Shown here piece after piece: positions 1 to 59,107 of a stretch of DNA of 59,107 nucleotides. How positions within the stretch are numbered: the stretch's first letter is position 1; each line of letters opens with the position of its first letter. The position numbers and the translations under genes are program-made. This stretch comes from Nemertoderma westbladi. Its lineage: Eukaryota > Animalia > Xenacoelomorpha. Location: positions 1 through 59,107 of the forward strand of contig JAUCBJ010001236.1 of the NCBI GenBank assembly GCA_032718475.1. The letters run 5' to 3'. The notes beneath the pieces were generated by a model. It did not search any database. It had not been told where the DNA came from and was given only the letters and a program-made list of their open reading frames with translations.

Positions 1-348
1 CCAAATTAATATCATGTCTCAATGTTTATATCAATTAAGGGAAAGGAGCAGGTTACAGTGGCACTTTAATCTAACCAAAACAATTAAAGAAAGTCAATAA
101 CAGAGGTTCGGGTTTTATTTTGGAAGGAGTGTTTGGATGAAGTATTTTTGGCTTGGAGAGGGATGAACCTTGATTGTTTTACGACTTAAGAGTAACGAAA
201 CCTTCCATCTTTCCTTTGATTGTTTGAACATCGCGGCATTCACAAGCCGCATGCAACATTGCACGAGATATTACAATAAGTGATATTTCCATAATTTCAG
301 AGCTACAGGAATGTTTAAAATCAGTTCATGTCAGCTGCATTTAATCCC

Positions 349-472
349 TGTAGTTTAGATTGTATAGACTAACCCAAACACGCTATGTTACCGTCCATCC
401 CTATGTAGTTTAGATTGTATAGACTAACCCAAACACGCTATGTTACCGTCCATCCCTATGTAGTTTAGATTG
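349..472. repeat. 55-bp tandem duplication (2.3 copies) of SUCLG2 exon 6 3' end plus splice donor
   Basis: tgtagtttagattgtatagactaacccaaacacgctatgttaccgtccatcccta starts at 349 and 404, partial at 459. Confidence 0.95.
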
Positions 473-590
473 AACTCCTGTGCCTTTTTCTCGCGAGAAT
501 CCGTTTCGGATTTATCGTCCATTGCGAAAACCTCCTTCTGTCGAAATTCTGCGTTATCGTCGAAATTAATCTTCGCGTCAAACGCCACAA
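429..590 (-). CDS. SUCLG2: SUCLG2 exon 6 (gene continues beyond window start)
   Basis: ttccag acceptor; (V)VAFDAKINFDDNAEFRQKEVF...NLNYIGMDGNIACL; gttagt donor; phases consistent with exon 5. Confidence 0.93.
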
Positions 591-782
591 CTGGAAGTCA
601 AAATAACACAACAATAATTACTGGCGAGATCGAGAACATAATTATTATCATTTAAGTACTCATTACTCAGTAGGCAGTATATGTTTCACATTTTTTATTA
701 GTAGTTCATCAATAGTAATTGTTTCCCACTCACCATCCACAACCAGAAAGTGTGCCTTTCCCACTTCGCCCAGGACTTGCAG

Positions 783-3700
783 GTACTTGCTTCCCATATA
801 CTCACCACGACCAGTACTTGTTTCCCATATACTCACCACGACCAGTACTTGTTTCCCATATACTCACCACGACCAGTACTTGTTTCCCCATAAACTCACC
901 ACGACCAGTAGTACTTGTTTCCCATATACTCACCACGACCAGTACTTGTTTCCCATATACTCACCACGACCAGTACTTGTTTCCCATAGACTCACCACGG
1001 CCAGGTACTTGTTTCCCATATACTCACCACGACCAGTACTTGTTTCCCATATACTCACCACGACCAGTACTTGTTTCCCCATAAACTCACCACGACCAGT
1101 ACTTGTTTCCCATAGACTCACCACGGCCGGTACTTGTTTCCCATATACTCACCACGACCAGTACTTGTTTCCCATAGACTCACCACGACAGTACTTGTTT
1201 CCCATATACTCACCACGACCAGTACTTGTTTCCCATAGACTCACCACGACCAGTACTTGTTTCCCATATACTCACCACGACCAGTACTTGTTTCCCATAG
1301 ACTCACCACGACGGTACTTGTTTCCCATATACTCACCACGACCATGTACTTGTTTCCCAAATACTCAACACGACCAGTACTTGTTTCCCCATATACTCAC
1401 CACGACCAGTACTTGTTTCCCATAGACTCACCACGGCCGGTACTTGTTTCCCATAGACTCACCACGGCCGGTACTTGTTTCCCATATACTCACCACGACC
1501 AGTACTTGTTTCCCATATACTCACCACGACCAGTACTTGTTTCCCATAGACTCACCACGACCAGTACTTGTTTCCCATATACTCACCACGACCAGTACTT
1601 GTTTCCCATATACTCACCACGACCAGTACTTGTTTCCCATAGACTCACCACGGCCGGTACTTGTTTCCCATAGACTCACCACGACCAGTACTTGTTTCCC
1701 ATAGACTCACCACGACAATTACTTGTTTCCCCATATACTCACCACGACCAGTACTTGTTTCCCATATACTCACCACGACAATTACTTGTTTCCCATATAC
1801 TCACTACGACCATTACTTGTTTCCCATAGACTCACCACGGCCGGTACTTGTTTCCCATAGACTCACCACGGCCGGTACTTGTTTCCCATATACTCACCAC
1901 GACCAGTACTTGTTTTCCATATACTCACCACGACCAGTACTTGTTTCCCATAGACTCACCACGACCAGTACTTGTTTTCCATATACTCACCACGACCAGT
2001 ACTTGTTTCCCATATACTCACCACGACCAGTACTTGTTTCCCATAGACTCACCACGGCCGGTACTTGTTTCCCATATACTCACCACGACCAGTACTTGTT
2101 TCCCATAGACTCACCACGACAATTACTTGTTTCCCCATATACTCACCACGACCAGTACTTGTTTCCCATATACTCACCACGACAATTACTTGTTTCCCAT
2201 ATACTCACCACGACCAGTACTTGTTTCCCATAGACTCACCACGACCAGTACTTGTTTCCCATAGACTCACCACGACCAGTACTTGTTTCCCATATACTCA
2301 CCACGACCAGTACTTGTTTCCCATATACTCACCACGACCAGTACTTGTTTCCCATAGACTCACCACGACCAGTACTTGTTTTCCATATACTCACCACGAC
2401 CAGTACTTGTTTCCCATATACTCACCACGACCAGTACTTGTTTCCCATAGACTCACCACGGCCGGTACTTGTTTCCCATATACTCACCACGACCAGTACT
2501 TGTTTCCCATATACTCACCACGACAATTACTTGTTTCCCCATATACTCACCACGACCAGTACTTGTTTCCCATATACTCACCACGACAATTACTTGTTTC
2601 CCATATACTCACCACGACCAGTACTTGTTTCCCATAGACTCACCACGACCAGTACTTGTTTCCCATATACTCACCACGACAATTACTTGTTTCCCCATAT
2701 ACTCACCACGACCAGTACTTGTTTCCCATATACTCACTACGACAATTACTTGTTTCCCATACACTCACCACGACCAGTACTTGTTTTCCATATACTCACC
2801 ACGACCAGTACTTGTTTCCCATAGACTCACCACGGCCGGTACTTGTTTCCCATAGACTCACCACGACCAGTACTTGTTTCCCATATACTCACCACGGCAG
2901 GTACTTGTTTCCCATATACTCACCACGACCAGTACTTGTTTCCCATATACTCACTACGACAATTACTTGTTTCCCATATACTCACCACGACCAGTACTTG
3001 TTTCCCCATAAACTCACCACGACCAGTACTTGTTTCCCATAGACTCACCACGACAATTACTTGTTTCCCCATATACTCACCACGACAATTACTTGTTTCC
3101 CCATATACTCACCACGACCAGTACTTGTTTCCCCATATACTCACCACGACCTGTACTTGTTTCCCATAGACTCACCACGAGCAGTACTTGTTTCCCAAAT
3201 ACTCACCACGACCAGTACTTGTTTCCCATATACTCACCACGACCAGTACTTGTTTCCCATATACTCACCACGACCAGTACTTGTTTCCCATAGACTCACC
3301 ACGACCAGTACTTGTTTCCCAAATACTCACCACGACCAGTACTTGTTTCCCAAATACTCACCACGACCAGTACTTGTTTCCCATAGACTAACCACGGCCG
3401 GTACTTGTTTCCCATAGACTCACCACGACCAGTACTTGTTTCCCATAGACTCACCACGACCAGTACTTGTTTCCCATAGACTCACCACGGCCGGTACTTG
3501 TTTCCCATATACTCACCACGACCAGTACTTGTTTCCCATAGACTCACCACGACCAGTACTTGTTTCCCAAATACTCACCACGACCAGTACTTGTTTCCCA
3601 AATACTCACCACGACCAGTACTTGTTTCCCATAGACTCACCACGACCAGTACTTGTTTCCCATAGACTCACTACGACAATTACTTGTTTCCCATATACTC

Positions 3701-6700
3701 ACCACGACCAGTACTTGTTTCCCATAGACTCACCACGACCAGTACTTGTTTCCCATAGACTCACCACGACCAGTACTTGTTTCCCATAGACTCACCACGA
3801 CCAGTACTTGTTTCCCATAGACTCACCACGACCAGTACTTGTTTCCCATAGACTCACCACGACCAGTACTTGTTTCCCATAGACTCACTACGACAATTAC
3901 TTGTTTCCCATATACTCACCACGACCAGTACTTGTTTCCCATAGACTCACCACGACCAGTACTTGTTTCCCATAGACTCACCACGACCAGTACTTGTTTC
4001 CCATAGACTCACCACGACCAGTACTTGTTTCCCATAGACTCACCACGACCAGTACTTGTTTCCCATAGACTCACCACGACCAGTACTTGTTTCCCATAGG
4101 CTTACCACGGCCGGTACTTGTTTCCCATATACTCACTACGACAATTACTTGTTTCCCATATACTCACCACGACCAGTACTTGTTTCCCATATACTCACCA
4201 CGACAATTACTTGTTTCCCATATACTCACCACGACCAGTACTTGTTTCCCATAGACTCACCACGGCCGGTACTTGTTTCCCATAGACTCACCACGGCCGG
4301 TACTTGTTTCCCATAGACTCACCACGGCCGGTACTTGTTTCCCATATACTCACTACGACAATTACTTGTTTCCCATATACTCACCACGACCAGTACTTGT
4401 TTCCCATAGACTCACCACGGCCGGTACTTGTTTCCCATATACTCACCACGACCAGTACTTGTTTCCCATAGACTCACCACGGCCGGTACTTGTTTCCCAT
4501 AGACTCACCACGGCCGGTACTTGTTTCCCATATACTCACTACGACAATTACTTGTTTCCCATATACTCACCACGACCAGTACTTGTTTCCCATAGACTCA
4601 CCACGGCTGGTACTTGTTTCCCATATACTCACTACGACAATTACTTGTTTCCCATATACTCACCACGACCAGTACTTGTTTCCCATAGACTCACCACGAC
4701 CAGTACTTGTTTCCCATATACTCACCACGACCAGTACTTGTTTCCCATAGACTCACCACGACCAGTACTTGTTTCCCATAGACTCACCACGACCAGTACT
4801 TGTTTCCCATAGACTCACCACGACCAGTACTTGTTTCCCATAGACTTACCACGGCCGGTACTTGTTTCCCATATACTCACTACGACAATTACTTGTTTCC
4901 CATATACTCACCACGACCAGTACTTGTTTCCCAAATACTCACCACGACCAGTACTTGTTTCCCATAGACTCACCACGACCAGTACTTGTTTCCCATAGAC
5001 TTACCACGGCCGGTACTTGTTTCCCATATACTCACTACGACAATTACTTGTTTCCCATAGACTCACCACGACCAGTACTTGTTTCCCATAGACTCACCAC
5101 GACCAGTACTTGTTTCCCATAGACTCACCACGACCAGTACTTGTTTCCCATAGACTCACCACGACCAGTACTTGTTTCCCATAGACTCACCACGACCAGT
5201 ACTTGTTTCCCATAGACTCACCACGACCAGTACTTGTTTCCCATAGACTCACCACGGCCGGTACTTGTTTCCCATATACTCACTACGACAATTACTTGTT
5301 TCCCATATACTCACCACGACAATTACTTGTTTCCCATATACTCACCACGACCAGTACTTGTTTCCCCATAAACTCACCACGACCAGTACTTGTTTCCCCA
5401 TAGACTCACCACGACCAGTACTTGTTTCCCATAGACTCACCACGACCAGTACTTGTTTCCCATAGACTCACCACGACCAGTACTTGTTTTCCATATACTC
5501 ACCACGACCAGTACTTGTTTCCCATAGACTCACCACGACCAGTACTTGTTTCCCATAGACTCACCACGGCCGGTACTGTACTTGTTTCCCATATACTCAC
5601 TACGACAATTACTTGTTTCCCATAGACTCACCACGACCAGTACTTGTTTCCCATAGACTCACCACGACCAGTACTTGTTTCCCATAGACTCACCACGACC
5701 AGTACTTGTTTCCCATAGACTCACCACGACCAGTACTTGTTTCCCATAGACTCACCACGACCAGTACTTGTTTCCCATAGACTCACCACGACCAGTACTT
5801 GTTTCCCATAGACTCACCACGGCCGGTACTTGTTTCCCATAGACTCACCACGGCCGGTACTTGTTTCCCATATACTCACTACGACAATTACTTGTTTCCC
5901 ATATACTCACCACGACCAGTAGTACTTGTTTCCCATATACTCACCACGACCAGTACTTGTTTCCCATAGACTCACCACGACCAGTACTTGTTTCCCATAG
6001 ACTCACCACGACCAGTACTTGTTTCCCATAGACTCACCACGGCCGGTACTTGTTTCCCATATACTCACTACGACAATTACTTGTTTCCCATATACTCACC
6101 ACGACAATTACTTGTTTCCCATATACTCACCACGACCAGTACTTGTTTCCCCATAAACTCACCACGACCAGTACTTGTTTCCCCATAGACTCACCACGAC
6201 CAGTACTTGTTTCCCATAGACTCACCACGACCAGTACTTGTTTCCCATAGACTCACCACGACCAGTACTTGTTTTCCATATACTCACCACGACCAGTACT
6301 TGTTTCCCATAGACTCACCACGACCAGTACTTGTTTCCCATAGACTCACCACGGCCGGTACTGTACTTGTTTCCCATATACTCACTACGACAATTACTTG
6401 TTTCCCATATACTCACCACGACCAGTACTTGTTTCCCATAGACTCACCACGACCAGTACTTGTTTCCCATAGACTCACCACGACCAGTACTTGTTTCCCA
6501 TAGACTCACCACGACCAGTACTTGTTTCCCATAGACTCACCACGACCAGTACTTGTTTCCCATAGACTCACCACGACCAGTACTTGTTTCCCATAGACTT
6601 ACCACGGCCGGTACTTGTTTCCCATATACTCACTACGACAATTACTTGTTTCCCATATACTCACCACGACCAGTACTTGTTTCCCATATACTCACCACGA

Positions 6701-8585
6701 CCAGTACTTGTTTCCCATAGACTCACCACGACCAGTACTTGTTTCCCATAGACTCACCACGGCCGGTACTTGTTTCCCATAGACTCACCACGACCAGTAC
6801 TTGTTTCCCATAGACTCACCACGGCCGGTACTTGTTTCCCATATACTCACTACGATAATTACTTGTTTCCCATATACTCACCACGACCAGTACTTGTTTC
6901 CCATAGACTCACCACGACCAGTACTTGTTTCCCATAGACTCACCACGACCAGTACTTGTTTCCCATAGACTCACCACGGCCGGTACTTGTTTCCCATATA
7001 CTCACTACGACAATTACTTGTTTCCCATATACTCACCACGACCAGTACTTGTTTCCCATATACTCACCACGACCAGTACTTGTTTCCCATATACTCACCA
7101 CGACCAGTACTTGTTTCCCATAGACTCACCACGACCAGTACTTGTTTCCCATATACTCACCACGACCAGTAGTACTTGTTTCCCATAGACTCACCACGGC
7201 CGGTACTTGTTTCCCATATACTCACTACGACAATTACTTGTTTCCCATATACTCACCACGACCAGTACTTGTTTCCCATAGACTCACCACGACCAGTAGT
7301 ACTTGTTTCCCATATACTCACAACGACCAGTACTTGTTTCCCATATACTCACCACGACCAGTACTTGTTTCCCATAGACTCACCACGACCAGTACTTGTT
7401 TCCCATAGACTCACCACGGCCGGTACTTGTTTCCCATATACTCACCACGACCAGTAGTACTTGTTTCCCATATACTCACCACGACCAGTACTTGTTTCCC
7501 CATATACTCACCACGACAATTACTTGTTTCCCATATACTCACCACGACAATTACTTGTTTCCCATAGACTCACCACGACCAGTACTTGTTTCCCATAGAC
7601 TCACCACGACCAGTACTTGTTTCCCATAGACTCACCACGACCAGTACTTGTTTCCCATATACTCACCACGACCAGTACTTGTTTCCCATAGACTCTCCAC
7701 GACCAGTACTTGTTTCCCATAGACTCACCACGATCAGTACTTGTTTCCCATATACTCACCACGACCAGTAGTACTTGTTTCCCATATACTCACCACGACC
7801 AGTACTTGTTTCCCATATACTCACCACGACCAGTAGTACTTGTTTCCCATATACTCACCACGACCAGTAGTACTTGTTTCCCATATACTCACCACGACCA
7901 GTACTTGTTTCACATAGACTCACCACGATCAGTACTTGTTTCCCATATACTCACCACGACCAGTAGTACTTGTTTCCCATATACTCACCACGACCAGTAG
8001 TACTTGTTTCCCATATACTCACCACGGCCGGTACTTGTTTCCCATATACTCACCACGACCAGTAGTACTTGTTTCCCATATACTCACCACGACCAGTACT
8101 TGTTTCCCATATACTCACCACGACCAGTAGTACTTGTTTCCCATATACTCACCACGACCAGTAGTACTTGTTTCCCATATACTCACCACGACCAGTACTT
8201 GTTTCCCATATACTCACCACGACAATTACTTGTTTCCCATATACTCACCACGACAATTACTTGTTTCCCCATAAACTCACCACGACCATTACTTGTTTCC
8301 CCATATACTCACCACGACAATTACTTGTTTCCCCATAAACTCACCACGACCAGTACTTGTTTCCCAAATACTCACCACGACCAGTACTTGTTTCCCATAT
8401 ACTCACCACGACCAGTACTTGTTTCCCCATAAACTCACCACGACCATTACTTGTTTCCCCATATACTCACCACGACAATTACTTGTTTCCCCATAAACTC
8501 ACCACGACCAGTACTTGTTTCCTAAATACTCACCACGACCAGTACTTGTTTCCTAAATACTCACCACGACCAGTACTTGTTTCCC
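783..8585. repeat. 31-bp minisatellite (~250 copies) filling SUCLG2 intron 5
   Basis: Unit gtacttgtttcccata(t/g)actcaccacgacca with variant units (ggccgg, acaatt, +tag, +c). Confidence 0.98.
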
Positions 8586-8751
8586 CAAAAGGATTAATTT
8601 CAACCTGAGTGGCATCAACTTCCAGAAACAATGTGTAGAGAAGTTGAATCTGATTGGCTGCTTCTTCTATTAGATTTTCAGGGAATCCGAGATTGCGCGA
8701 TAGTTCGAGACATTGGTGGGGTTGTATTCCCTTTGTGATATCAACTGGAAC
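8565..8751 (-). CDS. SUCLG2: SUCLG2 exon 5
   Basis: VPVDITKGI...LYTLFLEVDATQVEINPFGETSTGR; donor gtgagt at 8564 is the first unit of the 31-bp array. Confidence 0.93.
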
Positions 8752-8838
8752 CTGTATCAAATAATATAGTTAGTGTGAGTTCAAGAGATAGTTGGATTCA
8801 ATTCTTTCTGTACAACAGTTATCACAATATCAACTCAC

Positions 8839-8991
8839 CTTGAATATTTGCTCTGGTTGAGTGGCTGCAACCTCTTCTATATTGACTCCACCACAAGGAC
8901 TTCCTACAATAACTGGCCCACCGAAATCCCTGTCCATTAAAATAGCCAGATAGGTCTCTCTCACGATATCCAAAGCCTCCGCAACCATAAC
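8839..8991 (-). CDS. SUCLG2: SUCLG2 exon 4
   Basis: [42 protein letters not shown]; resembles the GDP-specific beta chain; canonical splice sites. Confidence 0.93.
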
Positions 8992-9208
8992 CTACATAAA
9001 ACAAAACTTTATATTTATATCGGTGGTTCTGTAATAATTGTACAAACAAACATTCGTATATCTGTGTACGCGGTTAAACAATGCCCCGTATATGACGGGT
9101 ATCATTGACAATAACGAAGTCCGCATCCCCATAAGCACTCAATGTATTATTAAAAGTATATCTCGCAAAGTATAACGCAACCATTCGCGGTGAGTCACGC
9201 GGACTCAC

Positions 9209-9396
9209 CGTCTTAACCAGCACCCCGTCGCCGGTGGTTTGTTTGGTCACCAGACGATGGCCCAACATCTGTTCCACTAGAGGCGCCACAGTACCCAGGT
9301 CTTTGGTTAACTTGACGCCGCCCTTTAGACCGCTGGAGAATGTCCCCTTACCGCGGCCGCCGGCTAGGATCTGGGCCTTTATAACCAGTTCCTTCG
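9209..9396 (-). CDS. SUCLG2: SUCLG2 exon 3
   Basis: ELVIKAQILAGGRGKGTFSSGLKGGV...MLGHRLVTKQT, ATP-grasp signature of SCS-beta; ttttag / gtgagt splice sites. Confidence 0.95.
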
Positions 9397-9666
9397 CTAA
9401 AATAAAAGATACGATAATTAGTTTCCTATTCTAACAGTCTAAGTCTAACTAAACATACTGACTTATAGTTAAGAACAGAAAGTAGCCTATCTAACTAAGT
9501 AGTCTATCATCTAGGCTAGGCCAGTTTTAGTAGAACAAAGGCAGCGACCAACTAATCCTAACAAAAATAAAACTAACCAGAATTCGTAATCAAAAGCTCA
9601 AAGTAAAAAATATGAGCTTAATGTAGTAATATTAAACTTTGACTTTATCCATGATGATGAACTTAC

Positions 9667-9826
9667 CAATTGTATTTAGTATTTCTTTGCCGGCTTGCGC
9701 AGCCTGGGCCGGAGTATCGGCCATTTGGAATCTCTGAATATTAATGCCATGTTTTGCCATCAACGACTTACTCTGGTATTCCTGTAAGCTTAGCCATCGC
9801 CGTGGCGTTACTGCTAACCCATGTTT
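9667..9826 (-). CDS. SUCLG2: SUCLG2 exon 2
   Basis: tttacag acceptor; reads KHGLAVTPRRWLSLQEYQSKSLMAKHG (mature N-terminus, LxLQEYQSK motif); gtaagt donor. Confidence 0.9.
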
Positions 9827-10249
9827 CTGTAAACGAGATTAATTTATGAGAATTAATAGCTTTATAAAGGGGTGACAGCAACTCATCGAATTAGCAAGAT
9901 CAAGATGAGATTCGTGACACGGATTTACAGTTACACTAATAATGGCTACACAGATAACAGGATAATACTTTATAATTTACACTGGCTGACTGGGACACGG
10001 AATTGCTTGTCGCGTTTGACCTGGCAGCCTGGTGCCAGGAACCTGCTACATACCGTAGTACAGAATACAGAGAGACATACGTTCTAACGTACCGTACTGA
10101 CGTTCGTCCTGCAGTAGGCTACTGGTACCCTACGTATGCTGGTATGTTATGTCTGTAATCCGAATCCGTGACCTTAGTACTAGTAGGCTACTACGGTATA
10201 CAGGTATACTATAGCTGTATAGTACGACTCTGGACTGGACTCAGTCCAG

Positions 10250-11421
10250 CAAGTCCCTAAAAGGTGCCACCCTGCTCCATAGCGCGGGAAATTCAAATGA
10301 TTGAAAGACATGTTATTTGTACTGGAAAATGGAAATAAGGGTGGCAGATCAGATCTGCCACCTATATTTTGGCGGTAAATTCAAATCGTTTTAACATTGA
10401 ATACATGAATAGAGTAAGACTAATAATGTAATTCATTGAATCAGAATAAATTATTTCTTATCGGTTTAACTCACTCATCGTTACTGTTGTTGATTTATCT
10501 ATTCTGGGACTTCGAGCAGCTCGTGAACAACTAAACCGCTGACGTTAACTAGTATGGGGGCATAGAGCAGCACGTGAACAACTAAACTGGCTGGTTACCT
10601 AGTCTGGGACTTCGAACAGCACGTGAACAACTAAGCTGACTGGTTAACTAGTCTGGTACCGTACATGTCTGGGACAGATATAGCAGTATAGGCAGATGCA
10701 TTATACACACATATTGTTATTACAGTGGCATACCTGCGATATATACCGTATCAGTTCCCTGCTATATTGTTATAATTATAATGTTCTGATGTAATTATAT
10801 ATAACTGATACAAGCAAATAATAAATGTTCTTTACATTTACTGCTAGAAGTTAGGCCAAATCCCCCGACCCCCCCCCCCCCCCCCCCCCCCTCCTCAATT
10901 TGCAATTTTGCTCGAAGTCCCAGAGACTAGTGAACAAGTCAGCTTAGTTGTTCACGTGCTACTGGAAGTCCCAGACTAGTTAACCAGTCAGCTTTAGTTG
11001 TTCAAGTGCTGCTCGAAGTCCCAGACTTGTTAACCAGTCAGCTTAGTTCAGTCGTTGTTCACGTGCTACTGGAAGTCCCGACTAGTTAACCAGACAGCTT
11101 AGTTGTTCACGTCTGCGCTCTACTGCCAGACTAGTTAACGTCAGGTTTAGATGTTCACGTGCTGCTCGAAGTCCCAGAATAGATAAAACAACAACAATAC
11201 CGGATGAGTGAGTTAAACCGATAAGAAATAATTTATTCTGATTCAATGAATTTACATTAGTCTTACTCTATTCATGTATTCAATGTTACAACAGATTTGA
11301 ATTTACCGCCAAAATATAGATAGCAGATCTGATCTGCCACCCTTTCCAGTACAAATTACATGTCTTTCAATCATTTGAATTTCCCGCGCTATGGAGCAGG
11401 GTGGCACCTTTTAGGGACTTG
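10250..11421. mobile_element. Foldback/MITE-like non-autonomous DNA transposon in SUCLG2 intron 1
   Basis: Imperfect TIRs of several hundred bp beginning caagtccctaaaaggtgccacc; internal subrepeats gggacttcgagcagcacgtgaacaactaa; ctcagtccag on both flanks (10240-10249, 11423-11432). Confidence 0.85.
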
Positions 11422-11520
11422 TCTCAGTCCAGCAGTCAGTCATCGATCTCTCCAAATCTCTCAACGCAGCAACTACTTGTACAGTTGTCAGGGTGTGGTT
11501 GTAGTCTAGGCTAGGCCTAC

Positions 11521-11589
11521 CTGGTTAAAACATCGGCGAAGATAAGAAGGGCGAGATAAACCGGTAGTTGCTAGCGAACAATTCATCAT
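11521..11589 (-). CDS. SUCLG2: Succinyl-CoA ligase [GDP-forming] beta subunit, probable exon 1 (mitochondrial targeting peptide MMNCSLATTGLSRPSYLRRCFNQ)
   Basis: ATG at 11589, 23 Ser/Arg-rich codons with no acidic residues, then CAG|gtaggc donor; phase 0 fits exon 2. Confidence 0.7.
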
Positions 11590-12106
11590 CGTATATCACA
11601 GTACCGGTAGTATCACTGCTGCACTGTATCAGTATAGTATTACAAGATTAGTAATCAGTCCGTCTGTAACCTACCAGTACCGGTACACGTCTGACAGTAG
11701 TTAGGCCTTGGTGTGTAACGGAAATGCACAGACCGGTGTCCTAGGCGAATATCCCCCCCCCCCCCGTCCCTCCTCAAAGACTTAGATAAATATAGTTTGG
11801 ATTTATTTTTTTTTTGTTAGGGTTAGTTGGTCAGGCCCATATGGCATACATTTGGTTTTAAAACCCCACTACAATAAATCACGCGCAAAAACATTTATTT
11901 CACCTCTAAAAGCGCACGGTTTTATTATTTACGAGGTGTAATAATTCACAAATTGATTAATTTCTCCTCCTATTTTAGGGGATGATATAAATGGACACAT
12001 GTATGTGATTTTTTCTTCCCCCTAGCGATTAGCTGATTTAGGAGGGAATTTAAATACACAATTATGGTGTAATAAATCCGTCCGCTAATGATTGGTTGAT
12101 ATACGG

Positions 12107-13570
12107 CAGGCCTCCCAGAGTTTCCTTTTTTCCTTTTTTTTTCCTTTTTTTTAGAACGTTTCCTTTTTTTCCTTTTTTTTTAGAATTTTCCCTTTTTTCC
12201 TTTTATTTTGTCCATTTTCACACCTTTTTTTCCTTTTTTTAGTTCAGAAAATAGCCTGCTGTAAGTTGTAACATCTATTCAGTACAAGGCAGCGGGAGAC
12301 AGATGGACAGGTCGTGCAGTTTAATCAATTACCGGTACTGTACCACTGTCTGACTGTAATTCCATATATGACGATTTCAGTACTTACTATATACTATCAG
12401 TATAGTTGTCCTTGGCTTGGTAGTAAACTAATATGACAATGTACAGGACAAGTTATTTTCCTGCAATCATACTTAACGGTACCGGTACCAATGGAAACCA
12501 TTAGATCCCAGCAATCATTGGCAGATAAACTGAAATTTCAGCTTGCTGCTGATATTGACAAGGTTATAACAGAGATTGACGGGCATATGCCTATTATATT
12601 TTGATTAGACATTTTTTTGACAAAAATCACAAGCTAAGCTACCATAAAAATGTAGCTGTGGAGGAGAGAACTTTAATATATTTATTTCTGAGACAGAGGC
12701 TGTCTCAGAAAATATGTATATTAAAGTTCTCTCCGCAGCTACATTTTTAGCGTGTGATTTATTATAATTGACGCAAAACCGCCTTGGTGAATCAACAATG
12801 ATGATTTAAATTTAGGGAAAGGAACAGGTTGCAGTGGCAGTCTATTCTAACCAAAAGAATAAATGAAAGCATATAACACTGTTACAGTTTCATTTTTGCT
12901 CGCAATCGGCTGTTATTTGCGTCCATTTTCCCCTGGATATGGTTGTATTTTGATTGCGTCTAAAAGCATTTTTGTTATTTATATAAATGTATCTACGACC
13001 GGAAATCCGTACCAAAGGTTTTATATCACTTACAAACTAAAGTTATATTTACAATCATTTGATAAACCTCTATCAATGAGTGACCATCAATCGGCGGAAC
13101 TCGACCATCTCTGATAACTAGGCAAAAAAGGTGAAAATATCTGTATAATAATATTAATATAGATGTATTAACTATAATTAATATTAACTATATTGCCATT
13201 GCCATTGTTCTCTTTCCTGCGTGTTTATATTTTTTAACTTTCTTTGATATCTTCCTGTCATTTAAAACAGGACGTTTCTTTATGGGATTCTTCATAGTAC
13301 TGTATATACAGTAAGGTTAATGAAATAGAATCAAGAAACAGCACTAAAGACATAATGTTTACTATTACTTTTGTAAAGATAATTAATATCTATTCAGTTT
13401 TCCCCTTTTTTTTGAACTGTATCCGATCCTTTTTTTCCTTTTTTTTTGAACTGCATCTTATCTTTTTTTCCTTTTTTTTTAACTGCATCCTATCCTTTTT
13501 TTCCTTTTTTTTTGAAAATATTAAATCCTTTTTTCCTTTTTTTCCTCGATTTTTTTGGCTGGGAGTGCTG
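12107..13570. mobile_element. Non-autonomous DNA transposon inserted into a 63-bp repeat unit
   Basis: Imperfect 12-bp TIRs caggcctcccag / ctgggagtgctg, 7-bp TSD tatacgg, subterminal tttttcc runs. Confidence 0.75.
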
Positions 13571-14210
13571 TATACGGGGGAGTTTAAATACACAATTATG
13601 CTGTAATAAATCCATCCGCTAATGATTGGTTGATTTAGGGGAGAGTTTAAATACACAATTATGGTGTATTAAATCCGCCCACTAATGATTGGTTGATTTA
13701 GGCTGTTAGGGGAGAGTTTAAATACACTATTATGCTGTAATAAACCCTCGCGCTAATGATTGCTTGATATACGGGGGAGTTTAAATACACAATTATGCTG
13801 TAATAAATCCGCCCGCTAATGATTGGCTGATTTAGGGGAGAGTTTAAATACACAATTATGCTGTAATAAATCCATCCGCTAATGATTGGTTGATTTAGGG
13901 GAGAGTTTAAATACACAATTATGCTGTAATAAATCCATCCGCTAATGATTGGTTGATTTAGGGGAGAGTTTAAATACACAATTATGCTGTAATAAACCCT
14001 CGCGCTAATGATTGGTTGATATACGGGGGAGTTTAAATACACAATTATGCTGTAATAAATCCGCCCGCTAATGATTGACTGATTTAGGGGAGAGTTTAAA
14101 TACACAATTATGGTGTATTAAATCCTCGCGCTAATGATTGGCTGGAATAGGAGGGAATTTAAATACACAAATTATGTGTTATTAAATCCTCGCGCTAGTG
14201 ATTGGCTGAA
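13571..14210. repeat. 63-bp tandem repeat (~10 copies), with one unit left of the insertion (~12040-12106) and inverted copies at ~14342-14500
   Basis: Unit ggggagagtttaaatacacaattatgctgtaataaatccatccgctaatgattggttgattta. Confidence 0.92.
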
Positions 14211-14639
14211 ATAATATCCACCCCAAGCGATTGGATAATTTATCGAAATATAATGAGAGGCCTATTTGAAAATGACATACTGTACAACAGTACCGCAATT
14301 GGTAGCCTATAATTTAGGAAATAGACGATTTTCAAAGGATTCCCCCCTATATCAGCCAATCATTTGCGGGCGGATTTATTACAGCATAATTGTGTATTTA
14401 AACTTTCCCCTAAATCAACCAATCATTAGTGGGCGGATATATTACAGCATAATTGTGTATTTAAACTCTCCCGTAAATCAATCCGAAATAAGTCCGCCAA
14501 TCATTGATGAAATATAACCAAACTTGGTACACATGTAGTCTGTGAAAAGTTTAGAAATTCTTTCCATTTTTCTGAAAATGTATCAATTACTGTACTTACC
14601 GATCTTCTTATCTGCTAAAAAACTAAATTTTTTGAAATT

Positions 14640-15430
14640 TCGTTGTAAAGTACGGGACTTTACATGCATAAAAAGATGCATAGATTGTTACATAGATTGT
14701 GCATGCAAAGATTAGTTAACTGAGGAATGATTCTTAGTTCAAATGCATACTTCTATGCTTCCCCCTACTATCACCCTAAAGAATTATAACACACCTGCCC
14801 TCCAGGTTTCATATATTCCATTAATACAGTGCACTAATGTAATCGCCATTATAATGGTCAAGTATGGGAAAATTTTCAATTGGCCGTCATGATGTTTCTG
14901 AGGGAGTAGATTATGAAACTACAGGTAATTGTTTCTTAAGATGACGCAACACAAACGTGCTTTGCATTCCACTGGGTGATTGAGCTGAGTTAGACTACTT
15001 CTCTGTGTATAAATTAAAAATTTCACTATTTTTTTGTAAAGCATAGGACTTTACATGCATAAACCCAAAGATTTCTTGACTGAGGAATGCTTCTCAGTTA
15101 AAATATAGACTCCTATTCTTACGGCCGACTATGACCTTAGAGTATTATAACACTCCTGGCTTCACATATTACATTCATACAGCGCACTAATATAATCGCC
15201 ATTATAATGGTAAAGTATGGGACAATTTTCAATTTGCCGCCATGATATTTCTGAGGGAGTGAAGATGAAACTAATTGTTTTATACGATGACGCAACACAA
15301 ACGTGCTTTGCATTCCACTGGGTGATTAGGATGAGTTACATCTCTGTGAATAAACTAAAAATTTCACTATTTTAGGTAAAGTATGGGACATCACATGATT
15401 AACTTTATCGATTTCATTACAGAGGAATGA
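14640..15430. repeat. Diverged ~350-390-bp direct duplication (2 copies plus partial)
   Basis: gtaaagtacgggactttacatgca-like starts at ~14645, ~15036, ~15377; shared gatgacgcaacacaaacgtgctttgcattccactgggtgatt. Confidence 0.8.
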
Positions 15431-15982
15431 AACACTTGTGAAATTAAATGAAACCAAAAAAATTCGAAAAAGGGTTTGTTTTTGATTTGGTACATGCTCA
15501 GAAATGTTAATTTATTGGTCATAGGAAGTGCCTACAGGAAACGAAAGTTTTGCACACTTTTATTGTAGTAATTATTGTATTGTATCCTATTCAGTATTTA
15601 TTAATTATACCAGTGAGTTCAGTAACCATCACCATAGTAGGCCTACAAACAGCTGTAATAATACTAATTTTTTTTTGTGTAAAAAGATACGATTAGGATT
15701 AGATATGGAAACAAACCATATCTTAGGATTGAAGAGCCTCTTTAAATTAAAAATATTATACATACCTACAGTGATATATGAATAGCCAATACCGCCCCGA
15801 CTGACAGATAAAGGTAAAATAATACAGTAAGATAAATATTTATAGGCCTACACACAGTTAAATTATTATCAAATTATTATCCTAAGCCTAACAATAATAA
15901 AATCACCAAATCAAGATAAAATTAATTAAAGTTAGTATTGTTCTGATAGGATAATAATATTAAATAGATGTACAATGTTTAC

Positions 15983-17558
15983 TACTACTACTAGGTCGAG
16001 CGAACTCGGACAGTGGAAATGAGATCCTTCCAGGCTTCCCGATTCTCCATAGTTGTCGCAATTTCGTTTCTCCTAAGTTCAGTATCCCTTTCAAGTTGAT
16101 CTATATATGTTATGGCCGGTCGTCCACGACTACGCTTTCCATGAGTTGGTTGCCAGAAAAGTAGATCTGGTATGACCTCGTCTTTACTTCGCCAGCAGTG
16201 CCCACTGAATCTTAATCTGCGTTCACGGAGGGTGGTTGATACAGGTGGTATTGTACCATAAAGCTCGGCGTTTGTCATGTGTTGTCTCCAGCTGATGTTT
16301 AGGGCTGCCCTTAGTAGTCTTGTGTAGCAACCATCAATTCGTTGTTCAAGTGATTTGGTCAGTGTCCGTCCAGGTCTCACCCCCATATAAAAATACACTT
16401 TCCACTGTGGCTCGAAAGAACTTAGTCTTCAGGTGCCTGGAGAGATCCGATTTCCAGATGGTATCCATTTTTGATAGAGCTACCCAAGCCTTTGCTTTCC
16501 TAACTTCTATGTCCTTTTTGCTACTCTCTATCCATGATCCAAGGTACTGGAAGTCATCGACCTTCCTTAGTTGATTATTATCAATGGTTGTCAAGTTTCC
16601 ATCAACATTAAAGGTCATGAATTCGGTCTTTGCAGCATTTATATGCAATCCAACCTCCTTAGCAGCCCTCTCCACCTTATTTAGTAGAAGCTGTGCATCT
16701 GCTAGGGTATTAGAGAGCAGGGCGATGTCATCCGCAAAGTCGGTGTTTGTGACTGTAGTTGACGGATATCTACTACTTCTGCGTTCTTGAAGTGTGAATC
16801 CCAGGTCTTCACCCTTTGTGGCCGTCCTCATTGCGTAATCCAGCACAATTATAAATAGTAATGGTGCCACCTTGCAGTATGCCAGCCAGGATTGAGAAAA
16901 ACTCAGTTTCACCATCTGGTGAGAGTACCTGCGCTTCTGTGTCACAATATAACAATCCAATGCCAGCAACAATTACTTCTGATATTCCATAAGCTCTTAG
17001 GATTTCAAGCATTTTACCTCTATGGATGGAGTCGAATGCCTTCTTGAAGTCCACAAAAGTTATGACAGCGGGGAGATTCTCTGACTTAATTCCTTCAATC
17101 AGTCTCCGTAGTGCAAGTATCTGAGCTATTGTTGATCTACTTGGTCGAAATCCGTTTTGGCTCTTACGCAGTAGTTTCTCTATGTGAGGCCTAATCCTAT
17201 ATAGAATCATTTTATTGTATATTTTGGCAGCTACCACAAGCAGACAGATCCCACAATAGTTTGTTGGTATGCCGAGGTCTCCTTTCTTGGGGAGAGGCTT
17301 TAGTTGACCTTTAGTCCAAATTGGTGGTGGCTTTTCTCCTTTTAACATCCGGTTGCAAACATTCAATAATGGTCTGTTTAGCACTCCGGTTTTCCATACT
17401 TCCGCTGGGATTTCATCTAATCCACTCGCTTTATTATTGGACATGCTTTTAATGCTTCTTTGGAGTTCGGCAGGTGTGAAGTCCCCTGTTTCTATAGGTA
17501 GTGTCTTGTCATATATTTTCCTTGTAGGGCTGACCTCGATGTTTGGTGGCTGCCCAAG
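15983..17558 (-). mobile_element. 5'-truncated, frameshifted RTE-like LINE (reverse transcriptase)
   Basis: RT motifs QNGFR, FVDFKKAFDS, GILQG, DFADD; (TAG)n tail; 10-bp TSD caatgtttac at 15973-15982 and 17559-17568. Confidence 0.92.
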
Positions 17559-17754
17559 CAATGTTTACAGGTTGAGTTAATGGTATACTGTACTTCCTAA
17601 TTTTCACTTACTTACAATTATTATTACTGTAATTACAGATTTTAAGTAATTTTTATACATTATTTCTGTTTTAGTTCCGGATCAGCTTTCATTGTACAAT
17701 TTCGAACATTAGTTACACCATGGCCCGTAATATAGTGTCATTTTCTGATGACAC

Positions 17755-18573
17755 GGACCCCCCCCCCCCCCCCCCCCCCACCCCAAATTTTTCTACAAAT
17801 CTTTATCATATTGCTTGAAATTTGAAACACAACTAGTTCAACTCACAGTCATTGGCCCCACGAAGACGGAATTTTCGATTTTTGCCTTTAATTCTTTTTA
17901 TAAGCGTTTTAAAAAAGTTTCTTTTTCGAAATCGTACCCTCCGTATCGTGGCCATTCTTCACTTTAGTCGTATTTTTTTCACATTAATAGAACGCTTGCG
18001 TTGCAAGGATTCCAAATATGTAACAATATCTGAATTTCGTTGAGAAACAGCCGAGATATACTGTAGGCGCTCAAAGATTGCAAGAAGTATCGTTCGCTGT
18101 AGGCCATTTATTCTATTTAATAAATACACGATGTTCTGGAACATTTTGTTTAAGTATGAATAGCTACGATTTACATATAACGGATAGACCAACTCATAAA
18201 ATAAATAACACATTCTATAATTTTGTTCATTTATTAAATAGAAAAATGGCCTTCAGCGAACAATTCTTCTTGCAATCTTTGGACACCTATATCTCGGCTG
18301 TTTCTGAACGAAATTCAGATATTTTTACATATTTCGAATCCTTGCAACGCAAGCTTTGCGAAGAATGGCCACGATACGGAGGGTGCGATTTCGCAAAAGA
18401 CACTTTTCAAAAACGCTTATAAAAAAAATTTTTTTAAGGCAAAATCGAAAATTCCGGCTTCATGGGGTTATCGGCGGTGAGTGTTTCTAGTTGTGTTTCG
18501 AATTTCAAGCAATACTGAATGATAAAGATTGTAGAAAAATCTCGGGGGGGGGGGGGGGGGGGGGGGGGGGTCC
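17755..18573. mobile_element. Palindromic MITE with poly-C/poly-G-tipped TIRs
   Basis: ggaccccc...aaatttttctacaaatctttatcatattgcttgaaatttgaaacacaactag mirrored at the right end; arms ~390 bp. Confidence 0.85.
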
Positions 18574-19104
18574 AGCATAAAGTCAACAGTAAAACCTCAA
18601 ATCACCTCAATAGCAGCGACAAGCGGGGGGAGGGGGGGGGGGGGGGGGGGGGGGGGATTTAATAAAATCTCACTACACTACACATGCACACGACTGCTCT
18701 AAGTTGTAGGTATTATTGCTCTTACAGTTTACATTCGATCCTGCAATCAGCTGATCAGTGAGGTTGGTTAGTTTTTGTGTTCCTTCTATCAGTCCTACAG
18801 TCTGTCCGTCTGTCCGTCCTTAGTTTCGGTTCGTGTTCTGTTCTTACTGGCGAGGCGGGTGTGCATTGCGTTAGTGCATTAGTGTCTACTAGTCTATGCA
18901 ACACCCTATCACTGTCAGCAGTACCGGTACTGTCATACCGCCATCATCTGATCATCACTGCATCAATTGTCAAGTTTGCTGTTTGCTAGCATCTAGCATC
19001 TGCCCGTAACCCGGTGCCGTACACAGTGACAACCAAACGTGTAATCTGTAATCTGGTCTGGTTAATACTGTAATAGGCCTAAATAATACCATAATACAGT
19101 AATA

Positions 19105-20053
<949 letters not shown>

Positions 20054-20708
20054 TATCTCTAAAAACTGTCGTACATTGTTTGTAACTTATGTATAACACA
20101 GACTGACACATTTATCTTTTAGTATAAAATATTTTATTATAATCGTTATTATCTTTAATTATTTATTTTCTTAAACCAGGGGATATCTAAAGACAAGCAT
20201 GGTCCCTATGGCTTAGTATTATGTGTATACTCGAAAATAAATATAAATGATAGGAATTTATAAAAGTTCCCATTTTCAAAGCTACTTATGACTTCGAGTG
20301 AGAGGAGCAGGTTAGTTACATTGTCACGTTGTGATAACCAAAACAATAAGCTGAAGTCAAGAGCACAGGTTACAATTACGTTTTTGGGATTAATTAGCTG
20401 TTATTTGCGTCGATTTTCCCCTTTATCTATCTACAGTGGCGCCGGAAAATATTGGAAAGGGCGGGGGCACCATTAAATAAAGGGGCTTTGGGATGGCCAA
20501 CTTTCCATTGCAACAAACAATTCAATATAAGATTGATAAATAACTGTAGTACGACTGGTGCAATATCGCTGGAGACACTTTTTTCAAACACACAGCTAAA
20601 AAATTTGTTCACATGTTTGCGAAGTCCTCTGAATGCCTATACTTATGCGTTAACAATCGACTCACACAACTACACCATATCCTGGAATATAATGTCGTTA
20701 TTTAGGTA

Positions 20709-21120
20709 CCTGCCCCCCCCCCCCCCCCCCCAAAAAAAAATGTTTCTATAAATCTTAATGAGAATGCATGAAATTTGAAACAGAGATAGTTTCACCTCCC
20801 GACCACTGACTGGGTGAGCCAGAATTTTTATTTTCGCTTTCATTCTTTAGCTACAAGCGCTTGAAAAAGGTGTCTCTGTCGATATTGCACCAGTTACACA
20901 GCAGTTATTCTTCAAACATTTCGTGATTTTAGTGACTTAGTTGGTACTAGTGGAAAGCTGACCGCGCAAGGATTCCAAATATGTAAAAATATGTGAATTT
21001 GGTTGGGAAATAGCTGAGATATGGGCTTTCGAATTTTGCATGTATTAGCTCCCACTGCAGGCCATTTATTCTTTAATAAATACACAATGTTCTAGAACAT
21101 TTTGATTATGTATGAATATC
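20709..21120 (+). mobile_element. Half copy of the 17755-18573 MITE family
   Basis: poly-C, then ttctataaatct...gaaatttgaaaca...gcaaggattccaaatatgtaa...aggccatttattc...aataaatacac shared with the left arm of that MITE. Confidence 0.7.
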
Positions 21121-21151
21121 CATATAATAGTATTATCATGTAGGCATTTAT

Positions 21152-22176
21152 TTGCCAATAATGGACATTTCAAAGGCATTCGATGAGGTTCAGCGGGGGA
21201 TAATGTTCAACGGACTATGTCGTGTAATAAATCCACACATATGTTGTCGTGTACTCATCCACTATTACTCCATTAGTATGATATTTATGAGATCTGGAAC
21301 AGTAACTGACACAGAGGGCTTCCCAGCAAAGATTGGAGTCAAACAGGGTTCTCTCTTGGGACCTTCTCTATTTAACTTTTACATAAAACATATCCACCAT
21401 AACTACAATGATGAAGATTACTACGCCTTGCTTACCTCATATACCCGAACCACTGCTGGTCCTTCTCATATGCGGATGATATATTTCTACTAAGCACATC
21501 ACAGTTTAACATCGAATTAAAATAGACTCGATAATTCTAAAATTAGAGAAGGTGGGCTTACAGATCGATATTAACAAGACAGCTTGGATTTTCCTTAGTG
21601 GTAGAGGATCAGCTGAGCCACCCCCTCTTTTTTTGCACATAAGTGATCACCTGATCCCCCAAACGACACACCTCACTTTCATCGGGTACAAAATCCCTCG
21701 AGATAACTTGTTGATTCATTAGCGGAGTGCTTCATCTCTCTGGTATGGACAATCAAGCGTATCCCCATCGAAACACTATCAACACTTTGGAAAACTTACT
21801 CTTTGCCAATTTTTCGCTATAGTTTTCCGTTTTACATAGGAGCTCTAAACTCTCTACAGCGGGACCAGTGAGGTATAGAAATGCACTACGAAAACTTCTC
21901 CATATTAATGGAACATTAATTTCGTCGAACATTTTATATGGGTTATTTGGAATCAATCAATTAATTCGAGAAATATACCAATCAGCTATTCTAACTGTCC
22001 AGCGATTGATCAGAGCCCCTAACACACTATTGCAATCAATAACACGGACAATTGGCACCCTAAACAACCAGCAACACTATTTGGGTCTTTGTTCAACTAT
22101 AAGGAAATGCGCGAAAAAATATGCAGTCCCACAGCTCTCGTCACTATTACAATATGAATATCAAAAGAGTGTCCTG
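21152..22176 (+). mobile_element. Degraded LINE RT fragment ending at the Maverick left terminus
   Basis: MDISKAFD, GVKQGSLLGPSLF, frameshifted YADD; the downstream ORF runs into AGTAGT at 22177. Confidence 0.8.
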
Positions 22177-23229
22177 AGTAGTAATAGTATGCCACCCTCT
22201 GCGACAGTTTAGTCCAACTTCACACCTTGGGTGTTAAGTAGGTCATTAATTAATTAATCAATTAATTAATTGGTCGATTAAACAATTAATTAATTGTTTA
22301 ATCAATCGATTTGTATCAAATAATGTTGCCAAAGGCAATTTAATTTGATACAAATCAATCAGATAGGGGACGCGCGATTAATAAATTGTACTATAACAAA
22401 CGAAATATACAATACAATATACAATACATTTGTATTATTTTTGCCATACAATAGGTAAAGGTAGAATTAAATAAAAAGACACGAACGGGACCCAAAACAT
22501 AAATATACCCTTTCACGAAAATAAAGTGGCCCCAGTTTGGCCCCGAGTCATCCCTCAATAATCTGTGGCTGCTCGGGCTCTTATTAACCGTAGCATGACT
22601 AACCCAAACATCAATGCGTGAATGGGGACTGCGTGAATGGGGCCTGCGATAGAGCTTAAATTATTCAAACCTATAGCTTCCAAGAAATTAGAATAAACAT
22701 CTGCTCTTGCAATAGATTGCATTCTTTCGCATTGTATTGCGAAGCAGTCCACGCGCATATTAGCTCAACAACAAAGCCCTACCCAAACGCCATGTGTCAA
22801 ATTAATTCCCAACCATCTCTTTACTACAGTGGATACTGCAGTTTTTTTTGTTTGAAGTAATTTCAGAGATGCTCTAGCGTAACATTAATTAACATACCCA
22901 TTCATTCATTACACGCAATTTTCTCCAACGCACCCCCCCGCTTCTCAATTCATCCCATTTCCCTTCGTAACTAATGTTTTACATTTAATTAACCCAATGA
23001 AATGTGTTTATTATTCCCTCAATCCAATAGCGCGTCTCTCTCTCTCTCTCTTTTTATTTCTATTGGTTCCCACAAGCTTCACTTTTATTTTCATTGGTTA
23101 TCCTTTCCCTTATAAACCCCCATCCTTCGCTTCGAACTTTACTTACAAAAATGTTATTGACAATTTTACTTTTTATTTAAAGTTATAATACATTTATTGT
23201 TATACATAATATTATATTTTCTTCAAGAT
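22177..23229. repeat. Left terminal inverted repeat
   Basis: Reverse complement of 37033-38083 with scattered mismatches. Confidence 0.95.
23060..23130 (+). promoter_or_regulatory. Candidate inward-facing Pol II promoter within the TIR (mirrored at ~37140-37210 on minus)
   Basis: Two attggtt (reverse CCAAT) boxes followed by TATAAA at 23111, shortly before the inner TIR edge. Confidence 0.5.
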
Positions 23230-23292
23230 TGTTATACGTAATACATTTATTGTTATACATAATATATTGTTGCAAACATCATCAATCTGCAG

Positions 23293-23416
23293 GTAAGAAC
23301 AATAAATTTGTGTTTTTATGAATTCGTTTAGTTTTAACATTATTACCTCAAAATAAATATCAACCCCGCGAAACCTTCCCAAACTTATTATTATTATTTA
23401 GTTTTTTATTTTATAG
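23293..23416 (+). other. Candidate 5' UTR intron upstream of pPolB
   Basis: cag|GTAAGA donor; T-rich tract ending tttatAG five nt before the pPolB ATG. Confidence 0.6.
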
Positions 23417-23421
23417 CAAAC

Positions 23422-26400
23422 ATGCCTATGTCACCAAAATTCGTTGACTGTCCTGTCTGCAATAAGAACATGCGCAGTGATAGTCTCAACAAACATCTCG
23501 CAACTCATTTTAAACAATATTCATGCGATTGTTGTGGCACCTGGTCCTCCGATAAGAAAACCATGGTTAGCCATCTAGCGCTATGTACGCAAGGTGGGAC
23601 TGGGTTCAGATTTATCAACGAAGAAAACACTTGCAAGTGTGGTGAATCATTCACTTTATCAGCCTTTAAAGAACACGATTGCTATACGCGACTCTTCTCT
23701 CGGAAACGCAAACAATCTCAAACGCCCTTGTCACCACCACCACCACCTCCACCACCAAACATTCAATCTCCAAGGGTTGGCCCTTCTACTTCAAGACAAC
23801 AGACTGGAGGTTCGACCAACAACCCATTTTTACCATCCGTGAATAGCTCATCCCACAACCGCTTATTTACATATACAAACACGTTACTTACACCACAATT
23901 AGATGTAGAGTTAACACTTAGAGAAAATGAAAGTTATATTTGGGATAGAGTGAGTCAACATTTTAATAATGAATTTAATTTTATAAAAGTTTGGTTAACT
24001 ATTTCTATCTTAATGGAAAGGGAGACATCTGAGGATACTCAATTAGAAACCTTCTGTTTCAAATCAAACGCTTCAAATAATCAAATAACTTCTAATTCAG
24101 ATTTTGAAAACTGGTTTTCGCAAACTATCGAACGAATAGATGAATTAATAGCAGTCTTTGTTTGCATGGGCAGTGGTTGGAATATTGTTTCAATTAAAGA
24201 AATCAATTTACAAATTTCTACCTTCAACCGCAACCCATATTTAAAAGGACACGGTGGTGGTTATATTCCTAAAATTTTAGCAAAGAAGAAGTGCATTATT
24301 AACTTAGATTGTCCCATTGGAGAATGTTTTAAGTACGCAGTAGTCGCGGCCGCTTGTTATAAAAAAATTGAAAGAAATAAACAAAACATTAGTCGATTGT
24401 CAACATATACTCCATACATGACCATGTTTGATTTCAGTACAATGAGTTTCCCAGTAGATAGAGTAGTAGGCATCCCACGTTTTTTAGAAACCAACCCTTT
24501 GTACTGCATTAATTTATTATTTTGGAGTACTGATAACACATTGAGCATTCTATCACAACCAGATTCAGAACATTGCTTCCAAAAAACTGTTTTAAATTTA
24601 ATGTTTATAGAAGGTAATCAAAACAATCCAGGACATTACTGCGCAATTGTCAACTTAAATAGACTTATTAAAAAACAAGGACAAGGGACCAAATCAATTT
24701 GCGAGCGTTGTCTGAGAGCTTTTTATACTATTAACTCATTGCAAACTCACCGGGAACTATGTTACTCGAGCAAACGACAGTTGGAACAAATGCCTACACC
24801 TGATAAATTAAAAATTAAATTCAATCGATTAGATAAGACATTATCCCCTCCCTTTTGCATATATGCTGATATTGAAAGTGTTTTAGAACCTACATCAAAC
24901 CCTAAATTAGTTCAAAAGCACATTGCTAGCGCCGCCGCATTTTATACAGTACCAAATCGCGAGCTAATAAATCCCCCGCAAACATCATTACAAATGTTTA
25001 GAGACACTGGAACAAACCATGTTATAGACGATTTTCTCACTGCCCTCGAATCACATTGTAGGGAATTATACGAGTGGACTATTTCTGGTACAAACACCAA
25101 TGTTCCTAAACATTTGACTCGAGCACAACAACAAAATTTTGATAATGCTACAAACTGTTACACTTGTAACTGTTCTCTAACCCCCGATTCACACGGACTG
25201 AATCTAGCAGAAAATCTCAATACTAAAGTTTGTGACCACAACCATCTAACGGGAGCCTATCGTGGGGCGGCATGTGTTAGTTGCAACCGCAAACTTTCTC
25301 TTAAACGCAATAAATTTTATGTAGTGCTACACAACCTGAGGCATTACGATTCCCATTTAATATTAAAAGAAGGTCTGAAAAACAGTTCTAGAACTCATTG
25401 GAAGATAAACGTAATTCCAAAGAACACTGAGACTTATATCAGTATAGAAATATCATTTCCCATAGACAAAACCATGCAGACAGCAAATGCAAAAGAAAGT
25501 ATTGTCATCAATCTTCTAGACTCTCTGCAGTTCATGACAGCTAGTCTAGATAAGCTCAGTAGTTATCTTACCGCAAACAATTCTGATCTAACAAAAGCTA
25601 TCCCACACACTTTGAAACAAATGAAAAATCTTTATCCCAATATTAGCGATTCCACTATTAAAAATAAAGGTATATTTCCTTATAGCTATATACAATCCAT
25701 AACAAACTTATACGAAACTCAATTACCACCAATCGAGAGTTTCTATAACGATTTACAGCTTGAAGACTGTAGCGAGCATAACTATCAGCGTGCCCAAACT
25801 AGTTGGGTTGAGCTTCAATGTCAAAACATATTTGATTATATGATGGGGTACTTGGCTCTAGATGTCACACTTCTCGCGGATACTTTCCAACAGTTTAGGG
25901 AACTATGTTTCTCCAATTATGGGTTAGATCCTCTGCATTATTATACTTCACCGGGGTTAACGTACGATGCAGCATTGAAATTTACAAACAGTGAAATTGA
26001 ACTACTATCTGATGGAACTATTTACGCAGATTTTGAAAATAATATTCGTGGAGGGCTTGTATTTCTGAATACACACTTAGAGGAAGCTAATATACCTGGC
26101 AAACCAGAATACAACCCCTGTAAACCAGAAAAATACCTAATTCCTCTCGATGCGAATAACCTTTATGGTTCTGCTCTCTCTCAGAAGCTCCCCTGCAGTA
26201 ATATGAAAATCGTCGATACACCAATAGATCTGGCTACAGTTGATGCCACTGGGTCAGTGGGGTATTACTGTATCGTTGACCTCGAATACCCCCGAGAGAT
26301 CCACAACGAAACTGCCGACCTACCACTAGGAGCGGAAAAAATGTCCATTCCCAAGAGCTTCCTCAGTACATACATGCAAGACCTCTGGCAACATTATAAT

Positions 26401-27483
26401 CTCAATGATCAAGGCACTTATAAGCAATATAATGAGAAATATAGTAAACTGATTCTTCATCAATTCAAAAAAACTAATTATGGTATTCATATAAAATTAC
26501 TCCAATTATACTTAAAATTAGGACTTCAAATAACACAGGTGCATAAAGTATACTCATTCACTCAAAAATACATATTCAGAGACTATATCTCGTTTAATAC
26601 ATCCAAACGACAATCTGCTAAAAATGCATTCGAAGTTTTATTTTATAAACTACTCAACAACTCACTCTATGGGAAAAGTCTTCAGAAGGTACGAGACCGG
26701 TTATCATTCCGACTCTGTACATCCCCAGAACAGTGCGACCTGCTATTATCAAAACCAAATCATGAGCGCTTCATCTCATTCTCCCCCTATCTCAGTGGTC
26801 ACACTTTTACTAAAGAAGTAGCAGTACTCAATCAAGCTGTATTTATTGGGGCAACCATCTTAGATCTTTCAAAGCTAGAGATGTATGATTACTATTACTG
26901 TAAACTGAAACCTCTCGAAGAAAAGCTGAGATGTGAAATTCGAGCCTTAGCTGGGGACACGGACAGTTTCTTTCTTTCGGTTACCGGTGTTGAGCACAAA
27001 ATATTCCTAGAAGCCATGTTTAACTCTGGCTTTCTAGACACTTCAAATTACGACCCCTCACACCCACTCTTTACAAATCAAAACAAGGCTTCCTTAGGTT
27101 TTTTGAAAGATGAAAGTAGAGGTCTATTATACAAATCATTTGTATTTTTGAAACCGAAAATGTATTCATTCGAGGCATACGACGCGCAACCAAAGCGGAC
27201 TTGCAAAGGAATTTCAAAAAATATTGTAGCCAAGCAATTAACACATAAACACTATTTAGACTGTTTTATCAACGAATCAACAGATTACACAAACAACACA
27301 ATATTTACTTCTAGGGAGCATCAAATGTTTACGGGGAGAATAAAAAAAAAAACATTAAGTCTCTGGGATACAAAATCATTCTGGATGACGAAATATTACA
27401 GTAGACCATATGGCCACTATATTACAGGATTAACTAAACCAGCAAAAAAAACTGTAATACCACCTTATTTAGTTGCAGAATAA
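23422..27483 (+). CDS. polB: Protein-primed family B DNA polymerase (pPolB) with N-terminal Zn fingers, TP/vOTU-like region and inserted endonuclease VII-like Zn module
   Basis: ExoI YADIES, ExoII HNLRHYD, ExoIII YLALDV, PolA DANNLYG, PolB KLLNNSLYGK, PolC GDTDS; CYTC...DHNHLTGAYRGAACVSCN. Confidence 0.97.
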   Translation: MPMSPKFVDCPVCNKNMRSDSLNKHLATHFKQYSCDCCGTWSSDKKTMVSHLALCTQGGTGFRFINEENTCKCGESFTLSAFKEHDCYTRLFSRKRKQSQTPLSPPPPPPPPNIQSPRVGPSTSRQQTGGSTNNPFLPSVNSSSHNRLFTYTNTLLTPQLDVELTLRENESYIWDRVSQHFNNEFNFIKVWLTISILMERETSEDTQLETFCFKSNASNNQITSNSDFENWFSQTIERIDELIAVFVCMGSGWNIVSIKEINLQISTFNRNPYLKGHGGGYIPKILAKKKCIINLDCPIGECFKYAVVAAACYKKIERNKQNISRLSTYTPYMTMFDFSTMSFPVDRVVGIPRFLETNPLYCINLLFWSTDNTLSILSQPDSEHCFQKTVLNLMFIEGNQNNPGHYCAIVNLNRLIKKQGQGTKSICERCLRAFYTINSLQTHRELCYSSKRQLEQMPTPDKLKIKFNRLDKTLSPPFCIYADIESVLEPTSNPKLVQKHIASAAAFYTVPNRELINPPQTSLQMFRDTGTNHVIDDFLTALESHCRELYEWTISGTNTNVPKHLTRAQQQNFDNATNCYTCNCSLTPDSHGLNLAENLNTKVCDHNHLTGAYRGAACVSCNRKLSLKRNKFYVVLHNLRHYDSHLILKEGLKNSSRTHWKINVIPKNTETYISIEISFPIDKTMQTANAKESIVINLLDSLQFMTASLDKLSSYLTANNSDLTKAIPHTLKQMKNLYPNISDSTIKNKGIFPYSYIQSITNLYETQLPPIESFYNDLQLEDCSEHNYQRAQTSWVELQCQNIFDYMMGYLALDVTLLADTFQQFRELCFSNYGLDPLHYYTSPGLTYDAALKFTNSEIELLSDGTIYADFENNIRGGLVFLNTHLEEANIPGKPEYNPCKPEKYLIPLDANNLYGSALSQKLPCSNMKIVDTPIDLATVDATGSVGYYCIVDLEYPREIHNETADLPLGAEKMSIPKSFLSTYMQDLWQHYNLNDQGTYKQYNEKYSKLILHQFKKTNYGIHIKLLQLYLKLGLQITQVHKVYSFTQKYIFRDYISFNTSKRQSAKNAFEVLFYKLLNNSLYGKSLQKVRDRLSFRLCTSPEQCDLLLSKPNHERFISFSPYLSGHTFTKEVAVLNQAVFIGATILDLSKLEMYDYYYCKLKPLEEKLRCEIRALAGDTDSFFLSVTGVEHKIFLEAMFNSGFLDTSNYDPSHPLFTNQNKASLGFLKDESRGLLYKSFVFLKPKMYSFEAYDAQPKRTCKGISKNIVAKQLTHKHYLDCFINESTDYTNNTIFTSREHQMFTGRIKKKTLSLWDTKSFWMTKYYSRPYGHYITGLTKPAKKTVIPPYLVAE

Positions 27484-27484
27484 A

Positions 27485-28009
27485 ATGCCATACAAAGCAA
27501 GCAGCGGATCAACACCAATTCAAATAATCAATCGTCAATATACAGCTCAAACTGAATTTCCAATTGATATAATCAAAGTTTCTCAACAACTAAAAGGTCA
27601 GATGCGACAAAAACCAAAAATGTTTGTGTATAAGACTGGATCTGCGACAATTATGCTATTCCCAACTGGTTCAATAACAATAGTGGGTCCATGTAAAAAT
27701 ATTTGTAATGATTTACTTTATCTGAAACAATGTACCAACATACTAATTAAGAAAATTAAATTAAATACAGTGACCAGACTAATTAAGTTACCATCTCTTA
27801 ATTTTAAATCATTAAGTAAAAAGTGTGGACATCATTTTGTAAACAATGTAAAGGTATATATTGATTTTACGCCGGAGCTCTTTTGTGGAATTCGGTTGTA
27901 TATTGGGCGATGTTATTTCAGTGTCTTTCACTCGATGAAAGTTATAAGTATGTGTCCTGTTGGTGATTTTGAAGAAGCTCTCATTATATTATTTAGTTTA
28001 TTGAATTAA
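27485..28009 (+). CDS. TATA-binding-protein-like protein (174 aa)
   Basis: Two TBP-like half repeats: ATIMLFPTGSITIVG resembles TALIFSSGKMVCTG; FTPELFCGI resembles YEPELFPGL; SVFHSMKVI resembles LIFVSGKVV; size matches the TBP core. Confidence 0.75.
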   Translation: MPYKASSGSTPIQIINRQYTAQTEFPIDIIKVSQQLKGQMRQKPKMFVYKTGSATIMLFPTGSITIVGPCKNICNDLLYLKQCTNILIKKIKLNTVTRLIKLPSLNFKSLSKKCGHHFVNNVKVYIDFTPELFCGIRLYIGRCYFSVFHSMKVISMCPVGDFEEALIILFSLLN

Positions 28010-28020
28010 TAAGTAAAATT

Positions 28021-28283
28021 ATCTCTCAATATACTACACGTCATTATACTGTATGAGCGGTTTTATATATTTATGTGATTATATTATCTCTCAATATACT
28101 ACATGTCATTATACTGTATGTGCGGTTTTATATATTTATGTGATTATATTATCTCTCCATATACTACATGTCATTATACTGTATGTGCGGTTTTATATAT
28201 TTATGTGATTATATTATCTCTCAATATACTACATGTTATTATACTGTATGTGCGGTTTTATATATTTATGTGATTATACTGCA
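28021..28283. repeat. 65-bp tandem repeat x4 between the replication and structural blocks
   Basis: atctctcaatatactacatgtcattatactgtatgtgcggttttatatatttatgtgattatatt at 28021, 28086, 28151, 28216. Confidence 0.93.
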
Positions 28284-28636
28284 TGTGGTTCTATATATTC
28301 ATGTAACATATAGTTTTATTAAATTTATGTAAAAAATATATTGAATTATATTATTAATAACATCTTACCTTGAGAACAAGTAATGGGGACCCACCTCTCC
28401 TCACCAAACCACTCCCAAAAAATCCGTAAGGCCAAGGTTTACTGCGCTTGTTCTCCATTGAGTGATTAGTTGTTAAACTGGTGAATTCATTATATAAATT
28501 TAAATATTTACTAAAGCCGCTAGATGGCATGCATTTGTGACACGAACATTAGTTTCATATTATACTGTATAAACGTTAAAATTCAATTATTATTTTAATA
28601 AATATAATAATAATTGTGTTATAAAAGGAAAACACG

Positions 28637-29263
28637 ATGGATATAGTAGATATGCGGTTTCGTTTTGGAAGTACAATATTAATAGCCGGTCCTAGTGGTA
28701 GTGGAAAAACTTCTTTCTTGGAGAAAATGTTATTAAATAGGAAATTGATCTTTAACGAAACTCCAAACAGTATTACTTGGTTTTATGGACAGACGAAACC
28801 AATAATTAAAGGGGTTAATATTACCGCTTTAAATGAAATTCCAGAACACTTTAATGAAAATGTGAAAAACCATTCTATCATTATAATCGACGATTTGATG
28901 ACAGAACTACAAAATTCCAAACAAGCGACTACGCTATTTACTAAAGTAGCTCGACATACAAATTCATTGGTAATTTTTCTCACTCAAAACCTTTATCAAA
29001 AAGGAGGAGAATCTAGGACCCGGTCCATTAATTCCACTTATTTCTTATTGTTCAAAAATCCGAGGGATCAGACACAGATAAGAACTTTAGCCTATCAGAT
29101 GAAACCAAATACACCCAAATTCTTAATCGCGGCATTTCAAGACGCAACAAAGGTTCCCTTTAACCCACTTCTTATTGATTTTCATCAATTAACGAATGAT
29201 AGCCTACGCATACGTGGTTATTTATTTACAAATGAACATTGTGTTTATCAACCCGTGTCGTAA
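28637..29263 (+). CDS. FtsK/A32-like genome packaging ATPase
   Basis: Walker A GPSGSGKT, Walker B IIIIDD, ARH and TQN motifs, FKNPRD. Confidence 0.93.
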   Translation: MDIVDMRFRFGSTILIAGPSGSGKTSFLEKMLLNRKLIFNETPNSITWFYGQTKPIIKGVNITALNEIPEHFNENVKNHSIIIIDDLMTELQNSKQATTLFTKVARHTNSLVIFLTQNLYQKGGESRTRSINSTYFLLFKNPRDQTQIRTLAYQMKPNTPKFLIAAFQDATKVPFNPLLIDFHQLTNDSLRIRGYLFTNEHCVYQPVS

Positions 29264-29276
29264 TATACGTAGAAGA

Positions 29277-29414
29277 ATGCTTCTATTAGCAATTGTCTGT
29301 TATTTAGTTATATTATACTTATTTGTGGTTTATCATCGACAAAGGTTTCTTAAATTTCTTAATATTATAGAACAAGTATGGAACTTAATATACGAAAGTA
29401 TAGGAAAGAACTAG
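29277..29414 (+). CDS. Small putative membrane protein (45 aa)
   Basis: MLLLAIVCYLVILYLFVVY hydrophobic helix then basic residues; fills the gap between ATPase and the next ORF. Confidence 0.5.
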   Translation: MLLLAIVCYLVILYLFVVYHRQRFLKFLNIIEQVWNLIYESIGKN

Positions 29415-29719
29415 AATTTTTGAAAAATAGCAACGCATTAGCGCGAGGGGCATTTATTCGAAAAAAGGCTAGTAGCGAATTAATACGACTTCTCGTTAAT
29501 ATTACACTGAATACGCTCTATGGGAATATAAATATTGATGGAAAGATTGTTAAAAAATTGAAGCCATATAAGAAATATATGAGACGATTGAAATCAAAAA
29601 ATTCAGTTTCACTTCAAAGACGTTCTCTCTCTCAGGCTGGGGGGTTCCTTCCACTTATTTTGCCACTGTTGATAGGCGCCACAAACATTGCCACAACTGT
29701 TGCCACAGCGTTAACATAG
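29378..29719 (+). CDS. Basic virion protein with adenovirus pX-like C-terminus
   Basis: QAGGFLPLILPLLIGA resembles adenoviral pX GG-ILPLLIPLIAAAIGA; Lys/Arg-rich. Confidence 0.75.
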   Translation: MELNIRKYRKELEFLKNSNALARGAFIRKKASSELIRLLVNITLNTLYGNINIDGKIVKKLKPYKKYMRRLKSKNSVSLQRRSLSQAGGFLPLILPLLIGATNIATTVATALT

Positions 29720-29721
29720 CC

Positions 29722-29904
29722 ATGTCATTCAAGAAACTATATTTAATAACCCCCGAACAACATGCTAGGTTGCAACCAACACAGTTGAAAACTAAACCTT
29801 TAATTAAAGAAACAAAGAAAAAAGCTCAAAATAAACGGACAATAAACGATAGAAGAAAAGTGTTGAAACTGTTTGATTATACGCGCCGCAAATCGCGAAA
29901 ATAA
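29722..29904 (+). CDS. Small basic protein (60 aa)
   Basis: gccATG context, tight packing with neighbours, strongly basic. Confidence 0.55.
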   Translation: MSFKKLYLITPEQHARLQPTQLKTKPLIKETKKKAQNKRTINDRRKVLKLFDYTRRKSRK

Positions 29905-29991
29905 TGTCTTGGTTAAAAAAACTTTCAGTAACTTGCAATTTTCGTTGTCTATGCAATTCTAGCAGTGTTACCTATGGTTATGATCAACAAG

Positions 29992-31044
29992 ATGGTAGAA
30001 AAACGCTTAGCCAAAGCTTACTACAATCCTTCAAGTGTTGCAGGGTTTTCCACTGTAGGAAAGCTAGCAAAAGAGACGGGAGTCAATCCAAAACTCGTGA
30101 AAAGATGGCTTCAAAGTCAGCCGACCTACACATTGCATGCCCCAGCGAGGCGTCTGTTTCCCACAAGCCGAATGTATTTTTATGGAATTAGTGACACCAT
30201 TCAGGCAGATTTAATAGATATGCAAAAATATCGCGCAACAAACTCAGGTTATGGATATATTCTAACCGCAATCAACTGTTTTAGTAAGAAGGGATGGGCA
30301 TTACCATTGAAACGGAAGACTGGTATTGAAATTAAACATGCACTACAGTCTATTTTTACTGAAGAAGTACCACGTAATTTATGTACAGATCAAGGGTTGG
30401 AATTCGACAATAAAGTTGTACTCAATTACTTGAAAATGAAAAAAGTTAAATATTATACAACATGATCGCAGTTCAAAGCAGCCATTTGCGAAAGGTATAA
30501 TAGAACGATAAAGACAAAGATGTATAAAATTTTTAGTAGAAGAGGTAACCATAAGTGGCTTGCTATTCTACCAAAAATTGTATACTCTTATAATAATTCT
30601 TTACATAGTTCTAATGGAATGCCCCCAATTCAAGTCAATAAGTTGAATGAAGATAACGTGAGAAGAAACCTCTATGGAAATTTAGCTAAAATCATTGTAA
30701 CAAAACCCAAATTGAGAATAGGTGACAATGTGCGACTTAATATAGCTAAAACGGCGTTTGAAAAAGGTTATACAAAAAATTGGACCGGAGAGGTGTTTAC
30801 TGTAAAACGTATAAGACTAGATCGTTTTCCTCAGCCTATGTATCATATAATAGATTCAGTTGATAGAGAAATAGAAGGAACATTTTACCCTCACGAATTG
30901 CAAAAGGTTACACAAACAACTGATATTCAGCCAATCGAGTCCATTTTGAAGTCTCGAATAAAAAACGGTCGGAAGGAATTCCTTGTAAAATTTAAAAACT
31001 ATAAACGGAACTCTTGGTTGAGCGAGTCTCAACTACGTAAATAA
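29992..31044 (+). pseudogene. int: Retroviral-like (rve) integrase with C-terminal chromodomain, interrupted by one in-frame TGA (30463-30465)
   Basis: YYNP, YTLH, QADLIDM, TDQGLEF, then *SQFKAAICERYNRTIK in the same frame; chromodomain IESILKSR...EFLVKFKNY...NSW. Confidence 0.92.
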
Positions 31045-31053
31045 ATCAACAAA

Positions 31054-31881
31054 ATGAATAACTATATAACTTTATTCTCAAATGGACCTACAAACAAATT
31101 TCCTGATAACACCCTTTCGAAATTTACGGTTGATCTACCATATACAATCAATCTCAGTGGTGATGTAGAAGTGGGACTATCTGAAATTCAATACTGTTCC
31201 TCATTCTATAATATACCTCAACAATCTCTGTTTACAATTTATTATGGAGATAGGACATCGCAAGTTGTTATATTTGAACCAGGACTATATACGAGTGTAG
31301 AAGCCATTATTAATAAAATCAATCAACAAATTGATCACCCGAAGTGGCCCCAAATTCAATTTTTCAAATACTCAAATAAAATCGAGCTCGCTACTTCGCA
31401 ACACTTTTCTTTTGAAATTACTGGAGATTTGATTACAATACTTGGTTTTGAGGAGTTTACGCAGGATTATGATCCGAGGGATGTACCTTATCTAGCTAAT
31501 TGGTATGATTATTGGAGTGTAAATGTTAGTGAATTTGGTTCTTTAACATTCAAACAGCAACCGGGCCAGCGTGCTCAATTTAGAGGGATTTGTCCCTTTT
31601 CTTGCGATTTAGTCTTGGGGCGACATAATTTGTTTATCTATAGTGACATTACTTCTCATGTGACTGTAGGAAATACGACGGCACCGTTATTACGCACGGT
31701 ACCTCTCGAACTTGAGCATAATAAAGTTATAACGCGCGAATTTAAAAAAATTTATTACAGACCAGTTGCTAGAACAATTGTTAATCAGATAAATATTGAA
31801 TTACGCAACGAAAAAGGAGAACTAATATTATTTAATGGAGGTGCAACAATAATTACCCTACACTTAAAAAGTAAGCCATAA
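31054..31881 (+). CDS. Minor capsid protein (penton) 1
   Basis: YITLFSN...FPDNTLSKFTVDLP...VEVGLSEIQY...FIYSDI...VGNTTAPLLRTV...ITLHLK, typical Polinton penton motifs. Confidence 0.82.
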   Translation: MNNYITLFSNGPTNKFPDNTLSKFTVDLPYTINLSGDVEVGLSEIQYCSSFYNIPQQSLFTIYYGDRTSQVVIFEPGLYTSVEAIINKINQQIDHPKWPQIQFFKYSNKIELATSQHFSFEITGDLITILGFEEFTQDYDPRDVPYLANWYDYWSVNVSEFGSLTFKQQPGQRAQFRGICPFSCDLVLGRHNLFIYSDITSHVTVGNTTAPLLRTVPLELEHNKVITREFKKIYYRPVARTIVNQINIELRNEKGELILFNGGATIITLHLKSKP

Positions 31882-32675
31882 TGGAGAAAATATTATATTT
31901 ACCCTCAAATTCTTCACCTAAACGATTTCCGTTAAACCAACCTTCTAACTTTAATGTGGAACTATCTGAACCATTGCGTTTTAGTGGAAAGTGGATGGTG
32001 GGTCTGTCAGAAATTGTTTACCTCTCCTCGGTTCATAATTTAGAAGATACATTCATTTATATTCGGAGTTTACAAGGAACTAAAAGAAAATATATAATAC
32101 CATCTGGTTGTTATACTAATGTGGAGGCGTTGCTTACACAGCTAAATATAGATGGTCTCAATTCCCATTTAGAAATAAGACAAAATGAGCTTTATGACAA
32201 CATTAGTATTCAGTTTATCGACGAAAGTAAAGTTGTTCGTTTTTATGGAAATAAGTTGATTGAGTTACTTGGATTGCGGGGATTAGAAAATGAGTATTAT
32301 GTTAATAAAAATAAATTTCTTGTTAGCTTAAAAAATGATTATCTACAAATAACACGAAGGGGGGAAATAGAGGGTGATTCTGATATATTACATATTCAAA
32401 AAGCAACAAATGTTTTTATGGGAAACATTAGTATATTTTCAAATATTTGCGGAAATGAGATTGTTGGAAATCAACTGAAACCCCTCTTAAGATCTATTCC
32501 TTATCAAGGAGATTATGGTAAGCTTGTTCATCATGAATTCACAAATATTAATTATAAATCCATTGATATGCAAAATATAGAAACAATAAATATACAGTTA
32601 AAAAATGATCGAGATGAATTCATAAAGTTTAATAATGGTACTGTAGTTGCGACATTAATTTTGAAACGCCAATAA
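31881..32675 (+). CDS. Minor capsid protein (penton) 2, paralog
   Basis: LYLPSNSS...FPLNQPSNFNVEL...WMVGLSEIVY...VGNQLKPLLRSI; TAATG overlap with penton 1. Confidence 0.82.
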   Translation: MEKILYLPSNSSPKRFPLNQPSNFNVELSEPLRFSGKWMVGLSEIVYLSSVHNLEDTFIYIRSLQGTKRKYIIPSGCYTNVEALLTQLNIDGLNSHLEIRQNELYDNISIQFIDESKVVRFYGNKLIELLGLRGLENEYYVNKNKFLVSLKNDYLQITRRGEIEGDSDILHIQKATNVFMGNISIFSNICGNEIVGNQLKPLLRSIPYQGDYGKLVHHEFTNINYKSIDMQNIETINIQLKNDRDEFIKFNNGTVVATLILKRQ

Positions 32676-32706
32676 ACGATAAATAAGGAAATATATTTAG
32701 GAAGCA

Positions 32707-33282
32707 ATGAGTTATAAAGATTATTATCAAAGGAGTTTGTAGAAAACATTACAGAGAACACTTTATAAGGTTATTCGCGGCGGTGTTAAAAATAAACAGA
32801 CTGGGAGGATGAAGGGTCTCAGCTCAGAAATTGTTACACCCCCTTCCATAATGAGGCAACGATTACAATTATTAGAATGGAAACCAAAGGTGGGGGGAGG
32901 ACTACCTTATTTTGAGGGGGGATATAGACATCGACACATGAACAGTCGCACAGTTTTTGTGAGACACGGTCAACGAGGTAAAGGTATCCTTGGAAATATT
33001 ATTCGGATTGCAACCAAAGTAGTGCCCAAAGTTATTAAGCCCGTCGCGCGAGCAGCAATTCGCAAAAGTGCTCCTTTTGTAAAAAAGACAGGGAGAAAAA
33101 TTGTCAAACGAGTAATTCGTCGGGGAATTCCACAACTTAAAAAGATTGGAAAGAAATTAGCAGAACAGGCTCTCGCCAGCTCAAAACCTTCCACTAAACG
33201 AGTAGCTCATAAAATTATTGAAGAAGTTTTAAATGCTGCTGATGGGAGGTCAATAAACGAAACTCGCAAAAAACGCAAATAA
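32707..33282 (+). CDS. Basic core/membrane-lytic virion protein; probable true start 32707 with in-frame TAG at 32740-32742
   Basis: MSYKDYYQRSL*KTLQR...IRGG...VGGGLPYFEG...QRGKGILGNIIRIATKVV amphipathic basic helix; same frame as ORF 32809-33282. Confidence 0.7.
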
Positions 33283-33329
33283 AAAAAGAATCACTGTCCA
33301 GATATTTTTGGTTAAACTAAATAATAACA

Positions 33330-34580
33330 ATGGAAGAAACCACGGAAGCACTAAATTTATTTAATCGCAGTGATGTTCAGACTGTAATTGAAGAAAGTTT
33401 TGAGCAGGAAATATACCCTGTGACTACATTGGGAGAGGGCACATCAGTTATAGATTTCATGATTGAAAAGTCAGAAGATTACTATACGATAGGAAATGAA
33501 ACAACACTACAATTAGTATATCGTGTTGTAACAACAACACGACCTGACAATGGCGCAGTTTATCAAACACCACTAAGCCTCTCTACTCTATTTTCAAACA
33601 TTAGTGTTTTGATTAATGAGCGGGAGGTAGAGTCTAATACTGCAAACTATCCCTATAAAGCTTTCCTAAAAGCGATCTTACTTAATGATCAGAGTACAAA
33701 AGAAACGATTTTAGCTGCCGAAGGGTTTGCAGAACAAGAAGCATTTGGTGTTCCTGTAGACTTTGCTGCAGCTGCTCATTTGGAAAGTAGACCATATTAT
33801 GTTCAGGGGTCTCTATTTGTTGACCTTTTTGAACAGGCTAAATTTATCCCACCCAAAACTAGTATAAGAATTAGATTAACAAGAGCTACAAATGCGTTTA
33901 ACTTAGTATGTATTGCAGCTGTACAAGAGCCTCGAATCAATATATCGAATGCTTTGTTGAAAATTAAACGAGTAAAATTGGATCCATATATACGTCAACA
34001 ACATATAGAACAATTAAAAATAGGAGATTATATTTATCCAATGATACAGAATGAGGTGACAACCTTTACTATAGCAAATGGTCAACAATCTCATGTGAGG
34101 GAAAATTTGTTTACAAGCAAGAATGTACCTCGCTTTGTTAATATTGTCATGGTTCGAAATGACTCTTACAATGGAAACTTAAGATCTAATTCACTATTGT
34201 TTGATCACTTTAATGTGAATTACTTACAACTTACGTTGGATGGTAAGGTAATTGGAGGTGTGACATATAAACCAAATTTTGCTAATGGACAATATATTAA
34301 TGAGTATTGCGCCAGCCAAAAAAACCTTCTATCTATAACCAGAGGTACAAACAACGGCATTACTCCCACTAGATTTCGTGATTTATATCCAATATTTTCT
34401 TGGAATTTATCTCCCACGGGATTTCTTGATGAAGACGAACGAAACCCACATCAAATAGGCAATGCTAGATTAGAGATTGCTTTCTCAGCTCCTTTACAAA
34501 ATACAATTAACGTTATTATGTGGGTGGGATATGATAGAACTGTCAATATCAGCAATGTTGGATCCGTAACTATTTTCTAG
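33330..34580 (+). CDS. Major capsid protein (double jelly-roll)
   Basis: 416 aa, beta-rich; LNLF...QTVIE...EIYP...IDFMI N-terminus, NYPYKAF, GNARLEIAFS C-terminus; position beside the protease. Confidence 0.85.
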   Translation: MEETTEALNLFNRSDVQTVIEESFEQEIYPVTTLGEGTSVIDFMIEKSEDYYTIGNETTLQLVYRVVTTTRPDNGAVYQTPLSLSTLFSNISVLINEREVESNTANYPYKAFLKAILLNDQSTKETILAAEGFAEQEAFGVPVDFAAAAHLESRPYYVQGSLFVDLFEQAKFIPPKTSIRIRLTRATNAFNLVCIAAVQEPRINISNALLKIKRVKLDPYIRQQHIEQLKIGDYIYPMIQNEVTTFTIANGQQSHVRENLFTSKNVPRFVNIVMVRNDSYNGNLRSNSLLFDHFNVNYLQLTLDGKVIGGVTYKPNFANGQYINEYCASQKNLLSITRGTNNGITPTRFRDLYPIFSWNLSPTGFLDEDERNPHQIGNARLEIAFSAPLQNTINVIMWVGYDRTVNISNVGSVTIF

Positions 34581-34590
34581 AAAGAAAAAC

Positions 34591-35019
34591 ATGTTGAACT
34601 CATATGATTTGAATAATTTCCCTATAGGAAAACATTATCGTGGTTCTTTCGCCATTGATCAATTACCAGCAAAGGATGGCTCTAAAATGAGCTTCATTTC
34701 AAATACTCAAGCCGCTCATTTACCTGGTATGCATTGGGTTGCTGTTTTTATGAATGAAAATATAGGTGAATACTTTGATTCATTTGGAGTGTTCCCCCCG
34801 GCTCGTATAGAAGACTGGTTGTTGCGTAATACAATAAAATGGACAAGGACACGAAAAGTGGTTCAACACCCTCTAAGGACGAGTTGTGGGGGATACTGTT
34901 TATATTACTTATCTGAACGATCAAAAACTGACACGCCTCTACGCAAGTTTGGAACAGACTTGAAACAAAATGAAAAGATACTTGCATGTTGGTTACGGAA
35001 CAAAGCCATAATGAATTGA
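34591..35019 (+). CDS. Adenain/Ulp1-like cysteine maturation protease
   Basis: NT...PGMHWVAV, EYFDSFG, Q...SCGGYC (His-Asp-Gln-Cys). Confidence 0.93.
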   Translation: MLNSYDLNNFPIGKHYRGSFAIDQLPAKDGSKMSFISNTQAAHLPGMHWVAVFMNENIGEYFDSFGVFPPARIEDWLLRNTIKWTRTRKVVQHPLRTSCGGYCLYYLSERSKTDTPLRKFGTDLKQNEKILACWLRNKAIMN

Positions 35020-35321
35020 TATTATTAGTTGTGTTACAATGTGTTATATCTTATGTGTTACAATGTGTTATATCTTAAATGTTACTCTGCTATATGTATA
35101 TGTATATGTGTTATGTTATAAATATATATTTCAATGTTGCTATATTAAAAATAAGAAAATAGTCGACTATATTTCATTTTTCTTTTTCAACTTTGGATAA
35201 ATAATATAGGGGTTAAACAAAGAACATCAAAACAGTTAAACAGTTACATTTAACATTTAGACAGTAAACAGTAACAGTAAACATTTACATGACCAGTTAC
35301 AATAGACAAGTAACATAAAGT

Positions 35322-37034
35322 TTAGTTTATATCCACAGCATCTAGCTTTATCTTTTTCTGTTCTAATGGAGGATAGTGAGCTAATTTTCGTTTTACAATT
35401 TCCATCGAATATCTTTTAGAGATGTTGGGGGAATCATTAGGGTGAAATAGATTGAGGTGGATCTGCTTGGGGAGGAAAACTGCGTCTTTTAGTGTGCGTT
35501 TGAGAAAGTTGATGCAACACTCAACAGCATAGTTTGAAGGTAGGGTTAATTTGTTTGTTGTCTTCAGGCTGACAATAATTGTTTCTGATGGTGTATGTTG
35601 AATGTGTATAAGGGGGGTGAGATAGTAATGGGAGGAAGTGGATTGTTGAATGGGATGAAAGTTGGAGAAATCACTCGCTTTTATATTTAAACCATCGGTA
35701 AACTGAAACGTGGTTGATTTCAAATCTTTTTTGATGACGGGCCATATGCCAACATAAGCTTCGCCTTTGAATGAATAAATGAAAGCCGCTACTGATTCGT
35801 ATAAATTAAGACACTGGTGATTAGGTAGTTGTAGTTGCTTTGGTTCATAATCACTATTGTTGGCCAATGACTTTAGTTCAGAGAGTGCTTCTCGGGCGCG
35901 ATCTGTATTGTCAATAGAGAACATGTAGTCATAGCGTCTGTCAGAAATTTCAAGGGTTTCGCAGTTGTAAGCGGTATAAATTTTTATTCGATCTGAAATT
36001 AATTCTTCGTGGTTGACTTCATCGTAGCATTCGTATCCTTCGACCGCAGAATCGAACCATGAAATTTTAAGAAGTTCATTTCTCGTGAGTAAAAGTGCAT
36101 CTCTTGTGGAAACAATAACTTTGTTTGAATCAACCTCAACGCCGCTCGCGATTGCAATGTTTCTTTTATTATTAATATTTGTGATATAACCAAAAGTAGA
36201 ACTATCGAAAGAAACATAGTTCTCTGGCTCTAAGACAATGTGCGAGATTGGATTGATGTAAGGACGACAAATGTTTATATAATGTTGTAGTAAAGCAGCC
36301 GCAGTGTCTGAAATGGTTAACCAACCCCCATCTACTGTATCTTCTAGTTGTATTAAATCAATAGGTTTTAGTGGGGATGTTTTCGAATAACGAACAACTT
36401 TAAAATTAAAACCAAAATAATGTGCTTTGCTGTTGTTGTAGAAACAGGTTATTTCATTCAATGGTTCAATAAAAGTTAGTACATCATATCCAAACAGTTT
36501 GAAGAAACGAGATTCATCTTTGAGGGGATGAATCGAGGCGTTCCAAATAATTAAAAGAATTGAGTTTGAAATATTATGAAAATCAAACAGACACTCATCA
36601 ACAAAAAAGGAAGCTTTGAGTGTTGACATACCAAGGAGCTTGTTTGCAGATTCTTGTGTTACATTGCTGTGGATATATTCAACAACCGGTTGAGGTATTA
36701 CAAATGTTTCTAACGAGGTTGTCAGATTGAACGTTATATTCGATTCTGATTTGTACAGTTTGAAACCATGGTTTGCGGAATGAAATTTGTCATTATTTAG
36801 AGTTTGATATTGACCATCCTTCAACTCAAAGCAGGATCGTAGAATGAAATGTGCATAATTTGCTGGAATGAGATGGGGTTGGTTAGATGAAGTGGTAACC
36901 GTCATTGGAAAGCGTTTGTTCGAAGGATCAAAATATAAACCGAAAGAGTTGTCTGAGAGAGATATTTGATTTTCGTTGGAAACAATTTTTACTTGAGGGA
37001 AGTTGAACTTTTGAAGGAGTTGAGCTTGAGCCAT
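35322..37034 (-). CDS. 570-aa unknown protein, possibly with PC4-like ssDNA-binding repeats
   Basis: Intact long ORF whose ATG sits at the right TIR boundary; IYSFKGEAYVGIW...GLNIKASDF segment; C-terminal KKIKL NLS-like. Confidence 0.8.
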   Translation of the reverse strand: MAQAQLLQKFNFPQVKIVSNENQISLSDNSFGLYFDPSNKRFPMTVTTSSNQPHLIPANYAHFILRSCFELKDGQYQTLNNDKFHSANHGFKLYKSESNITFNLTTSLETFVIPQPVVEYIHSNVTQESANKLLGMSTLKASFFVDECLFDFHNISNSILLIIWNASIHPLKDESRFFKLFGYDVLTFIEPLNEITCFYNNSKAHYFGFNFKVVRYSKTSPLKPIDLIQLEDTVDGGWLTISDTAAALLQHYINICRPYINPISHIVLEPENYVSFDSSTFGYITNINNKRNIAIASGVEVDSNKVIVSTRDALLLTRNELLKISWFDSAVEGYECYDEVNHEELISDRIKIYTAYNCETLEISDRRYDYMFSIDNTDRAREALSELKSLANNSDYEPKQLQLPNHQCLNLYESVAAFIYSFKGEAYVGIWPVIKKDLKSTTFQFTDGLNIKASDFSNFHPIQQSTSSHYYLTPLIHIQHTPSETIIVSLKTTNKLTLPSNYAVECCINFLKRTLKDAVFLPKQIHLNLFHPNDSPNISKRYSMEIVKRKLAHYPPLEQKKIKLDAVDIN

Positions 37035-38083
37035 CTTGAAGAAAATATAATATTATGTATAACAATAAATGTATTATAACTTTAAATAAAAAGTAAAATT
37101 GTCAATAATATTTTTGTAAGTAAAGTTCGAAGCGAAGGGTGGGGGTTTATAAGGGAAAGGATAACCAATGAAAATAAAAGTGAAGCTTGTGGGAACCAAT
37201 AGAAATAAAAAGAGAGAGAGAGAGACGCGCTATTGGATTGAGGGAATAATAAACACATTTCATTGGGTTAATTAAATGTAAAACATTAGTTAGGTTGGGA
37301 AATGGGATGAATTGAGAAGCGGGGGGTGCGTTGGAGAAAATTGCGTGTAATGAATGAATGGGTATGTTAATTAATGTTACGCTAGAGCATCTCCGAAATT
37401 ACTTCAAACAAAAAAAACTGCAGTATCCACTGTAGTAAAGAGATGGTTGGGAATTAATTTGACATGTGGTGTTTTGGGTAGGGCTTTGTTGTTGAGCTAA
37501 TATGCGCGTGGACTGCTTCGCAATACAATGCGAAAGAATGCAATCTATTGCAAGAGCAGATGTTTATTCTAATTTCTTGGAAGCTATAGGTTTGAATAAT
37601 TTAAGCTCTATCGCAGGCCCCATTCACGCAGGCCCCATTCACGCATTGATGTTTGGGTTAGTCATGCTACGGTTAATAAGAGCCCGAGCAGCCACAGATT
37701 ATTGAGGGATGACTCGGGGCCAAACTGGGGCCACTTTATTTTCGTGAAAGGGTATATTTATGTTTTGGGTCCCGTTCGTGTCTTTTTATTTAATTCTACC
37801 TTTACCTATTGTATGGCAAAAATAATACAAATGTATTGTATATTGTATTGTATATTTCGTTTGCTGTAGTACAATTTATTCATCGCGCGTCCCCTATCTG
37901 ATTGATTTGTATCAAATTAAATTGCCTTTGGCAACATTATTTGATACAAATCGTTTGATTTAACAATTAATTAATTGTTTAATCGACCAATTAATTAATT
38001 GATTAATTAATTAATGACCTACTTAACACCCAAGGTGTGAAGTTGGACTAAACTGTCGCAGAGGGTGGCATACTATTACTACT
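37033..38083. repeat. Right terminal inverted repeat
   Basis: Reverse complement of 22177-23229; ends tactattactact. Confidence 0.95.
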
Positions 38084-39573
38084 TGCAACGCTTACAAAAT
38101 ATTCACCAGCCTAGTAGGGAAACGGCTGAGGAACTTGTTATCAAGCAAAATTCCTAAAGAACAGTTTGGTTATATGCCCGGGAAATCTACATCTGCGCCT
38201 CTAGCTCAACTTATTAACCGAATACATTACAATCTAGGTGAACCGAAGAAACCATTATATTGTGCGTATATAGACTTTCGCAAAACCTTCGATTCGGTCC
38301 CACGATCGAAACTGTTGGACAAGCTCGCAAAATCGTTCAAAATCAAAGGGAAACTATTGAGAATAACATCGGCAATCATTGATACGAACTACATACAAAT
38401 ATTTGACGGCCTCCGGAAATCGAGGATAATCAAACAAACTCGCGGTATGCTACAAGGCGATAGTCTGAGCCCATTCCTATTTATATTGTTCATCTTTGAC
38501 ATTGTGGATTATATCAAAAGATTCGCTCAGTTTGTAGGAGAAATTATTATATTATTATTTGCGGATGATCTGGTGTTCTACGGCGATTCGCGAGAAGTAG
38601 TACAAGCAGGATTAGATGCCACAGCAGCATGGGCTGCGGATAATGGAATGGAGGTTAATTTAAAGAAAACCGCCGTAATGAAATTCCGGCGTGGTGGCCG
38701 ACTCAGCACGGCGGATAAGTTCACCTACAATGGTAAACAAGTAACCATCTCTAACTCATACAAATATTTAGTGGTCACCTCTTCCAGACAACCCTATCGT
38801 TTACAAAGCATATCACCGAAGTAACATGTAAGGCACTAAAGGCGGCTCACTCCATCAAGAACTCTCAACTGCTCTCACTGGAAACTTCATTAGCATTATT
38901 TCGACTTAAAGTTCACCCGGTTGTTACATATGGACTGCGCGAAATCTGGCCCTTTCTCTCGGCAACTAACCTCCACTCACTGGACAAAATCAAATCCACA
39001 TATCTAAAGAAAACTATCGGGGTGCACAAAAATTCACAAAACAGACTGGTATTAGCATTATGCGTGGAAGACCACTTCGAAGTCGAAATCGCCAAAAGAT
39101 TGAATCTTACGCACACGACGGAATATCAAAAGTACATGTTGTGTATCCATAATAAACAGCAAGAAATTAACTCGGATTTCTGGACGGCATTGGCTTTCTC
39201 GGATAGGAGGTAGACAAGATCAAACCAACGGAACCACCATGTCATCACTAGACTCTCAATCCATGGGTATCACCACCTAGTTTGTAGTTCTAGAACATTC
39301 CACTACCCGAGTAGCGAATGCGTTTGTGAGCTGTGCGGACAGCCGGCACCATTATATCATATACTTATGTGCCACCGCAACTCGAAATCCCTCAACCAGC
39401 TGGCGAACCACCACCTTCACACTTGCACATGAGGCATCGCACATAACTTTTAATTTATATTTATTATATTTATTGGTATATTTTTATTATTAAATATGAT
39501 CTTAATAATTTTTTAACACTTGTGGCTTACAACAGCAATTACCATATTTTGGTGTAATAAATATTAAAAAAAA
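38084..39573 (+). mobile_element. LINE RT fragment with C-terminal Cys/His domain, starting exactly at the Maverick right terminus
   Basis: EQFGY, YIDFRKTFDSV, GMLQGDSLSP, LFADD; 3' HGYHH...CVCELCG...HILMC; aataaa plus A-rich tail. Confidence 0.88.
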
Positions 39574-40869
39574 ATCATATTAACTGTGCTATCACTATTA
39601 TATTAGACCGCCAAGGAACAACATTAACTCTGAACGCTTTTCTCCAACGGCCTCGGCCAAGCAATCAGTGACACCATCCCAGCCTGCGGTGACGCGTACG
39701 AACAACCTACCCGGTCGGGATCTCTGATCCCGTCACAGCTATGTTTAAGGGTCTGTAAAAAAAAATCCCCACGATGACATTTTTGAGGGAATTTTTCTGA
39801 ATGACTACTCAACCAACTGCTTCAAAACAACCAACAATGGTTTAGATCGGAATTTGTGGGCAAAAAAATATACCTCGCTCAGCCTGGGTACTAACACATT
39901 TTGTAATATCAAAATTATTACTTATTACATGGGGAAAAAATACAACTTTTTTTCACTATTTTCGATTCACTTTATTTACCGAGCGTCATCGAGGTTAATA
40001 AAGGGTCGAGAGAATATTGAAAAATTAAATATTCTACATTTTTTTCCCCATGTAATACGTAATTTTATTCTTAAATTGGTACTTTTTTGTTGCTCAATTG
40101 TTTAATAAAACGTACAGCGATATAGTGGTACAAAATATTTTTTGTTGCTCAATTCTTTAATAAAACGTACAGCGATATAGTGGTACAAAATAAATTGAAC
40201 TGTAAGTATTTTGCTATATTGCTTCCATAGTTACTGCGATTCAAATTATTGTACTCTTCAACTCCTGATGCTGCCTTACTCAATGTTAAATAATTTAGTG
40301 TTCTCCAATACTTATTACGTAACTAGAGAGCCGCTTAACTACATAAACCAATATTGGATATTGTGTTCCGTTTTGGAGGACACCGCGCAGACACTAAAGT
40401 TGCAATAACTTTTGAGTGCGTGCATGGATTTTACTCAAATTACGTGCAAACCTTTTCTACGTCGTTGTTCTTTCAACACATTTAATAATATTTAAGAAAT
40501 TCAAACAAAAATATTTTTTTTACTTTTTTCGCCGTAAAATCAATGCAATCCTATGGAGAAATCCCTAGAGAAAAAGTGCAACTTTTTCTCCCGATTTTGG
40601 GGTAAATTTGAGCGAAAAACTGACAATTTAAGAATAAAATTAATTTAATGTACCGGTATAATACTGTATGTATTGTATAACCTTAAACTATCATTTATTA
40701 AATTATAGTTGATAATGTATATTGCATATAATAAATACTGTAATAGAAGAAAAACTAATAATATAAAATAAAAATAAATATATATGGATATTATACTGTA
40801 TACAGGTATATATATATAATATATATATAATATCCTGAATATCCATTATTCTTTATTGTAGGGCGAGCC

Positions 40870-41153
40870 GCGAAGTGAGCGAAGCCTTAGCATATGGGTG
40901 CCATTGGCGAGTTGTTTGTCGTCGTCTGTCGTCGTAAATTTTTGATCGCTAATAACTCGGTTATTCCTTGATGAAATTAAATGAAACTTGGTATGTATGT
41001 AGTCCGTCAAAAGTTTAGAAAGAATCTGAAGTTTCGTCAAAAACGAACGAACGCAACGAGGCACAAGAGGAGGACGAGTATTGTATTGAAGACTTCTGAC
41101 TAACGGCAGACAACTCGTTAATGGTACCCATATGCTAAAGGCTTTGCTCACTT
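40870..41153. mobile_element. Small foldback element
   Basis: cgaagtgagcgaagccttagcatatgggtgccatt mirrored by aatggtacccatatgctaaaggctttgctcacttcg. Confidence 0.65.
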
Positions 41154-41399
41154 CGTGCTGCGCGAAGACCCCAGGAACGTGTAAATTAGAGATACCTACA
41201 TACTGACATATTTCAACAAAACACAGTTGTATACCTCATGAAATCAACTTGTACCAAAAATATTTTATATCTGTATGATATTTCATATGAATTATGAATG
41301 TAGGCTATCATAATTCCGTCGTTGCACCTGTATTGCTGTATTCATATACTTCATATACTATAATATCATTACTGTATTTGAAAAAACAATAGTCTGATA

Positions 41400-41517
41400 G
41401 TGTAAGGACTTTCAGCCACAAAAAGGTGTTATAGTGTATTGCAGACGTTCAATAAACAATTTATTAAAACGTCTGCAATACACTATAACACCTTTTTGTG
41501 GCTGAAAGTCCTTACAC
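41400..41517. repeat. Perfect 50-bp inverted repeat (hairpin), 18-nt spacer
   Basis: 41400-41449 is the reverse complement of 41468-41517. Confidence 0.92.
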
Positions 41518-42035
41518 CATTGTTTTTTCTATTATTCTCGCCACATTCAATTAATCATGTCTTTTAATTACTGTATTTTTTTTTATAGGGCCTAGTCAAT
41601 TAAAAATAATTAAATGTTAATTCATGCAGACACACTGCAGCTCTTGGTTGTCTGGTTCTGCGGTATTACACCATACAGCCGTACCGGTTCCGGTCCGGTA
41701 TACACAGGAAGACTGCTGTACTACTACGGTATTGGCTGATTGGTAGTTCAATTTCATAGCAACTAAACTTGGCTATTTTAGCCTAAAACATCAACAGCTG
41801 GACAGCGGACAACCACTACTAACTCCAAACTCAGTAACTGAAACGGCCCCCAGCCAGCGAGCAGCCCAGACGCTACCGTTACCAGCTTGCTGCAGTGCCA
41901 GTACTTGGTACTTCTGTACTTACCGGGTACCGGTCTGCCGGTACGAGTACAGCTACTAACAACCTGCCAACTACAGAACTAAACTGAACGAACAGCTGAT
42001 AGCTGGATAGGCCTAATTTGCATCAGTTGTCAGTA

Positions 42036-42711
42036 ATGGCGGATCCCACAGAGTGCAGCATCAAGGTTGTATGCCGGGTTCGACCCCTGAACCACTCGGA
42101 AATCGAACGGGGTTCCCAATTCTCCCCCAAGTTCCCCAAAGAGTCCATGGTATCAATCAGCGGCAAACTCTTCGTCTACGATCACGTCTTTAAATCGGAC
42201 GCAACCCAGGAACTCGTTTACAACACCGCGGCGAAACAGATAGTTACCGACGTACTGAACGGTTACAACGGTACGATATTCGCTTACGGGCAGACGTCCT
42301 CCGGGAAGACCCACACGATGGAAGGGCCTTCGTTAGAAGACCCCGACAAGATGGGGGTTATCCCTAGGATAGTCGCAGACGTCTTCAACCACATCTACTC
42401 GATGGACGAGAACTTAGAATTCCATATAAAAGTCAGTTACTTAGAGATTTATTTAGATAAAGTTCGGGACTTGTTAGATTTGTCGAAGACTAATCTCTCT
42501 GTTCACGAGGATAAGGAGCGCACTACCTACGTTAAGGGAGCCACTGAGCGGTTTGTATCGAGTCCCGATGAGGTTATGGAAGTTATTGATGAGGGGAAAG
42601 CCAACAGGCACATCTCCGAAACTAATATGAATGAACATTCTTCTCGCAGTCATTGTATATTTCTTATTAATGTTAAACAGGAGAATGTTATAACGCAGAA
42701 GAAACTTTCGG
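42036..42711 (+). CDS. KIF5: Kinesin-1 heavy chain exon 1 (motor domain)
   Basis: [18 protein letters not shown]-loop GQTSSGKT, switch I NEHSSRSH; G|gttagt donor. Confidence 0.96.
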
Positions 42712-42931
42712 GTTAGTTTCACTTTCACGTTCGTTACCTGTACCTAGTCGCTTAAATTACCGACTATACAAACAAGACTCGCTGTACCGGTATCGGTGTG
42801 TATACCGGTAAGGTAGTTACCGGTAAACGTACCGCACAGCATGTATCCAGACAATACTGTAAGATGTACCCATGGAACTTCCATGGGCATGGATACATCT
42901 TACAGTATTGTAGGCTTCCATTGGAAGCCTT

Positions 42932-45900
42932 CACATAAAGTCTTCACACTAACACATTAATCATAAAGTCGTCACACTAACACACTAATCAAAAAGTCGT
43001 CGCACTAACACACTAATCATAAATTCGTCACACTAACACACTAATCATAAAGTCGTCGCACTAACACACTAATCATAAAGTCGTCACACTAACACATTAA
43101 TCATAAAGTCGTCACACTAACACATTAATCATAAAGTCGTCACACTAACACACTAGTCATAAAGTCGTCGCACTAACACACTAATCATAAAGTCGTCACA
43201 CTAACACATTAATCATAAAGTCGTCACACTAACACAATAATCATAAAGTCGTCACACTAACAGACTAATCATAAATTCGTCACTCTAACACACTATTCAT
43301 AGAGTCATCATACGATGATACTAACACACTAATCATAGATAGAGTCGTCACACTAACGCACTAATCATAAAGTCGTCACACTAACACACTAATCATAAAG
43401 TCGTCACACTAACACATTAATCATAAAGTCGTCACACTAACACAATAATCATAAAGTCGTCACACTAACACACTAATCATAAAGTCGTCGCACTAACACA
43501 CTAATCATAAAGTCGTCACACTAACACACTAATCATAAAGCCGTCACACTAACACAATAATCATAAAGTCGTCACAGTAACACACTAATCATAAAGTCGT
43601 CACACTAACACACTAATCATACAGTCGTCACACTAACACACTAATCATAATGTCGACACACTAACACACTAATCATAAAGCCGTCACACTAACACAATAA
43701 TCATAAAGTCGACACAGTAACACACTAATCATAAAGTCGTCACACTAACACACTAATCATAAAGTCGTCACACTAACACATTAATCATAAAGTCTTCACA
43801 CTAACACATTAATCATAAAGTCGTCACAGTAACACACTAATCATAAAGTCGTCACACTAACACACTAATCATAATGTCGACACACTAACACACTAATCAT
43901 AAAGTCGTCACAGTAACACACTAATCATAAAGTCGTCACACTAACACACTAATCATAAAGCCGTCACACTAACACAATAATCATAAAGTCGTCACAGTAA
44001 CACACTAATCATAAAGTCGTCACACTAACACACTAATCATACAGTCGTCACACTAACACACTAATCATAATGTCGACACACTAACACACTAATCATAAAG
44101 TCGTCACAGTAACACACTAATCATAAAGTCGTTACACTAACACACTAATCATACAGTAATCACACTAACACAATAATCATAAAGTCGTCACAGTAACACA
44201 CTAATCATAAAGTCGTCACACTAACAGACTAATCATAAAGTCGTCACAGTAACACACTAATCATAAAGTCGTTACACTAACACACTAATCATACAGTAAT
44301 CACACTAACACAATAATCATAAAGTCGTCACACTAACACACTAATCATAATGTCGACACACTAACACACTAATCATAAAGCCGTCACACTAACACAATAA
44401 TCATAAAGTCGACACAGTAACACACTAATCATAAAGTCGTCACACTAACACACTAATCATAAAGTCGTCACACTAACACATTAATCATAAAGTCTTCACA
44501 CTAACACATTAATCATAAAGTCGTCACAGTAACACACTAATCATAAAGTCGTCACACTAACACACTAATCATAATGTCGACACACTAACACACTAATCAT
44601 AAAGTCGTCACAGTAACACACTAATCATAAAGTCGTCACACTAACACACTAATCATAAAGCCGTCACACTAACACAATAATCATAAAGTCGTCACAGTAA
44701 CACACTAATCATAAAGTCGTCACACTAACACACTAATCATACAGTCGTCACACTAACACACTAATCATAATGTCGACACACTAACACACTAATCATAAAG
44801 TCGTCACAGTAACACACTAATCATAAAGTCGTTACACTAACACACTAATCATACAGTAATCACACTAACACAATAATCATAAAGTCGTCACAGTAACACA
44901 CTAATCATAAAGTCGTCACACTAACAGACTAATCATAAAGTCGTCACAGTAACACACTAATCATAAAGTCGTTACACTAACACACTAATCATACAGTAAT
45001 CACACTAACACAATAATCATAAAGTCGTCACACTAACACACTAATCATAAAGTCGTCGCACTAACACACTAATCATACAGTCGTCACACTAACACACTAA
45101 TCATAATGTCGACACACTAACACACCAATCATAAAGTCGTCACAGTAACACACTAATCATAAAGTCGTCACACTAACACACTAATCATAAAGTCGTCACA
45201 CTAACACATTAATCATAAAGTCGTCATACTAACACACTAATCATAAAGTCGTCACACTAACACATTAATCATAAAGTCGTCACACTAACACACTAGTCAT
45301 AAAGTCGTCGCACTAACACACTAATCATAAAGTCGTCACACTAACACATTAATCATAAAGTCGTCACACTAACACAATAATCATAAAGTCGTCACACTAA
45401 CAGACTAATCATAAATTCGTCACTCTAACACACTATTCATAGAGTCATCATACGATGATACTAACACACTAATCATAGATAGAGTCGTCACACTAACGCA
45501 CTAATCATAAAGTCGTCACACTAACACACTAATCATAAAGTCGTCACACTAACACATTAATCATAAAGTCGTCACACTAACACAATAATCATAAAGTCGT
45601 CACACTAACACACTAATCATAAAGTCGTCGCACTAACACACTAATCATAAAGTCGTCACACTAACACACTAATCATAAAGCCGTCACACTAACACAATAA
45701 TCATAAAGTCGTCACAGTAACACACTAATCATAAAGTCGTCACACTAACACACTAATCATAAAGCCGTCACGCTAACACACTAATCATAAAGTCGTCACA
45801 CTAACACACTAATCATAAAGCCGTCACGCTAACACAATAATCATAAAGTCGTCACACTAACACACTAATCATAAAGTCGTCACACTAACACATTAATCAT

Positions 45901-46690
45901 AATGTCGACACACTAACACACTAATCATAAAGTCGTCACACTAACACACTAATCATAAAGCCGTCACGCTAACACAATAATCATAAAGTCGTCACACTAA
46001 CACACTAATCATAAAGTCGTCACACTAACACACTAATCATAATGTCGACACACTAACACACTAATCATAAAGTCGTCACACTAACACACTAATCATACAG
46101 TCGTCACACTAACACACTAATCATAATGTCGACACACTAACACACTAATCATAAAATCGTCACACTAACCCGCTAATCATAAAGTCGTCACACTAACACA
46201 ATAATCATAAAGTCGTCACACTAACACACTAATCATAAAGTCGTCACACTAACACACTAATCATAAAGCCGTCACGCTAACACAATGATCATAAAGTCGT
46301 CACACTAACACACTAATCATAAAGTCGTCACACTATCACACTAATCATAATGTCGACACACTAACACACTAATCATAGAGTCGTCACACTAACACACTAA
46401 TCTTAAAGTCGTTACACTAACACACTAATCATATAGTCGTCACACTAATCTAAAGTTGTAACACTAAAACACTACTATAAAGTCTTCACACTATCACACT
46501 AATCACAAAATCGTCACACTAACCCACTAATCATAAAGTCGCCACACTAACACATTAATCATAAAGTCATCACACTAGCACACTAATCATACATAAAGCC
46601 GTCACACTAACACACTAGTCATAAAGCCGTCACACTAACACAATAATCATAAAGTCGTCACACTAACACACTAATCATAAGGTCGTCACA
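42932..46690. repeat. 28-bp satellite (~130 copies) in kinesin intron 1
   Basis: Unit cataaagtcgtcacactaacacactaat. Confidence 0.98.
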
Positions 46691-46771
46691 ATTGTAAGCA
46701 AAGCATTAAGTCGTCACAGTAAGTATTCACATTAAAATGATCACATCCTTTGCATTCATGAAAGGGAACTA

Positions 46772-47232
46772 CACTTTTTTTTTTATAAGAACATAGTTTA
46801 TAAGAACACGAGGCTCGAATTCGCTAAAAAATTAAGAACATCAGTTAAGTAACAGTTAAGTAAATTTCGTATTCTGAGTTAAGTTATTCTGAGTTAAGTA
46901 AAATTGATAAGCTCCAGATGCAGAGAAATCAAATATTGTACTGGCAGTTCACAGTCTGACATTTAGTGTTATAGTATACCCCTACTGTAAATGTTTCAGT
47001 TTCAGTACGCATGTAGGCCTACTGCAGTACTGAACCTACAGTGCCGTACTGTAGTTCACTAACAACAGTTGAACAGTATGTACTGCAGTAGGCCTACTGT
47101 AATCTAATCAGACAATGTTTGATACATATGGTACAGTACAGTACAGTTTAAGAAAACATTTGAGGCTGAAAGTTCGAGATATTTTAAGAACATGAGGCAC
47201 GACAAAATTCTACTGGTTCTTATAAAGAAAAA
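46772..47232. mobile_element. Probable MITE
   Basis: tttttataagaac ... gttcttataaagaaaa termini with internal taagaaca-gaggc repeats. Confidence 0.5.
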
Positions 47233-47274
47233 TCATGCATCCTATCTAAACACAATAATATTTTCGACAAAGAC

Positions 47275-47571
47275 GTGGTGCAATCTTATAAGGCTTTTAG
47301 AGCCGATCGCCAGAACCACTTTATTAACGAAGGTTTCATCCGAGGCCCAGCCTTTAAATCTACCACCTGGAGATCAGCCGGCCAAAGGAACCGCCACGTG
47401 CTCTGTCGGACGACAGCGCACGGGTTCCACCATAAACTCTGCCTGGACCAACGCCCTTTCCACTCTTTATCCGATTCATGTGCTGTGCCTGTAAATTCTG
47501 TCACTCGCCCATTACAGATAAATTCTATATCTTGGTCTGCCTCATCTCTCGCAACCCTAGCAAACGTTTAA
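47275..47571 (+). mobile_element. 3' end fragment of a LINE related to 38084-39573
   Basis: QRNRHVLCRTTAHGFHHKLC...SLATLAN parallels QRNHHVITRLSIHGYHHLVC...SLNQLAN at ~39225-39410. Confidence 0.7.
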
Positions 47572-47611
47572 TCTATTTATTTTATAATTTAGCATGACGT
47601 TCCTATTTTAG

Positions 47612-48390
47612 TCTCGATATTTTCTTACTCTCGATATTTTTACTCTCGATATTTTACTCTCGATATTTTTACTCTCGATATTTTTACTCACGATATTTTT
47701 TACTCTCGATAGTTTTTTTTACTATCGATATTTTTACTCTCAATATTTTTACTCTCGATGTTTTTACTCTTGATATTTTTGCTCTCGATATTTTTACTCA
47801 CGATATTTTTACTCTCGATATTTTTACTCTCGATGTTTTTACTCTCGATGTTTTTACTCTCGATAGTTTTTTTTACTATCGATATTTTTACTCACGATAT
47901 TTTTACTCTCGATATTTTTACTATCGATATTTTTACTCACGATATTTTTACTCTCGATATTTTTACTCTCGATATTTTTATTCTCGATATTGTAACTCTC
48001 GATATTTTTACTCTCGATGTTTTTACTCTCGATGTTTTTACTCTCGATATTTTTACTCTCGATATTTTTACTCACGATATTTTTTACTCTCGATAGTTTT
48101 TTTTACTATCGATATTTTTACTCACGATATTTTTACTCTCGATATTTTTACTCTCGATATTTTTATTCTCGATATTGTAACTCTCGATATTTTTACTCTC
48201 GATGTTTTTACTCTCGATGTTTTTACTCTCGATATTTTTGCTCTCGGTGTTTTTGTTCTCGATATTTTTGCTCTCGATTTGATTTTTTTTTTTTTGAACT
48301 CGCGATATTATCGATATTTTCATATATTTTCGATATTTTCAACACTCGATATATTTACTCGCGTTATTTTTACACTCGATATTTTTCATG
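47612..48390. repeat. 15-bp minisatellite
   Basis: Unit actctcgatattttt. Confidence 0.95.
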
Positions 48391-49025
48391 TCTCGGTATT
48401 TTTCAATATAACCTTATTTTACAATAATATAATATTAATCCCTTTAGATAATTAATTTCCAATTTTATTATCGATTCATGGGTGTAGTTCCTATATTCTA
48501 TTTTAACATATTTATATTTATTGGTCTGAAATAATGATTCAATTTCCCAGTTGCCTCGCTTGGGGGCGTAATGATTAAAAAAAAAAATAATGAAAAAAGT
48601 GTACAGTATCAGTATCAGTGCCCAATATAACACACAGTACAGTAATAGTTATTGTTAATAAATAAACTTTAATTATTTATATATTAATGATCTGATATGA
48701 ATTCCATAAGTATTTATTCTGTACTATTGGCCGTACATTAATATATTGTTGGCACTCATTATATAATTGTCTAGACCTTATTGTATTGTTCTACTGCAGT
48801 ATGGCTGTCTTAGAGTACCAGTTCTTATATAATAATCCCCGATTACGTTAGATACAGGTAACTAATCGTCATGGGTTTAGTTCATTAAATTATTACCAAC
48901 CTGGTAGTGCCGGTAACCCGTAGCATTATTGGTATATACATGATGGAGTTCCAATAACCTGAATGAGTTAGTTACACTGAATGAGTCATGTTGCACGTTG
49001 CGTTAATGCGACGTCTTCTTGAAAT

Positions 49026-50370
49026 ACGATTGCTGCAAAACTATACAATAGAATTCTATTAAATCGCATCAGGGATCCCATTGAGAGACTGCTACGTGGA
49101 AATCAGAATGGGTTCCGTAAAGGTCGTGGGACCATGGAGCCCATTTTGGCACTTAGAAGGATAATTGAAGAGTTATCAAAAAAGAAAGACAGGCATCTGG
49201 CTGTTATCTTTGTTGACTTCTTCAAGGCCTTTGATTCAGTCTCTCGCTCACGTATGTTCAGCATACTTTCATTATATGGGATTCCTGATGAAATTATTGC
49301 AGCAATCAGATCAGTATACGATGGTTCGACAACATTTGTGTCTACTGTTGACGGTGACACAGAACCATTTGAAGTGTTATGGGGCGTCCTCCAAGGAGAC
49401 ACACTTGCACCATTCTTGTTCATTATTGTGGTTGACTATGTTCTCGCATGTCCTTAGATCATCATAATGATGATGGGGTGATGATAACTCCACCTACTGG
49501 CTCCAGAAGTCGAGGAAATCCTGCCAAGTACCTAACTGATCTAGACTTTGCTGATGACCTAGGAGTACTCTCAGAATCATTAGAGGGAGCCCAGCGGCTC
49601 CTCAGCTCATTAGAACATGCTGCTTCTAGTGTTGGTCTTTTTATTAACTCCAGAAAGACCAAAATTCTGACAGTTAACTTTGAAAGTCCTCAGCAAGTCT
49701 CTGATCGGATGAGCATAAGCTCAAAGGATGGTATGCTTGAGCATGTGGACGACTTCTGTTACCTGGGATCATGGATCCGGAAGTCAGGTGAGGACCTTCG
49801 AATACGTAAGGGAAAGGCATGGGCAGCCTTGAATAGGCTTTCCAGGATTTGGAAGTCACCTAGAATTAATCGGAAACTTAAGGTCCGATTATTTAGAGCA
49901 GCAGTAGTTCCAGTACTCCTCTACGGGAGTCCATGCTGGGCTCTAACTGCTGAGGACACCAAATCTCTGGATGGCACATTCACAAGAATGCTACGCCGGG
50001 TACATTGTGTCAAGTACAATGCACACATCTCCAACCAGACACTATATAACATTGGAGGTGTCTCATTGGTTCCCCCAAGCTTGACACTAGAACAAAATCG
50101 CCTCGCTTTGCAGGACATTGCTTTCGCCGTGAGGACCAGCCAGTGCATAATCTTGTACTTTGGCAGCCTCATGGAGTGAATAAGCATGGTGGACAGCCCA
50201 TGACTTTCTTGAGACGCATCTTAAAGGACACTGGCCTTAAAGATGCGGATGATCTAGCAAATGTCATGGGTGATAGGGAGTTGTGGCGGCGCAATTTTGT
50301 TGACAAGCCGGCACAGCATTCTTAAAAATGCAGCTGCAATGCAGCATGCCGATCCTAGTAGTAGTAGTAC
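49026..50370 (+). mobile_element. 5'-truncated, frameshifted RTE-like LINE
   Basis: QNGFR, FVDFFKAFDSV, GVLQGDTLAPFLF, DFADD; (TAG)n tail. Confidence 0.9.
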
Positions 50371-50899
50371 GACTACAGTTTGTTCATGTTATTTATATGA
50401 GACATCATGCTATATCTCCCGGAATGACAGATTAGGGCACGTTTTTTGGTCATAAATGGTGTCACCTTTTTCAGCGACATTTCAACAGCGCTCTATATGA
50501 TGTGACAGTTTGTCACAAAATTTGGTACCCAATTTCCCTGAAACATTACATCACAGAAAGAGTCAATGGCGCTAATGACAGCAAATTCCGTCATCCCTGT
50601 GTTTAGTGGGTTTAGTGAATTTTTTGTGTCTTTTGTGCACGTAGTGGTCATGGTCAGTTGTAGTGTATGTAGTGGAAGTAGTGTATATACATAGTGGGGT
50701 TAGTGGGTGGACATCATGGTGTTACTGGGGTTAGTGTAATTAGTGAGGTTACTGGACAATGGACATAGTGGGGTTAGTGGAGCGGTTTGCGCTGGAGAGT
50801 ATTTTTTCATTTGCGGTTAATTTGCGCCACTATCTGCACAGAATATATTGAAACAAATTTTCAGATAAATTATTGTTTAGTTTAGTAATGACTAAATGC

Positions 50900-51559
50900 C
50901 TGGTGTAACAGATAATTTTACTCCCCATGCAAAATCCCCCCCCCCCCCCCCCCCCCACCCCGGTTAAAATTTCATACTGTATTTTCACTCCCGGTGTATC
51001 AGCACGTAAGTTACGTACGTTAATAAATAAATACTATAGAACCCTTCGAGCAGCACGTGAGTTACACGTAGTAACTGTAGACACTCTATGGCGCTTGGCG
51101 CAGCACGTGAACTGCATGAATGAAATAAATAGAGTATTGGCCGGTCGAGCAGCATGTGAGATACATATAGTAAATGGACACACGGATGGGACTTCGATCA
51201 CCACATGACTTACATAATAAATATGTAGAGACATTGCAGAACCTGTCGAGCAGCACGTGAGTAACACCAATCAAGCTCACAATCATCGATAAAGCACTGA
51301 TGAAATAATCATTTTATTTATTCTCGAACCTATGTGGACTTGCGCAGTGTTACATTACATAGATAGCACACTGGAAAGTAACTGTAGGCTCTTAACGTTT
51401 TTAAATTAATATTGAAATGTTCCATTAAAAAAATCACCCAGTGTAGTTTCAACCCCGGCTAAAATACCCTAGTGAATTCTACCCGTGGGGTGAAAATACA
51501 CTCGTGAATTTTAACCGGGAGTGAATTTTTAGGAGAATGCAAATTATTTGCTACACCAG
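50900..51559. mobile_element. MITE with short TIRs
   Basis: ctggtgtaacagataattt ... aaattatttgctacaccag; internal cgagcagcacgtga repeats. Confidence 0.65.
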
Positions 51560-51819
51560 CTCATGCTTGACACATTATTTCGTTTATTATCAGTGTTTTA
51601 TTATTTGTCACTAAATATAGTGTGTAACTATTCAATGTATATCAAAACAGATTTTAACATGCTGGCGAGATAGCTGTACTACTATATATAATATATATAG
51701 TAGTACAGCTATATATTATATATACCTATGCTCCTAACACAGCCCCCGACAACCTGAGTCAATTAATCGTTTAAATATATATCAATGTAGATATCATTAA
51801 TTGTTATTATTTTATCCAG

Positions 51820-52589
51820 GTAAACTTTACCTCGTTGATTTAGCTGGCAGCGAGAAAGTTTCTAAGACCGGGGCTGAGGGGGAGAGATTGGATGAAGCGA
51901 AAAACATAAATAAATCATTATCTGCGTTGGGGAACGTGATATCGGCCTTGAGTGAGGGGAACAAGAGTCACGTTCCTTACAGAGACTCCAAGATGACTCG
52001 AATACTGCAGGAGTCATTAGGGGGCAACGCCAGGACCACCATAATCATATGTATTAGTCCCGCGGCTTATAATGAGTCGGAAAGTAAATCAACTTTGTTG
52101 TTCGGGCAACGAGCGAAGTTGATTAAAAATACGGTTGTTGTTAACGAAGAGTTGACAGTGGATGAGTGGAAGAAGCGATATGAGAAGGAGAAGGAGAAAT
52201 GCGCGAGATTGCGAAGGTTGTTAGCGGGAGCGGAGTCGGAGTTGGCGAGATGGCGAGGAGGGGAGGCAGTGCCTAGCGAGGAGCGTTACGAGCATACGGC
52301 ACCCCCTGCGACGGGAGCGGAGGGAGTGGTAGCGGAAACACCGCTCCCGGGAGCGACGCCGTTGGTAGGCGAGACGGAGCGCAGTTCCATGCACGAGGAG
52401 AGGAATAAGATTTACGAGTTGTTGGACGAGCGAGATGACGAGATTAATACGCAGAGTCAGTTGATCGAGAAACTGAAGACGCAGTCGATGGAGCAGGAGG
52501 AGTTGATGTCGTCGTCGAGAAGGGATAACGACGCCCTACAGGCCGAGATGGCGAGAATACAGGCGGAGAATGAGGCCACCAAAGACGAG
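51820..52589 (+). CDS. KIF5: Kinesin-1 heavy chain exon 2 (switch II, neck, coil)
   Basis: tccag acceptor; [25 protein letters not shown], neck [12 protein letters not shown]; GAG|gttaat donor. Confidence 0.96.
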
Positions 52590-53229
52590 GTTAATATTAT
52601 ATGTATTTATTTTTTAGTTTATATATATACCGGTACGGGTACAGACACCGAACATAGGAGCCATTAAGGCAGATACAACTAAATATAAACACTTCGTAGA
52701 TACGGGAAGTAACCGCCAGCAACCGTAATTCAGTGTATTTCTTTTAGTTAGGTTTTCTGGTACTTCTGGTCTTATTATATCTGGAAGTGAAAAGAGGCGC
52801 TACTGAAGAGGCCTGATACGCTGAAACGTACGTATAGCGCTGGTTCAACCCTCGGTGACGCGCTTTCTTATTTTTTCCATTTCTGAGTAACTACAGTTGT
52901 TTTTACTTTTTCACATAATCTGATAGTAATGATGGATAATACTGGTATCTATTGTTTTGGTTGTAGGGTGTTATTCTGATTGTTAAATTCCAACCATTTT
53001 TAAAAATTCCCCCCACCCCCCACCAACAGCCCACTAGCTATGCTATTATACTGTCCTCCTGCCATAATCTACATATTCTAAACAAAGATAATAAATTATT
53101 TTTTTACATGCCAAGATATTGCCGTCATTAGAAAAAGTTAATTTAACATTTTATATCCAAGTTCATTATTATACCTTGTTTACTAACTGGTTCAAATATT
53201 CCCTGGTTTGTTCATTTTATGGTCCCCAC

Positions 53230-55846
53230 TAGAGTTGAAACAGAGACCTAATTTTCTTAATACCGGTGAACCAGATAATTATTTTGAAAAATACCGGACA
53301 CCAGAGCCAGAGATCAGAGACTTTAGATTATTTTTGTAGGCCTACTTAAAATTATTGATTACAGCATAAACAGGTACGTAATTATGAACTGAGAACTATT
53401 TTCTATAATCGTTTCGTAACAAACAACAACAATAAATTCTAAATAAAGACGCCAAAAAATAAATACAGCACTTTTACAATTGCAGCACGCAAGTTTAAAC
53501 TTCCAAAACAAAAATAATATTATTCTTCTAATAAAATCAAAGCTTCGTAAATGAATGATGCACAGGACTCGTAAGTAGATTCTAAGAAAAGGTGATTTAC
53601 ACTTGAGAAATCAAGTTGGGGGTAGGATTCCCGGAGATCACCTATAGTAGAGAGCAACTTAGAAGGACATGGGATTCGGTCTGTATAGAACCGCATTTAC
53701 AAAAACGTCTGTCTCGAGGAATACGCGACCACCTGCCAGTCTCGACAGCAAGATACGTGGACATTAAACGGAAGCGTGACCAGGAAATACGGTGGCGTTC
53801 AGAACCATGGACGTAGCTACAGTATACGGTGGGAACCTCAAACGAAGGATTTATAGAATTGTAAAACAGCCGTCGCGTACTGGTAGAGACATTATGCACA
53901 GCTTCTATTAAACCCTCACGCTCCTCGGACGCATAGTTACTGTTGTCCCTCGATAGAATTCGGTCGATTACTAACCTCATTACTAACCTCATGTCCCTGG
54001 CGTGCTAAATCCATGGCAAATATGAGAGGGGAATGTAGGTTCGGTCTGGCTAAGATTGCACTTTCTTTGACGCGTAAGAATAATCGCTTCTGGCGATGGA
54101 AGGCCCAATTCCAAAAGAAGAAGATTGTGGCAAGTCTGAGTTCAGACGTCAATAGCCGACTTCAGCATGTTAAAGTACTGCTTAGTTGCAGGAGCAAAAT
54201 TCGCACCTATCCACGATTCGCAGCTATATAAAATCGCTGTCATAACGCCAGTATTAAATACTTTCATTTTCAACCAAAGAGGACTTACCGCGTGTTTGCT
54301 CAAAAATGAGTGGAATTTTGAAACGTGGTTTACTTTATCAGCTGTTTGTAACTCGACAGCTTTGTTTACGCCTCAGGATTGGACAATTGGGGTCCCTAAA
54401 TAAATATATGATGGGCAGTTCGAAACCTTTAAAACGCTGTCTTTAGTTGCAAAGACAAAATCGGATTTAAATTTAATCTTCTTCTGGTTAATTTTCATAT
54501 TATATTCGTCACAGTAATATAAGAGAACTTAAATTTCTGACTCGCGGATTCCCGTGTTGTCGCTAGTATTGCTGAATCATCCATCAAGAGTAAAGAGTGT
54601 AGATCGAATACTCGAATACATCGTTTAAGGCGAATTACAAGGGGGTTTATATAAAGCACAAATAGGAAACAACTACCTGGTGCGCCCTGCAGTACTCCGA
54701 TACAAGATGTTACTATTGTAGACCCTAAGAAAATTCTTGTACACCTATATAAGGACTGCAATGCACGCAGCATTATCCCCCCACATCCAAGAGTTTTTAA
54801 CAGGGCGAACAGCTTATTTCTAGCGACATGATCGTAAGCTGTGGATAAATCTATGACGATGGTAAATAACTTGAGTCTCTTACTACGGGCATAAATAATC
54901 TATCAGTAATCTGAGAGTCACTATGTGTTCCAGACAACTTCGGCCAAGTTGGGCACCTGCCTGTTCTATTTCAGGCCTGATCCACTGGGATAGACGCTGG
55001 AATAAGATATAGTCGTATAACTTCGCGATACCATTTATAATAGATATTCCACGATAATTCGAGCATAGAGTACGAGAGCCACGCTTAAAGACAGAGACCA
55101 ACCTACTACTACCCCATGACAAGGGGAACGAGGAGCCAGAGAAAACACAGTTAAATACCGATACTAGAAAAAGTATCCATTGAACAGGTAAAAACTTAAA
55201 AATTCCAGGGCCTATACCATCCGGGCCATGCCAGTGGCCTTATTTGGTTTTAAATTGCGGATGCCAGAAGTAACCTCCTCCAAGGATATTGGGGAGTCTA
55301 GGATTGGTATATATATACGGTGAATCATCTGTCGATACAGGTGGAGACTTGGATATATCATTGGCATGACCTAGAAGGGATTCGAAATGTGAAGCGAACT
55401 CCGACTCACTAGGGGAAGCAGATTTATTATTAGCACTTACAGCATCTATGCCGCCTTTCCAGTTTATACGACGCCACAAAAGTCCAGCATCATTACTCAT
55501 TAGATTTAATCAAGTCACCCCAGAGTTTGGAATTGGGGAAAATTGCGGTACATTTAGTATTAGTCATTATTAAAAATAGTCTAAAATTGAATATATAATT
55601 TTATTGAGGCGGAGTATTCAAAATTTTTAAAAATGTTATAAACTTAATAGTTAAAAAGTTATTTATAGAGTAAAAAAATATTTTTTTTATGTTGTACAAG
55701 ATAAATATATATTTTTAATTTGTAAAATCACTGATCTCTGGGTAAAATGTCTGTTTTCAATACCCGGGAACCAGAGACCTATCCGGAGACCAAAAAAATT
55801 GACCGGAGAATCCAGAGATCAGTGACAAGTCTCTGTTTCAACTCTA
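53230..55846. mobile_element. hAT-type non-autonomous element in kinesin intron 2, carrying a nested LINE
   Basis: Perfect 18-bp TIR tagagttgaaacagagac; 8-bp TSD gtccccac (53222-53229, 55847-55854). Confidence 0.9.
53520..55500 (-). mobile_element. Degraded LINE (RT plus C-terminal Zn knuckle) nested in the hAT element
   Basis: NYRGIS, EQAG, GVLQG...LMDD, LAVETGRW...CKCG...ESHVLLSC; many frameshifts. Confidence 0.85.
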
Positions 55847-55994
55847 GTCCCCACATATGTTTATTGTTTAGTATTATTAGGATAACATTTCTTTTTTTTA
55901 TGCAATTTGTTTCGTTTTGTTTATGAAAAAAATAAATATCTTATCTTATAAATAATTAATATTATTAAATAATAAAATAATGTTTATATCTCAG

Positions 55995-57728
55995 GTGAAG
56001 GAAGTTCTACAAGCTCTGGAAGAGTTGGCGGTAAACTACGATCAAAAGAGCAAAGAGTCCGAGGAGAAAGCGAAGACAATAGACGAAGTTAGCGAAGAGT
56101 TAGACCAACGGAGGGTTGAGTTGCGGAACCTGGAGTCGGCGTTCCAGGTGGAGAAGGATCTGGGTAACCAACACCGGAAGCGCGTCAACGACATGCTGAA
56201 CTCGCTGATTAAGGAGTTATCGGAGGTTGTGTCTGTCGTGGGTTCGGTTGGTTCCCCCGTGGAACTGAAGGCCCCGATCTTCGAAATCTCGTCGAATAAA
56301 CCCGAGGAAGAGTTCGCCAAAGCGCGACTCCATCTGGGGCGGTTGAAGGGGGAGGTGAAAGCGTTGGCGACGCGGTCACAAGCGTTGGAGACGCAGCAGG
56401 AGGAGACGCGAGCTAGAGTGGAAGTGAAGGAGAAGGAGTTAGCCGAGTCGTTGATAATACTCGGGCAACGGGACGCCAAGCTGAAGCTGCTGGCTGAGTC
56501 GGTGCGGACTCTCGAAACGAAGAAACGAACCCTCGAGGATCTTGTGGATAAGATGAACGAGGATGCGGCCTCGTTGCAGAGTAAGGAGCAGTTTAAAGCG
56601 TCGATGTTGGCTGAGAAAGAAGTCGAACACGCTGATATACTGGAGTCGGCCAATCAGATGCGAGCCGCGTTGGAGTCGCAGTTGGAGACGCATCGCGAGC
56701 TGCACCACGCGCAGCTGTCCGCGTTGCGGGAGGAGATCGACGAGAGTCGACGCCGCGCGGAGGAGCTCGAGGATTCCAACTCGCAGCTCCAGCTGTTCAA
56801 CCAGCGGCTAGTCGGGGAGGCGGAGACACTTCGCGGCGAGGTGGAGGCGAAGGCCGAGCGGCTGCGGAGGTTCGTACGGGAGGCGGAGGCCCGGGAGCAA
56901 GCCAAGGTGGATCTACGGGGGTTGGAGGAGACGGTGGCCAGGGAGTTGGAGACCTTGAATAAACTCCGGAGGATGTTCGTAGCGGATCTACACAGCCGGT
57001 TGAAGCGGCCGGAAGGTTCGGAAGACGTAGCGGTCACTAACGGAGTTCAGAAACAGAAGGTCACCTTCCTAGAGAATAATTTGGATCAGTTGACTAAAGT
57101 TCATAAACAGTTGGTTAGGGATAATGCGGATCTTAGATGCGAGTTGCCGAAGCTAGAGAAGAGGTTGAGAGTTACAGCGGAGAGAGTGAAGGGTCTGGAG
57201 ATATCGCTGAAGGACGCTAAGGAAGGGGCGATGAAGGACAAGAAGAGGTATCAGTTGGAGGTTGAGAAGATTAAGGAAGCTGTTAAACAGCGGAATTTGG
57301 CGAGGAGGGGGCACGGTGCGCAGGTTGTGAAACCGATACGGGGGGCAGGAGGGGGCATTAGGGGGGGCGCGACGGCTGGTTCGAGTGGTTGGTTGAGACA
57401 GGGGGCCGGTGGTGGAGAAGGGGGGGATGGTAGTGGGGAGGGGGCGCGGGGGGAATCGGTGAGAGTGGAGGGGGCGAAGGGGGATGCGCCGAGAGTGGAG
57501 GGGGTGAGGGGGGAGGGGGCTCGGGGGGACCAGAGGGAGACCCCCCAGCATAGACGCTCGGTTCCCGCGATGCACGGTGGCCGGCTGGCCGCCTCGCCCG
57601 GGGGCGTCACTCCGGACCAGGTGTCCTCATTTAAGCAACGCAGTCGGGCCTCCACGGCCCTCCCACAGCGCCCCATAGCGCCCTACACGGTAACCAACCA
57701 ACGCAACCCCGGTGACGATAAACGTTGA
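55995..57728 (+). CDS. KIF5: Kinesin-1 heavy chain exon 3 (stalk and tail); spliced product ~1059 aa
   Basis: VKEVLQALEELAVNYDQKS, QKQKVTFLENNLDQLTKVHKQLVRDNADLRCELPKLEKRL, IAK-like QVVKPIRG. Confidence 0.96.
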   Translation: MKEVLQALEELAVNYDQKSKESEEKAKTIDEVSEELDQRRVELRNLESAFQVEKDLGNQHRKRVNDMLNSLIKELSEVVSVVGSVGSPVELKAPIFEISSNKPEEEFAKARLHLGRLKGEVKALATRSQALETQQEETRARVEVKEKELAESLIILGQRDAKLKLLAESVRTLETKKRTLEDLVDKMNEDAASLQSKEQFKASMLAEKEVEHADILESANQMRAALESQLETHRELHHAQLSALREEIDESRRRAEELEDSNSQLQLFNQRLVGEAETLRGEVEAKAERLRRFVREAEAREQAKVDLRGLEETVARELETLNKLRRMFVADLHSRLKRPEGSEDVAVTNGVQKQKVTFLENNLDQLTKVHKQLVRDNADLRCELPKLEKRLRVTAERVKGLEISLKDAKEGAMKDKKRYQLEVEKIKEAVKQRNLARRGHGAQVVKPIRGAGGGIRGGATAGSSGWLRQGAGGGEGGDGSGEGARGESVRVEGAKGDAPRVEGVRGEGARGDQRETPQHRRSVPAMHGGRLAASPGGVTPDQVSSFKQRSRASTALPQRPIAPYTVTNQRNPGDDKR

Positions 57729-59107
57729 AACAACCCTCCACGATGTTTTTATTTAACGAATCGATTTGTTATTCGTTAACTGGGAATCTGGAAATTTATT
57801 TAATAATATTTTATTGAACTAACGAACTTATAAATTCGGGTTAGTGTTTTGGTTTCCCCTTATGTGTACCGGTAGGCCCTTATTGCAATAGTGAGTGACA
57901 GCGTTATGGGAGAATTTCACACCACGTCTGCCATTGAAAAACATTTGGAATGTCAACTTAATGATTTACATTAACTTTTGTGCGAGAACCTTTCCTATAC
58001 CATATTATTGTACTACTACTATTACTACTAGGTCGAGCGACCTCGTACATTGTAGGGTAAGTAATATAAACCTGTTATTTATTTTCTTTACATTATCTAT
58101 AAACTTTATTGCTGCGTAACCCATTAACCCGCTAGCTCTTGAATCCATAGTTTTATAAAAATAGTTAATAACTCACTTTACTCGTAATAGTAAATAATTT
58201 ATCTTGTTTTGTGAACATGTTCAGAAAATTTAAATTTTTTTTGCTTTGCGATGTAATTTAAAAAGTCAAATTAGAAAGTAAAATGCCAAACACTAACAAA
58301 CCATGTTTTTTTTTCTATTTTTAGTTTTGCAGTTGGTCTATAGGACTATAATAGATATAGTTTTGCAATATCGTTATCAATCATTGGCAGGTTGTTGGAT
58401 CTAATTGGATTATAGTGAAGTCGTTGATTGGCTATCTATTGCGTATAAATTTTGCCGCTTTAATGAAACCAACCTGTGATTGGCTCGATGATTTTGTGTC
58501 GTTAGACTATATGAAAGGATACTTTCGGACTTATTTACTGTAAAACAGACAGACACAGGTTTGCGGTTTGTTGTGTATTTATTTATTTATTTGCGTATAA
58601 TTTTCGAACTTTGATAAAACTGGTATTCAGGCGTTTCTATGGTGCCGTGTGCTATTGATTCATTAATTATTATATAATTTATTTGTTGTAGTTCTCTAAG
58701 TGTACCATCAGGCAGGTATTCAGAATTATTAATCTGTCTAAAAGTAATCCACAAACTTGACACATAATATATTATCTGACCATTGGAACTTTATTTCGCG
58801 AATGTTAAAATTAATAATTATTACCTATAAGAAGAATCTATAGCTATCTATAGCTAAGTTAAACCTATATTCCAGAGTTGAACGTGGCCTTCTTCTAATT
58901 GTGTCCCTTCTGTGGACTATTATAGAGAATATATTGTTTTGCTACGCGTGTTACAGTACAGTAGTATCGCCTATTTCATTCAATGCGTAAACTTTCTGAT
59001 TTAGTTACATAATTTCTCTATAATTTACATAAACTAACATTATTTTTATTTGATTCAAATATCGAAACAGTATAGCAAAAAATGGCATTTTTGTCTACTT
59101 TGATATT

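What the first reader, a model, noticed from the sequence alone, without database searches (positions are those of the whole stretch)
27485..28009. Polinton-encoded TATA-binding-protein-like factor
Seen: an intact 174-aa ORF starts one base after the pPolB stop. It has two half-repeats that align by eye to the TBP core: IQIINRQYTAQTEFPIDI / ATIMLFPTGSITIVG and IKLNTVT / FTPELFCGI / SVFHSMKVI. Three of the four DNA-intercalating Phe positions look retained; the first (PKRF in TBP) reads PKM. Known: TBP is not in the usual Maverick core gene set (pPolB, INT, ATPase, PRO, MCP, penton), although large DNA viruses encode TBP-like late transcription factors. Inference: this small endogenous virus may carry its own promoter-recognition factor, or a decoy of host TBP/TFIID.
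Basis: partly seen in the sequence, partly recalled or inferred. Interest (0 to 1): 0.88.

Follow-up and report, generated by a model that had tools for sequence, protein, structure and literature searches.

The report
Polinton's spliced, stripped-down TATA-binding protein
A virus-like jumping element in an animal-type genome carries its own shortened version of the cell's TATA-binding protein, likely made by splicing from the same promoter as its DNA polymerase, which probably switches on its particle-building genes through a non-standard TATA-like box.

Summary
The 174-aa ORF (27485-28009) is real, intact and TBP-like. With ten relatives it folds confidently (pLDDT 87.6) into the two-lobed TBP saddle (Foldseek TM about 0.70; VIA Z 13.6). 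It lies in a 15.9-kb Polinton-type element with about 1.05-kb inverted repeats. Relatives form a family, and 3 of 3 with readable context sit beside Polinton protease or ATPase genes. Three of four DNA-kinking Phe are invariant. The first Phe and the basic regulatory helix are lost; the TFIIB-binding Glu pair survives in 10 of 10 relatives but only half here. One public contig joins a leader at 23292 to an acceptor six bases before the TBP start (GT..AG), likely alternative splicing with pPolB, though the run is not recorded as RNA. (T/A)ATAAACG precedes 5 of 9 late genes (p 0.001-0.09, depending on the null). Best reading: a private late-promoter factor using host Pol II; binding is untested. 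A TBP label exists in a figure legend for non-animal relatives (Starrett 2021), and herpes and giant viruses have TBP mimics. This scan already noted Polinton TBPs on other genomes (15 notes, at least 3 genomes). New variant of a known kind.

The parts
27485..28009 (+). TBP-like ORF, 174 aa, core saddle only
22177..23229 (+). left terminal inverted repeat (AGTAGT end); holds TATAAA at 23111 and CCAAT/ATTGG words, the candidate early promoter (inferred)
   Evidence: 1034 of 1054 columns identical to the right repeat
23200..23292 (+). likely non-coding leader exon, ending at a CAG|GTAAGA donor; no ATG in 23190-23292; true 5' end unknown (23200 is only the inferred start of the joined contig)
   Evidence: (record 21, loose end)
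23293..23416 (+). predicted 124-nt GT..AG intron to an acceptor 5 nt before the pPolB ATG (from sequence only; no joined contig seen)
23293..27478 (+). likely 4186-nt GT..AG intron that skips pPolB and joins the leader to the TBP start
23422..27483 (+). protein-primed DNA polymerase B with N-terminal zinc-finger-like part, 1353 aa, intact
   Evidence: PF03175 E=2.2e-12
28018..28278 (.). 65-bp x 4 AT-rich tandem repeat between TBP and the late module
28568..28575 (+). candidate late box TATAAACG, 69 nt before the ATPase ATG
28637..29263 (+). A32-like packaging ATPase
   Evidence: PF04665 E=3.8e-5
29378..29719 (+). pX-like small core protein (weak)
   Evidence: PF05829 E=0.036
29830..29848 (+). 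two candidate late boxes AATAAACG (29830, 29841) before the 95-aa ORF and the integrase, inside a 60-aa ORF
29974..31044 (+). retroviral-type integrase with chromodomain, broken in this copy by an in-frame stop at 30463-30465
31000..31007 (+). candidate late box TATAAACG, 54 nt before ORF 31054, inside the integrase coding region
31054..32675 (+). two ORFs of 275 and 264 aa, probably minor capsid (penton-type) genes by position; no family hit
   Evidence: label from recalled Maverick gene order
32671..32678 (+). candidate box AATAAACG overlapping a stop codon (may be a poly(A) signal), 138 nt before ORF 32809
32809..33282 (+). very basic 157-aa ORF, probably a core protein; holds candidate box AATAAACG at 33252, 78 nt before the next ATG
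33330..34580 (+). 416-aa ORF, probably the major capsid protein by size and position; no tool hit
34591..35019 (+). adenain-like cysteine protease (weak)
   Evidence: PF00770 E=0.0052
35322..37034 (-). 570-aa ORF of no known family, starting at the inner edge of the right repeat; likely second early gene
37033..38083 (-). right terminal inverted repeat (ACTACT end); flanks show no matching 6-bp target duplication

Best explanation
The ORF encodes a core-only TBP-fold protein of a Polinton-borne family that is likely made early by splicing a leader from the left terminal repeat past the polymerase gene, and that probably acts as the element's own late-promoter factor, predicted to bind (T/A)ATAAACG boxes and bring in host TFIIB and RNA polymerase II. 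Shown: the ORF, the family, the predicted saddle fold, the residue pattern, one joined contig with GT..AG ends, and the positions of the boxes. Inferred: (1) the join is RNA splicing, giving leader-pPolB and leader-TBP messages from one promoter, as in the adenovirus E2 unit (recalled); (2) the protein binds and kinks DNA with its three remaining Phe; (3) loss of the F99 equivalent and of P191 fits a box that departs from TATAAAAG at the 7/8 step (C-G) and at position 1 (T or A); (4) the shortened, non-basic helix H2 would escape Mot1/BTAF1, TAF1, TFIIA and Brf1; (5) with no RNA polymerase or recognisable TFIIB gene in the element, host TFIIB/Pol II is the likely partner, more weakly for this copy, which keeps only one of the two stirrup glutamates.
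For: Fold: pLDDT 87.6, pTM 0.77, at least 4 strands and 2 helices in each half. All Foldseek PDB rows listed down to rank 44 are TBP-containing, TMq 0.63-0.73. VIA ranks 1-5 are TBP, Z 11.9-13.6, rmsd 2.9-3.2 over 153-163 residues; next fold Z 7.9. Family: F116, F190, F207 and E188 equivalents in 11 of 11 rows; E186 in 10 of 10 relatives. These two Glu are the TFIIB contact and are only about 40% conserved at the first position in other viral TBPs (PMC7221094 section 11). H2 region: 0-3 Lys/Arg in 16-19 residues against 7 in 24 for cellular-type P0006; this patch binds TFIIA, Mot1, TAF1 and Brf (section 12). Context: 3 of 3 metagenome loci lie beside a Polinton protease or ATPase. Constraint: 3 of 3 differences shown in the ORF are synonymous (p=0.037); 30 of 37 in pPolB; 40 of 73 differences were shown. 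Splice: record 21 of run X4 has 45 letters on 27474-27518 and 88 loose letters, of which the 30 shown match only 23258-23287; the skipped part starts GT and ends AG, 6 nt before the ATG. Box: ATAAACG occurs 7 times in the element, all on +, 6 of them 53-137 nt before late ATGs (5 of 9 genes); 1-3 of 1000 random placements do as well when both strands are the background; 6 seen against about 0.9-1.0 expected. In L002 and L003 the TBP gene itself has a canonical TATAAAAG 55-57 nt upstream, while the L003 ATPase and its neighbour have TATAAAC.
Against: No binding or activation data. The box is weak under the stricter null (plus strand, late region only): 38-92 of 1000; 6-mer and 8-mer settings gave 48-398 of 1000, and one of nine settings crashed. 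Four of six boxes contain AATAAA, a poly(A) signal, and one overlaps a stop codon. Four of nine late genes lack the exact word. The presumed early promoter also reads TATAAAC (23111), and the ATPase has a canonical TATAAAAG 17 nt upstream. Host TBP has been crystallised on a C(-25) TATA variant (1qn3 title; that this is TATAAACG is recalled), so host TBP may read these boxes. This copy is the most divergent member (18-27% identity): T129 replaces the first TFIIB Glu, and both late Gly of the second lobe are lost. The join rests on one contig from a run labelled DNA? and has 5 nt shared on both sides, so a DNA deletion is possible. The 11 rows are about 6 independent lineages, and the context of P0002-P0009 is unknown.
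Confidence: 0.55

Rival explanations
1. Decoy or repressor: the protein binds host TFIIB, or occupies host or element TATA boxes without activating, damping host transcription or shutting off the element's own early promoter.
For: The acidic TFIIB stirrup is kept in 10 of 10 relatives while several DNA-face residues change (V122 to Arg, T124 to Met, L205 to Asn). The repeat promoter also has TATAAAC.
Against: Three intercalating Phe are invariant, which a pure protein decoy would not need. The surface for TFIIA, TAF1 and Mot1 is lost, and this copy has lost one TFIIB Glu.
Confidence: 0.15
2. Replication factor: co-expressed with pPolB, it bends the AT-rich terminal repeats or the 65-bp repeats to help protein-primed initiation or packaging, rather than acting in transcription.
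For: It likely shares a transcription unit with pPolB. The termini carry AT-rich arrays at 22245-22311. Rolling-circle initiators share part of the fold (Z 7.9).
Against: The TFIIB-type E-x-E-L-F loop is kept across the family. In 3 of 3 related loci it is not next to the polymerase.
Confidence: 0.12
3. General booster: a host-like TBP stand-in, freed from negative control, that serves all element promoters (for instance in germ cells) with no private box; the ATAAACG words are poly(A) signals or chance.
For: The motif is marginal under the strict null; four of six contain AATAAA; canonical TATA words also occur before late genes.
Against: Family-wide changes on the DNA-reading face, including loss of the F99 equivalent in 9 of 9 rows; 7:0 strand bias, and five of six boxes inside upstream coding sequence.
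Confidence: 0.12
4. Decaying passenger: a once-functional gene now drifting in this lineage.
For: Lowest identity to the family and loss of several otherwise invariant residues; this copy's integrase is broken.
Against: Intact ORF; 3 of 3 shown differences synonymous; no indel listed inside the ORF; confident fold; a splice-type join placed exactly before its ATG.
Confidence: 0.06

Closest known systems
Cellular and archaeal TATA-binding protein (Pfam PF00352; PDB 1ytb, 1cdw, 1mp9)
   Same: Two-lobed saddle over about 160 residues; F116, F190, F207, N69, L189 and E188 equivalents.
   Different: 13-17% identity; no F99 or P191 equivalent; E186 is Thr; helix H2 short (residues 73-84) and not basic; no N-terminal extension; encoded by a mobile element.
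[quoted passage not shown] 2021, PMC8502044; preprint 10.1101/697771)
   Same: A TBP-like gene in a mid-size linear dsDNA element of the Polinton group (figure legends).
   Different: There it is only a legend label in the section on non-animal eukaryotes, with no residue analysis, promoter or splicing in the passages I read. I could not see the figure, so which element carries it, and whether it is this family, is unknown.
Beta/gammaherpesvirus TBP mimic KSHV ORF24 with TATTWAA late promoters (PMC12529657)
   Same: Virus-encoded TBP fold with an altered DNA face, no viral RNA polymerase, and a variant TATA box before structural genes (shown there, inferred here).
   Different: ORF24 is a 752-aa multidomain protein in a six-protein complex, keeps all four Phe, binds Pol II directly and lacks the TFIIB acidic residues. 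The Polinton protein is a bare 174-aa core, lacks one Phe, and its family keeps the TFIIB Glu pair.
Large dsDNA virus TBP-TFIIB pairs (PMC7221094) and haloarchaeal virus TBP (HRTV-9 gp39)
   Same: Viral TBP-like fold (BFVD TMq up to 0.62; HRTV-9 29% to P0002); loss of the N-lobe regulatory patch.
   Different: Almost all of those viruses also encode a TFIIB-like partner; none was detected here. The model resembles cellular TBP (TMq about 0.70) more than the viral models.
Adenovirus E2 transcription unit (recalled, no call)
   Same: One non-coding leader spliced to alternative acceptors before replication-module genes.
   Different: Here the alternative product is a TBP-like protein, and the evidence is one contig.

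Membership tests
TBP superfamily (fold) | Pseudo-symmetric two-lobed alpha/beta saddle | tested here: met
   half-versus-half hhalign probability 63% over 23 columns
TBP superfamily (fold) | Detectable homology to PF00352 | tested here: met
   P0001 alone is below the gathering score, but it is linked through relatives that pass; family profile versus P0006 97.7%; 35 PDB TBP sequences hit
Canonical cellular TBP | Four intercalating Phe (yeast F99, F116, F190, F207) | tested here: not met
   3 of 4; F99 position is Gln here and never Phe in 9 of 9 covering rows (numbering)
Canonical cellular TBP | Two minor-groove Asn (N69, N159) | tested here: inconclusive
Canonical cellular TBP | TFIIB-binding Glu pair (E186, E188) | tested here: inconclusive
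   This copy T129/E131; 10 of 10 relatives have both
Canonical cellular TBP | Basic N-lobe patch on helix H2 (TFIIA, Mot1, TAF1, Brf) | tested here: not met
   2 Lys/Arg in 19 residues against 7 in 24 for P0006; helix 73-84
Canonical cellular TBP | Binds and bends a TATA box, nucleates a pre-initiation complex | not testable with these tools
   needs binding and transcription assays
Herpesvirus vTBP (ORF24/BcRF1/UL87) | Large multidomain protein with a Pol II-binding N-terminal domain and a C-terminal DNA-binding domain | tested here: not met
   174 aa, saddle only against the domains
Large-virus orthogonal TBP-TFIIB system | TFIIB-like gene in the same viral genome | tested here: inconclusive
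   No TFIIB or cyclin hit for the element's ORFs in Pfam or NCBIfam, but the 570-aa ORF was not folded alone
Polinton/Maverick (adintovirus-type) element | pPolB, retroviral-type integrase, packaging ATPase, cysteine protease | tested here: met
   integrase and protease hits are below gathering scores, and the integrase is broken
Polinton/Maverick (adintovirus-type) element | Long terminal inverted repeats with AGT-repeat ends (recalled feature) | tested here: met
Polinton/Maverick (adintovirus-type) element | Double jelly-roll major capsid protein | tested here: inconclusive
   416-aa ORF at the expected place has no hit
Polinton/Maverick (adintovirus-type) element | 6-bp target-site duplication of this copy (recalled feature) | tested here: not met
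   Flanks differ. This concerns this insertion (recombined, rearranged or merged in assembly), so the element is called Polinton-type.

The most novel reading that the evidence does not exclude
Animal Polintons carry the smallest self-encoded basal transcription switch yet seen: one 20-kDa TBP, made by adenovirus-E2-like alternative splicing from the polymerase promoter, that has traded one DNA-kinking Phe for a private ATAAACG box, shed the surface by which the cell removes or inhibits TBP, and recruits host TFIIB-Pol II directly to capsid, packaging and integrase genes. That would be an independent, one-protein parallel to the six-protein herpesvirus late complex.
Probability: 0.35. Interest if true: 0.82.

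Novelty: new variant of a known kind. Interest (0 to 1): 0.62.

Why it matters
How animal Polintons time their capsid genes, and whether they run a true viral cycle at all, is open. A self-encoded TBP with a matching late box would give an early-to-late switch that can be tested with one small protein and a few promoter fragments. It would also be a natural TBP variant missing one of four intercalating Phe and the Mot1/TAF1/TFIIA surface, useful for dissecting TATA recognition and as a candidate orthogonal promoter factor. If the box proves to be chance or a poly(A) signal, it remains a curious accessory gene of one Polinton group.

Tried and rejected
Direct searches with P0001: 0 hits among 21 candidates; none in PDB, NCBIfam or viral contigs. 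Seven of eight viral-contig scans gave no confirmed locus; the eighth gave one 1.1-kb ATPase locus, L005, not examined further. So no comparison of elements with and without TBP was possible. No whole genome is held: copy number, host TBP genes and full-length dN/dS were not measured. The protein atlas gave no answer. Single-sequence folding failed. The alignment-based fold left out the cellular-type P0006, but its relatives are themselves TBP-like, so it is not fully independent of the sequence evidence. Complex prediction of the TBP core with the 570-aa ORF: no answer, score 0.00, alignment not used; not evidence either way. A by-eye PC4 resemblance in the 570-aa ORF found no support in Pfam or PDB. 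Runs: no RNA holder listed. X4's contigs cover only 12 of 30 bins, at the 3' end, and the joined contig (14.6) and the read-through contig (14.7) sum to about the downstream contig (29.9). That looks like poly(A) RNA, but contig depth and missing cover cannot show it, so it is not counted. Depth near 1000 in X1 and X2 is not a copy number. My first motif null was miscoded, since its count limit excluded the word, and was replaced. Looser words (TATAAA, TATA[AG]A, GTTAAA) were only 2-3-fold enriched, and the degenerate AT[AT][AT]ACG adds hits away from starts. No tree was built: only one cellular-type sequence of unknown origin was at hand, and PDB scores for eukaryotic and archaeal TBPs overlap, so the donor is unresolved. 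The primary paper on TATA-variant structures was not held; a substitute did not address the point. Trans-splicing of a host leader was rejected because the joined letters match the element itself.

Full report
Observation. The ORF at 27485-28009 (+) is 174 aa, intact, and starts one base after the stop of a 1353-aa ORF. It lies in an element spanning 22177-38083, bounded by inverted repeats of about 1.05 kb (1034 of 1054 columns identical) with AGTAGT/ACTACT ends. The flanks show no matching 6-bp duplication. The element encodes pPolB (PF03175 E=2.2e-12), an A32-like ATPase, a pX-like protein, an integrase with chromodomain broken by an in-frame stop at 30463-30465, an adenain-like protease, and unassigned ORFs, among them a probable capsid protein (no hit) and a 570-aa ORF on the minus strand. 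The flanks hold reverse-transcriptase fragments, satellites and kinesin pieces. An animal host is inferred from this and from the adintovirus-like gene set.

Is it TBP? Alone the protein is marginal: Pfam TBP E=0.0014, below the cut-off. A search of 1.8 billion representatives returned one relative, P0002, which hits TBP in both lobes at E=1.5e-17. Further searches gave P0003-P0005 and P0007-P0009, plus a cellular-type TBP, P0006. A metagenome scan gave 3 loci from 116 candidate stretches. A profile of the ten relatives scores P0001 at 41.1 bits against 14.2 for the best of 1000 shuffles. AlphaFold2 on the 11-row alignment, without P0006, gave pLDDT 87.6. Foldseek placed TBP structures in all listed rows to rank 44 (TMq 0.63-0.73). 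VIA gave Z 13.6, rmsd 2.9 over 160 residues, with the next fold at Z 7.9. Viral models score lower (TMq at most 0.62). It belongs to the TBP superfamily but is not a canonical TBP.

Anatomy (yeast numbering from PMC12529657 Table 1; mapping). F116, F190, F207 and E188 are kept in 11 of 11 rows. The F99 position is never Phe in the 9 rows that cover it; an invariant Pro-(Lys/Arg)-Met replaces that loop. P191 is Cys here, Ile in 7 and Pro in 3 relatives. E186 is Glu in 10 of 10 relatives but Thr here. N159 is ambiguous (T97 or N94). The H2 region has 0-3 basic residues against 7 in P0006. In PMC7221094 (sections 11 and 12 and passages) the two glutamates are the TFIIB contact and the basic N-lobe patch binds TFIIA, Mot1, TAF1 and Brf; most viral TBPs lose both and bring their own TFIIB. 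This family keeps the first and loses the second, and no TFIIB-like gene was detected in the element (inconclusive). The 11 rows are about six independent lineages.

Family context and constraint. L001 and L002 carry the gene tail-to-tail with an adenain-like protease; L003 carries it head-to-head with a packaging ATPase 37% identical to the window's. So it is a Polinton family gene in 3 of 3 readable loci, but its place after pPolB is not shown to be conserved. The context of P0002-P0009 is unknown; two lie on contigs of 15.7 and 12.3 kb. Four of seven listed runs were laid on 23400-28020. Two cover all 30 bins with 180 and 442 contigs, mostly 95% or more alike, consistent with a multi-copy family. 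Of 73 differences 40 were shown: 3 of 3 in the TBP ORF and 30 of 37 in pPolB are synonymous (p=0.037 and 7e-9 against a transition null).

Expression layout. One 133-letter contig of run X4 has 45 letters on 27474-27518 and 88 loose letters before them. The 30 shown match the window once, at 23258-23287. With the five shared letters assigned, the skipped 4186 nt begin GT at 23293 in a CAG|GTAAGA context and end AG at 27478, six bases before the TBP ATG. A second acceptor ends at 23416, five bases before the pPolB ATG, and the leader region has no ATG. Another X4 contig runs across the pPolB-TBP border unjoined. Among the 15 of 21 loose ends shown, only X4 has this join. The likely reading is a leader from the terminal repeat spliced to either gene. 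The run is labelled DNA? by a guess and none is recorded as RNA, so a microhomology deletion in DNA remains possible. The same repeat at the other end abuts the ATG of the 570-aa ORF, which suggests three early genes and a late module at 28637-35019.

Candidate late box. Prompted by earlier scan notes, I searched upstream of nine late-module starts. ATAAACG occurs 7 times in the element, all on the plus strand; six lie 53-137 nt before late ATGs, covering 5 of 9 genes, as TATAAACG twice and AATAAACG four times. As the best of all 7-mers it is matched by 1-3 of 1000 random placements with both strands as background, but by 38-92 of 1000 with only the plus strand of the late region. Other word lengths and windows gave 36-398 of 1000. 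Six are seen where about one is expected (the word was chosen after looking). Five of six lie in upstream coding sequence, and four contain AATAAA. The departures from TATAAAAG are at position 1 and the 7/8 step. TBP's two Phe pairs insert at steps 1/2 and 7/8 (PMC1935006, passages), and P191 favours T at position 1 (PMC12529657, passages); that the N-lobe pair with F99 serves the 7/8 step is recalled. The match to the lost residues is suggestive only. Against a private code: the repeat promoter also reads TATAAAC, the ATPase has a canonical box at -17, and host TBP has been solved on a C(-25) variant (1qn3).

Mechanism. Most likely (0.55) an early, spliced mini-TBP that marks late promoters and recruits host TFIIB/Pol II while escaping negative regulators. 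Rivals: decoy or repressor (0.15), origin-bending factor (0.12), non-specific booster (0.12), relic (0.06). No step beyond fold, residues, join and motif positions is shown.

What is known. Searches for Polinton or Maverick with TBP or TATA and adintovirus with splicing found one direct precedent. [quoted passage not shown] The figures were not visible. The one supplement held as text had no TBP term; bioRxiv supplements are closed and may name the gene in animal elements. No TBP term occurs in 10.1101/2024.03.25.586562, 10.1101/2024.03.18.585575 or PMC12220804 (term searches of the main text). PMC10675990 mentions TBP genes in mirusvirus-like elements (passage). 10.1101/2020.12.26.424438 (passages) added nothing. 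Subscription papers and Repbase entries were not searched. Herpesvirus ORF24 is the closest working model, but differs in size, partners and TFIIB use. The scan's own notes report Polinton TBPs in at least 3 other genomes, some with ATAAAC-type boxes, and spliced leaders on Maverick polymerases; none matched this sequence or genome. They are unchecked and not counted as support. One of them reports loss of all partner surfaces, whereas this family keeps the TFIIB glutamates.

Verdict. Observation confirmed; interpretation partly supported. New variant of a known kind; interest 0.62. What this window adds is the joined contig linking the TBP gene to the polymerase leader.

Noticed in passing
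window 35322-37034 (-): 570-aa ORF of no known family starting at the inner edge of the right repeat. By eye it has PC4-like stretches (about residues 405-460), unsupported by Pfam or PDB.
   Followed up: partly
window 22171-22176 and 38084-38089: The element has near-identical repeats but no target-site duplication, which may mean recombination between copies or a merged assembly.
   Followed up: partly
window 23469 (run X1 loose end): A loose end finishing in a Polinton-type ACTACT terminus joins here, perhaps another Polinton inserted in one copy's polymerase gene.
   Followed up: no
window 28018-28278: Four 65-bp AT-rich repeats follow the TBP gene; a 12-nt part of the unit recurs just before the ATPase box at about 28557-28570. 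Possible enhancer or binding array.
   Followed up: no
window 28363-28370 (-): A donor-like AG|GTAAGA on the minus strand between TBP and the ATPase; a possible antisense or divergent transcript.
   Followed up: no
window 29901-29906 and 31878-31883: Stop-start overlaps (TAATG) join the 60-aa ORF to the 95-aa ORF and the 275-aa ORF to the 264-aa ORF, suggesting translational coupling; the 264-aa gene has no box of its own.
   Followed up: no
window 23422-25300: pPolB has an N-terminal C2H2-like zinc finger, a proline run and an endonuclease VII-like insert at residues 578-625.
   Followed up: no
L002:357 and L003:1053: In two related loci the TBP gene has its own canonical TATAAAAG box 55-57 nt upstream instead of a shared leader.
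   Followed up: partly
window 26932 and 27342 (run X4 contigs): One-base deletions in pPolB in X4 contigs show broken copies or assembly slips.
   Followed up: no
window 42036-42716 and 51993-52667: Kinesin motor pieces separated by a 28-bp satellite, a 15-bp array and reverse-transcriptase fragments.
   Followed up: no
window 783-8585 and 42934-46690: Large satellites: 31 bp x 249 and 28 bp x 133.
   Followed up: no
window 55980-57728: 582-aa GC-rich ORF without a Pfam hit.
   Followed up: no
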